From Candidatus Helarchaeota archaeon (GTDB lineage Archaea; Asgardarchaeota; Lokiarchaeia; Helarchaeales; RDOG01), in contig JAHPZH010000002.1 of the NCBI GenBank assembly GCA_019058315.1, forward strand, positions 96,001 to 160,000: a DNA stretch of 64,000 nucleotides, in the 5' to 3' direction. Position 1 is the first letter of the stretch; each line of letters begins with the position of its first letter. A model generated the notes under the pieces. The model was not told the origin of the DNA and searched no databases. It worked only from the letters and a program-made list of their open reading frames with translations. Of this stretch, positions 1 through 64,000 are shown piece by piece. Both the position numbers and the translations under genes were made by a program.

Positions 1-7
1 TACTTTA

Positions 8-874
8 ATGATTGGAATTTTATTTGCATCTAATTTTAAACTCTCAAGTAGATTTGATTATTACGTTGATGAATACGGGAGAATGGGTGCAATTAATAAG
101 GATACCTTAACGTGGTATAAAGGCGGAATAATGACTCCAGAATTATTAGATGAATGGGGATTTCCAAAACCTCTTGAACCGAGCCGTTTAGAGCTTTATC
201 ATGAGGGTTTAGAATTAAATAAGGATAACAAAATTATGCTTATGGCTATGCCTGGGGGAATGTTCCAACCGATTGTTGAAGGAGTTGGCTATGAGAGATT
301 TTGTTACTATATTTATGACAAGCCATCATTTTTAAGGAAATTATTTGCACTTCAAACCAAATATCTCACAGAACTCAGTAAATATTGTATAGAAAATGGA
401 ACAGAATGTATTGCCTTTGCGGATGATTCATGTTATAAGAGTGGGCCAATGATAAGTCCAAAACTTTTTGAAAAATGGATTTTTCCAGGATATAAGAAAA
501 TTTGTAACGCTATACATAAAAGGGGTGGAAAAACATTACTTCATTCTGATGGCGATACCCATATGATAATAGATGGTTGGATAAAAGCAGGAATCGATGC
601 TATTCACCCATTTGAACCACCAATGTGGGATCTCAAGGAGGCTAAAGAAAATTGGGGGGATAAAATCTGTATATGTGGAAATGTAGACTGTGGAATAGCG
701 TTAGTTTATGGACCAAAACAAAGAATTATTGATGAGGTAAAAAGGTGTATAAATGCCGCTGCTGAAGGTGGAGGATACATGTTAAGTAGCTCTAATACAA
801 TTCATTATGGGGTGCCGATTAAAAATTATGAAATTATGGTCGAAACTGGTAGGAAATATGGGGTTTATCGCTAA
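8..874 (+). CDS. Uroporphyrinogen decarboxylase / MtaA-CmuA family protein (may start before the window)
   Basis: ADD..YKSGPMISP, LHSDG, IHPFEP, CGNVD, GGGYMLSSSNTIH motifs; the frame is open at the window edge. Confidence 0.85.
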   Translation: MIGILFASNFKLSSRFDYYVDEYGRMGAINKDTLTWYKGGIMTPELLDEWGFPKPLEPSRLELYHEGLELNKDNKIMLMAMPGGMFQPIVEGVGYERFCYYIYDKPSFLRKLFALQTKYLTELSKYCIENGTECIAFADDSCYKSGPMISPKLFEKWIFPGYKKICNAIHKRGGKTLLHSDGDTHMIIDGWIKAGIDAIHPFEPPMWDLKEAKENWGDKICICGNVDCGIALVYGPKQRIIDEVKRCINAAAEGGGYMLSSSNTIHYGVPIKNYEIMVETGRKYGVYR

Positions 875-907
875 TTTTTTTTAACATTAAATCTCAATAA
901 AAAATTG

Positions 908-1150
908 CTATAAAATTGATATTTCATTTTGTATTTCAACATCAGTAAGATAATAAGCTAAATTAGATTCAAAACATATTTTCTTCATAAATTTGATTAG
1001 TTCAAAAACATCCTCAAATTCAATAATAACTTTAGGATTTTCAAAAGCAAGATCTTCTTTTTTATATAACATTAATTTATTCCTTTCTACTTTAGGAATC
1101 AAAGTTATATTATCAACTTTAAAAATTAATGGTTCTTTCTTCAATTTCAT
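908..1150 (-). CDS. Hypothetical protein
   Basis: 80-aa ORF filling the gap; GGTGG upstream. Confidence 0.5.
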   Translation of the reverse strand: MKLKKEPLIFKVDNITLIPKVERNKLMLYKKEDLAFENPKVIIEFEDVFELIKFMKKICFESNLAYYLTDVEIQNEISIL

Positions 1151-1266
1151 TCATTTTTTTTAACAACTCTCCACCAAGACTATTAAAAAATTGAGTAATA
1201 TTAGAATAACATATAAAAGAATCATGCAATTTTGTAGTAATTAAATTACAAATTAAGAATTAATTA

Positions 1267-1725
1267 GTGTTTAATATGGGAAAAATTATAGAAGCTAAAT
1301 GTAATTGCGGCTTCGAGCAAGAAATATTCGTGGATAGAGGCAAGGTTCCAATGGCATTATGTATATATTGCAAAAATAGTTTTAGGATAGAAGCAGAACA
1401 AGCTATTGAGAAAAAGGTAATACCTTGTCCTGATTGTGGGAAGGATGTAGCTACCTCGATATGTTTTGCACCCGCATTATGTGAAAAATGTAAAAAAATT
1501 ATCATACTTAACTATGCACAAATGCCAGTAATTTGCCCTGATTGTGGAGGAAATGCAATATTCTATAATGAATCTTCTCTTCAGAAACCAAACAAGGCAG
1601 CAGGACCAGCTATTTCATGGGGAATGGATATAGAAGGTGATTTTAAACTTCCTCAAGCAGAATACAAATGTCCAAGCTGTGGACAAATGTCTTTACAATT
1701 TAAACATGAAGGTTTTTGGGATTAA
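1267..1725 (+). CDS. Multi zinc-ribbon protein
   Basis: One CxC and five CxxC pairs (CIYC, CPDC, CEKC, CPDC, CPSC). Confidence 0.75.
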   Translation: MFNMGKIIEAKCNCGFEQEIFVDRGKVPMALCIYCKNSFRIEAEQAIEKKVIPCPDCGKDVATSICFAPALCEKCKKIIILNYAQMPVICPDCGGNAIFYNESSLQKPNKAAGPAISWGMDIEGDFKLPQAEYKCPSCGQMSLQFKHEGFWD

Positions 1726-1795
1726 AATACAATTATCAAATAATTAACATTAATAATATTTCAAAGAGAATGATAAAGAAAGGCAGATGAATTAG

Positions 1796-2635
1796 ATGAT
1801 TATATGTGATATTTGCAATGGACCGATACAAGATAAAAAACATTATATCTGTGAACATTGCGATAAAGGATTTCATTTTAAATGCGTCAAGAAGAAGAAA
1901 TACTTATTTAGAGAAGATCACGACACAAGACAGTGTAGATATTGTCATAATCCCATGATTGATATGGAAGAAGAAGAAAAATACGAGAAAAAAATGGAAA
2001 AACAACTTCAAGATGAAGAAGAAAGAAAGGTAATAGAAGAAGAAAAAGCATTAGCTATGCTGGATCGTAAAACACAACGAAAAATGCTCACCGGTGTAAG
2101 AGAATCTGTAAAAAAGAAAATGAAGGGATTAAAAAGTGGGTTTGATGCAATCCTTAATATTGAAGATTATAAAGATGATTGGACTCTCATTCATGGAAGG
2201 ATCCCTATATTAGATGATGATTTTCTATTTTTTCATCGAATTAATGAAGCTTTAAATCAGCATCCAAATTTCTTGCATTTTCAAATTAGACATTACTTAG
2301 AATCAATAGATTACATTATAGAAGATGAAGCGGTTCCATTACCACTAGAATTTGATATAGAAGGTGGAAAGATTAAAATTTTCAATTATTCAGGTTATTT
2401 AAGTGCCATTATTGAATGTAAAGGAATAAAACTTAAAGGGGCTACAAACATCTATGTAAAAGAAGAAGGCATATGTTACTATAGTAAAGATTTCGAACCC
2501 CCTTTTGTGAAAGGAAATATTCACTTTTCATTTGCTGGTTCTGTTCAAAATATGAATAAAGAAGAATTAAAATCAGATATTGAGAAATTAAATCAAAAAA
2601 TAATTGAATTTTTAAAAACTGATGTTCCCTATTAA
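1796..2635 (+). CDS. PHD/RING-like zinc finger + acidic coil + C-terminal HPNFLH domain
   Basis: CDIC..CEHC..FHFKC..CRYC (C4HC3 pattern); C-terminal domain resembles that of 21825-22637. Confidence 0.75.
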   Translation: MIICDICNGPIQDKKHYICEHCDKGFHFKCVKKKKYLFREDHDTRQCRYCHNPMIDMEEEEKYEKKMEKQLQDEEERKVIEEEKALAMLDRKTQRKMLTGVRESVKKKMKGLKSGFDAILNIEDYKDDWTLIHGRIPILDDDFLFFHRINEALNQHPNFLHFQIRHYLESIDYIIEDEAVPLPLEFDIEGGKIKIFNYSGYLSAIIECKGIKLKGATNIYVKEEGICYYSKDFEPPFVKGNIHFSFAGSVQNMNKEELKSDIEKLNQKIIEFLKTDVPY

Positions 2636-2676
2636 AATAAGACATTTAGATTTGAATATTTTAAGGATGTAATTAA

Positions 2677-2973
2677 TTGAGTCATTCCTATGAATTTTGG
2701 CAAGAATTTTTAGATTTTTTTATAATCAAGGATGCAGTAGTAATGATTTGTGAACATAATAAGTTGAAAACTGTAGGAACTAAAGAGGAGTTGATAATGC
2801 GTTTATTAGACTCAATTAGTGGAGAAATTACAGTGTATAAAATAGCAAATTTATTTCCAAAAGAAGATATGAAAATATTTTCTGAAGAGAAAGAGGGGAG
2901 AGTTTCTGGAACTAGGGCTGAAATCTTACAAAGTGTTATTAATATTTTTAAAACAAACAAAGGAATGAAATAA
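2677..2973 (+). CDS. Tandem SAP-like domain protein
   Basis: ICEHNKLKTVGTKEELIMRLL and FSEEKEGRVSGTRAEILQSV match the SAP pattern xLxxxGLxxxGxKxeLixRL. Confidence 0.55.
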   Translation: MSHSYEFWQEFLDFFIIKDAVVMICEHNKLKTVGTKEELIMRLLDSISGEITVYKIANLFPKEDMKIFSEEKEGRVSGTRAEILQSVINIFKTNKGMK

Positions 2974-2980
2974 TTTTAAG

Positions 2981-3487
2981 CTATTTGGAAAACCTTTTCT
3001 TTAACTCTTGTTTAAGATCCTTAATACTCGCTACAATTGTTCCCTTTGTTAAATAAATAAACTGTTCCACTTGAATATTAATGATTCCGCCAATATTTTC
3101 TGGACTTAATCTAAAATCACCTCGATATCCTAGTATAGGTCTTCGATTATTATGTTTACCACAAAAATAACCAATTTCTGCAGCAGTACCACTATCTACA
3201 TCTGAACCATCTAGAACAGCTATTAAACCATCGGCTTCATTAAGAAAATTTACATTATTCATACCTATTTCAAAATTAATTGACTGCCATGTCTTTTTGG
3301 CTACACTTACTTTTAAGCTATTTTCTTTATTTTTAAGTTCTTCTATTTTGTCTTTAGGGGAATGTTCCCAGGGATCCATTATTTCACATCCTATATCCCT
3401 CAATTCAGGTAGAAATTCTTGATAATAGAAGAATCTTCCCGCTTCTGAAAAGCCCAAAGGACTTGCTATATAGATTTTTGGAGGCAT
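2981..3487 (-). CDS. Nucleoside 2-deoxyribosyltransferase family
   Basis: IYIASPLGF, LDGSDVDSGTAAEIGY, GYRGDFR; likely start is the ATG at 3487 because the longer ORF overlaps the next gene. Confidence 0.85.
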   Translation of the reverse strand: MPPKIYIASPLGFSEAGRFFYYQEFLPELRDIGCEIMDPWEHSPKDKIEELKNKENSLKVSVAKKTWQSINFEIGMNNVNFLNEADGLIAVLDGSDVDSGTAAEIGYFCGKHNNRRPILGYRGDFRLSPENIGGIINIQVEQFIYLTKGTIVASIKDLKQELKKRFSK

Positions 3488-3564
3488 AGTTTTGATTAGA
3501 ACGTAGAAACTTAAATATATTTCTGGATTAATGTTAGCTAGAAAAGGAAATAGAGATAATAGAA

Positions 3565-4527
3565 ATGGTAGATTATTTCGATGTTTTAAAAGCGTACAAA
3601 AGAATTCGAGATGTGGTAAATGAAACACCTGTTATGACCTCAAGAACGTTGGATAAATTGACTAATGCGGAAGTATATTTGAAATGTGAGAACTTTCAAA
3701 GGATCGGGGCTTTCAAAATGCGTGGGGCGTACAATACAATTTCAAAATTAAATGATGAGCAAAAAGCAAATGGAGTTATTGCTCATTCTAGTGGAAATCA
3801 TGCTCAAGCTGTTGCTTTATCTGCAAAATTACTAGGAATTAAAGCGACAATTGTAATGCCTATCACTTCTCCCAAGGTGAAAGTTGAGGCCACCAGAGAT
3901 ACGTATGGTGCGGAAGTTGTTATGTGCGAAAATACTATTGACGCTAGACATAAAAAAACGGAAGAATTGATAAAAAAATATGGATATACATTAATTCATC
4001 CATACGATAACGATGATATAATTGCAGGGGCGGGAACAGCAGCATATGAGCTTTTGAATAAAGTTGGAAATTTAGATATGGTATTTGCACCTGTTGGTGG
4101 TGGAGGGTTACTAAGTGGAACATTATTAGCTGTTAAAGGAGATAACCCTGAAATTGAAGTATATGCCGTTGAACCTAAAAATGTTGATGATGCATATAGA
4201 TCTCTCATATCTGGAAAAATCGAAAAAAATATCACAATAAATTCTATTGCAGATGGATTATTAACAAATCTAAGTGAAAGAACGTTTAAAATCATACAAG
4301 AGAACGTTGATAAGATAATTACTGTATCTGAAGAAGAAATTGTAAATGCAATGCAGTTTCTATGGGAACGGATGAAACTTGTTGTAGAACCATCTGGAGC
4401 ATGTTCCCTTGCGGGAGTTCTGTCAAAACAAATTCCTGTTGAAAATAAGAAAATTGGGGTTATAATTAGTGGAGGAAATATTGATCTAAAAGATTTTTTT
4501 AATCTTATTCGAAAAAAAATTAAATAA
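3565..4527 (+). CDS. PLP-dependent serine/threonine dehydratase (serine racemase-like)
   Basis: KCENFQRIGAFKMRGA, SSGNHAQA, PVGGGGL, SGGN. Confidence 0.92.
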   Translation: MVDYFDVLKAYKRIRDVVNETPVMTSRTLDKLTNAEVYLKCENFQRIGAFKMRGAYNTISKLNDEQKANGVIAHSSGNHAQAVALSAKLLGIKATIVMPITSPKVKVEATRDTYGAEVVMCENTIDARHKKTEELIKKYGYTLIHPYDNDDIIAGAGTAAYELLNKVGNLDMVFAPVGGGGLLSGTLLAVKGDNPEIEVYAVEPKNVDDAYRSLISGKIEKNITINSIADGLLTNLSERTFKIIQENVDKIITVSEEEIVNAMQFLWERMKLVVEPSGACSLAGVLSKQIPVENKKIGVIISGGNIDLKDFFNLIRKKIK

Positions 4528-4537
4528 TAATATCGAT

Positions 4538-4711
4538 TTAAGTTTTTGGTCTTTTTATTTTAATTGAACAATCATCAGTAGCACACCCAGTACCAAATTT
4601 AGTCCCAAATTTTTCTTTCTGACATTTAGGACATATATATTTTCCGTGATATTCCCCATCTCCTTCAAAAATAAAGGATGTTTTAGTGCTACAAAAAATA
4701 CATTTTTCCAT
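4538..4711 (-). CDS. 57-aa Cys-rich zinc-finger microprotein (not in ORF track)
   Basis: Manual translation MEKCIFCSTKTSFIFEGDGEYHGKYICPKCQKEKFGTKFGTGCATDDCSIKIKRPKT. Confidence 0.7.
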   Translation of the reverse strand: MEKCIFCSTKTSFIFEGDGEYHGKYICPKCQKEKFGTKFGTGCATDDCSIKIKRPKT

Positions 4712-4769
4712 ATTTTATTAAAAAGTAAATAAATTATATAACTCATATTATTCAAAAAGGTGAATTTTT

Positions 4770-5273
4770 ATGAGTGATAAAATTAATATTAAGCTTGAAA
4801 AGAGTAATACTATGCGTGCTGCATTCTTTTATGAATTTTCTAAAGCTCCTGAAGAAGATTCTTGGAAGAAGGCATATGTTTGGGCAGAAAAAAAGGGACT
4901 ACTTAAGAAATATAAAGAAACAAGGATTTTTGGAAAGAATATTTACCCAACAGAAAATCCAGAACCCCATGGTTATGGTTTTTATGTAACCATTACTCCG
5001 GATATTAAGTTTGAGAGTAATATAATAGTTCGTTTGATACCAGGAGGGCTTTATGCAGTAGTTAGATGTGAGGGATTTGAGCAAATGGGATTAGCTTGGC
5101 CTATGTTGTGGGATTGGGTTAAAAATAGTGAATATGAATATATAGGCGAAACCAAGGAAGAATATGGCTATGAATTAGGTCTTGAAGAACACATTAATTG
5201 GTATGCTACACTAGTAGAAAAAAGTGAAAATAATTATATTTTTAATCTTATGATTCAATTGTGGGAAAAATAA
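4770..5273 (+). CDS. GyrI-like effector-binding domain protein
   Basis: IPGGLYAVVRC, AWPMLWDWVKNSEYE, GLEEH; AGGTGA upstream. Confidence 0.8.
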   Translation: MSDKINIKLEKSNTMRAAFFYEFSKAPEEDSWKKAYVWAEKKGLLKKYKETRIFGKNIYPTENPEPHGYGFYVTITPDIKFESNIIVRLIPGGLYAVVRCEGFEQMGLAWPMLWDWVKNSEYEYIGETKEEYGYELGLEEHINWYATLVEKSENNYIFNLMIQLWEK

Positions 5274-5332
5274 AAAATATGAAGCATCATTTATGAAAAA
5301 TTAAAAGACTTACTGAATTTATTGGTGTTAGG

Positions 5333-6415
5333 ATGTATTTTGGTCCAATCCCTCTATTGATGATATTTCTTGGATACATTTCCGTAGTTCCAGTATTTAT
5401 TGGGAGTTTAATAAGTTTTTACCAATTTTTTAAGACAAATGAACGCTTTATTATCTTTCAAGGGGTGGGCTATTTATTTTGGGCGTTGTTTTTATTATTC
5501 ACGGCATATTCCTTTCAAATTAAATTAAGTTCTTCATTACAAACAGCATTCAGCTTATTAGTTGTAGCAGAATATTGTGCGATTCTATTTGTAGACTCGA
5601 TTTCACGTGAATCCTTTGATATAAGAAAATTTGTTGTTCTCACTTTTGTCTCAGGTGTTTTTTTAGTATCAATTTTTTCATCTAATTCGATGATATTTGT
5701 TACTTCGGGATATGGTGAGGATTTTCTTGATGTTAGCGAACTGGCATTTTTAAGCTTCTTTTTTCTGTTAATGATAGGAACATGTATTTTATTCTATTTT
5801 TCTGTGATGCTGGTTAGAAAGGCTCCTAAAAATCTAAGATTTCATATTTTTATTGCATTTATTGGAAATTTAATAGGTGTAGTTTTAGCCTCGATCAGTT
5901 TAGGGCTTGGTTTTGATAAAATATTTCCTGGTATATCATTTCTTCTTGTTGGTTTTGGGCAATTAATAGTAGCAATTGTATTTGCTGCTCAACCAAAACT
6001 ATCTTATGTTCTACCTTTCAAAGCTTCAAGCCTAACTATTGTTGAAACTACTGGTGGTATTCCAATTTTTTCTTATAAATGGGTTAAAAAAGAGGAAATG
6101 GATGAAGGACTATTTTCTGGAATAATTCATGCGATAACTCAAATTTTAAATGAATCCGTTAAAGCAGGAAATATTAATGAAATTTCTTTGGATGAGGCTA
6201 TTCTAATTGTAAGGAGAAGTAGAAAATATCCAATAGCTTGTATACTAGTTTCAACAAAATCTTCAAAATCTCTCCGTCAAGCACTGAACTCGTTCGCCGA
6301 ACGGTTCTTCAAGGATTTTGCACCTAATTTTGCAAACCCAAATGAAATGGAGCAATTTTCTCCTGCTACTAAATTGGTCGCAGAATATTTTCCATTCGTT
6401 CCTGAATATGATTAG
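5333..6415 (+). CDS. Polytopic membrane protein with C-terminal longin/roadblock-like domain
   Basis: About 7 hydrophobic helices, then GGIPIFSYKW..DEGLFSGIIHAI..INEISL..SLRQALNSFAERF. Confidence 0.75.
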   Translation: MYFGPIPLLMIFLGYISVVPVFIGSLISFYQFFKTNERFIIFQGVGYLFWALFLLFTAYSFQIKLSSSLQTAFSLLVVAEYCAILFVDSISRESFDIRKFVVLTFVSGVFLVSIFSSNSMIFVTSGYGEDFLDVSELAFLSFFFLLMIGTCILFYFSVMLVRKAPKNLRFHIFIAFIGNLIGVVLASISLGLGFDKIFPGISFLLVGFGQLIVAIVFAAQPKLSYVLPFKASSLTIVETTGGIPIFSYKWVKKEEMDEGLFSGIIHAITQILNESVKAGNINEISLDEAILIVRRSRKYPIACILVSTKSSKSLRQALNSFAERFFKDFAPNFANPNEMEQFSPATKLVAEYFPFVPEYD

Positions 6416-6476
6416 AAAATATAAGTATAATTTAATATTTAATTGTTTTAATTGGAATGTACTAATCTAATAGGAG

Positions 6477-6803
6477 TTGAAAAAATTAGCTGATATAATC
6501 TTTAAAGGGATATTAAATGGAATTGTAGTTTCATCTGTTACACAATTAATAGGACATCCTGGTGTGAATTTAATTTTTAGAATGAGATTAAATGATGTAA
6601 TTGAAGGTATACCCGAAGAAATTGCAGTAAGTTTCTCTTCATCTAGACACTATTATGAACTTTTAAGTTTAGGTATAGAAAAAAACGATATAGTACAAGT
6701 TAGTGGAAAAATAAGAAAATCTCATAGTTCATTTTGGAATATAGATTCCGTGATTATGATAGCTGAGCACGTATTAAACGAAACAAAAAAAATTGGATAT
6801 TAA
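6477..6803 (+). CDS. Small OB-fold-like protein
   Basis: LGIEKNDIVQVSGKI motif typical of OB folds. Confidence 0.55.
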   Translation: MKKLADIIFKGILNGIVVSSVTQLIGHPGVNLIFRMRLNDVIEGIPEEIAVSFSSSRHYYELLSLGIEKNDIVQVSGKIRKSHSSFWNIDSVIMIAEHVLNETKKIGY

Positions 6804-6836
6804 AACTTGGGATTCTTCAAATTTCATCTTTATTTC

Positions 6837-7379
6837 CTAGTGTATAGCTAGTATAGCTAAAATTAAATAAATTAAAGTAGGATCCAAAATAGGAGAACTC
6901 ACTAATAATACTAAAAATACTTGAATAACAAAAGAGATTATACAACAAAAAATTAGTCTATAATTTATCCTGAAAATTCTAATTTTAGCGTTTATGTTTA
7001 TTTCGAATTTTTTTAATATTGATAAGCCAATTTCATTAAAATCTCTTATCTTGTTTGCAATACTATCTTTATCTGTTAATATAAATTTCTCAACATTATA
7101 TGATTCGTATTGTTTTAAACCAATTGAATACAAACCAATAATTATAGGGATAAGAAAACAAAATAGATTAATTATAATCGAAAAAAATAAAATTTCACTG
7201 ATCTCATATCGATTTAAAAAAAAACTAACGATAAATGTGGCAGCAGTTAAAAAAATTCCCGCAAAATTAATTATACTTACGTTCTTATTCTCTATGTTTT
7301 GGTCTCGAGTTCGTTCATAATCGTTAACAATCTTAATTAACTCGGAATAAAATTGATCTTTTTGAATTTCTTCTGCCAT
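6837..7379 (-). CDS. Membrane protein (3-4 TM)
   Basis: Hydrophobic segments; very AT-rich. Confidence 0.6.
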   Translation of the reverse strand: MAEEIQKDQFYSELIKIVNDYERTRDQNIENKNVSIINFAGIFLTAATFIVSFFLNRYEISEILFFSIIINLFCFLIPIIIGLYSIGLKQYESYNVEKFILTDKDSIANKIRDFNEIGLSILKKFEININAKIRIFRINYRLIFCCIISFVIQVFLVLLVSSPILDPTLIYLILAILAIH

Positions 7380-7551
7380 ATTTTAATTCCTAACTTTTTC
7401 ATTTTTAAATTATAGGATTTACATATTCTTTAGAAAAATTCGAAAAATGGAATAGATATTAATCTAGTAGATGTGAGAGTTGGATTACAAATTTTTTTTT
7501 GAAAATTAGATTGTTTAAAAAAAAGAAAATAAAAAATATAAATTATTTTTG

Positions 7552-7612
7552 GACTCAGATTCCGCCCATATCATCAAATGCTAATCAGCAGTAAGATTTT
7601 ATCATCATTGTC
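7552..7612 (-). ncRNA. Box C/D sRNA (with structured 5' extension to about 7690)
   Basis: Minus strand GAC-A-ATGATGA(C)-TAAAATCTTACTG-CTGA(D')-TTAGCAT-TTGATGA(C')-TATGGGCGGAAT-CTGA(D)-GTC, followed by a T-rich tract. Confidence 0.8.
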
Positions 7613-7810
7613 ACAGAATTTCGTGATAAAATCCGGCGACAATGCCTGGTAATTTCAAAAGATAAATCGATACTGCTATTAACATTTTAATCACGTAAAT
7701 AAATTATTTTTAAAATATCTATAGTAATTCATAAGCTCATAATTTTAATACTTTTGCTTTCCCAATTAAATTCCTCAGAAAAGAGATATAAAAAAAAATA
7801 AGAATAGATT

Positions 7811-8017
7811 TTATTTCGGAGGTTTAGCATCTGGACGTGCTTCTGTTGCAGGTTTTCCTTCAATTCCCCAGTGTGCTTTTGGTATTTCGTTAATAATAAC
7901 TTCTACAGCATATTTAGGAATGCCAAGATTTACAAAGACATCAGTTATTCCCGCAATCACTTTTTTTATATTTTCTTCTGAAAAACCTTTCCATACATAA
8001 ATTTGAGCTAAAGGCAT
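7811..8017 (-). CDS. 4-oxalocrotonate tautomerase family
   Basis: M-Pro1 start (MPLAQI), VEVIINEIPKAHWGIEG. Confidence 0.88.
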   Translation of the reverse strand: MPLAQIYVWKGFSEENIKKVIAGITDVFVNLGIPKYAVEVIINEIPKAHWGIEGKPATEARPDAKPPK

Positions 8018-8091
8018 TGATTCCACCTTTTTAGATTAGATCATTAATTAAATTATGGGTTTTTAAATAAAAATTTGATATGACTCAATTA

Positions 8092-8115
8092 TCTCCTCAT
8101 TTGCTTTCTAGGTTA
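8092..8115. repeat. Direct-repeat copy of the 23S rRNA 3' trailer
   Basis: TCTCCTCATTTGCTTTCTAGGTTA matches 9465-9488 (TCTCCTCATTTGCTGTCTAGGTTA) at 23/24 positions. Confidence 0.85.
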
Positions 8116-8138
8116 GTATAAATCGAAGCGAGTTAAAC

Positions 8139-9275
8139 TTAACGAATAATATTTCTGCAATATTCACAATTGACAGATTCTCCCTTTTTTAACTTTTCAA
8201 CTTGATGCAAAGTAACTGGGGCATGACAATAAGGGCAATTCCACATCTTTCGTTTTCTTAAAACTCTTTTACCTTTTGGCTTTGGTTTTGGTTTTATATC
8301 TGGAGTTTTAAGAGAAATTATTAGAATCGCAATTATTAAAATACCAACAAGTACAGAAGCAATAATTAATGATACTATTGTTAGTGATAAACCCCTAGGA
8401 CTAATTAGTGAAGGGTTTAATGCTATAATACTAATTAATATATCTATACGAAATGGGGATACCTGATTATTTGCTAGCCAAATCCAACAATTTTCAGAAA
8501 ACTGGCGATTATGACCAGAATATACTTGCGAATCACCAATCATTCCTTCCCCAAAAACATTCCATAATAATCTTCCTTTTCCTTTTTGTAAATAGACTAC
8601 TTCACCATTTCCACTATTTGAAATTACAACTGTAAGTTCATTAGTTGAACTTGAAAGATCTATTGTAGATAATGATGGATAAACCCAACTGGTATGGGTG
8701 ACATCAACCATGAGTGGGGAATCCCAATCAATACCTGACCAACCACTTGGTGGAGGGCCATAGAATACATTAAATTTATTTGATACGGAAACTTGAGAAG
8801 CATCTTTATTATCTCCTAATATATATATGGATCTACCACTTCTAACCCAATTATCAAGTGCTGTTAATTCACTAGCACTCCAACTAGAGCCCCCGTCTCC
8901 AATAACAACTATAGTATAAGTACTCAATGATTCTGTGGTAATTGTTGCCGTAATGTCCTCTACTGTTGCACCAAAAAATTTTGCTTGGTTAAGTATATAG
9001 CTATATTGCAAATACAAATTTGATTCACCATGAGTCATTATACAACCTATTTTTTCTCCGTCCATTTGAGATTGATGAATATAAAAATCATTAAGGTTAG
9101 CTAAATTGGCATTTAATACAGCAAAATGATTCGTATTTATTAATTGCATGCAACTACATGTTATTAAACTGAGAACTAATACTATACTAATCTTAATTTT
9201 TAATTTCAGACCACATTTCGTTTTGATTAGCCTCCTTTTATTTAAATAGCCTCCTACTATTAAATATCCAATCAA
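8139..9275 (-). CDS. Membrane-anchored surface protein: GATase-I-like (DUF4350-like) domain, TM helix, cytoplasmic zinc ribbon
   Basis: N-terminal hydrophobic segment, ELTALDNWVRSGRSIYILGD, TM helix, CPYC..CEYC. Confidence 0.65.
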   Translation of the reverse strand: MIGYLIVGGYLNKRRLIKTKCGLKLKIKISIVLVLSLITCSCMQLINTNHFAVLNANLANLNDFYIHQSQMDGEKIGCIMTHGESNLYLQYSYILNQAKFFGATVEDITATITTESLSTYTIVVIGDGGSSWSASELTALDNWVRSGRSIYILGDNKDASQVSVSNKFNVFYGPPPSGWSGIDWDSPLMVDVTHTSWVYPSLSTIDLSSSTNELTVVISNSGNGEVVYLQKGKGRLLWNVFGEGMIGDSQVYSGHNRQFSENCWIWLANNQVSPFRIDILISIIALNPSLISPRGLSLTIVSLIIASVLVGILIIAILIISLKTPDIKPKPKPKGKRVLRKRKMWNCPYCHAPVTLHQVEKLKKGESVNCEYCRNIIR

Positions 9276-9493
9276 TTATTGTTATAAAATTTGATAGATC
9301 AAATTTCATTTAAGATTATATACTATTAGAATTTCTGAATTAAATATTTAAGTATCTGAAAAAAAAATTAGAAAAATTTCGGTTAAATCATCTGAAAAAT
9401 CAATTTTAACTATTGGATTGCTAAAAAAATAAAAATCAAATTATATCATACAACGTCTCACTCTTCTCCTCATTTGCTGTCTAGGTTACTTTC

Positions 9494-12655
<3,162 letters not shown>

Positions 12656-12965
12656 TACTCGTAATTACCCTATATCGATTACACTCGACAAGTATTTTCC
12701 CTGCCAATTTCTGGCTCGAAATTGTATTTCGCCCAGCAAATGAAAGTAAGATGTTCTATGATATAATCCGCACTGGCTGGCGTTCTTCCCATCATCGTAC
12801 ATCCATCCCGGCCGCGTCGGCTCAAAATGTACTAGGTATGTGGGCATTACCACAGCACAGCCACACAAATTGCAATCCAATGCATTTAAACCGAGATAAA
12901 GTCAACTATATCTCGTATTAATAGATACTTATCGCATGAGACAACGGTTTCTTAAACTCAGAGGC

Positions 12966-12978
12966 GATATAAATTAAA
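12966..12978 (-). promoter_or_regulatory. Putative TATA box of the 23S precursor
   Basis: TTTATAT on the minus strand just upstream of the GC-richer structured leader. Confidence 0.35.
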
Positions 12979-13513
12979 TTAATAATTTCCTTAGTCAACC
13001 AAAAATGGTATCATTCAAATTTTACCACTATTTTTCATATTTTCTTTTTATTTAAAATTTGCCTATTTTATAAACAAACCAAATTTGCATTAATAATAAA
13101 ATTCTATTCAATGATAAATAAAAGAATTAACAAGTTCATTAAAATTTCAATTTGATAAAAATAAAAAATCTTGAACCATATTATTTTACATAGAATTGAT
13201 AAAATTTAACTTAAAAAAAATAAAAATAGATATTTTTAAAGATTTGAATTTGAATAATTAGGATATTTTAGAAATTGATTTTATTAAATTATTATTAAAA
13301 AGTAACCATTAGGTCTTTAAATTTACAATTTTAAAATTATTTTAGATTTTTAACCTTAAAAATACAAAGATAAAACTTAGGATTTATGGAAAATCTAGAT
13401 TATTAAGTATTATAGTAGAAACTTTTTATCAAATATTAAAGTCAAAAGCATTTAACCGAAAAGATTATTAAAAGTTGATAATATAAATATTTTTAAGTTA
13501 ATAATGTATGTCG

Positions 13514-13634
13514 AGGTTAGAAATGTCGAAGGGTTAAGAAGACATAGACCTAAAATGAGCCCTTCTCTTGGAAGTCTACTTTTTAACCCCCTCCTCCCTA
13601 CATTCCCCTTTTACTTTTCAAGAGGAAGGGCTCA
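13514..13634 (+). ncRNA. Candidate two-hairpin structured RNA
   Basis: Hairpin 13514-13551; long stem 13556-13575/13613-13634; loop-loop complementarity; TATAAA about 25 nt upstream. Confidence 0.5.
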
Positions 13635-13800
13635 CCCAAAACTAATAAATAACTTTCAATTATACATCCTAATCATATTTACATGATTCTATTCGCGACT
13701 AGATCCATTTTAGGAATAAATCATGAATTTTTTAAACCCAATTATCGAATATTGAAAGATAAATCGGAAGTGGACGAATATAAATAATGAAAAACAGAGA

Positions 13801-14562
13801 ATGGACGAAATAATAAAACTTCTTAAAGAAAAATATACAGTAGATATCCATTTTAAGGATAATCCATTTGAAATGTTTATTCGTACTATCTTATCTCAAA
13901 ATACTAATGATAAAAATAGAGATAGAGCTTTTCAACGCATGAAAGAAGAATTTGAAGATTTAACACCTGAAAAATTAGCTAATTCGGACTTAAAAAAAAT
14001 TGAGGATGCAATAAAAGTAGCAGGATTGTATAGAGTAAAATCTGTTAGAATTCACGAGATCTCAAAATATATTATGGACAAATTTGATGGAGATATCGAT
14101 AAATTATTAACTCTTCCATTTAAAGAAGCTAGAAAAAAATTAATTGAATTAAAAGGTATTGGATATAAGACAGCAGACATAATGTTATTGTTTTATTGTA
14201 ATCATCCAACTATTCCTATTGATACACACATTACCCGAGTTTCAAAAAGGCTAGGTTTTGCGGAACAAGATGCAAAATACGAAAAAATTAGAGAAAGTTT
14301 AGAAAAACTTATTGAAACGGATATTACAGTTTATAAAGAATCCCATCTTCTACTTATTGAACTTGGTAGGGATACATGTAATGCAATAAATCCAAAATGT
14401 AAAAATTGTATCGTAGAAAGTCTATGCCCAAAAATAATAAAAAAACGAGAAAAGAAAAAGAAAAAAGTAAAGGTTAAGAGTAAAACTAAAAGAAAATCTA
14501 AAATTAAAGTAAAGAAAAAAACAAAAACTTCAACAAAGAAAACCAAAAAAACAAAAAAATAA
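13801..14562 (+). CDS. nth: Endonuclease III with Lys-rich tail
   Basis: ILSQNT, HhH LKGIGYKTAD, IDTHITRV, 4Fe-4S motif CNAINPKCKNCIVESLC. Confidence 0.93.
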   Translation: MDEIIKLLKEKYTVDIHFKDNPFEMFIRTILSQNTNDKNRDRAFQRMKEEFEDLTPEKLANSDLKKIEDAIKVAGLYRVKSVRIHEISKYIMDKFDGDIDKLLTLPFKEARKKLIELKGIGYKTADIMLLFYCNHPTIPIDTHITRVSKRLGFAEQDAKYEKIRESLEKLIETDITVYKESHLLLIELGRDTCNAINPKCKNCIVESLCPKIIKKREKKKKKVKVKSKTKRKSKIKVKKKTKTSTKKTKKTKK

Positions 14563-14599
14563 TATAATAGGTTGAAAGGATAATTAAAATTTTCTATAT

Positions 14600-15118
14600 T
14601 TATTTTAGAGCTGAGATTATTTCTCTACAGAATGCGGGTAAATCATCGGGCTTCCGAGAGGTTATTATATTGCCATCTCTAACTACTTCTTTATCTACAT
14701 AATTAGCACCCGCATAAATAACATCATCTTTAATAGCAAAGTAACATGTTGCAGTCTTACCTTCTAAAATTTTTGCAGAAACGAGTAATGATGCTCCATG
14801 ACAAATTGCAGCAATAATTTTATTTTTATCAAATGCAGTTTTTACCAATTTTACAACGGATGGATATCTTCGTAATTTATCAGGTGCCCATCCACCTGGA
14901 ACAATAACTGCGGAGTATTTATCAATATCTACTTTACTTGCTGGTAAATCGACAGTAACTGGATATCCATGTTTACTTTGATAATCATTGCTAGTACCGG
15001 ACCCAACAATAGTAACTTTAGCTCCTTCTTCGCGCATTCTTAATAAAGGATACCAAAGTTCAAGATCTTCATAATCATTTTCAGCCAAAACTATTATTTC
15101 TTTTCCCTTTAAACTCAT
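14600..15118 (-). CDS. pfpI: PfpI/DJ-1 family protein
   Basis: EDLELWYP, VPGGWAPD, AICHG, TSRKPDDLPAF. Confidence 0.93.
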   Translation of the reverse strand: MSLKGKEIIVLAENDYEDLELWYPLLRMREEGAKVTIVGSGTSNDYQSKHGYPVTVDLPASKVDIDKYSAVIVPGGWAPDKLRRYPSVVKLVKTAFDKNKIIAAICHGASLLVSAKILEGKTATCYFAIKDDVIYAGANYVDKEVVRDGNIITSRKPDDLPAFCREIISALK

Positions 15119-15238
15119 TCAAATTATCTCCGATAAACTTTGTAAAATTAAAATTACTTTGATATTATAATTGAAGAAATTTTAAAAAACCCTTTTTGAT
15201 TTCTTATAAAAGAATAAAATGCTTTCAGTTGAGTAATC

Positions 15239-16663
15239 GTGCCACGAGCTGATATAGATTCGATTTTCAATCCAAAGAGTGTTGCAATTATTGGAGCTTC
15301 AAGGCAAGAAACACGAAATGGATATCATGTTTTAAAAAATATCAAAGATATTAGTTTTACTGGAAAAGTTTACCCTATAAACCCTAAAGCAGATGAGATT
15401 CTTGGATTTAAAGTCTATAAACACCTCAAAGAAATTGAGGGGGATGTGGATAACGCAATAATCATATTGCCAACCAATATAGTAGTACAAGCGGTTCAGG
15501 ATTGTGTTGAAAAAGGAGTAAAATCGGTGATTATAATTACTGAGGGGTTTGCCGAGACCGGGACTGATGAAGGGAAAAATTTTCAACAAGAATTGAAAAA
15601 AATTGCCAAATCCAGCTCTATTCGCATTGTAGGACCTGGAACAATGGGAGTAGTTAACCTTCCTAATTTCACTTCAACATATGTGAACTTAGGAGGGCTT
15701 CAACAAGATGGTAAACTAGCTTTTATAGCCCAAAGCGGCATATTTGCTGGTGGGATGGTTCGGTATTTTGCATCTCATGATTCTAAATTGAGCAAGATCA
15801 TTAGTTTAGGAAATAAAATTGATGTTGATGATTCTGATATCATTGATTATTTAGCAGAGGATAAACAAACGAGAGTAATTGCTTTATACATGGAGGGAAT
15901 TAGTTCTGTGGAAAGACTCAAAAAATCGGCAAGAAATTTTGCTATAAAAAAAGGTCCAATTGTTCTATTGAAGGGCGGACGGACTCCAGAAGGAGCTAGG
16001 GCGGCAAGATCCCATACATCTTCTCTAGCAGTAGATGACCGAGTTTTTGATGGACTTGTTAGGCAAGCTGGCATGGTTAGAGTTGAAAGTCTTGATGAGT
16101 TTATAGACACAGCTAATGCGTTTGCGATTTATAATGGTCCAGTAAAAGGGAATAGGGTTGCAATTATTACTTATTCTGGGGCGGTTGGGGTTCTAACTTC
16201 TGATCAGTGTGTCCGTCATGGCTTGCAATTGGCCAAATTTTCTGATGAAACTAATGCAAAAATACACGAAGTGGTTCCAGATCGAAGGTGGGGTGGTAAT
16301 CCTATTGATACATACCCTGCAACCATTAAATCTGGCACTCAAAGGACTTTTACCACTTGCCTCGAAGCTTTAATGAATGATGAAAATGTAGATTGTGTTT
16401 TAATGACCGTTTGGGGAGATACACACCCGGATAGCCATGAAAATAAGTATAGTATGCTTGTTAAAAATTTAATTTTAAAATATCAAGAAAAGTATCAAAA
16501 ACCAGCTGTGATGGGTGTCCTTGGCGAAAAAATAGGTATTGAACGCCAAAAGAAATTTTTCACTGATAATGGGATTATTGCTGTAACCTTCATGGATAGA
16601 GCGCCAAAAATATTAATGAATATGTACAGATATTATCAATTTAAATCCAGATATTCGAATTAA
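15239..16663 (+). CDS. Acyl-CoA synthetase (ADP-forming) alpha subunit
   Basis: NPKSVAIIGAS, SLGNKIDVD, phospho-His motif ARSHTSSLA, NPID. Confidence 0.9.
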   Translation: MPRADIDSIFNPKSVAIIGASRQETRNGYHVLKNIKDISFTGKVYPINPKADEILGFKVYKHLKEIEGDVDNAIIILPTNIVVQAVQDCVEKGVKSVIIITEGFAETGTDEGKNFQQELKKIAKSSSIRIVGPGTMGVVNLPNFTSTYVNLGGLQQDGKLAFIAQSGIFAGGMVRYFASHDSKLSKIISLGNKIDVDDSDIIDYLAEDKQTRVIALYMEGISSVERLKKSARNFAIKKGPIVLLKGGRTPEGARAARSHTSSLAVDDRVFDGLVRQAGMVRVESLDEFIDTANAFAIYNGPVKGNRVAIITYSGAVGVLTSDQCVRHGLQLAKFSDETNAKIHEVVPDRRWGGNPIDTYPATIKSGTQRTFTTCLEALMNDENVDCVLMTVWGDTHPDSHENKYSMLVKNLILKYQEKYQKPAVMGVLGEKIGIERQKKFFTDNGIIAVTFMDRAPKILMNMYRYYQFKSRYSN

Positions 16664-16702
16664 AAAATTTAAATTATTTTTATTGGCGTTTTTTAAAAAG
16701 GG

Positions 16703-17088
16703 TGTGGTCGTGTGGGAAGAGTAAGCCCTTTTCTGTTACAGGAAGCATGTTTCCATGCGTTTCCTTTGATGGTATTCGGCTACGCGTCCTACCCGCTGGG
16801 TTCGTCACAGGTGCTCATCCCCAGCCTACTTGGACTTGCTCCCACAGTCTTGAGCTGTTTCAACGGTTCCACAAATCTTTTCAACGGATTAACTCAATTT
16901 TGTTGCCAAAATCTTCTCGGACCAAAGGTCCTCAGCCGCATCATCATCATATGATTTATGGGCGTGTCATTTCTGTTCTCAGTGGCGGAGTCTCCTCCGG
17001 TGGTTTACCCACACTGCTACCTGGAAGGAGAAGGACTTTCCTCAGACAAATAAATGTCCGGCGACCATCCTTTCTCTCACGACCACAT
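16703..17088 (-). ncRNA. rnpB: RNase P RNA
   Basis: GAGGAAAGTCC near the 5' end, AACAGAAAAGGGCTTA near the 3' end, terminal P1 stem GTGGTCGTG/CACGACCAC. Confidence 0.93.
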
Positions 17089-17186
17089 ATAATAATTGTC
17101 TTCATAACATAAAAATATTTTATTTAATCTTTACATTGTAATTGTGAAATCTAAATTTTTTCGTTATTTCAAATAATTGACAGAAA

Positions 17187-17735
17187 ATGAAAAGAAGAAA
17201 ATATGCTTCAAAGAAATGGAGGGCTGCTCCAGTCCGTTTATTTGTATATGATGCTCAACAATGTGATAAACATAAATGTACAGCTCAAAAATTGAAGAAT
17301 AAGGAATATGTGAAGTTTCTAAAAATTAATCAAGTGCCAACAGGTGCTATAATATTAGATCCTTTGGCAATGCGTTCAATTTCCAAAGAAGATCATGATT
17401 TTGTAATGAATGGGCTGTTAGCAATAGATTGTTCATGGAATAAGTATGATGAAACCATAACAAAATCAATAAAAGCAAAATTAAATAGAAGATGCCTTCC
17501 ATACCTAGTGGCTGCAAATCCAATCAATTATGGAATACCATCTAAGTTAAGCACTGCAGAAGCTCTTGCTGCAGCATTATATATTCTAGGATATAAGGAT
17601 TTTGCTCATGAAATTTTATCTTGTTTTAAATGGGGTAATAATTTCTTAATTTTAAATGAAGAACCACTTGAAGATTATTCGAAAGCTAAAAACAGTGCTG
17701 AGATAATTTCAATTCAAGAAGAATACATCCCTTAA
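17187..17735 (+). CDS. tsr3: SSU rRNA aminocarboxypropyltransferase Tsr3
   Basis: QCD..KCT, IDCSW, RCLPYLVAANPINYG, LSTAEALAAAL, FKWG. Confidence 0.93.
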   Translation: MKRRKYASKKWRAAPVRLFVYDAQQCDKHKCTAQKLKNKEYVKFLKINQVPTGAIILDPLAMRSISKEDHDFVMNGLLAIDCSWNKYDETITKSIKAKLNRRCLPYLVAANPINYGIPSKLSTAEALAAALYILGYKDFAHEILSCFKWGNNFLILNEEPLEDYSKAKNSAEIISIQEEYIP

Positions 17736-17828
17736 ATAGAATTTTTTCATATAGATTATTTTTAAAAGCAAAGATTATCTAATTAATTGGTAGAGTCTTG
17801 TTGTTTTTTATTGGAAAAAAAAAGATTT

Positions 17829-18013
17829 AGCGCGATAGGGTAGTCAGGAGATCTCCTGATAAGCCCTTTGGTGAAAATTTGGAGACTTGATATCCCGCAG
17901 GGCTCATAAATCGTAAGATTTATTTCTAAAAATTGAGAAACCCTGAGATCGGTGGTTCGAATCCTTGGCGGACACTATTGGACACCGAGGCGAAAATCCA
18001 CCTCGCGCTACCA
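17829..18013 (+). tRNA. Initiator tRNA-Met(CAT) with three introns
   Basis: A1-U72 pair, GGG/CCC anticodon stem, encoded CCA; BHB-type introns at 17851-17891, 17909-17939 and 17962-17996. Confidence 0.92.
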
Positions 18014-18233
18014 CTTCCCTTCTTTTAAAAATTAAATAAATAGAATGTATTTCGTGTGTTTTTTAATAATATTTGATAATAGGTTTAATAATTTCTGATA
18101 ATGATGCTAAAATTTTAGTAATGTTTGATAATGCTCTCTAATATAATGATGATATTCAGAAATTTTCTGAATTATATAGAGTAAGGTGAAAGCATTATTA
18201 AAGAAAAATTTAATAACTTTTTAACTTTAATTT

Positions 18234-18620
18234 ATGATTATGGATAATAAGTGGAAAGGTGTGATAATTGAAGAAAGTCTGGATGACAAATCTATTCTTG
18301 ACAGGGTCAAAATTGTTAAGTCTAAAAAATCAACATTGGAAAAAGAAGCTGAAAAAGGCACAATGACATTCCATTACATTGAACTAAATCTTGAAAAGAA
18401 AGATGGATTTGTAAAAAAGGCTCTTGGCTCAATCAAAGATGGCTGGTATCTCCATATCTGCAAAGATGGTGTTATGGTAGTGATTTATAGAAATAAGGTG
18501 TTTGAATTCTCATCTGATGAGCAAGATAAACTTAACCAAGCAAGAGATTATGGAATATCTATTAGCATTCTAAAAGAACAGATGCCATTTGAAGTTTTAG
18601 TTAAAAATCCATATGGTTAG
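18234..18620 (+). CDS. Hypothetical protein
   Basis: 128-aa ORF, KGVIIEESL..GWYLH. Confidence 0.7.
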   Translation: MIMDNKWKGVIIEESLDDKSILDRVKIVKSKKSTLEKEAEKGTMTFHYIELNLEKKDGFVKKALGSIKDGWYLHICKDGVMVVIYRNKVFEFSSDEQDKLNQARDYGISISILKEQMPFEVLVKNPYG

Positions 18621-18722
18621 TTGTTTGTAATTACAAAAAAGTATAAGTGAAATTATAAATTTTTCAAACACAAGCGATAAAAAGAAAGTATTTAATAAAC
18701 ATTTTAACTTTAATTGATTATT

Positions 18723-18791
18723 ATGAACGATACTCTTATCTTTTTAAGACATGGTAAGGTAAAGATAAATAGAAGATATTCAAAAATTTAA
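18723..18791 (+). pseudogene. Histidine phosphatase N-terminal remnant
   Basis: MNDTLIFLRHGKVKINRRYSKI then stop; RHG motif. Confidence 0.45.
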
Positions 18792-19046
18792 TGAAATTTT
18801 TGATAAATTTAGAAATAAAGAAAAGTCCTATTTAAAACTATTATACTTGAATTGAAAGATCACATAAAACAATTTCAAGATTGTATTAAAGAATATAAGA
18901 TGCCTTATCTAATCATTAATCATTATCAAACATTTATAAAAAAGGCATTTCGATCTAAAAAGTATTATTTGCCAACAATAAAAGAATTATAAAAGAGAAC
19001 AAAATTAATAACATTATATAAAATAAAAATAACAGAGGGTGTTAAT

Positions 19047-19916
19047 TTGCCAATTCACATAATTCCTGATAATTCTGAAAACTTAATCGAAGGGGCATAT
19101 TTACCTGGTGAAATTTTAAGAGGAGAAATTATTGTTAAAACGAAGAAAAGAATTAAAGCAAGAAAATTAAGTGCCATTTATGTAGGTATGGAACATACAT
19201 CCGTAACAAGAGGTGGCGGGAAAAATAGTCACACCTATTCTGAAACATATTATCATTTCAATATTGAAGATGTTTTTATGGAACCAAAACCTGGTGCGAA
19301 TTCTATAATTCTTGATGGTAGTTATAGCTTCAATTACGAATTTGAAATTCCAGAAAATGCTCCACCATCATTTAAACTCCATAATTCAGTAATTCAATAT
19401 TTAATAGATGTTAAAATTGATAGAGCTATGACCTCAGATATACATAAGAAATTAGGATTTCTTGTAATACCAAATTCCCTTGAAAAAATAGAACAAGGAC
19501 CACTAACTGATCTTATGAGAGCAGATAGTTATATTCCAGAGTGTACATTAACATGCAAAAAAGAAATATTTAATGAAGGAGATACAGTTGATATAGAACT
19601 CAATGTTCTAGTTAATAGAGAACCAAAAATAAATGATATTAGAATTTCTATAGAATCGATATCTACTAAAACTGCAAGAGGCTACACTGATACATTTCCA
19701 AGTATAATCAAAGGTTGGAAAATTAGTAAAAAAAACCTGAAAATAGGCGAAAATCTATTCAACTTATCCTATGAAATTCCAATGAATATACCTTATTCTG
19801 TATTGGGAATGCTAATAAAAAGAAATTATTTTGTTCATTTAAAGCTAAATAGACGATTTCATCCCGATAACCATATCTGGCTTCCTATTATTATAGTGCC
19901 ATCTATAATAGAATAA
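19047..19916 (+). CDS. Arrestin-fold protein
   Basis: YLPGEILRG, GMEHT, YSFNYEFEIPENAPPSF, IQYLIDVKIDR; second beta-sandwich. Confidence 0.8.
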   Translation: MPIHIIPDNSENLIEGAYLPGEILRGEIIVKTKKRIKARKLSAIYVGMEHTSVTRGGGKNSHTYSETYYHFNIEDVFMEPKPGANSIILDGSYSFNYEFEIPENAPPSFKLHNSVIQYLIDVKIDRAMTSDIHKKLGFLVIPNSLEKIEQGPLTDLMRADSYIPECTLTCKKEIFNEGDTVDIELNVLVNREPKINDIRISIESISTKTARGYTDTFPSIIKGWKISKKNLKIGENLFNLSYEIPMNIPYSVLGMLIKRNYFVHLKLNRRFHPDNHIWLPIIIVPSIIE

Positions 19917-20153
19917 TTTTATTAGTAGAATATGGAATTATTAGATCAAAATTAATCGATCTTGAATGCAACTCCCATTGCTTACTTTCTATATAAATTC
20001 AGTTGACATAGCACAACCTTTAGAGATTATCTCTTCCTTTAAAATAACACTTTTAGGTTGTTTATATCTAAAAAAGTCATCCATAATCTGATCAAAATCT
20101 GTATCTATGACTTTCAAGAAAATTAATCTAATTAGATGGGTAAATAGATCATT

Positions 20154-21128
20154 ATGGATTTTGACTTTTTTATGACCCATTATATAAAAATTAACGATGT
20201 AATGCCAATAGTAATAGGTTATGAGAATTATTCACCGAAAAAAGTCGAATTTTTAAAGAAATACCAAGGAAAACAATTTATTCACTCCGGGAACTGGTGG
20301 GGGATTGACGTAAAGAAAAGAACTAAAGAAAAAGTGCTAGAAAATCAAGAAAAAATGTTTATCAAAAATAAAACTATAGGATTTATGTCGATGAATGTTC
20401 CTGCGAGTTTAAAACGCCCAGATTATTGGAATATGCCAAAGAAAACTAGAGAGCGAGCAATAAATTCTTGTTTAGAGAATGCAAACTGGGTTTTAAAGAA
20501 CAAAAATATAAAAACCAAAATATATTGTTCCTTGGAAGTCACAACATATCAAGAAAGTATGAGTTGGTTTAAAAAAGCTATGGATGCGGGTCATGAAGCT
20601 TATTGTAGAGGTATAGCTGAATTTTTAAGAAGTCCAAAATATCGTAAAGAAGGACTAAAAAAAATAATGGAAATTACAATTGGTGCAAGGAATATAATAG
20701 GTGATAACCCTTTTCATCTTTCTGGAACTGGTAGTTTATATTTAATGCCGATTTTAGCCTATTTAGGTGCATCAAGTCTTGATGGAAGCACTCCAATTAC
20801 AAGTGCTCTAGCAAGGGGAACTATATATGACAAAAATGGTAAAGGATTTAAAGCTAGCTCTCTAAAAACATGGAAATGTGAATGTGATGTGTGCAAAGAA
20901 TACAGCGAAAAAGAAATAATTAGATTATTTAATACTGATAGACATTTTCGAGTATTACATAATATTGAGATATGGAGGAATGAGATTAATAAAATAAAAT
21001 CTTGTCATGATAGAAATGAGCTTAAAGAAATGATAGAAAATTCAATTAAGACCAAAAAATCTAAATATTTTGAAAGAACTTGGAATGAAACTAACGAATT
21101 ATTGAAAAAATTCAATATGGGGATGTGA
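20154..21128 (+). CDS. Divergent tRNA-guanine transglycosylase-like protein
   Basis: PFHLSGTG, LGASSLDGSTP, zinc site CECDVC..HN. Confidence 0.7.
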   Translation: MDFDFFMTHYIKINDVMPIVIGYENYSPKKVEFLKKYQGKQFIHSGNWWGIDVKKRTKEKVLENQEKMFIKNKTIGFMSMNVPASLKRPDYWNMPKKTRERAINSCLENANWVLKNKNIKTKIYCSLEVTTYQESMSWFKKAMDAGHEAYCRGIAEFLRSPKYRKEGLKKIMEITIGARNIIGDNPFHLSGTGSLYLMPILAYLGASSLDGSTPITSALARGTIYDKNGKGFKASSLKTWKCECDVCKEYSEKEIIRLFNTDRHFRVLHNIEIWRNEINKIKSCHDRNELKEMIENSIKTKKSKYFERTWNETNELLKKFNMGM

Positions 21129-21192
21129 TTTAATCTCGAAATTAATTTTAACTATATTTTTTATACCAACTATTGATGAATTCACTGGAGAT

Positions 21193-21819
21193 TTGACATA
21201 CACCTTCGATATATTTGAAAGCATAGATAAAATTGAGACATTAGTTATAGTTATGCCTGAAGAATTCTCAATTGCACTAGAAGATGAGGAAGAAGATGTA
21301 CATCCCTCAATCGTGGTGAAACTCACTTTCTATGATTTAATACAAACTTGGTCTAAACTGCTTTTAGCTGATAAAATTGTAATTTATCATGACATTGAAA
21401 TAGATAAAGCCGGGATAGAGTTAGAGGGATTTCGAAATAAATTTTGGGGAATAAAAAATGATCCTCTATTAGATTTTATCCACATAGGGCGAAAATATTT
21501 TGTTTGGCTTCAAGAACAAATTAAAAATGTAGACGTTGGAAATAAGGAAATGTATACTTTCTTTTCCAAATTTTACCAAAAGGAATGTCTTGTAGATTTT
21601 GATGAGACTGATTCTCTTCAGAAGATTATCTATGATAGTTTAATAAAACAAATGAGAAAAATATTTGAAAAAAGGAAAAAATATACACGAAAATTAACTC
21701 AAAAAATTTATGAAATTCTAGATCAACATTATAAAAACCAAGCTATAATTGAATGGGATAATTTAATGAAACATGGAAAACTATTATATTATGCACCGAA
21801 AAAGAAACCTATTTTTTAA
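21193..21819 (+). CDS. Hypothetical protein
   Basis: 208-aa ORF, TTG start after GGAG. Confidence 0.65.
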   Translation: MTYTFDIFESIDKIETLVIVMPEEFSIALEDEEEDVHPSIVVKLTFYDLIQTWSKLLLADKIVIYHDIEIDKAGIELEGFRNKFWGIKNDPLLDFIHIGRKYFVWLQEQIKNVDVGNKEMYTFFSKFYQKECLVDFDETDSLQKIIYDSLIKQMRKIFEKRKKYTRKLTQKIYEILDQHYKNQAIIEWDNLMKHGKLLYYAPKKKPIF

Positions 21820-21824
21820 TCAGA

Positions 21825-22637
21825 TTATGAAAATGAATTCAATTTCTCATTAAAGGCATTTATATCCTTTTCTAATTCACCATCATCAAGATTATTTGCA
21901 TTCCCCGCCATACTAATTTGTGTCTTTGTTTGAGTAATTAATTGTTTTCCATCAAAAAAAATCGAGCAAATTCCCTCATGTAAGATGAAAATAGATAAAG
22001 TTTCAGATGAATCGGTCGATCTACTATTTTTTAATCCAACTAAATATCCATTATACTCGCTAATTCTGGACTTTTCTTGATCAACTTCAATTGTTTCAGC
22101 TAAAGGCTTTTTCATCTTGATAGTCTTATATCCTAAATCTTCTAGGAAACTACGAAGTGTAAGATGTAAGAAATTAGGATGCTCTTGTACTTCAATTTTC
22201 TTTTCATGAAAAAATTTGAATTTTCTTAAAGTCAATGTATCAAAAGATGGTGTTTTTTCAAGAACTTTTTTAATATCCTTATCTTCTTCCGTTATTGAAG
22301 AGTCTGTCTCTGATTTAAGTTTTAAACCTTTAGGAATATATGATTTAATTTTATCTTTTATAGAAGTTTTCTTTTCCACACCCCATTCTTCAATAATATC
22401 ATCAAATCCAGTAATTTGACCTTTAACTTCTATTGGTTCTAAACCTTGTTCCTTTCTAAGCTCCAGTTCTTTAATTTTTTTGTTGATTTTTGCTAAAAGA
22501 GCTTTTTGTTCGTCAAATTCTTGAAAATATTCAGCAGCGCTAATAGCCCCTCGCTTTAAATTTCGATCTAATATTTCAAAATTATCTATGACGTCTTTTT
22601 TTTTGAGTTTTAGATCTTTAAGCTGTTTTTCGTACAA
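21825..22637 (-). CDS. Coiled-coil protein with C-terminal HPNFLH domain
   Basis: GAISAAEY helical hairpin; C-terminal domain resembles that of 1796-2635. Confidence 0.7.
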   Translation of the reverse strand: MYEKQLKDLKLKKKDVIDNFEILDRNLKRGAISAAEYFQEFDEQKALLAKINKKIKELELRKEQGLEPIEVKGQITGFDDIIEEWGVEKKTSIKDKIKSYIPKGLKLKSETDSSITEEDKDIKKVLEKTPSFDTLTLRKFKFFHEKKIEVQEHPNFLHLTLRSFLEDLGYKTIKMKKPLAETIEVDQEKSRISEYNGYLVGLKNSRSTDSSETLSIFILHEGICSIFFDGKQLITQTKTQISMAGNANNLDDGELEKDINAFNEKLNSFS

Positions 22638-22685
22638 TATCTTTCATCAAATACTAACAGAAATAATAATATTTAAAGGTTTAAA

Positions 22686-22814
22686 TGGTGGGACCGCCGG
22701 GCTTCGGTCCCGGGATCTCTCGGTTTCTAAAATATCTTTAATCAAATTATCAGCCGAGCGCTTTAACCATTCTAGGTGTAGCCGATCTGACTCCACAAGC
22801 TAAGCCACGGTCCC
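22686..22814 (-). tRNA. tRNA-Ile(GAT) with two introns and an atypical T-loop
   Basis: Cloverleaf forms after removing 22770-22797 (D-loop) and 22725-22747 (37/38); encoded CCA. Confidence 0.88.
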
Positions 22815-23017
22815 AATTATGTCTAGACCTTTCTTATATCTTCCTAAGTCACAAAATCTATAATTTTTTAAATTCTTTTTGCTGAATCTCAAATCACAGA
22901 TTCATAGTATTTAAACTGTTGATTTTTTTTAAATATTACTTTTTTCATAATATTCAGAATACTCGTAACTTCCTAAAAAAATAAAAAATTTTTAGGTATT
23001 AGGTTCATTATTTTATA

Positions 23018-23123
23018 TGGTGGACCGGCCGGGACTCGAACCCGGGACTTGTGGTTGAAAATAATTATATTTTCAATCTCCACATTGCGAATGTGGCGAT
23101 CATACCAACTGATCTACCGGCCC
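23018..23123 (-). tRNA. tRNA-Ala(CGC) with a variable-loop intron
   Basis: G3:U70 pair; BHB intron 23049-23077 at position 45/46; encoded CCA. Confidence 0.92.
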
Positions 23124-23154
23124 TATGCAAATTCAACTTTAACAATTTATTTTC

Positions 23155-25626
23155 TTATATTTTCCACCCAACTGTTATATTAGGTTTCTCTAGTTCAAAA
23201 GTTTCATCTACATTTTTCTCTGGAATTTCTTTTACAAATTCTAATCTGGATATTTTTATTGTATTTGAAATAATGGAAGCTTGAGATTCAAGATCTTTGG
23301 GTATATCATCGGCAAATTTTAAGTAAACAGTTGAAATTGGTTTTGAAAGGGGTAATCTCCTTTTAGATTTTGCATCTCGTAGCTTCTTAATGATCTTTAT
23401 TGCGAGTTCACCTTTAGTAACGAGTTCTTTATCGATGATTTTAATAGGTTTTGGCCAAGATGATAAATGTATACTTGGTATATCTTCATTTTTGGCAAAT
23501 ATTAAATTATAAATTTCTTCTGTAATAAATGGCGCAAATGGTGCAAATATCTTAAGGGAATTAAAAATGATAAAATAAAGGACATATTGAGCAGTTTTCA
23601 AATCTGAATCATTGATTTTATTGTAAATCCTGGATTTAACAGCTTCGAGATAATCATCACAGAAATCATGCCAGAAAAATTGTCTGAATGCAGTTAAAGC
23701 ATTATGGAAGTTATAGACTTCTAGATTTTCTTTACTATTTTTAATAACATTATTAAATTCATGTAAAATCCATGTATCTATAGGGGTTAATTTCAAATCC
23801 TTTGGTTTGACTTCTTTAAACTTAAATTCTATTAAATTAGGAGAAGAAAAACGGCAAGCATTCCATAATTTTCTCAAAAATCTAAAACTATATTCTAATT
23901 CCTTAGTTGTATAGGGATAATCATCTCCTAAAGTTCCTATTGCTGCCCATTGTCTTAGCGCATCAGCGCCATATTTTTCCAATGGTTCTTCAGGAGCAAC
24001 TACATTACCATAACTCTTGCTCATTTTTCGACCATCTGTACCAGCAACCATACCGTTTATCAGTAAATCTTTGAAGCATGGTTTATTTGTTAATTTTAAA
24101 CATCTAAATATTGTGTAAAATGCCCATGTCCTAATAATTTCATATCCTTGCGGACGCATTGTGCTAGGATATGTCTTTTTAAAATATTCATCATTTCTTC
24201 CCCATTTAGAAATTGCTAATGGGGTAACGCTACTATCAATCCAGCAGTCACAGACATCTTTAGTAGGTTTGATTTGTCCACCACACTTAGGACATTTATC
24301 AACTGGTGGCGGAACTTGATTAGTGTCAATAGGTAAACTGCTTTTTTCAGCAGGGATGATATGATTACATTTACCACAATACCAAAAAGGGATTGGAGTT
24401 CCAAATACTCTTTGTCGTGAAATAACCCAATCCCAATCGAGTGATTCTGTCCAATCTATTAGTCTTTTAATCATGTTTGATGGATACCAATTCATTTTTT
24501 TTGCTGCTTTTATAATCTCTTCCTTAAAAGGTTTTACTTTTATAAAATATTGATCAATTGGTAGATATTCGATTGGTTTGAAACATGAACTTCTCTCTGT
24601 ATGAACAATTACACGATGAGGGAGGTCTTCTACTTTTTCTATTAGTCCAAGATCTTCTAAATCTTTTACCATTTTTTCTCGGGCTTCCTCAATATTCATA
24701 CCCTTGTATTTTCCCGCTTCATCTGTCATACGACCATATTCATCAATGACTTGAATTGAAGGTAAGTTATATTCTACTTGCCATCGAATATCAGTTTCAT
24801 CACCAAATGTACAAAGATAAACAATTCCAGTTCCAAATTCCATGTCTACTTCAGAATCTTGAATTATTTCGACTTCACGCTCAAAAATTGGTAATTTTAC
24901 TTTTTTTCCTGATAAATTATAATAACGAGAGTCATCTGGATGAATAAAAACTGCTACACAAGCAGGCAACATTTCAGGTCTTGTTGTTGCTATTGTAATA
25001 AACCCACTACCATCCGTTATAGGCATTTTCATATACCAAAGATGACCTGGTTCATCGATATAACCCACTTCTTGTTTTGCTAAAGCTGTCCTACAATGTG
25101 TGCAATAATGAATAGGGAATTTCTTTCTGTACAACCATCCTTTTTCATAAAAATAAAGTAATGAAGATTGAACTAGCTTTAAGTAGCTTTTTTCCATGGT
25201 CCTATAAGTCTCATCCCAATCTGCGGAATATCCCAATGCATCAAATTGCCTCATCATCTGTGAAATTGCTTCGTCCGTCCATTCAATGCATTTTTGTAAA
25301 AATAATTCTCGATCATCCTTTGCTACTTTATATTCTTTTTCTACCTTCAATTCTGTAGGGAGTCCATGGCAGTCAAACCCTTGTGGAAAATAGACGTTAT
25401 AACCTGTCATCCGTTTAAATCGTGCAGGAATATCAATCCAAGAATGACCTAATATATGCCCCATATGTAAAGTTCCTGAAGTAAATGGAGGAGGTGTGTC
25501 TATAGAATAAATTGGCTTATTCAATGTAATATCAAATTTATAGATTTTATCTTTTTTCCATTTTTTAATCCATTTAGCCTCGATTTTAGAAAAATCAAAG
25601 TTTTTTGGCATTTTAAATGTTGTCAC
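23155..25626 (-). CDS. valS: Valine--tRNA ligase
   Basis: DTPPP..LHMGH, ATTRPE, DWVISRQR, KMSKS. Confidence 0.96.
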   Translation of the reverse strand: MTTFKMPKNFDFSKIEAKWIKKWKKDKIYKFDITLNKPIYSIDTPPPFTSGTLHMGHILGHSWIDIPARFKRMTGYNVYFPQGFDCHGLPTELKVEKEYKVAKDDRELFLQKCIEWTDEAISQMMRQFDALGYSADWDETYRTMEKSYLKLVQSSLLYFYEKGWLYRKKFPIHYCTHCRTALAKQEVGYIDEPGHLWYMKMPITDGSGFITIATTRPEMLPACVAVFIHPDDSRYYNLSGKKVKLPIFEREVEIIQDSEVDMEFGTGIVYLCTFGDETDIRWQVEYNLPSIQVIDEYGRMTDEAGKYKGMNIEEAREKMVKDLEDLGLIEKVEDLPHRVIVHTERSSCFKPIEYLPIDQYFIKVKPFKEEIIKAAKKMNWYPSNMIKRLIDWTESLDWDWVISRQRVFGTPIPFWYCGKCNHIIPAEKSSLPIDTNQVPPPVDKCPKCGGQIKPTKDVCDCWIDSSVTPLAISKWGRNDEYFKKTYPSTMRPQGYEIIRTWAFYTIFRCLKLTNKPCFKDLLINGMVAGTDGRKMSKSYGNVVAPEEPLEKYGADALRQWAAIGTLGDDYPYTTKELEYSFRFLRKLWNACRFSSPNLIEFKFKEVKPKDLKLTPIDTWILHEFNNVIKNSKENLEVYNFHNALTAFRQFFWHDFCDDYLEAVKSRIYNKINDSDLKTAQYVLYFIIFNSLKIFAPFAPFITEEIYNLIFAKNEDIPSIHLSSWPKPIKIIDKELVTKGELAIKIIKKLRDAKSKRRLPLSKPISTVYLKFADDIPKDLESQASIISNTIKISRLEFVKEIPEKNVDETFELEKPNITVGWKI

Positions 25627-25707
25627 TGCAAATCCCTCATAAGAAATTAATAATATTCTAATAAATTTGAAATAAAAAAATAAAAGTTTTTGTTAAAATT
25701 TTTCTAA

Positions 25708-28140
25708 TTAATTCTCCATTTTTTCAAGAATCTCTTTTATAACGAGCTCTTTGCTTCTCTCTTCTAAAAATGTTTTAATATTTGGAACCCAAGATTGCCA
25801 GTCAGGATACATTCGAGCTTTATAAGTTATTGGTGTAGGTATATCTTCGGATAGTTCTTTACCTTCATCTTTTTTACGTTTACGAATCTCTAATATTTTT
25901 TCATATTGTAAATTCTTTGGTAACATTTGAAATCGCTCGAATTGATAACCAAAGATTGCTCTTCCTTGAGTAGCTGATCTAATTTCATCTGCTATTCCCA
26001 CACCCTCTCTTTGTCCTACCGCTTCTGAAGCCGGTAATTCTGCTTGAATCTCGGCAGTATTTGCTACTTGTTTAGTATCTACCACTTTGCCCCTATGTTG
26101 TGTTAAGATTGTCATAACCGCTCCCATAAAATCAACTGGGACTTTTATATCAATTCTTAAAATTGGTTCGAATAAACTGGGATTTGATGTAAGAAATGAA
26201 ATTCCTAACGCTGAAATAGTCATAACCATTATCTGTCCAAACCTAGTATGTGTAGGATCCTCGTGAACAGTTGCATCTGTTACAACTGCTCTAATACCAT
26301 AACCGGGTTCGTTAGCAAGGTTCGATCTAAAGCAAAAATCTCGAAATGTAGAGATTATATAAGATTTAATTCGATCTAATCTTTGAACACCAGTAGAACC
26401 GTTGACTAACATATTATTTCCTTCAATTGCCCAGATTCTACGTGCTTCCTTTCTATCCCAACCAGCTTCTTCTCTTAAGATCTTTGCCCTTTCCTTAGCA
26501 TCTTGATATTCAGAAATTTTACCTTGACGAATTATTTTCATAGTCTCTTGATTCAACGGTTCAATATATAGAACAAGTTTATTATGCCCTTCAGTGCATT
26601 TTGTTTTAATTTCTACTCCAGCCATTAATGGTGTCTCATAATAAACTGTAATGGGAGTTGAAATTTTTATAGGAATCTCATCTTGAATTCGCTCGGTTAT
26701 AATTTCAAGCTGAAGAGGGTCAATGCCACTTAGAATGTATTCACCACTTTCTTGGTCTTTTTTAAAAGTAGCTGTTGGATCAGCGAGAACCCATTTTGAT
26801 ACAACATCACCTAATTTAGCCAAGTCTTCAGGTTTTTCTGGTTTAATACTTTGACTTACGACTGCATCTGAGGCGTAAATTATCTCTTCAAATCCAGGTA
26901 AGTCATCATCTTTATTTTCTTCTGAAATAAAAGTTTCACCCGCTGGATGAATTTCGGGTAATTCCATTGCAAATAAATTTCCGGCTGGAATTTCATCAAC
27001 AGGTAAAATTGTATCTATTTCTTGTACTCCAAGCCTTCTAACTCTGATAGATTTTTTAGCATTCTTCAAAAATATGGTATCTCCAGTACGTAAAGTACCA
27101 CTCCAAATCCTACCAATTAAAGTTGCTCGTTTTGTTTTTGGATGAATAAAAAGCTTAGTAATCATTCCAAGTAGTGGACCATCTTTTCTTATATTTATTA
27201 AAGCCCAACCTAACCATTTTTCCAGATCATCTTTAAATTCTGATGCGTCATCAGCATCTTTTACAGAAAGTGCATTCTTAAGATCTCCGCTCCAGATTTT
27301 AATCATTCGATATTTTTGTGCCTCTATGGGACTAGGTAAATGGTTTATAATAACTTCTAATAATGCCTCATCTAAAGGTAAATTCTCCTTTAACCATCTA
27401 ATTGGTTCTTTATCATTTTTTTCTATTGATTCTCTATATTTATCCATAACAATTTTGGCATTTAAATTCTTTTTTTGTAACATTGGGATAGTAAAAGCCC
27501 ATCCATCTTTAGCTGAACCAAAAACTACTTGTCCCTCGGCTGGATTCAAATTCCACTTTCCTTTAAATGGTTCTGGAGACACTTGTTCTATATGAGAATT
27601 TACTTCTGCAATAATTGATTCAAATTTCTTTGTGATTTCATCAGGTGGAAGTTTTAATTCTCTTATTAGACGATCAACTTTATTAATGAATAGGACAGGT
27701 TTACACCATTCATTTCCTACTGAAAGACCAATATTTGTTATTGTTTGAGTCATAATACCTTCCAGCGCATCAACCAAGATAACGGCTCCATCAGAACCTC
27801 GAAGCGCCCGGGAAACTTCCCCAGTAAAACTAATATGACCTGGAGTATCATTTATTTCCAACAAATATGTCTTTCCGTCATAATCATAATTTAGAAGAAC
27901 AACACTTGTAAATATTGTAATGCCTCTTGCTTGTTCTTCTTCATCATAGTCTGTTAATCTCTTTTCTCCTTCATATTCTGCGGACATAAGCCCAGCTCTT
28001 CCCATTAAATAATCACAAGCTGTGCTTTTGCCATGATCAATATGTGCTACGATGGAGAAGATTCTCCGTTCTTCTAGCGGATGTTCTTTAATCATTTTTT
28101 GAATTTCATCTGCATTCTTTACTTTTACCAATTTATTCAC
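25708..28140 (-). CDS. Elongation factor EF-2 family protein (divergent, probably the Asgard paralog)
   Basis: AHIDHGKS, RGITI, DTPGH, NKVD, EPILRIDI; diphthamide loop reads HEDPTHTRFGQ. Confidence 0.85.
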   Translation of the reverse strand: MNKLVKVKNADEIQKMIKEHPLEERRIFSIVAHIDHGKSTACDYLMGRAGLMSAEYEGEKRLTDYDEEEQARGITIFTSVVLLNYDYDGKTYLLEINDTPGHISFTGEVSRALRGSDGAVILVDALEGIMTQTITNIGLSVGNEWCKPVLFINKVDRLIRELKLPPDEITKKFESIIAEVNSHIEQVSPEPFKGKWNLNPAEGQVVFGSAKDGWAFTIPMLQKKNLNAKIVMDKYRESIEKNDKEPIRWLKENLPLDEALLEVIINHLPSPIEAQKYRMIKIWSGDLKNALSVKDADDASEFKDDLEKWLGWALINIRKDGPLLGMITKLFIHPKTKRATLIGRIWSGTLRTGDTIFLKNAKKSIRVRRLGVQEIDTILPVDEIPAGNLFAMELPEIHPAGETFISEENKDDDLPGFEEIIYASDAVVSQSIKPEKPEDLAKLGDVVSKWVLADPTATFKKDQESGEYILSGIDPLQLEIITERIQDEIPIKISTPITVYYETPLMAGVEIKTKCTEGHNKLVLYIEPLNQETMKIIRQGKISEYQDAKERAKILREEAGWDRKEARRIWAIEGNNMLVNGSTGVQRLDRIKSYIISTFRDFCFRSNLANEPGYGIRAVVTDATVHEDPTHTRFGQIMVMTISALGISFLTSNPSLFEPILRIDIKVPVDFMGAVMTILTQHRGKVVDTKQVANTAEIQAELPASEAVGQREGVGIADEIRSATQGRAIFGYQFERFQMLPKNLQYEKILEIRKRKKDEGKELSEDIPTPITYKARMYPDWQSWVPNIKTFLEERSKELVIKEILEKMEN

Positions 28141-28341
28141 TTTTCAAATTTAATTAGAGCATAGTCTACCTATTTGTTGAGATTCAAAATGTAATTTGGT
28201 TAACAAAAAAGTTAGTTATTACATTTAAGAGTCAAAATTCTCTATTGTATCTTTTTTTTAAGATTCAATTTAAGATAATAAATTATCAAGTCTTTATAAA
28301 TCTTAATAATCTATCTCCAATATTTAGAGAATTGATAATCA

Positions 28342-29748
28342 ATGAATGTTTCTAAAAAAATCATAAATGTAGTGCTATTAGGTCATATTGACCATGGTAA
28401 AACAAAATTGGCAGAAAAATTAAGTGAAAAAATATCAACAGCCGGTTTAGACAAACATCCCGAGGAACAAGAGCGCGGTATATCGATCGATATAGGCTTT
28501 ACTGCATTTGAACTTAAAGAATATTTAATAACCCTTGTCGATGCACCCGGTCATGCAGATTTAATAAGGAATGTTGTAGCTGCATCGTCTATATCTGATG
28601 CCGCGATTCTTGTGATAGCGGTTGATGAAGGTCCGATGATTCAAACCGGAGAACATATTGTGATATTGGATAGTTTTAAGATTCACAATGTAATAATCGC
28701 TCTCAATAAAATTGATTTGGTTAAAAATGACATAATTCAAAAAAGAATTGATGAAATAAAAAATTTATTAAAGGAAACATCTTTTCCAAATGCTCCCATA
28801 ATTCCGATATCCGCTGAAAAAGATATTGGGATTGAAGAATTAAAAAAAGCTTTGTATTCTATTCTATCTTCTCCCAAACGGCAAACTGATGGACCTTTTA
28901 AAATGCCGATTGATCATGCTTTCCCAATAAAAGGAACAGGAACTGTTATAACTGGAACTATCCATCGTGGAAAAATTACTATAGGCGATAAAATTGAGAT
29001 TATGCCTCTAAAAATTCCTATAAAAATAAAGGGTATACAAATTTTTAAAGAACCTGTTCAATCTGCTAAAGCAGGCGATCGCGTGGCATTAGCAATTTCG
29101 AGATTGGATTATCATAAAATTGAACGTGGATATTATGCTTGTTCTCCAGACAGCCTTAAAATATCTAAAAATTTAATTATTAAGGGTAAAGTTAACTCTC
29201 TTTTTAAAAAAGTCATTAAGTCTGGGATTAGAGTTCATATAACTGTTGGTATGCCGACTGTTTCTGCTATTATTTATCCATTTAAAATTGAAAATTCTAA
29301 AAACATATTATTAGAAAAAATAAGCTCAAATGAAGAATTTTATGCGTACTTACAATTAGATAAACATGTCACTACAGAAATAGGGGAACAATGTTTAATT
29401 TCTCGACTGGAACTTCCTCCAACCACTTTAAGAATTGTTGGGAATGGAATAATAGAGAATTCAGAACCATCTGATATTGAATTATATAAGGAATCGAGTC
29501 GTAAAGGTACCTTAAGATCAATCAAAAATCAAAATGATTTAGTAGTAAGATACGTTATAGATGGTTTATCTAAAAGCAAATTTGGAGCGGAAAAACTGTT
29601 AAATAAAGAAATTTATACTGAAAATGGAAAAAAAGGAAAGATTCTTTCGCCTTTTGGAACAAAGGGCGGAGTCATAGCCAAATTTAAAGAAAAACCAGAT
29701 GAAAATATTATAGTTTATTTAAAAAAATATAAAAAGGTTAAAATATGA
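28342..29748 (+). CDS. selB: Selenocysteine-specific elongation factor
   Basis: GHIDHGKT, LDKHPEEQERGISIDIGF, DAPGHADL, DHAFPIKGTGTV; adjacent to SepSecS and tRNA-Sec. Confidence 0.93.
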   Translation: MNVSKKIINVVLLGHIDHGKTKLAEKLSEKISTAGLDKHPEEQERGISIDIGFTAFELKEYLITLVDAPGHADLIRNVVAASSISDAAILVIAVDEGPMIQTGEHIVILDSFKIHNVIIALNKIDLVKNDIIQKRIDEIKNLLKETSFPNAPIIPISAEKDIGIEELKKALYSILSSPKRQTDGPFKMPIDHAFPIKGTGTVITGTIHRGKITIGDKIEIMPLKIPIKIKGIQIFKEPVQSAKAGDRVALAISRLDYHKIERGYYACSPDSLKISKNLIIKGKVNSLFKKVIKSGIRVHITVGMPTVSAIIYPFKIENSKNILLEKISSNEEFYAYLQLDKHVTTEIGEQCLISRLELPPTTLRIVGNGIIENSEPSDIELYKESSRKGTLRSIKNQNDLVVRYVIDGLSKSKFGAEKLLNKEIYTENGKKGKILSPFGTKGGVIAKFKEKPDENIIVYLKKYKKVKI

Positions 29749-31067
29749 AAGATTTAGATAAATATTTTCGTAATATCATTCCAGATCATATGTTAGATCG
29801 TGGTATTACAGTATTAGAGACTTATTTGAAACCAATAAGAATTTTATTGGAACAGAGAAGTATTCCTGAAGAAGGTTGGAATAAGGAGTCAATTAAACTT
29901 TTTTTAAAATTACTTTCACTGATGGATACTGATAAAGATCCAATCGCCGCCCGAGTTGGTGAAAGAGAAGCAAGGATGGCATCTCCATATATCGCGGAAT
30001 TAGCTCAAGGATTTTGCCATGGAATTGGTAGAAGTGGGGTTATTGCAACTTCCCAACCAAAAGCACCTGGTGGATCAATCATGTATAATCTAGCAAATAG
30101 ATTAGCATTATATGCAATAAAAAAGTTTGGTGTTCCAAATGCAAAAGGGGCTATAGTCTTTCCATTAGCTACTGGTATGTCAATTGCTTTAGCATTAGCG
30201 GTGGCAAGAGATATCACAAAATGTAAAAAAGTAATTTTTCCAAGATTAGATCATAAATCACCTTTAAAAGCTATTAGATTAGTTGGTCTGACTCCTGTTA
30301 TAATAGAAGGACAAATTTATGGAGACGCTGTGCGTATACCACCTGAAATTATAGAAAAAGCGATAGATAAAGAAACAGCAGCTATCCTATCAACAACCAC
30401 ATTCTTTCCACCTCGAGAAGCTGATGATATCAAAGCCATTGCGAAAATAGCAGAAGAACATCAAATTCCACATATAATCAATAATGCATATGGTGTTCAG
30501 AGTAGAATTTTAATGAAAAAAATCCAAGGCGCAATCGATGCTGGTCGTGTTGATGCATTTATCCAAAGCGTAGATAAAAACTTCCTGGCTCCCATAGGAG
30601 GAGCAATAGTTGCCTCCCCTAATAAAGAATTTTTAGAAAAAATTAACCAATCATATGCTGGTAGAGGAACTGCAGCACCAGTCGTTCAATTTTTAGCTGC
30701 AATCTTAACGCTTGGAGTGAAAGGATATGAAAGATTACGTGATGAACAAGAAAAAAATTTTAAATTATTAAAGGAACTACTTCTCAAAACAATAGAGAAA
30801 TATGGCGAAAGAGTATTAAATGTCGAAAATCCTGTAGCTATCGCAATATCAATGACTAAAAGGGATCCTCAAAAAGTAGGAGCGGCGTTATATTCTCTTA
30901 GAGCCACCGGCCCAAGAGCTCCATCCTCTAAGGATTGGGGATCATGTACAAACGAATATAATTGTCCTTATTTAGTGCTGAATGCAGCAATTGGTGTAAA
31001 AAAATCCGATATTATACAAATTAATGAGAAGTTAGAAAAAGCACTCCAACAAATAAAACCAAATTAG
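29745..31067 (+). CDS. spcS: O-phosphoseryl-tRNA(Sec) selenium transferase (SepSecS)
   Basis: GEREAR, HGIGRSG, QPKAPG, NNAYG, QSVDKNF; ATGA overlap with selB. Confidence 0.94.
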   Translation: MKDLDKYFRNIIPDHMLDRGITVLETYLKPIRILLEQRSIPEEGWNKESIKLFLKLLSLMDTDKDPIAARVGEREARMASPYIAELAQGFCHGIGRSGVIATSQPKAPGGSIMYNLANRLALYAIKKFGVPNAKGAIVFPLATGMSIALALAVARDITKCKKVIFPRLDHKSPLKAIRLVGLTPVIIEGQIYGDAVRIPPEIIEKAIDKETAAILSTTTFFPPREADDIKAIAKIAEEHQIPHIINNAYGVQSRILMKKIQGAIDAGRVDAFIQSVDKNFLAPIGGAIVASPNKEFLEKINQSYAGRGTAAPVVQFLAAILTLGVKGYERLRDEQEKNFKLLKELLLKTIEKYGERVLNVENPVAIAISMTKRDPQKVGAALYSLRATGPRAPSSKDWGSCTNEYNCPYLVLNAAIGVKKSDIIQINEKLEKALQQIKPN

Positions 31068-31140
31068 TTTAGAATTATTTCTAAAAAATAATTTATAATA
31101 AAAATCAAGTCCTTTATATGAGCAATAATAGTAATTTTGT

Positions 31141-31232
31141 GGCAGACTGTGCCGTAGGTGGTCCTGCGGTCCGGACTTCAGATCCGGGATACTCGAGAGA
31201 GTATGCGGTTCGATTCCGCCAGTCCGCCGCCA
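31141..31232 (+). tRNA. selC: tRNA-Sec (TCA)
   Basis: 9/4 fold, 7-bp D-stem with a 4-nt loop, CT-TCA-GA anticodon loop, long variable arm, G73-CCA. Confidence 0.95.
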
Positions 31233-31257
31233 ATTCTCATTTTTGGTGTAATTTAAA

Positions 31258-32244
31258 TTGAATCTTGAAGCAATAACAGAATCTATTAGAAATTTTGATG
31301 GTGTTAAAAGAAAAGAAGGCATAGCTATATCAATTAAACCATTAGAAGAAACATTAAACTTGGGAAATGTGAACGTAATAAAATCATTTGGTGAAGATGC
31401 AGCCGTTTTTGAAGTGCCAAATTATGATAATGATTATTTCCTATTAGCATTGGACGGTATGTGGAATAAATTGGTTGAAGCTGATCCATGGTTAGCTGGA
31501 TATTTTTCGATTTTAGTAAATGTTAATGATATTGTAGTTAAAGGGGGAACACCATTAGCTTTATTAAACATCATATCTACTACTGATGATTCATATACCA
31601 AAGAAATAATGGATGGTATTGTAGAGGGATGTAAAAAATTCTCAGTTCCAATGGTAGGAGGACATTATCATCCAAAAGCTAATAATAATTCATTATCTGT
31701 TGCTATTTTGGGTAAAGTTAAAAAAACCGCTGTTTTATTTTCTGATTCTGCCAAGGTTGGAGATAGTATTTTAATGGGAATTGATATGGATGGTAGTTTT
31801 AATACGAAATTCAAATATGCTTTTAACACAACTCAGCATAAGACACCTTCTCAAATTAACAAGATCTATCAAGTATGGCGGGATATTACTCATAAAAGTT
31901 TAGCATCAGCAGGTAAAGACATATCGAATCCAGGAATTTTAGGAACTTTAGGAATGCTATTAGATGCTAGCGATAAAGGAGGACGTGTGAATATTTTAAA
32001 CATTCCAACACCAAACAATATAGATTTTGAAACATGGTTAAAAGCATATCCTGGATATGGGGTAATATTTACAGCCAAGAAGGAAAATGTAGAGAAAATT
32101 AAAAAATTATATTCTGATACTTCAATAATAACAAAGGAAATTGGCATAGTAGATAATTCAAAAAAGTTAATTGTTGAAGATGATAATACCAGTAGTGAAC
32201 TTTTTGACTTTAGAAAAATTAATTTATCGGGTAAAAGTCGTTAA
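31258..32244 (+). CDS. AIR synthase (PurM-like) superfamily protein, methanogenesis-marker-2-like
   Basis: FGEDAAV, LVNVNDI, VGGHYHP, GKDISNPGILGTLGML, YPGYG. Confidence 0.8.
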   Translation: MNLEAITESIRNFDGVKRKEGIAISIKPLEETLNLGNVNVIKSFGEDAAVFEVPNYDNDYFLLALDGMWNKLVEADPWLAGYFSILVNVNDIVVKGGTPLALLNIISTTDDSYTKEIMDGIVEGCKKFSVPMVGGHYHPKANNNSLSVAILGKVKKTAVLFSDSAKVGDSILMGIDMDGSFNTKFKYAFNTTQHKTPSQINKIYQVWRDITHKSLASAGKDISNPGILGTLGMLLDASDKGGRVNILNIPTPNNIDFETWLKAYPGYGVIFTAKKENVEKIKKLYSDTSIITKEIGIVDNSKKLIVEDDNTSSELFDFRKINLSGKSR

Positions 32245-33176
32245 ATAATAGAAAGTCTCAAAGCATTCTCAGGACATCTCTCGACACATTTCAGACAATA
32301 AGTACATTTTCTATGTTGAATTTTATCGTAGGGTAATTTTAAAATAGGAATATTCATAGGACAAACTTCTACACAGATTTTACAATCTTCTTTTAAACAT
32401 CTAATCGGGTCTCTTCTCAAACCAAACCAAGAATATTCATTAAAATGTCCTAAAATAATACCCGTAGGACATATATATCGGCAAAAAACTAGAGGAATCC
32501 ATATATTCATCATTAAAATTATTAATAGAAAAAAGATTTGTATCCATAAGAAAGCATCATTTGCGAAATATGCCACTATATCTCCTTCATAAACAGGAAA
32601 GGATCCATTTATAATTCTCCATGGAATAACCGAGATTAAGGTGACATAAGGATCCAGTTGAGTATAAGTACCTTCACTAAATGGTCCAAGTGGTGAAGCT
32701 TGAGGAGATGATAATCGATTGAATCCAACTAATACACAGAGACCCAAAGAGATTAGAATTATTACGTATGGAATGTTAGATAATAAATCCTCAGTATCTT
32801 GTACTGGTTTTATTTTATTTTGAGGAAAATAACCTATCATTTCTTGAATAAATCCAAAAGGACAAACCCATGAACAAGTAGATCTTCCAAAGATGAAGCC
32901 AATTAAAATAAGTAATCCTAAAATAAGATATGGAATAATTGCATTAGCAATATAATATTCTAGCATATTATAAGAAGCTGAAATGTTTGAGAAAGGTCCA
33001 GAAAAACTTTGTTCGATAGGAAGCACGATACCACTAACGGAAGAAAACAGAAATATCCCATATGTGCCAGTAAATAATCCAATATTTAATAAAATAAAGA
33101 AAAAGATTTGAGAGGCAAGCCTAATAAATCTAAATTTATTTTTTCTCCAAAATGATCCAATTTCTTTTTTTACCAC
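32241..33176 (-). CDS. NapH/MauN-like membrane 4Fe-4S protein
   Basis: GRSTCSWVCPFG, FCRYICPTG, two ferredoxin Cys motifs. Confidence 0.88.
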   Translation of the reverse strand: MVKKEIGSFWRKNKFRFIRLASQIFFFILLNIGLFTGTYGIFLFSSVSGIVLPIEQSFSGPFSNISASYNMLEYYIANAIIPYLILGLLILIGFIFGRSTCSWVCPFGFIQEMIGYFPQNKIKPVQDTEDLLSNIPYVIILISLGLCVLVGFNRLSSPQASPLGPFSEGTYTQLDPYVTLISVIPWRIINGSFPVYEGDIVAYFANDAFLWIQIFFLLIILMMNIWIPLVFCRYICPTGIILGHFNEYSWFGLRRDPIRCLKEDCKICVEVCPMNIPILKLPYDKIQHRKCTYCLKCVERCPENALRLSII

Positions 33177-33213
33177 TTATATTCCTTCCAATATAAAAAA
33201 TAAAAACAAAAAA

Positions 33214-33354
33214 TTAACGAAAAGTAATAGATCTCGGCCATTTTAAAAAGAATACTAATACTTCGTATTCCAAATCTTGGTCTAGAGTATATCCGAATGC
33301 TATTAAGCAGAGAGCTATAAGTAGAAGACTCAGCGAAATAATAATTTTTCTCAA
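33214..33354 (-). CDS. 46-aa single-TM microprotein (not in ORF track)
   Basis: TTG start, MRKIIISLSLLLIALCLIAFGYTLDQDLEYEVLVFFLKWPRSITFR, directly upstream of the 4Fe-4S gene. Confidence 0.55.
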   Translation of the reverse strand: MRKIIISLSLLLIALCLIAFGYTLDQDLEYEVLVFFLKWPRSITFR

Positions 33355-33438
33355 GTCATTACGCCTAATTTTTTATTTTTTAAAAGAATCATTATGATAA
33401 TTTTTTATATTTTGCATTTTAATATTTTTATTATAGTA

Positions 33439-33510
33439 TAAAACCCAATGATGAGACTTGGACACCTGAAGATTAAAGATGATGACCCCATGCAGGTCTG
33501 GAGGGTTTTA
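33439..33510 (+). ncRNA. Box C/D sRNA
   Basis: 8-bp terminal stem TAAAACCC/GGGTTTTA; C box 33448-54, D' 33466-69, C' 33479-85, variant D box CTGG(A). Confidence 0.72.
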
Positions 33511-33513
33511 AAC

Positions 33514-33879
33514 TTAAAAATCATCGTAGTCCTGCATTTTTTTCAAAATCTTATTCTTAAATTTTAATGATTTTATGGGTTTTACTTTTAAATCTTTATC
33601 AAGTTCTTCTTCTTCTTCTTTAATCTTTTTCTGCTGAAAAGAACTAAGCATACATCTTCCATTTGTAGCCATTTTATATTTTACACAAAAAGAGTATTTA
33701 CACTTATAACCTTCACAAATTTCTCCAGGGGCAAAGTTACAAGCTACAACTAAATCAGACCCTTTTCTGAATCTGCGCCCTAAAGCTTTTTGTTGACATC
33801 TTAAGAATTTACAACTAGGAGTACAGTATTTTATATCTTGGCCTTTACTGTTAGGCACCATTATTTTGCTCCTTTTCAT
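33514..33879 (-). CDS. Cys-rich hypothetical protein
   Basis: Eight Cys followed by a charged tail. Confidence 0.7.
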   Translation of the reverse strand: MKRSKIMVPNSKGQDIKYCTPSCKFLRCQQKALGRRFRKGSDLVVACNFAPGEICEGYKCKYSFCVKYKMATNGRCMLSSFQQKKIKEEEEELDKDLKVKPIKSLKFKNKILKKMQDYDDF

Positions 33880-34025
33880 TGCCTATATTTTTTTCAATCA
33901 CTTCAATTATATAAAAACTTTTTTAGATTAAAATCTTTGTTCAAAATTGATTTATTAAAAATTTTATTTTGTTAAAATTATTGAGTATATGAAATAAGTT
34001 TCTAAAATCCATTTATTATATTTAT

Positions 34026-34832
34026 TTATAACTTTAATTCTTCTAAAAGTAAGGATAATTTTTCGATTTTTTTATTAATCTCATTTTTTTTATTCTCATA
34101 ACTCTTCTTTGTTAATTCACCTACTTTCAATCTCCCTTCTAAAATCCTTAGTTGCTCTTCTTGTTTCTCAATATCTCTCGTTAATAATTTTTGCCAATTT
34201 TCTTCAAAATAATATTTATCTTGAAGTTTGTCATTGAGTTTTTTTAATTTATCATCATATTCCTTTTTTAATTTCTCATATACATGGGGCTCAATTTCCT
34301 TTAAATGAAATTGGTTCTTTAAATTAGAGATCTGCTTTCTTAGTCTTTTCCTCTTTTCTAACAAGTCTTCTTGTGGTAATGGTTTTTTATCAGCCAATAA
34401 TTCCTTACGTTTTTGTTTTAATTTATCAATAGCTTCTTTCAATTTGGGGATTTCATCTTTGATTTCCTCTAATTCTTGTTCATTTAATTCTGAAAGAAAC
34501 GAATCAATTTTTTCTTTATGTTCTTTTAACTTCTTATCATATTGTTTAATTTTGACACGGATATAATATTGTTCAATTATTTCCTCGGGGATTTTTTCTG
34601 GTTTTTTTTCTTCTTTGGGGGCTACTTCGGGTTTTATTTCTTTTGGTTTTTTTTCTTGTTCAGGTTTTAAAGGAACAGGGGCTTGTTTAGTTTCTGGTTG
34701 GGGTTGGGTAACTTTCTCCTCTGATATCTTAATGGGCTTCTCTTCTTCCTCCTTTATTTTAAATCCACAATAAGGACAATAGTTATCTTCAATACTGATA
34801 GTTTTCTTACAAAATGAACATTTTATTTCCAA
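34026..34832 (-). CDS. Zinc ribbon + CdvA-like coiled-coil protein
   Basis: CSFC..CPYC, Pro/Glu/Lys linker, helical hairpins KEIEPHVYEKL and RLKVGELTKKSYE. Confidence 0.65.
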   Translation of the reverse strand: MEIKCSFCKKTISIEDNYCPYCGFKIKEEEEKPIKISEEKVTQPQPETKQAPVPLKPEQEKKPKEIKPEVAPKEEKKPEKIPEEIIEQYYIRVKIKQYDKKLKEHKEKIDSFLSELNEQELEEIKDEIPKLKEAIDKLKQKRKELLADKKPLPQEDLLEKRKRLRKQISNLKNQFHLKEIEPHVYEKLKKEYDDKLKKLNDKLQDKYYFEENWQKLLTRDIEKQEEQLRILEGRLKVGELTKKSYENKKNEINKKIEKLSLLLEELKL

Positions 34833-35020
34833 ATTATCAGAACCTTCAGAATTTTAGTAGCTAGTCGAAATATTATTCTATAAAAAGTTAAGTAACTAAT
34901 TTTATTTAAATTTATATTTTAAGACATAGCAAATATTTTATCTTAAGATTTACAACATTTTAATTAATAATTGGTAATAATTCTAATTAATTTTCATAAA
35001 TTATAAAATAGGTTGAAAGA

Positions 35021-35419
35021 ATGGCACAATTGACAAAGGAATTAGTTGATCGTTTAAACGAAATATCTCAGAAATTAGATAGTTTTACTAAAGGTTTAGG
35101 AGGCTTAGTGGAAGCCATTAATAAACTTGGAGAAAATACAAATTCAATATTAAGTGAATTGAGTAATAAAATTGGAAGTTATGCAGATATTGTATCTACA
35201 AAGAGTCAAGAAGATTTTGAGGTATCAAAAAGTCAATTAATTTCAATAAATACACAAATTGACAAAATTAGAAAAGGCGTAGGAATGGAGCAGATGTTAA
35301 AGATAAGTGATTCGTTAAGTGGACTTCTAGATACATTAGGGGGAGCAGATTTCGATCCAATGGATTTAAAAAATAAATTATCAGAAATTAAAAATTATAT
35401 AGAATCCAAAAAAGAATAA
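35021..35419 (+). CDS. Small helical/coiled-coil protein (type A)
   Basis: Heptad pattern; weak resemblance to 38485-38841. Confidence 0.75.
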   Translation: MAQLTKELVDRLNEISQKLDSFTKGLGGLVEAINKLGENTNSILSELSNKIGSYADIVSTKSQEDFEVSKSQLISINTQIDKIRKGVGMEQMLKISDSLSGLLDTLGGADFDPMDLKNKLSEIKNYIESKKE

Positions 35420-35436
35420 AATATGAGGCAAATTTA

Positions 35437-36111
35437 ATGAGCAATAGTGCGGATAAAGTTTTACCATTTATAACAACTGTTGTAAATGACATTTATGAAA
35501 AAGTGGGAAATCTTTCTGATTCTTTTAATAAACTTAATGAAATAATTGGTAATATAACTAAGAATTTTGAAGATAGTATAAATAAGCTTTCAAAAGATGT
35601 TGATGAAATTCTTGAAGAGACTCGAATGAATCGAGATCTAACATTAGAAGCATTTTCAGATTCAATGAATGCCTTTCTTGCAAAAATAAAAGAAATTCAA
35701 GATGAAAGTAACAAAACTTATGAAGGAAGTGAAATGGGGACAATATTATCCAGACTTGACAGAATTTCAAATAAAATTTTCGATAAATACTGGGATATTC
35801 AAATGTCTTGTACTGTATCAAATCTACACGTATTAGTTGATCTCTTAAAAGGAAACCCTAATATTATCAGAGTTCAAGTTCCAGTTGTTCAACAAGTTCA
35901 ACCAATTACTCCAAGAGTGCAAGCTGCAGCGCCTCTGTCAGCACCAGTACCATCAATAGCACCGCCTCCGACTAAACCAGAGGCCCAACCTGAGGGAAAA
36001 GTTGATGTGTTTGCAAAAAGTCCAAAATTTAAAGGCGGAAGAAAATTAAAAACCCATGAAGATCGCATGGAAGAAATGAAGAAAAAGAAGAAACTGTTTG
36101 GCCGTTATTGA
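35437..36111 (+). CDS. Coiled-coil protein with Pro-rich linker and basic tail (type B)
   Basis: LPFITTVVNDIYEK resembles 38150-38476. Confidence 0.8.
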   Translation: MSNSADKVLPFITTVVNDIYEKVGNLSDSFNKLNEIIGNITKNFEDSINKLSKDVDEILEETRMNRDLTLEAFSDSMNAFLAKIKEIQDESNKTYEGSEMGTILSRLDRISNKIFDKYWDIQMSCTVSNLHVLVDLLKGNPNIIRVQVPVVQQVQPITPRVQAAAPLSAPVPSIAPPPTKPEAQPEGKVDVFAKSPKFKGGRKLKTHEDRMEEMKKKKKLFGRY

Positions 36112-36115
36112 ATTT

Positions 36116-36553
36116 TTATCCGAAAAGGTCTGAGGGTTTTAAAAGACTATCATCTTCATCTTTACCAGATGATGGTGCAGGTTCAGTGGGAGTTCCAACT
36201 TGAGGAGGGGGTGGCAATGAGCTTGATTTACTAGGTTGAGCAGATTGTGTTTGGCTTTTTGGAGCTGATTTTACTGTGCTTGTAGATACCATACCCATCA
36301 TTTGTCTAACATCTTGAAGTACGCGATGTAATTCTAAAATTTGTACTCCCTTCTGCAGACTTTCTACCGAATCTTTTATTGTTTCAGTAACATTACCTAA
36401 ATTTCCAGAACCAGCTTTCTCTATGGCTTGATGAATTAAATTCTGATTTTGTATTAACAAATCATTATTTTGTTTAACCATTTGAGATAAATCGTTTACG
36501 CTGCTAACTAATGCTTTTAAAAGCCTTATTATTTCTACACCTAATTGATCCAT
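36116..36553 (-). CDS. Coiled-coil protein with Pro-rich linker and LLKPSDLFG tail (type C)
   Basis: Paralogous to 38865-39431. Confidence 0.8.
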   Translation of the reverse strand: MDQLGVEIIRLLKALVSSVNDLSQMVKQNNDLLIQNQNLIHQAIEKAGSGNLGNVTETIKDSVESLQKGVQILELHRVLQDVRQMMGMVSTSTVKSAPKSQTQSAQPSKSSSLPPPPQVGTPTEPAPSSGKDEDDSLLKPSDLFG

Positions 36554-36644
36554 TGTATCGCCTCTTAATTATAGACCATTTATTATATTTTTTATAATAA
36601 TACCTTTTATAATCTTGTTTTTTTTCTAATATATTAATAATTTT

Positions 36645-38128
36645 TTAAGGATTAATGTCTTTCCACATTTTTTTAATGAATAATAATCTTTTCATTCTAT
36701 CTTTGTGAGAAACTCCATCAAAAGTTTCATATGTCCAAGCATTTAATTCGGGTGGGCCTAAAGCTATAGGTTTAATTAAATTAAAGTTAAAAATTGGTGA
36801 TGATTTCATTAAACTAAATACACTAACTATTATATTTTCGATATATTCCACATTTTCTTTTAAAAAATTAATTGTTTTTTCAAAATCATCTTCATTTTCG
36901 TTTGGGAAACCTGTCATTATATATAAATAGGTCCTAACGTTTGCATTTGATAATATTTTTAGCAATTTGGAAAAATTATTAATATTTATTTTTTTACCAA
37001 TAATATCCAGAATTTTGGGGCTAGCTGATTCTAATCCAAAAAAACAATGACTCAAACCCCTTTTAATATAATTTAAGATTTGTTTTTCATTAATATTTGA
37101 TATTTCACAATTGCCCCCCCATTTAATTTCTATATTTGAATTATATAACAAATCGAGAGCTTTTCTAAAACCATTAGATAAGTTAAATGCATTATCAACA
37201 ATTTCAAAATTATGAATACCATAATTACTTGTATAATATTTTATCTCTTCAAATATAATTTGAGGGTTTTTTCTTCTGAAATCACCCCAAATTGAATTTT
37301 CATTACAAAAAACACACTTATTTGGACAACCTTTTGCTGTAAGAATATCTAAAGTTTTAAAATTTTCAAGTTTTAGATCTTCTAAAAAATCATATCTAGG
37401 AATAGGTAAATCATTTAAATTCAGTTTATTAGGTGGTTTAGTAAAATGTATTTTATTATTTTTTTTAAATCCGATACCTGGGGAGTTATAAATACTAATT
37501 TTATCTTTAATTTTAGATAATATTTTTAATAATGGAATTTCACCCTCTGGATGATATACTACTAAGTCTATAAATGGTAATTGTAAATAAAGGTTCGCTC
37601 TATAATTTAAAAAAGCCTCAGGTCCACCAAATATAATTAATGAGTCTGGTTTTTCCTCTTTTATTCTCTGAGCAGCATAAATTGAACTGATTGCATTTCC
37701 AGTAGTTACTGAAAATCCATAAATTCTTGATTCAGATTTAATTAATTTCTTAATATACGTCTCTAAAATCTTTTCTGTAACTTTTTTATGTTTTAAAAAT
37801 TGATAAAAGAAAGGTTTGTATAATTTAGAACATACAGAACATAAAGACTGGATTAGATTTTCTCCAATTTTTTCATAGTTAAAAAAAATATGACCCCATA
37901 TTAACCAATTTGCAGCCCCCCAAATTGCAAATTCGGGGATTTTAAAATCATAATAGTTTTTGATATGAAAATCCTGAGAAATTTTTTTTTATAGAAATCT
38001 AGACTAAAATCAAAGCCTGAAACATTAAATCCTTTATTTTTTAAAAAAGTTATAAGACTTACTATTCCAAGAGATGGAATTTGGGTTGTATATGCCGGTA
38101 AAGAGGTTAAAATACAGTCAAACTGCAT
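36645..38128 (-). CDS. Cobalamin-binding radical SAM protein with a -1 frameshift at the A9 tract (37982-37990)
   Basis: PSLGIVSL in frame 0; IIFGGPE, EGE, LNDLPIP, KGCPNKCVFC, FGLESAS, MTGFPNE in the -1 frame, which is open from 37982 to 36645; joined product about 494 aa. Confidence 0.88.
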
Positions 38129-38149
38129 TTATTCACCAAAAAAATAGTA

Positions 38150-38476
38150 TCAAGACTCAAATTGTTGCACAACATTCAAGATCCGTTTTAAAGCTAGTAA
38201 AAAGTCAACATACCATATTCCTTCATTGATCTGGTCCAAAGTTTGATTGAATAATTTTGTGGTTGATTTGAATTCGTTTGAAATTTGAACTTTTTCCAGA
38301 GTATTGTGCATAACCCGAATTTTACCAATCGCTTCACTAATTTGTTGATTTAATTCTCCTAAAAACTTAGTGAATTCATTTCCAAACAGTTTTAATTGGT
38401 TTGAAAGTTCATCAAGTTTGCTATAAACATCATTTAAAGATGAAGCTACGAATGGTAAAAGGCTTCTATCAGACAA
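38150..38476 (-). CDS. Small coiled-coil protein (type B')
   Basis: LPFVASSLNDVYSK. Confidence 0.75.
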   Translation of the reverse strand: MSDRSLLPFVASSLNDVYSKLDELSNQLKLFGNEFTKFLGELNQQISEAIGKIRVMHNTLEKVQISNEFKSTTKLFNQTLDQINEGIWYVDFLLALKRILNVVQQFES

Positions 38477-38484
38477 ATTTATCT

Positions 38485-38841
38485 TTACTCCATAGAGGTT
38501 TGTTTAGAAACTTTTAATAAAGCTCTTATTAGTTCAGAAACCATATCCGAAACATTTTTTTTATCTAATTCTTGTTTTATAGTAGCAGTTAAAGTTAAAA
38601 GGTTTTGTTTAGCTTCCTCAATTTCAGATAATTTAAAAACTGTTTCAAAGGTTCTGGTTAATCGATCAACATTGACATTTAAACTAGCTATCGCTGATGC
38701 TATGCCATTTTTCACATTTACAAGAGTTTTGGAAAGGTTATTAATGTTATTATTTGTTTGAATTAATTTTGTAGAAATTTCTTCAAACATTTTTTTTATT
38801 TGAACTGCAGTATCTGAAACTTTACCTTCTGATGTAGCCAA
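38485..38841 (-). CDS. Small coiled-coil protein (type A')
   Basis: Heptad pattern; tightly spaced in the operon. Confidence 0.75.
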   Translation of the reverse strand: MATSEGKVSDTAVQIKKMFEEISTKLIQTNNNINNLSKTLVNVKNGIASAIASLNVNVDRLTRTFETVFKLSEIEEAKQNLLTLTATIKQELDKKNVSDMVSELIRALLKVSKQTSME

Positions 38842-38864
38842 ATATTATACACCTAAGTATCAAA

Positions 38865-39431
38865 TTAACTTCCAAAAAATGTAGATGGCTTAATTAATCC
38901 TTCCTCAGATTCTTCTTCTTTCTCTTTCTTTTCTTTTTTAGCTGTTTTTGTTGGAGGAGGTGAAAGTTGAGCTTCAACTTTTGCAGGAGGAGGTTTTATT
39001 CCAACAACAGGTTTTGCTTCTTTTGGTTCTTTCTTTTGAGACTCCTTCACTGTCATTGGAGTCGGTACGCTTCGCACATTAGTTAAATTCTCGATCCTAC
39101 TTACTAAATTTTGGATTGATAAAAGTTGTATACTTTTTTGAAGCTTCATAATTGTATGATCTAGAGTCTGATCTATTTGATCAAGACTCTGAATCCCTAA
39201 ATCGTCAATTTTTTGAGAAATATTCTTTTCTAAAGATGGGATTTCTTTTTGTGCAATAGTTGAAAGGCTAGTATTTACTATTGATTCAATTTTTCCTATT
39301 TTCTCTGTAAATTCATTAAATAACTTGCTTTGATCTCCTATCTTTTTCTCTATTCGCTGCAGTGCTCTTACAGCATCTTCTAGAATACCTGCCAATACTT
39401 TCATCAATGCACCTGAATCCGGTGTCGCCAT
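38865..39431 (-). CDS. Coiled-coil protein with Pro-rich linker and LIKPSTFFGS tail (type C')
   Basis: Paralogous to 36116-36553. Confidence 0.8.
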   Translation of the reverse strand: MATPDSGALMKVLAGILEDAVRALQRIEKKIGDQSKLFNEFTEKIGKIESIVNTSLSTIAQKEIPSLEKNISQKIDDLGIQSLDQIDQTLDHTIMKLQKSIQLLSIQNLVSRIENLTNVRSVPTPMTVKESQKKEPKEAKPVVGIKPPPAKVEAQLSPPPTKTAKKEKKEKEEESEEGLIKPSTFFGS

Positions 39432-39590
39432 CTTGATTCACTAAATTTATTTTATACAAATTTTAATTAATTTATTAAATAGTCTTGGCAAAAAAATACA
39501 ATTTTAATTCAACAATTTATTAAATTTTTCATATTATTTATTATTTTGTTATTTTTTTTGGTGTTTTTTTAAATCAAGTATAAATATTAA

Positions 39591-40598
39591 TTATAAGGGT
39601 TTCCCAGAAATCCAAGCTTCACTTAACAGAGTTGAGAAAAATTCAATATGTTTTGGATTGTTTGACATCATACCCATAGGTCCTGGTGTTTTATCAGAAT
39701 GAGCAGCCAAGATAATTTCTTCTCTATCATGTTCTAGCCCCCATCTATCTTGTTTATCAAAATTTCGAAAAGTTATATTTGGAAATCCAGAAAATGTATC
39801 CATAATCTCTTTATGGTTTTCAATATTAAGATCTATAAATGTAGCAATCCGAATATTGATTTTTTTATTAAGATTTTGTAGTTCAATTTGTTCAATATCT
39901 TCAATTGTAGGTGTACATATTAATAATCTAATTTTTACATTATCTAACATATTATTCATTATACTAATAATATTCTCTTTCCCTTGAATCAAGCCCGTTT
40001 TTTGTTCTTTAATATTTTGATACTCCACATTTAATTTTTCAAAATCATTCTCAAGATCAGATATCGTTTTCTTTAATTCATTTATTTTTTCTTGTTTCCC
40101 AGTAATTTCCTTTGTTTTTTCTTTAGTATCATTTTTTAAATCTTCAATCTTAGAAACTAGTTTCTCATCAGCTTGTAATGCTGTTTCTAATTTTTTTTCT
40201 TTATCTTCAATCTCTTTGTTTTGTTTTTCGATATTTTCTTTTAAATTTTTAATAACTTTAACTTGACGTGAATTTTGTTCTTCATAATTTTGGATTTTTT
40301 CCTGAACCCCGCCAAATTCACTCTTAAGTTCTTCAAATGTTTTCTGCATATCTTGCTCTTTTTCTAAATAATTTTTTTCTAATTGTTGTATCTTTAATTC
40401 ATGTTCCTTTTTTAAATCAGCAATTAATTTTTCTTGCATTTGTTGATTTTCGACTAATCTTTTTTCAAGATTTTCGCAAGTTTCTTCTTTTTCCTTAAGA
40501 TTTTCTAGTAGTTCTTTTTCCATAGTAAGTATTATTTGTTCTTGTTCTTCTATACTAACTTGAGCATCAATTTTTTTTTCTATAATTTCATCATTCAT
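39591..40598 (-). CDS. Coiled-coil protein with C-terminal TrmB/PLD-like domain
   Basis: Long heptads, then MLDNVKIRLLICTP..DREEIILA; likely start MNDEII after GGAGAG. Confidence 0.75.
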   Translation of the reverse strand: MNDEIIEKKIDAQVSIEEQEQIILTMEKELLENLKEKEETCENLEKRLVENQQMQEKLIADLKKEHELKIQQLEKNYLEKEQDMQKTFEELKSEFGGVQEKIQNYEEQNSRQVKVIKNLKENIEKQNKEIEDKEKKLETALQADEKLVSKIEDLKNDTKEKTKEITGKQEKINELKKTISDLENDFEKLNVEYQNIKEQKTGLIQGKENIISIMNNMLDNVKIRLLICTPTIEDIEQIELQNLNKKINIRIATFIDLNIENHKEIMDTFSGFPNITFRNFDKQDRWGLEHDREEIILAAHSDKTPGPMGMMSNNPKHIEFFSTLLSEAWISGKPL

Positions 40599-40611
40599 AT
40601 AAATCTCTCCC

Positions 40612-42261
40612 TTATTTTGAAAGAGAATCGGACCAGTTTTTTCGAATTTCATTTATATGGATTTCATCTATTAAATTTTTTCTTAATAACTCATTAAAAC
40701 CTCTAGAAATCTTTCTATCAATATCAGGATTAGAAAAAAGATTTTCTTTTGAACAATTAAATTCAAAATTACTTCTTAGTTCCAAATTTATTTCTAAAGC
40801 GTTTTCTAATCGTTCTTGTAACATGACTTTAAATGAACTGTGTAAAAAATCAAAGGGAACCCATCTTTCTGATGTATTAAATTGGTTTGGGAGGAGGGAT
40901 GGTGGAGAAACGATAATTTTTTCATCACCATCGATTGTTTCAATCTCTGAAATATATAAAGGAATCCAAACTTTATTAATTGGCATAACTATTCCAAGGG
41001 AATTTCCTGAAACCGACCAAGATCCTAAATAACTCTTTTCATTTTCACAGACTTTTATAATTTTATCGATTTTTTCAAGAAGTATTTGAGCTTTATTATC
41101 AATTCTTTCCTTAATTTGTGTAAGTTGAGATAATTCTTTCTCTCTTTGTTCTTTAATTTTAGGAATTTTTTTATCCCCTTCTTCAACTAACTTTTGAAAT
41201 TTATTTTCAATATCGGATTCTTGGGTTCTGATTTCTGAAGCAAGTGCATCTATATCTTTTTGACTATTTTCTATTTCAATTTTAGTTTTAGTTATTAGCT
41301 CCTTAAAATTTGGAATATCCTTATCCAAGTTTTTTATTAATTTCAACGCTAAAGATAAGATTTCTTCAGGATCCTTTTCTTCAGCAAAAGAAGTTTTAAT
41401 TACTTGTGAATCTTTTAAAATTTTTTCAAGATTTTGTATAATTAACATAAATTTTTCAAAAATATTTTTTGAAATTGCATTATTCCGTTTTTCTTTCCAT
41501 TCCTGTAATTCATAATATTCATTAGATTTTTTAACTTCATAATCTCCTTTTATATTCTGTAATTCTGAATCAAGTTTGCTTAAAGTATATTTAGTTCTTT
41601 TTTCTTTTTCAGTATATTCTCTATTTATTTCAATTATCCAATCATCTGTAGTTGACGATACTAAGCCTTGAATCTGCTTCCAGCTCGTAATATTATCATC
41701 AACTTTTTTTATTGCACTCTTGAAAGATTCTGCAATATCAATCACGTTATCAGTGGTAAAGGCTTCCTCTAATTTCGCCATATAAGTCGATGGCTGAGTA
41801 TCTGTAAGTTTTATTAAAGTAGTTAATCCTCTTAAAACATCAGGGTCTATCATTCCCTTTATTTGAATCTCCTCTTGACCCTTTTCTTCAACTGTAGCTA
41901 AGACTTCATCTAAAACGTCAGGTAATCTATTTCTATCAGGACTTGCGTCTCTTAATAATCTTCCGATTTTAGCTCTATTTGGTGAACTACTTATTTTAAA
42001 ACTGAACGAAAAATAATCCAAATTATCAATTGCTATGTAATTTTGAGCATCGGCTTGAATTAAAGTGATTGGCCATAAAGCTTTCGAAAAAAAGATATAT
42101 TTTGATTTTAAAAATTCACTTTTTTTTCGTGAATATTCAATTAAAGCAAATTTTGATGCTAGTTCAAGATCAAATGGGAATGGAATAGAATTCTTTTCAT
42201 AAATTATACAAGGAGTAATGGAAAGAGATTCCTTTGCTGGTCCAATATTTTGACTTGCCAA
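40612..42261 (-). CDS. Coiled-coil protein with flanking globular segments
   Basis: KALWPITLI and VWIPLYI beta segments around a helical core. Confidence 0.75.
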   Translation of the reverse strand: MASQNIGPAKESLSITPCIIYEKNSIPFPFDLELASKFALIEYSRKKSEFLKSKYIFFSKALWPITLIQADAQNYIAIDNLDYFSFSFKISSSPNRAKIGRLLRDASPDRNRLPDVLDEVLATVEEKGQEEIQIKGMIDPDVLRGLTTLIKLTDTQPSTYMAKLEEAFTTDNVIDIAESFKSAIKKVDDNITSWKQIQGLVSSTTDDWIIEINREYTEKEKRTKYTLSKLDSELQNIKGDYEVKKSNEYYELQEWKEKRNNAISKNIFEKFMLIIQNLEKILKDSQVIKTSFAEEKDPEEILSLALKLIKNLDKDIPNFKELITKTKIEIENSQKDIDALASEIRTQESDIENKFQKLVEEGDKKIPKIKEQREKELSQLTQIKERIDNKAQILLEKIDKIIKVCENEKSYLGSWSVSGNSLGIVMPINKVWIPLYISEIETIDGDEKIIVSPPSLLPNQFNTSERWVPFDFLHSSFKVMLQERLENALEINLELRSNFEFNCSKENLFSNPDIDRKISRGFNELLRKNLIDEIHINEIRKNWSDSLSK

Positions 42262-42411
42262 TGAAATTTACCCCATTTTTAAAATTTAGCCATTTAATAT
42301 TAGTATATTAATGATTTTAAATTTAAAGGTAATAAAATAATAATAAATGTTTAAACTTATATTTTTGATTATTCTATTTTTTAAATAATTAAAAACAAAT
42401 GAGGTAATAAT

Positions 42412-44820
42412 GTGATATCTGGAGTTAGAAGGCGTGAGACCGCTGCTGAAGGAGCTAAATTATTTATTACTTCTGAAACATTATGCCAAAGATTAAGAAG
42501 AGAAATAGACAGGAAAAAAATTATTGAAATCACTGGAAAGAAGAGTAAATTTTTAGATTTTCTCTTAGGTTCTGTCACAATTCAATTATTTCATTATGTA
42601 GGTTTAAGAATAGATAAAATCACCTCCCAAACTCAATTATCTACTGAAACTGAGAAAGAATTCGAATTAAGCCAGAAAAAAACCTTATTTTCTGAGTTAA
42701 AAGACTTTTCCAGTGATTTTTTCTTAAAAGAAATTGAAATTTTTGAAAAAGAAGTGTTACTAGAACAAGAGATTATAAAGAATGCTATTAATCAAAGAAA
42801 AGAAAAAATAGATAAGGATGTAATTTTTACTCAAAACTTGAAATTCTTACGGTCTCAGTTAATATCCCTTTTTAGAAATTATCCAAATCAATGTTTTTAT
42901 GATTATCTAGGAAAAATTTTAGGTATTTCAGAAACAACAAGAAAAGAAATTCTCCAAAATGCCGCAGAATTTAAACCTACTCAAATTGAAATTGAAAAAG
43001 AAATGAAAAGGGAATATGAAGATGAATTTATAGAATTAGCCGTTTTTAATAGAATAAAAAAAATAATTAATGATAAATGGGAAATTATGGTTCCAAAACA
43101 ATTAGAAATGCAAAGTGTTATTTTAAAAAGATTAGAATCGGATATAATTAAATTTCTTATTGATAAGATCCCTTTTTCAGAAAAAGCTCTTAATTCCCAC
43201 CTTGAGAGTGGAATATTAAAATTAAAAATAATTGAAATAATAAAAGATTCTTGTAAAAATGATCATTTTTATGAAGAAATAGAATCTTCGATAATAAATT
43301 TACTAAATATAGAACTACACAAGCAAGCTTCAAAAGGTTCGAATTCGTTTTTGGATTTTATGTCAAATTTATTGCAAATATCATTAGATGAAGTTATGAG
43401 ATTCTTGGAAGTTCATGAAATAAAAAATGTTACAAATTTCTGTCAAGCCTTAACTTTAGAAATAGGAGAAATAGAAGAGAAATTAGAATCGAAATTAATA
43501 AGTGATTCTGATCTATTCCGTTTAGGTGATAGAGGACCATTAGTTCAAGCACAAAAAACTTTGGAGAGCTTAAAAGTTGAAGAAAGAGTTCCAGAAACAC
43601 TTTATGAAATGACACTGGAAGATCTATTTTCTGGAAAAACCCCTATATTTGGAAAACTCCTCAATGAAGTTTGTAAAAGAGTTAATATTTCCCCAGAAAC
43701 TCTAAAATCATTAATTGAAAAAGATAAATTGTTAAAACAGATTTTTAAGGATTCAGAGATTAGAGATATTGAACAAATAAGATTATCATTAAAAATGGAT
43801 AATATTTTAAAAGAAATTTCCCGTGAAATCTTTTATACCTTAATAACTAACTTTTTACGCTCGATTTCACGAATAGTCGAACAATATCAAAAAATCAAGA
43901 GGGATAAAGAAATATTTCTAATCGCAATCAACAGAATTTTTGATTTAAAGAGTTCAGAAAACTGGATTAAGGTTAAAGTTGAAGATCTAATAATTAATAA
44001 GATAATGGATAGACAAAAAGAGATCGTAGATCTAGTAGAAAATAAAGACCCATTTTTTATTAATGGATTTATATGGGCAAGATTATCTGATAAAACTATT
44101 AAAAAGGCACTAGAAGAATTGAAAAAAACAAATAGTCCAGTATATGAAGATATAAAACCTCTCTCACTATCCTTTGATAATATCCCTCCTATCTCATATG
44201 CGACTGCTTATGATATGTGTATCAGGATAGAAAAGGGTTTACAAACAAAGCGTTTAGAATCTAAAAAAAGAAAAGCAAAGGAAGAAGTAATGAAAACTGC
44301 TGAGACAAAACAAGTATTTAAGGATGCTGATACTTATGGCTGGTTGGAAAAGCGGATTAATATGTCTCTAATGAGAATCGGGAAAATTCAACCCAGTCAA
44401 CTCTATTGGAAAGAAGAAGATTCCAATAAGTTATCTAAAATTATATTGTTACATACTCAAGTTAAAAGAGGGCAGGAAATTTGTCCTGAATGCGGTGAAA
44501 ATGTAAATTTAGAAAAATGTGATATACATGGTCCATGTATACCAAAAAAAGCTTCATTAATAGATACTTTGGCTAAATTTTATTCCTTTTCTGTAGATAA
44601 ATTAAAAAAAGTCGATTTTAGTTCAGCTACAAATTTTGTTTTACAAACTGCGAGTCCAATTTTAAAAAAGAGACTTGGTCATGAACCAAAAATTGAAGAG
44701 TACGAGAAATTGCTCGAGGGTGAAATCTTAGAATTAGGTAAAGTATTAGGAGAAGATATAGGAAAAAAATTGAACAAGGCTTTATATAAAACTTGGCGTA
44801 AAAAAGAATTAGGGCGTTAA
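42412..44820 (+). CDS. Large helical hypothetical protein with zinc ribbon
   Basis: 802 aa; CPEC..CDIH. Confidence 0.75.
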   Translation: MISGVRRRETAAEGAKLFITSETLCQRLRREIDRKKIIEITGKKSKFLDFLLGSVTIQLFHYVGLRIDKITSQTQLSTETEKEFELSQKKTLFSELKDFSSDFFLKEIEIFEKEVLLEQEIIKNAINQRKEKIDKDVIFTQNLKFLRSQLISLFRNYPNQCFYDYLGKILGISETTRKEILQNAAEFKPTQIEIEKEMKREYEDEFIELAVFNRIKKIINDKWEIMVPKQLEMQSVILKRLESDIIKFLIDKIPFSEKALNSHLESGILKLKIIEIIKDSCKNDHFYEEIESSIINLLNIELHKQASKGSNSFLDFMSNLLQISLDEVMRFLEVHEIKNVTNFCQALTLEIGEIEEKLESKLISDSDLFRLGDRGPLVQAQKTLESLKVEERVPETLYEMTLEDLFSGKTPIFGKLLNEVCKRVNISPETLKSLIEKDKLLKQIFKDSEIRDIEQIRLSLKMDNILKEISREIFYTLITNFLRSISRIVEQYQKIKRDKEIFLIAINRIFDLKSSENWIKVKVEDLIINKIMDRQKEIVDLVENKDPFFINGFIWARLSDKTIKKALEELKKTNSPVYEDIKPLSLSFDNIPPISYATAYDMCIRIEKGLQTKRLESKKRKAKEEVMKTAETKQVFKDADTYGWLEKRINMSLMRIGKIQPSQLYWKEEDSNKLSKIILLHTQVKRGQEICPECGENVNLEKCDIHGPCIPKKASLIDTLAKFYSFSVDKLKKVDFSSATNFVLQTASPILKKRLGHEPKIEEYEKLLEGEILELGKVLGEDIGKKLNKALYKTWRKKELGR

Positions 44821-44831
44821 CAAATATTCTA

Positions 44832-45452
44832 TTAGGGTTTTTTTAGACTCAAATAATATTTCAAAACAGCGTCCCGAGCTACCTGTTGAAATGATCTTTT
44901 GATATTTTTACCCTGAATTGCAATCGTATCGTAGATCTGGGTCGACATTTCTATTCCGTGAGGATTAACTATAGTTCCTAGTCCTTTTTCCTTTAAATAT
45001 TCTTCAACTTTTGTTTTTGAAATCAAGTTAGGTAGATCAACTTTATTCAGTTGGACCAAAAAAGGGATCTTCTTTCCTAGAGCTCCACTTAAATGACCAA
45101 TCAATTCATCGAGACTCCAAAGATTTTCTTCCGTTTGGTCCTCTTGTGCGTCCCATACGAAGATTACCGCGTCTACGCCATTTAGAATCGTTTTACGCTG
45201 AAATTTATGGCGTTTTTGACCAGCAACTGTATAGACTTGTAGAGAAACGCCTCCAACACCCGCAGTCATACGATCAAAGAATAGGGTTCGCCCAGTGGGA
45301 TCCACTATTGACTGCATCTTACCCTTAGCCATCCCCTCTTTCTCGAACATCCACTTTACGGCTGTTGTTTTTCCCGATAAAGATGCTCCCCAGTACACAA
45401 TTTTGAATACTAACTTACCATCAGAACCTCGACTGGGGCACACAAATTTCAC
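44832..45452 (-). CDS. MglA-family small GTPase
   Basis: KIVYWGASLSGKTT, RTLFFD, TVAGQ, NKVDL. Confidence 0.9.
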   Translation of the reverse strand: MKFVCPSRGSDGKLVFKIVYWGASLSGKTTAVKWMFEKEGMAKGKMQSIVDPTGRTLFFDRMTAGVGGVSLQVYTVAGQKRHKFQRKTILNGVDAVIFVWDAQEDQTEENLWSLDELIGHLSGALGKKIPFLVQLNKVDLPNLISKTKVEEYLKEKGLGTIVNPHGIEMSTQIYDTIAIQGKNIKRSFQQVARDAVLKYYLSLKKP

Positions 45453-45631
45453 CTTTTGTTTTGTAGATTGCGTAATTCATTTAGAAAGGGGATAATAAAA
45501 ATTTAATTGTTTAAACTACTTTTTTATTTTTCCTTTTAAAATATTGCGAAGTAATTGATTTTATTAATTTGAATAAATGATATTTTATCTGGATAGAAAT
45601 TAAACCATTAAATATCTCACTATTTTTTTCC

Positions 45632-46720
45632 TTAAAACCCCGCTTGTTCTAGGGGTGGAAGCCAAGCTTTTTTTACTTCTTTCAAAGACTCATAAATTTG
45701 GATAAAATCTTTGGAAATTGGAAGAATCATTTCAAGATCCGCTTTTTTAATTGAAAAATACCCATTTTCCTTTAAAAGCCTCGTAAGATGAAAATGGTTA
45801 TCATGTACAAAAGCCATCATAACTGGAGATTCCATAGCAGCTATAGCTTCTAATTTATTGAGAAGGGAATATCCAATATCATATATTCTAGACTCTAGGT
45901 CAATAAAGAAGTCTGCAAGAACATATGAACTTAGATAATATTTTAATATTAAAGTATAGGATTTTAAGATAGATCCTCCACCAATCAACTGTCGACCTCT
46001 TTTTATTGCTAAATTTATACTCTTATCCCTTTTAGGTCTATTTACTTTAAACCAATGCCAGTAATTTTTATCGTATACATTGCCACCAATGAAATTTTTA
46101 TTATGCTCATTTATTTTTTTAATAAATTCCAATTGTTCTCCTTTTTGAATTTCAAATTGTATATTTTTCGCTCTTTTTCTTCTTTTTGCTTTTAATTTCA
46201 ATAAATAGAATAATGGGAAAAAGGGGAATAGGGGAAAAATTTCCTTTCTAAATTTCAGAGGATTGATAATTTTCATAAAAAGAGAATAATATATTTTATA
46301 AATATAGCCAAGTCTTTTGTAAAGTTTCCTTGCATGCCCTCCTGGATCTGCCATAAGGACTGAACCATCTGCACCATAATTCTTAGTAAACTCTATTGCA
46401 CGTTCCATTAGATTTCTAGCAATTCCTCTTTTTTCTAAAATTGGACATGTAGCCACATCATCAATTCCTCCAAACAAAAATTCTTGATCCCCAAATCTCA
46501 TTTTATGAAAAGTAACAATAACGCTTCCAACTATTATACCATTCTTTTCTGCAATCATAATTCCTTCAGGAATAAACCTTGGAGGTCTTTTTTTATATTT
46601 CCAATCCCAAAATTCTAATGTCCTAGGTTGACAGAATCTTGTTTTACAAAAAGCACTATGGAATAGTTTATCAATTCCTGATTCATCACCATCTTGGAAA
46701 ATTCGGTATTTAATTGGCAT
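45632..46720 (-). CDS. Tandem GNAT acetyltransferase
   Basis: DVATCP..KRGIARNLM, LYKRLGY. Confidence 0.85.
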   Translation of the reverse strand: MPIKYRIFQDGDESGIDKLFHSAFCKTRFCQPRTLEFWDWKYKKRPPRFIPEGIMIAEKNGIIVGSVIVTFHKMRFGDQEFLFGGIDDVATCPILEKRGIARNLMERAIEFTKNYGADGSVLMADPGGHARKLYKRLGYIYKIYYSLFMKIINPLKFRKEIFPLFPFFPLFYLLKLKAKRRKRAKNIQFEIQKGEQLEFIKKINEHNKNFIGGNVYDKNYWHWFKVNRPKRDKSINLAIKRGRQLIGGGSILKSYTLILKYYLSSYVLADFFIDLESRIYDIGYSLLNKLEAIAAMESPVMMAFVHDNHFHLTRLLKENGYFSIKKADLEMILPISKDFIQIYESLKEVKKAWLPPLEQAGF

Positions 46721-46744
46721 TTCGTATCAATGAATAAAAAATAG

Positions 46745-48094
46745 TTAAGTTAAAAGCTCTAACTTTGTCCTATCTTCCAAAACGGCTTTTGTGCAAGCTA
46801 ATGCTGATGTATGGGCTATTTCACCTCCAGTGCCTGGAACACCATAAGAATCACCTGCAAAATAAAGCCCCTCAATTTCACTTTTCACTTTAGGGCGTAA
46901 ATTACGATGTTGAGTAATAAATGGTACTGCCCCATCAACAATTCCTGCACTAGTTCTATGCCAAATAATTTTATTAGAAAAATCATGATACATTTCGTTT
47001 AAAATATTCATAAGATTATCTTTTACTTGTTTAATTTTATCTTTATCGGAGATAACATCTAATTCAGTTGGTTGGAAAATTGTATAAATTTGTTCTCCTT
47101 CTGGCACAATACTTTCGTCCAGATTTGATGCAAAGAAAGACATAGTAAAAGGATCTTTTGTTAAGATAGTTCCATCATGATCCGATATTTTTTCTTTAAG
47201 CCCAAAATCCATGAACACACCAACGGTAGGTATAATGTTTTTAGCCATTTTAATAAAATCTGGTGAAAAATTCGATTCAGAAATTAGATCAAATATTGAT
47301 TTAGAAGGTATTGCCAATATAACAGTATTTGCTTCTATAAATTCTCCACCTAGATTTACACCCACAATTGATTTATTATCAATCTTCACACTATCAACCT
47401 TTGATTTCGTTCTTATTTCTCCATGCTCTTTAATAATTGAAGTTAATTTTTCAATTATTGATTTCCAACCTCCACGAGGATAACAAGTTCCTGATGGTGC
47501 TTTTGATCCAGTTTTAATACCATCAACAAATTCTCCTGATGACAACATTTCAGTTTTTGTTGATACACACATTAGATTTGCTACTACGACAAGAAAATCC
47601 TTAATAGGTTCTGATAATTTACCATGTTTATCTTCAAGCTCTTTAATATAATCAGGTACAGATATATCTAAGTAATCATCAACTTTTAATTTTAAAATAT
47701 CCACTAAAACCGGTCCAAATGTCTTCTTCTCTTCATCATTAAAGATATCGGTCGAAGCTAGACCACGCATAGAGAGTGGAAAATCATGAAATGCGCCATC
47801 TTGGAATAATTTAATATCGCCACAATTAATTATATCTAATTTTTCGCCAAGTTGTTTCTTAAATATCTTATACATTGAACTTTTTGTTGAATATCTTATT
47901 AAATGAATCCCAAAGTCGACAATATAACCTTTTTTGTATTCAATTGAATTAGATCTGCCACCTAGCATGGAAGTTTTTTCTAAAAGTAAAATTTTTTGTC
48001 CATTTTTTGCTAAAATCGCTCCAGTGAGTAATCCTGCTATTCCACCACCAACAATTATGGTATCAAACGTCAAAAAAATAAACCTCTTTAACAC
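46745..48094 (-). CDS. FAD-dependent oxidoreductase (phytoene desaturase-like)
   Basis: GGGIAG, LEK..LGGR, YPRGG, GLYFAGD. Confidence 0.85.
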   Translation of the reverse strand: MLKRFIFLTFDTIIVGGGIAGLLTGAILAKNGQKILLLEKTSMLGGRSNSIEYKKGYIVDFGIHLIRYSTKSSMYKIFKKQLGEKLDIINCGDIKLFQDGAFHDFPLSMRGLASTDIFNDEEKKTFGPVLVDILKLKVDDYLDISVPDYIKELEDKHGKLSEPIKDFLVVVANLMCVSTKTEMLSSGEFVDGIKTGSKAPSGTCYPRGGWKSIIEKLTSIIKEHGEIRTKSKVDSVKIDNKSIVGVNLGGEFIEANTVILAIPSKSIFDLISESNFSPDFIKMAKNIIPTVGVFMDFGLKEKISDHDGTILTKDPFTMSFFASNLDESIVPEGEQIYTIFQPTELDVISDKDKIKQVKDNLMNILNEMYHDFSNKIIWHRTSAGIVDGAVPFITQHRNLRPKVKSEIEGLYFAGDSYGVPGTGGEIAHTSALACTKAVLEDRTKLELLT

Positions 48095-48266
48095 TCTTTT
48101 TAGATAAATATTTGTTCCTCAAATGAAATTATTTTAAATTAGTATTAATTTAATTTTAAATGAAACGATTTTAAATTAATATTGATAGATTTGAAAATAA
48201 GTATCAAAAATATATTCAAAATTTAAATTAAAAATAATTAATATCAAAAGATGGGCGAATTTAAAA

Positions 48267-48914
48267 ATGTCAGATCGATTTTGGGATAAGCAAGGGCGTC
48301 CTTTTGTATTAGAAGGAGAAACCATTCAACATAGTGTTCCCGAAGTGCATATCTCAGGCAGTGCTGCTTCTAAAGGTCTTATGGAAATTGGGGATTTAAA
48401 AATGGGGGATCTATACGTTACAAATACTCGATTAATCTTTATTGGGGAAGTTAGAAAATCAAAGGATCCAAGACAAAAATTTGATGGTTTAAGTATTTTT
48501 TATGATGATATAAGTGAATTAGGGAAAGTTCAAAAAGATAAGTTTTCAGTATTATGTGTTTTCAAAAAAGGCCGTTGGAGATCACAAAAAGCTAGGGTCT
48601 ATTTTAAAAAGTTACCAAAAGATCAAATTGAAAAAGTGACTGATTATATACGAAATGCCTTGCAAGAAATAGAATATGCTGAAACTGGTGAACGACCAGA
48701 ACCAAGAGAAAAAATTGAGAAAAAAAACAAGGAGAAAATTGAAGAAGAGAAAAAAGTTGATCCCGATCTACTAAAAGCTCAAGCAATGTTTAGCGAGATA
48801 AAAGAAGATTCCGTTGAATTAATGTGCCCTGCATGTGGTGGTTATGTATTATACAAACCTGGGATGAAAACTTGCCCAATATGTGGAAAAGAAGTGAATT
48901 TTTTACCAGAATAA
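48267..48914 (+). CDS. GRAM/PH-like domain + zinc ribbon protein
   Basis: LEGETI..GDLYVTNTRLIF; CPAC..CPIC. Confidence 0.7.
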   Translation: MSDRFWDKQGRPFVLEGETIQHSVPEVHISGSAASKGLMEIGDLKMGDLYVTNTRLIFIGEVRKSKDPRQKFDGLSIFYDDISELGKVQKDKFSVLCVFKKGRWRSQKARVYFKKLPKDQIEKVTDYIRNALQEIEYAETGERPEPREKIEKKNKEKIEEEKKVDPDLLKAQAMFSEIKEDSVELMCPACGGYVLYKPGMKTCPICGKEVNFLPE

Positions 48915-48965
48915 TCTAAAAAAAAGAGAAGTCGAATTTCAAACTTAAAAAAATCATTTTTTAAT

Positions 48966-49556
48966 TTATTTTTTAATATAACAAGACAGAATTTTTTTTG
49001 CACATAAAGTAAATGCATTCTTTACATTCTTTCCGTCAATTGCTACCGTTTCTATAAAATCTACATTTCTTAATTTTGCTTTTTTAAATATTTCTTCCGC
49101 ATCTTTTCTAGTTACTCTTTTACCACGAGCAAGATCAATTTTATTGAACATACAGATCATAGGTAAATCTAATAATTTTCTTTTAAGAATTTCAATTAAT
49201 AAATTAATTGCAGCTAGATTATCCTTCCAAGCTTCTTTTGAGGCGTCCCAGACGAAAATTATTCCATCAACACCCCCTAAAATAGCCTTTTGGAGTGACT
49301 CAAAACTTTTTTTTCCGACTACACTCCACACTTGAAAAGAAACATTTGATTTACCAATTTTTGCCATCATTCGATCGAAAAATGACGCATCACGACCAGC
49401 TCTAACTTGAGTTAATTTTCCAGTTTGGATTCCCTTCTCCTTATCATGTATCCATCTAATGGATGTCCCTTTACCTGCTAATTCTGGTCCAAAATATACC
49501 ATTTTAAATACCAATGAACCATCAGGCAATTTTTGGGGCATCTTATTCCAACTCAT
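48966..49556 (-). CDS. MglA-family small GTPase, degenerate paralog
   Basis: KMVYFGPELAGKGT, ASFFD, SVVGK, NKIDL. Confidence 0.85.
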   Translation of the reverse strand: MSWNKMPQKLPDGSLVFKMVYFGPELAGKGTSIRWIHDKEKGIQTGKLTQVRAGRDASFFDRMMAKIGKSNVSFQVWSVVGKKSFESLQKAILGGVDGIIFVWDASKEAWKDNLAAINLLIEILKRKLLDLPMICMFNKIDLARGKRVTRKDAEEIFKKAKLRNVDFIETVAIDGKNVKNAFTLCAKKILSCYIKK

Positions 49557-49776
49557 AAAGGAATTTCAATCTTAAACTATTTTTTTAGTATAATTTATGT
49601 ACTATTATTTTTAAAAATTTTGAAGTATGCGTTCGATCTCTTTAATGTTAGAAAATTAAATATAAATGTTTATGTATAAAAAGAAAAATCTAAAAGTCAT
49701 AGTTTACTAAATGAAGACATTGATTCGATTGATCATAAATTGTAAATTTTTAGATTATTAAATATGAAAATTAGGT

Positions 49777-51453
49777 TTGAAAAAAATGGGAAAGTTAAGA
49801 GAAATTACAATCGACCTAGAATCTCTTTCTGAAGAAGTAATTTATAAATATGGCGACTACCATGCAGGCTTCCGAGAATTATTACAAAATGCAAGCGATG
49901 CAATTAAAGATTATGAAGATATAAACAAACATAAGGATAAAAAATTTAGTGGATTTATTTCAGTATCATTATTTCCCCGTCATATTGTTATTAAAGACAA
50001 TGGGATAGGTCTAGCGAGTAAAGAAATAGATGAGTATTTGTTAAGGTTATATGGAACAGATAAAAAAGAAAAAGAAAGAGCAGGTATATTTGGAAGGGGT
50101 TTTTTTGCCATTTTTAAAGAATCTAAGGAAATTTATGTAATAACTCAAAGACCAGGAGAAAAAAAAGTATATTTAAAAGTCTATCCTAAAGATAATTGGT
50201 TTGTTTGTGAAGAATTGGCGTTAAAGGAGATTCCAAATAAATTTCTTGATTATACTTTATTAATTGAGCATGGTCATGGTACCAATTTAGTAGTAATTCC
50301 TAATCAAATTACGTTTAACATAGACGAAATACATAAATATTTAATTCAAACTTGCCAATTTTTTGAAATCCCATTGGTGATAAACGGTCATTCGATAAAT
50401 AAAACTTTTTTAGACGCTGTAAAGGAAGAATTAAATAATAAAGCTATTGTTGATTTTAATGAATTTGATAAAAATGACCCAAATAAGAGAATTAGTGGTT
50501 GTCTTGCGTATCAAACCGCGAATAATATGATTCAAGCATTTGTATATCGAATTAAAGTATTAAATTTAATTTCTCCCGTTGATTCAGTCTGTGGATATAT
50601 AAATTATGATCAATTAAAGGTCGTTCCTAGCCGTGATGCTCTTGTCCAAGATGAAAATTATCATTTTTTTATTAGAGTATTATCAGAACAATGTGATAAA
50701 GTAATGAAGAAGCTTTCTGAGAATCCACAAAAAGATGATTATCAAGCATTATTAAATTATGGTATTTTAAAGAAAGATCCTAGCTATATTTTAAAAGTTC
50801 CACTTTATAATATTGTTGGGGAAAGAGAAAAATATTCAATGAATGATATTTTAAATGCTATTACCACTAAAATGCTATTTCACACAAAAAAAAGAAACTT
50901 GGTAGCAGATAGATTGCGTAAACGAGGATTTATTGTTATAACAGATTTTTCAGAAAAAGAATTTGAGATGTTACAGCTCATTATAGATCAACAACGAAAT
51001 ATCACTCTATTAAGTGTAGAAAGTCCAGTTGCAAGTAAATTTGCAGGTTTAGGGAAACGGTATATTGTTCCAGAAGATGATCTATCTTCGTTAGAAAAAA
51101 AAATATTAAATATGACAAGAGAAATGGTTGATGAATTCTCTGGAGAGAAGGGTAAAATTAAAGTGTTCATTATAAAAGGTGACTTAATAGATGAAGCTGA
51201 ACATATTCCCGGTCAAATTTGGATACAAAGAGAGGGTAAAATATTAAATTTAGCTAAAAAAATTACAAAATATCCGACTTTGGTAAAAATGCTCCTAACT
51301 CCGCTTATAGCTCATGAAATTACACATGAGACTGACAAAGAAATCCATGATGAGACGTTTTACGAAATGCTAGAAACAAATTTAAAGAAAATGCAGGAAA
51401 AAATAATCCAAAAATTCTTGAATTTAGAGAAAAAAGCGTTATTAAAATTATGA
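49777..51453 (+). CDS. GHKL (Hsp90-like) ATPase with C-terminal HExxH motif
   Basis: RELLQNASDA, DNGIGL, GIFGRGF, GHGT; AHEITHE..HDETF. Confidence 0.8.
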   Translation: MKKMGKLREITIDLESLSEEVIYKYGDYHAGFRELLQNASDAIKDYEDINKHKDKKFSGFISVSLFPRHIVIKDNGIGLASKEIDEYLLRLYGTDKKEKERAGIFGRGFFAIFKESKEIYVITQRPGEKKVYLKVYPKDNWFVCEELALKEIPNKFLDYTLLIEHGHGTNLVVIPNQITFNIDEIHKYLIQTCQFFEIPLVINGHSINKTFLDAVKEELNNKAIVDFNEFDKNDPNKRISGCLAYQTANNMIQAFVYRIKVLNLISPVDSVCGYINYDQLKVVPSRDALVQDENYHFFIRVLSEQCDKVMKKLSENPQKDDYQALLNYGILKKDPSYILKVPLYNIVGEREKYSMNDILNAITTKMLFHTKKRNLVADRLRKRGFIVITDFSEKEFEMLQLIIDQQRNITLLSVESPVASKFAGLGKRYIVPEDDLSSLEKKILNMTREMVDEFSGEKGKIKVFIIKGDLIDEAEHIPGQIWIQREGKILNLAKKITKYPTLVKMLLTPLIAHEITHETDKEIHDETFYEMLETNLKKMQEKIIQKFLNLEKKALLKL

Positions 51454-51457
51454 AATA

Positions 51458-51691
51458 TTAGGTTCCAAAACCAACAAACTTCTTTTCACGTAGTTTCTTA
51501 TGATGTTCGCGTTCTTTTTCTGCATTGACATTACTTAAATGAGAGAATGACTCCTTGGACTTTTCCTCAAGCCCCATCTGTTTAATCTTTTCCCTCTCTT
51601 CTTTAACACGCTGAATCTCCACTTTTTCGTCTTCTTCATTTGTTTCATTTAATTCTTCTTCGCTCAATTGATCAACCCTTAGCTCATTCAA
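51458..51691 (-). CDS. Small charged protein
   Basis: 77-aa ORF rich in Glu and Lys. Confidence 0.55.
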   Translation of the reverse strand: MNELRVDQLSEEELNETNEEDEKVEIQRVKEEREKIKQMGLEEKSKESFSHLSNVNAEKEREHHKKLREKKFVGFGT

Positions 51692-51754
51692 TTATTTGTT
51701 AATAATGTTAGCATTTTATTCCTTTTAAATAAACATCAATGTAAATATAATATC

Positions 51755-53467
51755 TTAAAAAGGAGTAGCTTTTTTAAATTTAATTTGAATATCGCGATAT
51801 AGATTATGCCAATATTTAAGATATTCCCTTGTTTCATCAGAAGATATAGGTATTGGAGATTTTTTTATTAATAAATTCATTTTCTCATTAGAAGAAGATA
51901 ATTTCTTACTAAATTCGTCAGCTCTTGCCCTAAAAGTTTTTAAATTCTTTATTTCCTTGAGATTATTTAGACGCTGAATGAAATGCTTATGAAGTACTTC
52001 AGATGATTGTTGGACCGTGATTTTGAGTGATTTTTTTAATTTTTCAATTTCTTGAGGATTATTAGTAATCCAGTATTTAAATTGATCATTTTCAAGCAAT
52101 TCCCCCTTTAACTGATCCTTATTTATTAATGATACCAGCGTTTTTTTCATTTCCTCTTTATCTACACTAAATATTTCTGATAATATCTTTAAATCGACAG
52201 TAACATATTGTTTTAAAAATTGAATTAGCTTATTTACAGAATCTGGGGATTCTTCTAACCTAATAGTCTTAAAAACGGGAAGAAGTTTAATTTCTTTTAA
52301 ATTTAAATTAACATTATGTTTTTCAAATCTAATTCTATCCATAACTTGAAGTCCCTCTTCAAAAAATTCAGTGGGACTAACCATGAAATTAATAAAATCG
52401 GGATGAGCACTTAATTTAGATGCACCGCTCCATTCGATAATATTTGAATAATCTGGATGAAAACGTTTAACATTAATTTCAATGTTTATTGAGTTTCTTA
52501 AAACGTTAAGTATTCTCTCATCCATTCCTTGAAAACAAGCTCTGCCTCCTAAAATGATAGAAAGATAAAAGTCTCTTCTAATATTCCTATCAAAATTCTC
52601 CAAAATGGAACTTAGAAATTCTGGGAGAGGAAGAATGTCCTTTCCAATGAGGACAGGGTTAAAAAACATTTCTGTGACGGCGTATCGTTCAAGATCTATT
52701 AATACTCTTTTTTCATTAAAGTGAAATTCTCTTTCTAATTTCGAAATGTGGTCAAGATTTCCTTTTGTCAGATTTTCAAATTCATCACGGCTGGATGCTA
52801 CAAGACAATATCTTGAGATTTGTTCTAAAGCATAATCAGATAATACAACTCCATTTCTTGATGAAACTAGCACATCAAGGCTTTCTTTTAAATCTAACAA
52901 CGAGATATCATAGATATTTGCTTGCTGTTCAAGAATAGTTCCTTTCCACACGGGTAAAACTTGGGTAGTTGTATCGAGATAAACAATTAATCCCGTCTCT
53001 CGGTTTGTCGCTAAATAAGTTGAATAAGGTTCACTTAATAGAATTAAACCTGATGGATTAAATGTTTCAAAAATAATTTTTGCTAAGTCTTGGATGAATT
53101 GATTTGGTACAAATAAGGGGTGAGTAACGACATAATACTGCCGTCCCTTAATATCTAATAAATTAAAAATAATATTTGCCAAAAGTTTTGACAATAATTC
53201 TCTATTAATATTATAATCTAAATCAATAGGTCGAATTAATTTTAAATTAAAACGATTATCAATTGCTTCTTTCCCAAAATAAATTTCTTTAGTCAATTTA
53301 ACGTCTTTAAAATAAAGCTGCTTCATTACTTCATCTAAATGGCTCTGTGATGGGATTCCAACTATATTTGGCATAATTAGCCTGGGTTTTTCTTCCCCTG
53401 AAAAACCAACTTTGATATACTCTAAATTAATATCTAAAATGATAACCTTTGACACTAGTTTCACCAT
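51755..53467 (-). CDS. Divergent actin-related protein with C-terminal PCI/winged-helix-like extension
   Basis: IKVGFSGEEKPR..PNIVG, YFGKEA..LKLIRPI, ERYAVTEMFFNP, IRRDFYLSIILGG, WSGAS. Confidence 0.85.
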   Translation of the reverse strand: MVKLVSKVIILDINLEYIKVGFSGEEKPRLIMPNIVGIPSQSHLDEVMKQLYFKDVKLTKEIYFGKEAIDNRFNLKLIRPIDLDYNINRELLSKLLANIIFNLLDIKGRQYYVVTHPLFVPNQFIQDLAKIIFETFNPSGLILLSEPYSTYLATNRETGLIVYLDTTTQVLPVWKGTILEQQANIYDISLLDLKESLDVLVSSRNGVVLSDYALEQISRYCLVASSRDEFENLTKGNLDHISKLEREFHFNEKRVLIDLERYAVTEMFFNPVLIGKDILPLPEFLSSILENFDRNIRRDFYLSIILGGRACFQGMDERILNVLRNSINIEINVKRFHPDYSNIIEWSGASKLSAHPDFINFMVSPTEFFEEGLQVMDRIRFEKHNVNLNLKEIKLLPVFKTIRLEESPDSVNKLIQFLKQYVTVDLKILSEIFSVDKEEMKKTLVSLINKDQLKGELLENDQFKYWITNNPQEIEKLKKSLKITVQQSSEVLHKHFIQRLNNLKEIKNLKTFRARADEFSKKLSSSNEKMNLLIKKSPIPISSDETREYLKYWHNLYRDIQIKFKKATPF

Positions 53468-53594
53468 AATTATGAAATCAAATCATTAATGAGTATTTTT
53501 ATCTTTTTATATTGTCCTTGTTTATGTACAACTCCTTTAATTATTCTGATTTCGATTGAATTTAAAAAAAATTTGAAAAAAAATAAAAAAAAAT

Positions 53595-54740
53595 TTAGCG
53601 TTTTAGAATATGCACACAAGAAACGGAACCAGTTGCTCCTCTACCAAGCCCGATATTATGTTGTAATCCTACATCTACGTCTGAAATTTGAACTTTACCC
53701 GCAGTCCCTCGTAATTGTTCGTAAATTTCAGCTATTTGAGCAACTCCTGAAGCGCCAATTGGATGTCCTTTAGCAATCAACCCTCCGCTTGGATTCATAG
53801 GTAAGGATCCACTTAATTCAACTATACCTTCTTCTAAAAGTAAATGACCTTCACCTTTCTTTGCAAAACCAAGATCTTCGTAGTCTAATATCTCGGTTAT
53901 AGTAAAACAATCATGGATTTCTGCTACTTTAATGTCTTTGGGTTCTAAACCTGCCATTTTATAAGCTTGTTTTCCGGCAATTACACTTGCAGGAAAGCCC
54001 GACAAATTTTCATCATTATGACGCATCCAACTATCGACGCTCAAACCCGAACCTGCTACGTAAACAGGTGTGTCAGTATATTTTTTTGCTTTTTCTGCAC
54101 TAGTAATTAGGACACAACATGCACCATCGGTTACTGGACAGCAATCATACAATCCTAAAGGCCAAGATACGATTGGGGCTTTTAAAACTTTATCGATTGT
54201 TGTTTCAAATCTGTAATGTGCATATGGATAGAGAGAACCATTATGATGGTTTTTTACACTAACCATTGCTAAATGCTCTCGTGTTGAACCATAAAGATGC
54301 ATGTGCCTTGTACCTCGTAAGGCGAAAAATGCTGGCATAGTTCGAGCTCTTGCTCTCCAAATATCTGCCATAGCGGCTATTGCAATAAGTCCACCTGATG
54401 CATCTCTCATTTTTTCAACTCCGCATACCAATGCGACATCAATTACACCCGATGCAACTGCAAAACAAGCATTTCTAAAAGCATCGCTTCCAGTAGCGCA
54501 TCCATTTTCATTTCGAGATATTCCTATGTCCCATAAGGAGGTGGGCATACTCAAGGCGGCTCCCGACATTCCTCTTGCAGATCCTAACCATCCTGCTTCA
54601 ATTTCTTTTGGGTCAATTCCATTATCGACAGATTTCAAACAATTCAAATACGCTTCTTCAATCATATCATCAAAACTTTTTTCAAATAGTTCGCCAAATT
54701 TAATCATTCCAGCACCAATAACAGCTACTTTTCCTTTCAT
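53595..54740 (-). CDS. Thiolase (archaeal/SCP2-type)
   Basis: ENGCATG, DCCPVTDGA, EIHDCF, KGHPIGASG. Confidence 0.93.
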   Translation of the reverse strand: MKGKVAVIGAGMIKFGELFEKSFDDMIEEAYLNCLKSVDNGIDPKEIEAGWLGSARGMSGAALSMPTSLWDIGISRNENGCATGSDAFRNACFAVASGVIDVALVCGVEKMRDASGGLIAIAAMADIWRARARTMPAFFALRGTRHMHLYGSTREHLAMVSVKNHHNGSLYPYAHYRFETTIDKVLKAPIVSWPLGLYDCCPVTDGACCVLITSAEKAKKYTDTPVYVAGSGLSVDSWMRHNDENLSGFPASVIAGKQAYKMAGLEPKDIKVAEIHDCFTITEILDYEDLGFAKKGEGHLLLEEGIVELSGSLPMNPSGGLIAKGHPIGASGVAQIAEIYEQLRGTAGKVQISDVDVGLQHNIGLGRGATGSVSCVHILKR

Positions 54741-54744
54741 TTTA

Positions 54745-55137
54745 TCACTCCCTTATTGGTTTAAATTTAATAGAATGAATTCCAAGACCTCTATCATAAT
54801 ATATTTCACGAAAATCTACCTCTACTCGAAGCCCTACTTTCATTTCTTCCGGTTTTGTTTCAGTAAGCATACCATACACTCTGCCTCCTGGTGGGTCTAA
54901 ATCAACTATTGCTAAAGGAAGCGGAGTTTCAAATGCTGCAGGTAAATAATGTTGAATTATGTAAGTCATTACGGAACCAGTTTTCGCTAATTTAACAGTT
55001 TCCCATTGGTCTACTGTTCCACATTTTACACAAATTTTGTGGTATTCTGGATAAGAAACATATCCACATGATTTACACTTTTTGCCTTCTAGTTTCAGAT
55101 TTATGTTGGTTTCACGCCAAAGAGGAGGTGTACTCAT
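54745..55137 (-). CDS. DUF35 zinc-ribbon/OB-fold protein
   Basis: CKSC..CVKC plus OB fold. Confidence 0.92.
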   Translation of the reverse strand: MSTPPLWRETNINLKLEGKKCKSCGYVSYPEYHKICVKCGTVDQWETVKLAKTGSVMTYIIQHYLPAAFETPLPLAIVDLDPPGGRVYGMLTETKPEEMKVGLRVEVDFREIYYDRGLGIHSIKFKPIRE

Positions 55138-55157
55138 TTACATCATATCTCCTATTA

Positions 55158-56204
55158 TTATTCATATTTTTCTATTACTCCATTATATTTTAAATGTGTA
55201 CTATAATTAACATATTCTTTCTTTTTGGAAAAGGATTTTACAGGTGTAATTTTATCGCGTTTAGAATCGATTTTATCAGTTACCTTTATACTTAAAGCAT
55301 CGCTTCCTCCAGAACCATATGATATCGTTAATATAGTATCATTTGCTCCTGCTTGATCGAGAATATCCGCCAAACCAACAGGTATACATCCACAACCTAT
55401 GTCCCCAAATTTTCCGATAATAGAACCTGGAGCCATTAATTTTTTCATTAAATCTTGTTTTGGGACTCCAAGCTTCCCTAAGGTCCTTTGAACCCATTGG
55501 GCATGAGGTTGCTGTAATAATATATGTGTATAGTCCTTTCGATTCATTTGTTCCATTAATTTTAGTCCAATTTTACTGATATTAGCAATATAACCATAAT
55601 CTCTAATGAAACGACCATCTCCTAATCGTGGATAACGATCTTGGAGGCTTCGCCATCTAGACTTAACCGAAGAATTAATCGAGGCTACACCTTCAATATC
55701 TGCTATGGTATCATTTTCACCTATAATCAGGGCACCAGCTCCTGCAGCAGATATGTATTCGGATCCAGCTGAAGTAATGGGAGATCCTGGACCTCCAACA
55801 AGAATATCTGATCCAACAATTAATCCATTTTTAATTCGTCCAGATTTTATTGCATCCATGCATAAAATTATTGCAGAGGTTACTGATCTAGGAGAACCAT
55901 TTAAATCACCAATCGTAATGTCTGCTTTGGTGTCAATTCCTATAGCTATGTCCTGAGCTAAGGATGATTCGATCATTCCAGAAATTGAACAAAAAAACAC
56001 TGCACCAATTTCTTCTGGATTTATATTTGCATGATTCATAGCGTTCATAGTAGCATTATAACCCAAACTTAGCGTAGTTTCATCATGGGAAGGTACTGTT
56101 TTTTCTCCTGGAACTTTGATATCTAAATTCCAAGCTTTCGCAATATCAACAAATTTTATTCTGTAATACGGAAGATAAACACCGTATCCAACTATTCCAA
56201 CCAT
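55158..56204 (-). CDS. HMG-CoA synthase-like protein lacking the catalytic Cys
   Basis: GIVGYGVYLPYYRI, AAGAGALIIG, SYGSGGSDA; DLNGSPRS at the Cys position. Confidence 0.8.
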   Translation of the reverse strand: MVGIVGYGVYLPYYRIKFVDIAKAWNLDIKVPGEKTVPSHDETTLSLGYNATMNAMNHANINPEEIGAVFFCSISGMIESSLAQDIAIGIDTKADITIGDLNGSPRSVTSAIILCMDAIKSGRIKNGLIVGSDILVGGPGSPITSAGSEYISAAGAGALIIGENDTIADIEGVASINSSVKSRWRSLQDRYPRLGDGRFIRDYGYIANISKIGLKLMEQMNRKDYTHILLQQPHAQWVQRTLGKLGVPKQDLMKKLMAPGSIIGKFGDIGCGCIPVGLADILDQAGANDTILTISYGSGGSDALSIKVTDKIDSKRDKITPVKSFSKKKEYVNYSTHLKYNGVIEKYE

Positions 56205-56342
56205 ATTTAAACCTCATTTTATTAGTTTTTTTTAATTTAAAAGAAATTAAAAGATAAATGTATAAAAGAAATTTTAAAGTTTTTCTAATTTTTTTAAACG
56301 ATAATTTATATTTTTTTAAAAATAATTCTTAGTAAAATTGTC

Positions 56343-57197
56343 TTATTTCTTTGTTTTTCTAATTTTAGTTTTTCTTTTTCGTTTGGTTTTACTTTTCTTT
56401 CCTTTAGAAATACTTTTTTTCAGCTTGACTCGTTTTTTTTTTGTTTTTTGAGTTTTTGGAATTATTTTTGTCACATTATATTTTTGTTTAAAATCATCAC
56501 TTGAATCCTTTGCTTTTTTTTCGATTGTTTTAGGCGTTTCTTGGATTTTTTCCTGTCTTTTTTTGACTTTTTCAAGCTTCTTTTCTTTTTTATCTTCAAC
56601 TACTTTTCCTTCAACAGCTTTTAGATGTTGATTCTTAGTTAAAAATTCAACTGCTTCAACTTTACCATGTTTTACAAATAACCTAGAAACATAATTTTCA
56701 GGAAGAAATATTACCCCTTCTGGTAAAAATTCGGATGGTTCGAATTTATGAGTTTTTGTATCCATAACTTTAACTTCAACTGAAACATAAAATCTGTCAT
56801 TAATTATTACTGCCTCTCTCTTGCAATCTGCGGGAATATCTTTATTTTGTAAAACTTTTTGTTGAATCTTGATATGCTCTAAGGTAGGTGCATCAGGTCT
56901 ATATGTTTTTCTAATAGGCTCAGACAAAATCTCTTTGAAATTTTTTGGTTCATCACCAGAATCGACAGTCTTGACGCTATATGCTAATTGTCGATCGCTT
57001 AAAATACTGCGTGAGCTTCTAGCTCCTGCGAACTTCTTTCTCACATTACTACATTTATTCCCTATCCAGATCCAGCATATTTTCCAGTCATGGCTCAATA
57101 TAATATAAACATTTTCTTCCTTTAACGCTTCTTTTAAGGTATTCCCCTCAGTTACTAGCTCATAATCACCAGTATCTTGGATATCAAAAACTTCCAT
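56343..57197 (-). CDS. Single gelsolin-domain protein with Lys-rich tail
   Basis: VYIILS..CWIWIG..VRKKFAGAR..VDSGDEPKNF. Confidence 0.8.
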   Translation of the reverse strand: MEVFDIQDTGDYELVTEGNTLKEALKEENVYIILSHDWKICWIWIGNKCSNVRKKFAGARSSRSILSDRQLAYSVKTVDSGDEPKNFKEILSEPIRKTYRPDAPTLEHIKIQQKVLQNKDIPADCKREAVIINDRFYVSVEVKVMDTKTHKFEPSEFLPEGVIFLPENYVSRLFVKHGKVEAVEFLTKNQHLKAVEGKVVEDKKEKKLEKVKKRQEKIQETPKTIEKKAKDSSDDFKQKYNVTKIIPKTQKTKKKRVKLKKSISKGKKSKTKRKRKTKIRKTKK

Positions 57198-57409
57198 AAA
57201 TAATCATCTAAGTATTTTTTTGATATTTGTAAATTTGAAAATTATTATGATAAATAATCATCTCTGTTTTTTTAAGATTTTTACAATTTGTCATGAATTT
57301 CATGATGATATTCTTAATAAAAAAATACAATTTTTAAGAGGTTTGTAATCTTTACATTTTATCATTGTAAATTCATAATAAATTATTCACAAATACAATA
57401 TTTTAAAGT

Positions 57410-57515
57410 AAAAAAAAGGGTGGATTTAGCTTCATTCAGTTAGATATTATCTGAATATTTTTGAGGGAAGAAATATGGCAAAGCACTCAAATAATAATAA
57501 ACGAAGCTAAATCTA
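57410..57515 (-). ncRNA. Candidate three-way-junction RNA followed by a T-tract
   Basis: 13-bp closing stem 57421-57433/57503-57515, two inner hairpins, T8 run 3' on the minus strand. Confidence 0.4.
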
Positions 57516-57641
57516 TACAACATATATAAAATCGAATTATTAAATATTTTTGAGTAAGTAAAAAAAATTTGTAATGAAATTATAAATGATGAAATAGATC
57601 TTAGGCTCGTCAATTTAAGGAAAAATCAAGAGGAAATTAAC

Positions 57642-58043
57642 GTGAAAAATCAAATTTTGGGCATCTTGAAGCAATTAAGAGCGAAATCAGGTATTAGGGT
57701 AAGTATGCTAGTAGGTTTTGATGGGAAAATTATAAGTATACATGAAGATGCGGTTTATGTACCTAAAAGTTTAAGAATTTCAAAAACTGAAATAGACAAA
57801 GAATATTTTACAAAGTGGTCTATCAGTTTGATACGAACACTTGAGTTTGTCTCTGAAAAGCTATTCAAAGATGGAATTAATAACATAATTCTTGAAGGTT
57901 ATAATAATACACGAGCCATATTATTCAATATAAAAGGTAAGGCAATTTTAATCGGAATATTAACAGAAAATGGAAGTTTGGGTCTCGCATATCAAGCTAT
58001 GGCGGAATGTGTCGAAAAAATAACACCAATCTTAGGAAAATAG
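57642..58043 (+). CDS. Roadblock/LC7 (MglB-like) protein
   Basis: SMLVGFDGKII, IILEG, SLGLAY. Confidence 0.8.
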   Translation: MKNQILGILKQLRAKSGIRVSMLVGFDGKIISIHEDAVYVPKSLRISKTEIDKEYFTKWSISLIRTLEFVSEKLFKDGINNIILEGYNNTRAILFNIKGKAILIGILTENGSLGLAYQAMAECVEKITPILGK

Positions 58044-58129
58044 ATTAATATCCATAAGAATAAAGTTCCTAACAAACTTTATGCAATTTTAAAAGTAGAT
58101 AAAATAAATTTATTGTTATTAAATGATAT

Positions 58130-58531
58130 TTAATCCTTCTTTCTTCTACTAAACAATGCTTTTAATTCGGAATTTATAGCTGATCGTGCGCTCATCGGAC
58201 TTAAAGGTCTTGGTGCTGGTTTCGGAGCTGCTGGTTTAATTATAGGAGCTTGAGGACCCGGGGCAGGGGAAACTATTGGTTTACCGCTTGGAGTCACTCC
58301 TGTAGCTTTTATTTGTTGAATTTCTTGAACAATTCGTGTCTGAGCACCTTGTAAATTTGTAAAGTTATATTCAATATTTGCGATTTTTTGGTTTATATCA
58401 TCTATTGCAGAAACTACAATAGCCATAACTTTTGTGAGTATATCTGAAATTTCATTTATTTGTTCTTCTAATGGTTCTTCTCTTAATTTATCCATGAAGT
58501 CTGCAAATTCCTTACTCAAGTTCAAAACCAA
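58130..58531 (-). CDS. Coiled coil + Pro-rich linker + WH2/FAB-like C-terminal helix
   Basis: PAPGPQAP..PKPAPRPLSP followed by ARSAINSELKALFSRRKKD. Confidence 0.75.
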   Translation of the reverse strand: MVLNLSKEFADFMDKLREEPLEEQINEISDILTKVMAIVVSAIDDINQKIANIEYNFTNLQGAQTRIVQEIQQIKATGVTPSGKPIVSPAPGPQAPIIKPAAPKPAPRPLSPMSARSAINSELKALFSRRKKD

Positions 58532-58684
58532 CTTTTATTAATTAGCTTTAGACTTTACTAATATATTTTTATTAACCTTTTTTTAGATAATTTATTTTCA
58601 ATTAAAATATAAAAACCATCATATAATATATTTTTGTTATTGATAGAATAATTTTTAAAGGATGAATTGAGAGTTTTAAAAATC

Positions 58685-59329
58685 TTATTTTTGATCTAGC
58701 ATTTTTTCTAATTCTTTAATTCTATTATCTTTTTCCTTTATTTTTTGTTTCCAGACCTCTTCCATTTTTTTTAATCTGCCTTCCGTTTCTAAAATATATT
58801 CTTGTGATTTTTCCAATTCTTTTAATTTACTAGATTCTTTTTCTAATTTTTCTATATAAATTTCTTTTTCAGCCCATTCCTCTTTTAATTTTTCGACATG
58901 AACACGTACTGCATTTAATTTTTGCTCTTGTTCCTTAATAATTTTCTCTTTTTCATTAACAATTTGTTCCCAGTCTTTCATGCCTGCCTTTTCAATTTGT
59001 CTTTGCAGTTTTTGAATTGCTAAAAATTTATCTTTAATAACTTGTTTCATTTCCTTCTCGTGCTCAATCTCTTGATTTTTCAATTTTTTTTCTAACTCTT
59101 CAATCTGTTTTAATTGAGCTTCATTAGAAAGATTTGTTTCAGTTCCTGATCCTTTAATGGTTTTTTCTATACCCCTAGCTTCAAGATCTCTTTTTAAATC
59201 ATTAATTTGATTTTTTTGTTCAATAATAAGTTCTTGTTGTTTCTCTATTACACCATTTTGATGCAATATTGTTTTTTGCTGTTCAAGAATCATTTTCTGT
59301 TTCTCTTTAATTGTTTGTTCTAAGCTCAA
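58685..59329 (-). CDS. Coiled-coil protein
   Basis: Continuous E/K/Q heptads. Confidence 0.7.
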   Translation of the reverse strand: MSLEQTIKEKQKMILEQQKTILHQNGVIEKQQELIIEQKNQINDLKRDLEARGIEKTIKGSGTETNLSNEAQLKQIEELEKKLKNQEIEHEKEMKQVIKDKFLAIQKLQRQIEKAGMKDWEQIVNEKEKIIKEQEQKLNAVRVHVEKLKEEWAEKEIYIEKLEKESSKLKELEKSQEYILETEGRLKKMEEVWKQKIKEKDNRIKELEKMLDQK

Positions 59330-59485
59330 ATTTATCCCTGATTTGTTTATTCGCTAAAAAATAAAATTTCAAGAAGAATATTTTTTTAATTGCAATTAAA
59401 TATGAAAATAACTATAATTAATAACCTACATTATAAAATAACTTTTGATTAAATTATTCAAATCTATTTAGGAAAGTGAAATCAA

Positions 59486-60373
59486 ATGTCATCTGAAAAA
59501 GAAAGATTAGAAAAAGTGAAGCGTGCTAGTTTTAAGGAATCAAGATTCTTTGAAGGAACTATAAAGGCGTTTGATCATCGATTAATTATTATGGTTAATG
59601 AACAATTTAGTGGATTTTATAATAGTTTAAAAAAATTAGGATTAAAAAATGCTAACGCTATTATAAAAAAATTTGGGTACGATCTTGGTCTTGAGATGTC
59701 AAAACGGATATCTGATAGAATTTTAGACGAAAAAATTGGTTTAGAATATTTTCTTACAATGTTAAATAAAGCCGGTTATGGGAAATTTTGGCATTTAAAC
59801 TTTACAGATGAAAATATATCAGTTGAGTTACATAATTCTCCAGAGGCTTACGAAAATAATTCTCCTTCTTGTTATTATTTCGCAGGGATTTTAGAAGGTG
59901 CAGGAGAGCATTATTTTAAAGAAAAGGTAAAGGTTGTTGAAAAAAGTTGTATTTCAAGAGCGGATCGTTTTTGTGAATTTTTAATTATGAAAAGAAATAA
60001 ATTTGATGAAGAAATTCCTAAAAAAGCAGAACTAGAATTAATCCTAAAAGATTTTGATAAAACCGCGAAATCTAAAGGAAGTTTAATAATGGATTATAGC
60101 GGTAATATACTAGTTCATAGTGTCCAAAAAAAAATTGATATAGATAATTATTCACTTCTTCTCTCAACTATTTTAACGTCAAGTAATGCTACCTCGAGAT
60201 ACTTAACAGGAGAATACATTCAAACAATTATAAATTGTTCTGAAGGAAATATTATGACAATGCCTGCCAAAGATAAAGCTTTTCTTATTGCAATTCTTGA
60301 TAAGCATTCCTCCGCAAACTTAATTGGAATTGCTATGAAACAAGCAGTTGATAAAATTTTAAAAGTATTATAA
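59486..60373 (+). CDS. V4R domain + roadblock fusion
   Basis: GYG, NSPEA, CYYFAGILEG, EKSC..CEF; then IMDYSG..NLIG. Confidence 0.82.
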   Translation: MSSEKERLEKVKRASFKESRFFEGTIKAFDHRLIIMVNEQFSGFYNSLKKLGLKNANAIIKKFGYDLGLEMSKRISDRILDEKIGLEYFLTMLNKAGYGKFWHLNFTDENISVELHNSPEAYENNSPSCYYFAGILEGAGEHYFKEKVKVVEKSCISRADRFCEFLIMKRNKFDEEIPKKAELELILKDFDKTAKSKGSLIMDYSGNILVHSVQKKIDIDNYSLLLSTILTSSNATSRYLTGEYIQTIINCSEGNIMTMPAKDKAFLIAILDKHSSANLIGIAMKQAVDKILKVL

Positions 60374-60496
60374 AAAGTGCATTTCTACAAGAATTCAATT
60401 AAATTACTTTTTTATTTTAAATAAATCTTAATTGTTTTGGATTTTATTATGCTAATTACTCATTAAGAAGACTATTTATGATTAAGAAAGAAATAT

Positions 60497-61255
60497 GTGT
60501 TCATAATGTTTGATAAACCTAAAGAATTTGAGTTAAAGATTTTATTTAAAATAAATTCTATTGAATCAAAATATGTAGAAATTATTTTTCGACTTATGGG
60601 ATATTTCGGACATTTATTTTTTTGGTATATAGTCGTTGGATATTTTGGTTTACTCGGGTTAAATACCCCAAGTATTCTTTTAAGATTTGGTTGGGGACTA
60701 GAGCCTTATATTATAGCTTCACTTATAATTATTGGTTTAGGGATTGACGCACTTTCCTCAAACATATTACAATACATGTTTAAAAGAAAAAGACCTTTTA
60801 AAACTATTGATTTATCAGAAAATAATTTTAAAGTCCGCAGTTATGAACTTACACCCTCTTTTCCTTCTGCACATACTCATAGAGCATTCTTTGCAGTGAC
60901 ATTATTGGTTTGGGGATTATCTGAATTAACTATTCTACTCTATATTTTTTCTTGTATTGTAGGAATAAGTAGGTTGTATTTAGGGGCCCACTATCCTTTA
61001 GATGTTATTTTTGGAGGAATCTTTGGAATATCAGTCGCTACAATTTATTACTTCATTTCAAAACCATTGGTTTATTGGTTAGCTACCGAAATGGCAAGTG
61101 TTAGCACAGAAATAAGTACCTTTGAAATGTTGATTCTTGGTATAATATTTTTTGTGGTTACTTCTATTAGTTTTTATTTCTATATACGATTTCGTAGACG
61201 TTATAAGGAAAAAATGAAGGGCAAATATGAACAGGATATAACAAAATCAAATTAA
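60497..61255 (+). CDS. PAP2-family phosphatase
   Basis: KRKRP, SFPSAH, SRLYLGAHYPLDV. Confidence 0.9.
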   Translation: MFIMFDKPKEFELKILFKINSIESKYVEIIFRLMGYFGHLFFWYIVVGYFGLLGLNTPSILLRFGWGLEPYIIASLIIIGLGIDALSSNILQYMFKRKRPFKTIDLSENNFKVRSYELTPSFPSAHTHRAFFAVTLLVWGLSELTILLYIFSCIVGISRLYLGAHYPLDVIFGGIFGISVATIYYFISKPLVYWLATEMASVSTEISTFEMLILGIIFFVVTSISFYFYIRFRRRYKEKMKGKYEQDITKSN

Positions 61256-61312
61256 TTTTAAAAAATAAGTATATTATGCCTTAAAATTAAAAAAAATAAG
61301 TTTAGATAGATT

Positions 61313-64000
61313 TTAAACTCTAGATATTTTTTGACTGCGTGCGATTATTAAGGGCCCAATTATTTCATGAAGGATATTTACTATTCCTGGTTGTTGACTT
61401 ATAATAGCAACTTGAGTTTTAGGACTTCCAGGTGTATATGGAGCAATTAATACTTCTTCTGCATCTCTTGCAGCAGCAAAAAGATCCATCTCTGGACGTT
61501 GTCTAACTTCTACGTTACCTTGTTCTAACAGAGATGCTACGTCTGTACGAGCATCTGCAAGAATTCTAGAAGCTGTTTTAACACGAAGTGCTCTCCTTAT
61601 CGCCTTTATCGCATTTATCGGCAGATCTCTGAAATCTGGAGCTACAACTGTAATAGTACTTTTCGTTCTAGCAACCATATCGCTCATATATTGTTTTATT
61701 GCTTCTTCAGTCACTACAACCCATGTTAATTCGCTTTCCTTAGCAAGAATATCAATAGTCTCGCTCCAAACAGCTCTTAATATTTTTGCACTTTCTAATG
61801 CCCGATCTTCAGCTTCTCTAAATGTAGTAGCCGAAGAATCATTTGCTGTAACCAATCGGTTAGTAATTGTTGAGTCAGTTTCTTCAAGTTTCGCAGCCAG
61901 TTTATCATTTAAAGTGTTCGCATTAAGTTCAAACTCAGATTGATGATTGGTATCTAATTCTAATAATTGCGTTTCCATAGTTGTAGCATCTGCTTGAAAT
62001 TCATTAGCATGTCTTGTAATTATCTCATTGTTTTCTTCTCCCGTAGCTTTTGTAAGATCATCAATTTGCTTCAAGTAATTTTCATCGATTTTATGAACAT
62101 CCGATTTAACACCGGCAAACGTATTGGAAACCGTTTCAGAAACTTTTGCTTGAACATCTTTTGCCATAGTGTCGACTCTATCATTATCATTTGATACAAA
62201 ATTTTGGTTGTCATTTTTCATATTAGCAGTAATTTCGTCTATATTCTTGAATTTATCCTGTTTATTATTTTCTATCTTAGATTTATGGGATGATAATAAA
62301 TCAGATAGATTTGTAACAGAACTTTCTCGAATTGCATGTGATTGGTTCTCCAAATTAGCAATTCTTTCATCTAATCCTTTATAGAAATCTTCCCGCATAG
62401 TATCTATTTCATTTCTATAAGTATCTATCCGTTCGTCTAATGTTTCTGAAAGAGTCTTTTCCAAATTGGCTGTATCACTTCGTAATCTGATTATTTGTTC
62501 ATTAATTTTTTCTAGAAATCTTTCACGTACTTCATCCAAAATATCCTTAAATCTGACTACTAATGAATCAGTACCATCCTTAATATTATCTTTTAACTGA
62601 TAAAAATCAGCCTCAAGTGCCTCAGTCCGCTCAGCAATTTTATCTGCAATACCTTGACCAAATACGGATGCATTTTGATTAAACCAGTCAATATTTGTAC
62701 TTAATGATGCTTCTAAACTCTGTTTTAAAGTATCATTCTTTGTTTGTATCTCACCATTATATTGATTTATTGTGTTTGCTAATGTATCTTTAAAAGTATT
62801 AAACCAGTTTTCCAAAGCATCAATTACGTCTTTCTGATAGTCTTTCATTTCATTTTCAATTGTAGAATCAATTTCATTCAATTTATCTTTTTGAGACTTT
62901 GTGATATCCTTTAATTTTAGAGAATCCTTGAAATCTTTAATTTCTGACACTGAATTAGTGATTTTATCTTTTAAAGAAACTGCTTCTTCTCCTAATCTTG
63001 ATTTGAACGTATTTGCAGAGTCAGTTATTCCTTTAATCCATTTTTGTCCTGTATCTACGTAATCTTTTTCCCATTCCTCTATTTCAGATGTAATATCTTT
63101 TATGTTTTGAGATAAATTCTTTTGCTTATTTTTCACATAATCCTTTGTCTGGTTTTTTAATTCGTCAATTAATTTAGATGTTTCAGAACCAGTTGCTTTT
63201 TCTAGATCTGATAAACTTTTCTGTAAATCTGAAATTTTTTCATCTATACCTGAATTGAATTCATTTTGTAAATTCGAAACTTCTGATTTCATATTTCCAA
63301 GCCGTTCATCAACATTATTTGTTAAAATTTGTTCTAATTCGGTTGTAGTTTTCAATTCCTCAACTTGTGAGACAACTTTACCCGAAAAATTATTCCTTAT
63401 GTCATCAAGCATTTCACGGAATCTTTTAATTAAATCACCAGTGATTCCAGTAATATTATCTTTAAATTGACTGAAGGTATCTTCTTGGTTAATAATTTCG
63501 TCGCCAAATGTATTTGCTGCACGTTCTCTCATCACGGCAGCCCTATCCTTAAACCAATCAAAATTCTTTTCTTGAGAATCCTTTATTTCTCCTTTTAATT
63601 CTGAATCTTTTTCCTTAACTCCATCAATTTCTTTAACACAAGTGTCTTTTAAATTTGTTCCTAAATCTTTTAGCCAATTATCATAGTCTGTGTAAGTAAC
63701 ATTTTGAAATTTGTTTGTAATGTCTTTAACTCCTGAAACATAATCGTCAAATGTCTTATTAACATTATTATTCAGCTCATCTAGTGCCGTTCTATGATTT
63801 GCAGCAGCATTATTATGAATTGTTTTTACTTCTTCGGTTAGAACGTCAAATCTTGTATCAAGTGTATTTGCAAGAGTGTTTTCATATTCATCGACTGAAT
63901 CATGATGTCCTTTAATTTTTTGATTATATGAAGCAGTAATCTCTTCCTTTTTCTTTGCAACTTCTTCTTGTAAGGAAGTTATATGATCAGCTATTGTTTT
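61313..64000 (-). CDS. Very large helical-repeat protein with C-terminal TrmB/PLD-like domain (start lies beyond the window)
   Basis: Frame stays open from 63535 to the window edge; C-terminal MVARTKSTITVVAP..ARDAEEVLIAP. Confidence 0.85.
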   Translation of the reverse strand, partial: KTIADHITSLQEEVAKKKEEITASYNQKIKGHHDSVDEYENTLANTLDTRFDVLTEEVKTIHNNAAANHRTALDELNNNVNKTFDDYVSGVKDITNKFQNVTYTDYDNWLKDLGTNLKDTCVKEIDGVKEKDSELKGEIKDSQEKNFDWFKDRAAVMRERAANTFGDEIINQEDTFSQFKDNITGITGDLIKRFREMLDDIRNNFSGKVVSQVEELKTTTELEQILTNNVDERLGNMKSEVSNLQNEFNSGIDEKISDLQKSLSDLEKATGSETSKLIDELKNQTKDYVKNKQKNLSQNIKDITSEIEEWEKDYVDTGQKWIKGITDSANTFKSRLGEEAVSLKDKITNSVSEIKDFKDSLKLKDITKSQKDKLNEIDSTIENEMKDYQKDVIDALENWFNTFKDTLANTINQYNGEIQTKNDTLKQSLEASLSTNIDWFNQNASVFGQGIADKIAERTEALEADFYQLKDNIKDGTDSLVVRFKDILDEVRERFLEKINEQIIRLRSDTANLEKTLSETLDERIDTYRNEIDTMREDFYKGLDERIANLENQSHAIRESSVTNLSDLLSSHKSKIENNKQDKFKNIDEITANMKNDNQNFVSNDNDRVDTMAKDVQAKVSETVSNTFAGVKSDVHKIDENYLKQIDDLTKATGEENNEIITRHANEFQADATTMETQLLELDTNHQSEFELNANTLNDKLAAKLEETDSTITNRLVTANDSSATTFREAEDRALESAKILRAVWSETIDILAKESELTWVVVTEEAIKQYMSDMVARTKSTITVVAPDFRDLPINAIKAIRRALRVKTASRILADARTDVASLLEQGNVEVRQRPEMDLFAAARDAEEVLIAPYTPGSPKTQVAIISQQPGIVNILHEIIGPLIIARSQKISRV

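Follow-up and report, generated by a model that had tools for sequence, protein, structure and literature searches.

A Conserved Asgard Gene Module of Three Related Small Helical Proteins, Candidate Subunits of a Hetero-Oligomeric Scaffold

The Locus and Its Six Small Helical Proteins

The window analysed here, the whole 64,000-nucleotide stretch of a Candidatus Helarchaeota genome, carries six short genes named A1, B1, C1, A2, B2, and C2, together with a broken radical SAM gene (rSAM) and a conserved block upstream of the second set (Table 1). All six ORFs lie where the initial annotation had placed them and in the gene order that it described, with A-B on the plus strand converging on C2-A2-B2-rSAM-C1 on the minus strand, and its count of two complete A/B/C sets holds as well. 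Within the operons the intergenic gaps are 8–23 nt, and the convergent B1 and C1 genes have 4 nt between their stop codons.

Table 1. Coordinates (positions in the window), strands, and main features of the genes discussed.
Gene	Position	Strand	Features
A1	35021-35419	+	132 aa, all-helical, tailless; positional orthologue of the class-wide A gene
B1	35437-36111	+	224 aa; helical ~1-140, Pro-rich linker 141-196, basic tail
C1	36116-36553	-	145 aa; helical domain with LQK..Q.L helix, Pro-rich linker, acidic stretch
rSAM	36645-38128	-	class B (B12-type) radical SAM gene, broken; Pfam Radical_SAM E 4.4e-19
B2	38150-38476	-	108 aa, B-type; ~29-residue internal deletion in long helix; tailless
A2	38485-38841	-	118 aa, A-type; ~25-residue internal deletion matching that of B2
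C2	38865-39431	-	188 aa; helical ~1-125, Pro/Lys/Glu-rich linker, C-terminal end EEGLIKPSTFFGS
39591 gene	39591-40652	-	coiled coil plus C-terminal globular domain; conserved gene upstream, set-2 block
40612 gene	40612-42261	-	549-aa protein; conserved gene upstream, set-2 block
GTPase	44832-45452	-	Arf/Ras-type small GTPase at the edge of the conserved block; Pfam Arf E 1.5e-12

The motifs on which the pairing of the B and C genes had been proposed were recovered in both members of these two pairs, namely LPF.....ND.Y.K with a Trp in the last helix in B1 and B2, and L.....T.......LQK..Q.L with the tail L[LI]KPS.[LF]FG in C1 and C2, as were the Pro-rich linkers of three members (B1, C1, and C2). 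B1 has the N-terminal motif LPF..ND.Y.K, an aromatic last helix, and a basic tail ending KKKKLFGRY, and its low-confidence AF2 model consists of two long helices (5–94 and 99–139); C1 terminates in SLLKPSDLFG. A transmembrane segment is not predicted in any of the six, as had been said before, because the Kyte–Doolittle mean of every 19-residue window is at most 1.13.

Paralogy of the A, B, and C Families

By BLASTP, B1/B2 (E 4e-5) and C1/C2 (E 2e-7) are recognizably related and A1/A2 gave no significant match. In profile–profile comparisons run with hhalign on orthologue alignments, the three paralog pairs were borne out with probabilities of 93.8% for A1/A2, 96.2% for B1/B2, and 97.3% for C1/C2, and the all-against-all check separated these within-pair values (94–97%) from those of neighbouring coiled-coil controls (below 5%), none of the families of 34026, 39591, and 40612 exceeding 4.6% with A1 to C2. 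C1 matched the class-wide C family at 96.6%. Across the A, B, and C families the probabilities were 70–85%, and MAFFT aligned A to B end to end. These comparisons establish the paralogy and indicate that A, B, and C are anciently diverged subfamilies of one small, all-helical protein superfamily. Compared with all the remaining A and B proteins, A2 and B2 have each lost a corresponding stretch of the long first helix (~25 and ~29 residues, respectively). B2 is under purifying selection, with 11 synonymous and 1 non-synonymous strain differences among the best-supported differences listed.

A Module Kept Across Asgard Archaea

A search of the 7362 ORFs of this genome with the family HMMs found only three triads, an orphan C, and four weak matches, the third set (A3, B3, and its C) being on contig C12. 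The triad is kept in at least eight family-level Asgard groups, and its range takes in Lokiarchaeia, Freyarchaeia, small Odin-sized genomes, and others; A-B loci with an adjoining C were found in the family-level groups f7, f12, f16, f23 (Freyarchaeia), and f25. A and B are adjacent in all lineages examined and C is adjacent in most: C stays beside A-B in all four paralogous sets within the window's order, and outside Lokiarchaeia the B and C matches are adjacent in 16 of the 16 genomes having both, but C does not adjoin A-B in f4, the largest Lokiarchaeial family, or in f5. The B family occurs in 82 of 201 Asgard genomes and the C family in 35 of 41 related genomes (single-protein query C2), and strong B2 orthologues occur only in the order's 7 genomes. 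A1 has orthologues in L013, L015, L039, and L043 and aligns with A-type genes from other Asgard classes, and the A1-B1 pair, which adjoins the SepSecS/selB cluster, is the positional orthologue of the f4-type A-B pair; a longin-TPR gene does not adjoin any set in the window. The ancestral unit is an A-B operon with a neighbouring, usually convergent C gene, and the pairs in the window are copies of this older unit. Conservation and synteny mark the triad as an ancient Asgard gene module. One natural A-B fusion (P0008, n = 1) was found; its contig measures 2.4 kb, and the fusion could have arisen through misassembly or a stop-codon artefact.

No relatives of A, B, or C were found in Pfam, NCBIfam, or the PDB sequences, and all database names read "hypothetical protein", in agreement with the earlier suggestion that the family is undescribed.

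Neighbouring Genes

Small GTPases recur beside the module: an Arf/Ras GTPase lies inside the set-2 block (syntenic in L013, L015, L016, and L017), a Ras GTPase is directly upstream of A3-B3, and the set-4 C adjoins Arf-like multidomain GTPases, with Ras/Arf GTPases beside three copies overall. Given the ~89 small-GTPase ORFs of this genome, a GTPase within five genes is expected ~17% of the time by chance. In f16, the A-B pair follows two actin genes after a gap of 14 nt. This context hints at small-GTPase or actin biology for the module. It is also heterogeneous and partly post hoc, and the Odin-sized genomes have unrelated neighbours; the Roadblock-like neighbours have Pfam matches only below cut-off. 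In the conserved block, the gene pair at 39591–42261 is syntenic in L013–L017 and matched no family in the Pfam scan, and the 549-aa family is present in Bathyarchaeota clusters too.

A Candidate Hetero-Oligomeric Scaffold with Docking Tails

Most likely, the module encodes a hetero-oligomeric coiled-coil core to which a C-terminal docking peptide is tethered, a reading suggested by the gene adjacency, the matched A2/B2 deletions of 25–29 residues, and the one A-B fusion, and we hold it slightly more probable than not that this Asgard-specific module works as a helical scaffold or adaptor with docking tails. A and B would pair along their long helices in an antiparallel coiled-coil bundle, which C would join as the third subunit, and C (and here B1 as well) would extend a long disordered Pro/charged linker ending in a short conserved peptide. 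In the case of C, the end motif [DE]xHL[LIM][KR]PS[DS][LF]FG occurs in Lokiarchaeia, Freyarchaeia, and one further group, and it is kept across classes at the extreme C-terminus behind non-conserved linkers; other lineages have different end motifs that are equally conserved, and the set-2 tail is of the RPSSFFG type. This putative docking peptide would bind a partner, and docking of this kind would make the assembly act as a scaffold or adaptor, with a small-GTPase and/or actin-linked process being the one to which the gene context points most.

The Radical SAM Gene and Set 2

The radical SAM gene, whose enzyme the initial annotation had proposed as a possible modifier of the complex, is not one intact ORF. 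A −1 frame break in the A9 run at 37982–37990, placed by mapping the frames to intact orthologues, separates the N-terminal 49 codons (in 37901–38128) from a main frame of 447 codons (36645–37988); the orthologues are single ORFs of 491–511 aa, and independent contigs carry the same break. Among the best-supported differences listed, 7 are synonymous and 17 non-synonymous, and the gene is apparently relaxed and decaying in this genome. The core CxxxCxxC is present in the long frame as CPNKCVFC, the B12-binding Pfam family scores 17.4 bits against a cut-off of 32.1, and the best NCBIfam matches are all B12 radical SAM families (RiPP/peptide C-methyltransferases, PhpK, and the MCR Gln C-methyltransferase), each far below cut-off. 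As for the proposed synteny with the module, it stands within the window's MCR-bearing order, to which the orthologues are confined (37–48% protein identity) and where the enzyme gene abuts or overlaps B2 in 7 of 7 genomes, and it fails in the other Asgard lineages searched, where the two are unlinked. Because it is frameshifted and under relaxed constraint here, besides being lineage-specific, it cannot be integral to the module.

It is possible, though we doubt it, that set 2 (C2-A2-B2) exists as the target or working partner of the B12 radical SAM enzyme transcribed with it, through protein C-methylation, in a system now decaying in this genome. The constant position next to B2, the peptide and MCR glutamine C-methyltransferases as best named relatives, and the derived features of set 2 (shortened A2 and B2, and its own type of tail) speak for it, but the family scores are too low for an assignment, the module has no linked radical SAM gene in any other Asgard lineage examined, and the enzyme degenerates while B2 stays under purifying selection. 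Moreover, class B radical SAM enzymes modify McrA, and since the order bears MCR, McrA is an alternative substrate. We suggest that the enzyme was added to the set-2 operon only in the window's order, where it may C-methylate a set-2 subunit, and that set 2 would work without it here, given the frameshift and apparent decay. The related idea of RiPP precursors with their maturase was rejected, as these are helical proteins of 108–224 aa that are kept throughout the phylum in the absence of the enzyme and stay under purifying selection during its decay; the sole match to a PqqD-like element (RiPP recognition) is B1, with 19.6 bits against a cut-off of 46.

Possible Separate Action of A, B, and C

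Less probably still, A, B, and C are co-regulated yet separate coiled-coil proteins, each forming homo-oligomers; they might, for instance, build filaments or scaffolds, or bind surfaces as amphipathic helices. The unlinked C genes of f4 and f5 mean that C could act separately, the PDB profile matches are generic homo-oligomeric coiled coils, MCP hairpins, and apolipoproteins, and the monomer models are long helices of low confidence. Such separate action is, however, at odds with the constant A-B adjacency and the frequent adjacency of C, and with the retention of three diverged subfamilies as a set across repeated duplications, and the paired internal deletions of A2 and B2 are difficult to account for unless the two proteins pack side by side.

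Comparison with the Ribosomal Stalk

A more distant prospect, which we consider improbable, is that the C tail imitates the tail of the ribosomal stalk and attracts translational GTPases or other stalk-tail partners, either away from the ribosome or alongside it. The C-terminal ...LFG peptide of aP1/aP0 recruits partners, and in both systems a helical oligomerisation domain is joined by a flexible linker to a K/E-rich stretch and a hydrophobic ...LFG end: in the aP1 and aP0 of this genome a K/E-rich stretch precedes the final GLGALFG and GLGSLFG, and in C2 one precedes the final GLIKPSTFFGS. A loose hydrophobic-[FY]-G end after a charged stretch is present in 12 of 7362 ORFs, only five of which end in [LF]FG (aP0, aP1, B1, C2, and one giant protein). 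Against this, the C motif is three residues longer and includes a Pro that would break a stalk-type helix, the residues after FG vary (FGS, FGKK, FKK, FRRGY), and the end motifs of other lineages, some of which do not have this one, are unrelated. The N-terminal domains are unrelated as well, with no Ribosomal_60s domain in the six proteins. Membership in the stalk P1/P0 family was rejected, as the only PF00428 matches fall in the true aP1/aP0 locus on contig C10 and the tail likeness is partial.

Comparison with Eukaryotic Coiled-Coil Complexes

True remote homology to a eukaryotic small coiled-coil complex (WAVE/Abi/Brk1, BLOC-1/BORC, or the ESCRT-I stalk) is very improbable, because beyond an analogous build of small helical subunits, Pro-rich linkers, and terminal motifs with GTPase/actin neighbours, there are only scattered sub-threshold matches (Mod_r, E 0.19; BLOC1_2, E 0.074; Vps23 chain 2p22_A, E 0.31) at noise level, the same Pfam families are matched far better by promiscuous coiled-coil proteins, and no defining domain of WRC, BLOC-1/BORC, or ESCRT-I was found.

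The comparisons with WRC, WASH, BLOC-1, BORC, and ESCRT-I made earlier lack detectable sequence support in the Pfam and PDB profile searches. In the Pfam scans of the six proteins and distant orthologues (E up to 1), the WAVE WHD, Abi HHR, and Brk1/HSPC300 families were all absent, and the module tails have neither the WH2 helix with LKKV nor the acidic-Trp end. Snapin_Pallidin, GCN5L1, KxDL, and BORCS5-8 gave no match in the same proteins; the only BLOC-1/BORC match is that of BLOC1_2, to one Freyarchaeial A protein, and generic coiled-coil repeat proteins reach 1e-7 to 1e-14 with BLOC-1/BORC families, so scores of this type are compositional. For ESCRT-I, the Mod_r match is that of C1, the UEV domain, steadiness box, and Vps28 were not found in the proteins, and the locus has no UEV/Vps28 gene. 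The available part of an Asgard ESCRT survey (PMC10936438) gives no family matching the module proteins. SNAREs were discarded, with no family match beyond Syntaxin_2 (E 0.051) in one distant A and no hydrophobic segment, and so was ESCRT-III/PspA/Vipp1, as Snf7 and PspA_IM30 are absent from the Pfam and NCBIfam results.

We suggest keeping these likenesses as analogies. ESCRT-I (stalk and headpiece, Vps23/Vps37/Mvb12) resembles the putative assembly in having a hetero-trimeric coiled-coil stalk of helical hairpins, with a Pro-rich linker on one ESCRT-I subunit. The WRC core resembles the candidate complex in its three small helical subunits, one tailless and two with Pro-rich linkers and terminal peptide motifs; small GTPases regulate WRC, which acts on actin, and GTPase and actin genes recur beside the module, but A, B, and C are mutually paralogous, unlike the WRC core subunits. 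BLOC-1/BORC likewise consist of several all-helical, mutually related subunits of roughly 110–150 aa, and BORC acts with the small GTPase Arl8; the module differs from them in having three subunit types, rather than eight, and tethered C-terminal peptides.

Six small genes in three paralogous pairs

All six short open reading frames called in the initial annotation were found again at the same coordinates (see the table), together with the motifs that it had quoted from the proteins. They encode three small all-helical subfamilies, A, B and C, each present in the window in two copies (sets 1 and 2), and the minus-strand order is 40612, 39591 (neighbouring genes named by their window start coordinate), C2, A2, B2, the radical SAM (rSAM) gene and C1, converging on A1 and B1, with intra-operon gaps of 8-23 nt. 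The three members said to carry a Pro-rich linker and a short terminal motif are B1, C1 and C2, the tail of B1 being basic with its own ending LFGRY, and a hydrophobic stretch fit for a membrane helix was not found in any of the six, in keeping with the earlier reading. The window itself is archaeal, with an archaeal LSU rRNA, RNase P RNA and tRNA-Sec, and lies on contig C5 of a 12-contig, 5.8-Mb genome. No family of Pfam or NCBIfam covers any of the six proteins, the only matches being low-scoring coiled-coil noise.

Positions of the module genes, the rSAM gene and an orphan C-like paralog
Feature	Position	Strand	Description
A1	35021-35419	+	ORF
B1	35437-36111	+	ORF
C1	36116-36553	-	ORF
rSAM	36645-38128	-	broken gene between B2 and C1
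B2	38150-38476	-	ORF
A2	38485-38841	-	ORF
C2	38865-39431	-	ORF
Orphan C-like paralog	L026: 8594-13540 (G002)		locus with mcrB-mcrG-mcrA downstream; equally spaced in G004:C97 and G006:C154

The proposal that these genes form three paralog pairs was upheld. BLASTP joined B1 to B2 (E 4e-5) and C1 to C2 (E 2e-7) and gave no support for A1/A2, while hhalign, with alignments of orthologues drawn from six related genomes, returned probabilities of 93.8% for A1/A2, 96.2% for B1/B2 and 97.3% for C1/C2, and also 70-85% across families for several A/B and B/C combinations. Because coiled coils may inflate such profile scores, three controls were run: the adjoining coiled-coil families 34026, 39591 and 40612 reached no more than 4.6% with any of the six; the family HMMs, searched against all 7362 ORFs of the genome, retrieved the family members and four weak matches only; and MAFFT placed the A-type onto the B-type proteins end to end. 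On these profile comparisons we take the three pairs to be real paralogs, and A, B and C probably all belong to a single ancient superfamily. Purifying selection on B2 is clear, with 11 synonymous versus 1 non-synonymous among the strain differences listed in independent metagenome contigs.

Distribution of the module in Asgard archaea

The two complete A/B/C sets that had been claimed are both in the window, and a third (set 3: C3, B3 and A3) lies on contig C12 of the same genome at 21521-23459 (7522-9460 in locus L038, where the following gene extends to 10778). The taxonomic order of the window was sampled as 7 genomes from three family-level groups; all seven keep the block 40612-39591-C2-A2-B2-rSAM in synteny, and A1-B1 facing C1 is present wherever the contig is long enough. 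Farther away, in the family-level groups f4 (the largest Lokiarchaeial family) and f5, an A-B pair of ~137 and ~140 aa, respectively, lies near SepSecS, like A1-B1 in the window, and is thus its positional orthologue; the single C of these families, ~190 aa long and with the same C-terminal motif, sits elsewhere in the genome, away from A-B, and the gene that follows A-B gives weak TPR/COG4_N matches only in Pfam. The neighbourhood of the selB/SepSecS/tRNA-Sec cluster with the A-B pair (window 28342-36111) is kept from the order of the window to the distant f4 (compared at L039, L043, L032, L033, L036 and L044), and this conservation identifies A1-B1 as the ancestral copy.

Across the phylum, the B profile gave a single full-length match in 82 of the 201 Asgard genomes that were sampled and none in several large groups (f11, 0/43; f9, 0/21; f26, 0/10). 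A set of twelve loci from additional family-level groups, among them Freyarchaeia and Odin-sized genomes of 1.3-1.4 Mb, was retrieved; ten of these loci, all outside the class, hold A, B and an adjoining C together, and the remaining two, both from f5, hold the A-B pair only. Moreover, the B and C profile matches are neighbours in 16/16 non-Lokiarchaeia genomes where both match. A search of 1.84 billion representatives with the B profile retrieved ~55 full-length members of 100-224 aa, the other matches being promiscuous long coiled-coil repeat proteins (phage tape-measure, DUF948-like). Database names are all "hypothetical protein", from Promethearchaeota/Lokiarchaeota or sediment metagenomes, ESM Atlas look-ups led to unnamed Promethearchaeota clusters only, and we found no description of the A/B/C family in the literature; the family appears undescribed, as had been suspected, with no detectable relative in Pfam, NCBIfam or PDB sequences. 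Judging from these profile matches and gene orders, the pairs of the window are copies of an older module that is widely conserved in several Asgard classes. What is new here is the linkage of C to A-B, the phylum-wide triad and its triplication in this genome, and we class it as a protein module of a new kind, to which no function is assigned.

A predicted A-B core with C as a probable third subunit

In low-confidence models, the secondary structure of A and B is a very long helix of ~80-93 residues followed by ~40 residues of return helices, which leaves about half of the long helix without a partner inside its own chain. In its distal part, A2 and B2 have lost ~25 and ~29 residues, respectively, versus every other A and B, and such matched deletions are expected if the long helices pack side by side. 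A and B are adjacent in every lineage examined, and one natural A-B fusion exists (P0008, 279 aa, of Lokiarchaeial type, on an ENA contig of 2409 bp), the only one found among 5.8 billion clusters, although this fusion may come from a lost stop codon or be an assembly artefact. The matched deletions, this adjacency and the fusion make a heteromeric A-B coiled-coil core the best reading, in which the long helices of A and B would pair side by side and C would join them. Across classes, and in the course of no fewer than four independent duplications, C has remained beside A-B, and this persistence makes it likely that C is their third subunit or partners them directly. A physical assembly of A, B and C is likely.

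Structure prediction added little to this picture. AlphaFold2 gave two long helices for residues 1-150 of B1 (54 sequences), with a low mean pLDDT of 59.9, and an unusable model of P0008 from a block-diagonal alignment (pLDDT 44.5); the complex prediction of A2, B2 and C2(1-128) with family alignments gave no answer (score 0.00), which speaks neither for nor against binding. Profile searches of PDB sequences retrieved generic coiled coils only (designed bundles, coronavirus HR1, MCP and apolipoproteins).

A putative docking peptide at the C-terminal end

The C proteins consist of a conserved helical domain, a non-conserved linker rich in Pro, Ala, Lys and Glu, and a sharply conserved extreme C-terminus, which reads [DE]xHL[LIM][KR]PS[DS][LF]FG in Lokiarchaeia, Freyarchaeia and one further group, and is replaced in other lineages by different motifs that are equally conserved. 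Such a pattern is, in sequence terms, the signature of a tethered docking peptide, which would dock a partner. That this tail mimics the ribosomal stalk is very unlikely in our view: the stalk tails of this genome are similar, having a K/E-rich stretch and then GLGALFG, but the C motif is longer and contains Pro. In f5 it is the A-type protein, and not C or B, that has a C-terminal Pro-rich extension (L054: 8102-8743; L055: 7730-8227), so the tail may sit on different subunits in different lineages. Elsewhere in the genome, a 2177-aa protein (C3:519880-526413) ends in a strongly basic stretch and then VVLFGDS, resembling the basic ...LFGRY tail of B1.

The radical SAM gene as a late and probably decaying neighbour

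The rSAM gene has a radical SAM core (E 4e-19) with a CxxxCxxC motif, and is a probable member of the class B, or cobalamin-type, radical SAM superfamily; its nearest NCBIfam models, all far below cut-off, are RiPP/peptide C-methyltransferases, PhpK and the MCR glutamine C-methyltransferase. Its proposed synteny with the module stands within the order of the window, where the orthologue abuts or overlaps B2 in 7/7 genomes, but does not extend beyond it: true orthologues (37-48% identity, full length) occur only in these 7 genomes, and whatever else matched among 121 genomes of the class is a distant paralog at ~27% identity. This distribution marks the gene as a late addition in one order and not as a part of the ancestral module, which corrects the earlier picture of the gene.

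Furthermore, the suggested link between enzyme and module is broken in this genome by a frameshift. The first 49 codons are read in one frame and the other 447 in another, and nothing but a -1 shift within an A9 run at 37982-37990 connects the two; contigs from an independent study of sediment cross this run with no indel, so the break is not an error of this assembly. Among the strain differences listed for the long frame, 7 are synonymous and 17 non-synonymous, versus 11:1 in B2 (Fisher p ~0.001), a pattern that fits relaxed constraint. The gene is thus probably a recent, inactivated pseudogene here, although slippage of the polymerase or the ribosome at the A run may still allow its expression. 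An alternative substrate class for the enzyme would be McrA, given that the order is MCR/ACR-bearing, with MCR alpha in 7/7 genomes and three copies in this one (C11:317484-318218, C5:376522-377301 and C3:197876-198661), but the tight operon linkage of rSAM to B2 argues for a connection to set 2. The same MCR alpha genes rule out that the decay of rSAM is tied to MCR loss.

Gene neighbourhood and functional direction

Small GTPases recur beside the module. A GTPase of the Ras family (Pfam Ras, E 3e-52) directly precedes A3-B3, in the same orientation and 56 nt upstream of A3, and is itself preceded by a protein with an IFT52-GIFT-like domain; an Arf/Ras GTPase lies in the set-2 block; and in the fourth set type, present in relatives, C directly adjoins Arf-like multidomain GTPases. 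Given that the genome has ~89 small-GTPase ORFs, each of these cases is weak and the pattern partly post hoc. The family-level group f16 has, right before A-B and oriented alike, two genes of the actin family (Pfam Actin, E 1e-33 to 1e-34). The gap to A is 14 nt in L051 (8312-10870), while in L052 (8215-10782) they overlap the predicted start of A; C is convergent at both loci. A functional direction in small-GTPase and cytoskeletal biology is therefore a tentative suggestion of the gene neighbourhood. Roadblock/LC7 was rejected for the genes beside the triad in f12, f23 and set 4, where Pfam gave either no match or one that missed the cut-off (E 0.0068 to 0.29).

Membership in WRC, BLOC-1/BORC, ESCRT-I, SNARE or ESCRT-III, with some of which the initial annotation had compared the proteins, was not found by sequence (Pfam and PDB-sequence profiles). 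In the way it is predicted to work, the module is like the small adaptors built of hetero-oligomeric coiled coils whose disordered tails bear motifs, and differs from them in that its three subunit types are paralogous to one another, that it is restricted to Asgard archaea, and that the motif of its C tail matches none of the known motifs tested. We consider improbable the full scheme in which an Asgard-wide A/B/C heterotrimeric adaptor would recruit actin-regulatory or small-GTPase machinery through its peptide, as a prokaryotic counterpart, by function and possibly by descent, of the small coiled-coil adaptors that serve trafficking and the cytoskeleton in eukaryotes (WRC core, BLOC-1/BORC type), with one copy C-methylated by rSAM in one MCR-bearing order.

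Eukaryotes have no closer known relatives than the Asgard archaea, in which, to our knowledge, the majority of conserved genes specific to a lineage lack a functional assignment. A three-subunit helical module is now defined in several of their classes, with recurrent small-GTPase neighbours and, in one lineage, actin; it is of moderate-to-high interest for Asgard cell biology, and if its assembly holds and the partner of its peptide is identified, it would be a new component of the Asgard cytoskeleton and GTPase toolkit.

At other loci, an orphan C-like paralog with a different tail, ...W.K..I.KIK.LGR, lies directly upstream of mcrB-mcrG-mcrA in three relatives, and the orphan of this genome (L027 8466-9251) adjoins methenyl-H4MPT cyclohydrolase. 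Gene 40612 (window 40612-42261) encodes the 549-aa protein of the conserved block, which falls into unnamed clusters present in Promethearchaeota; the features search of the ESM Atlas places them in Bathyarchaeota as well.
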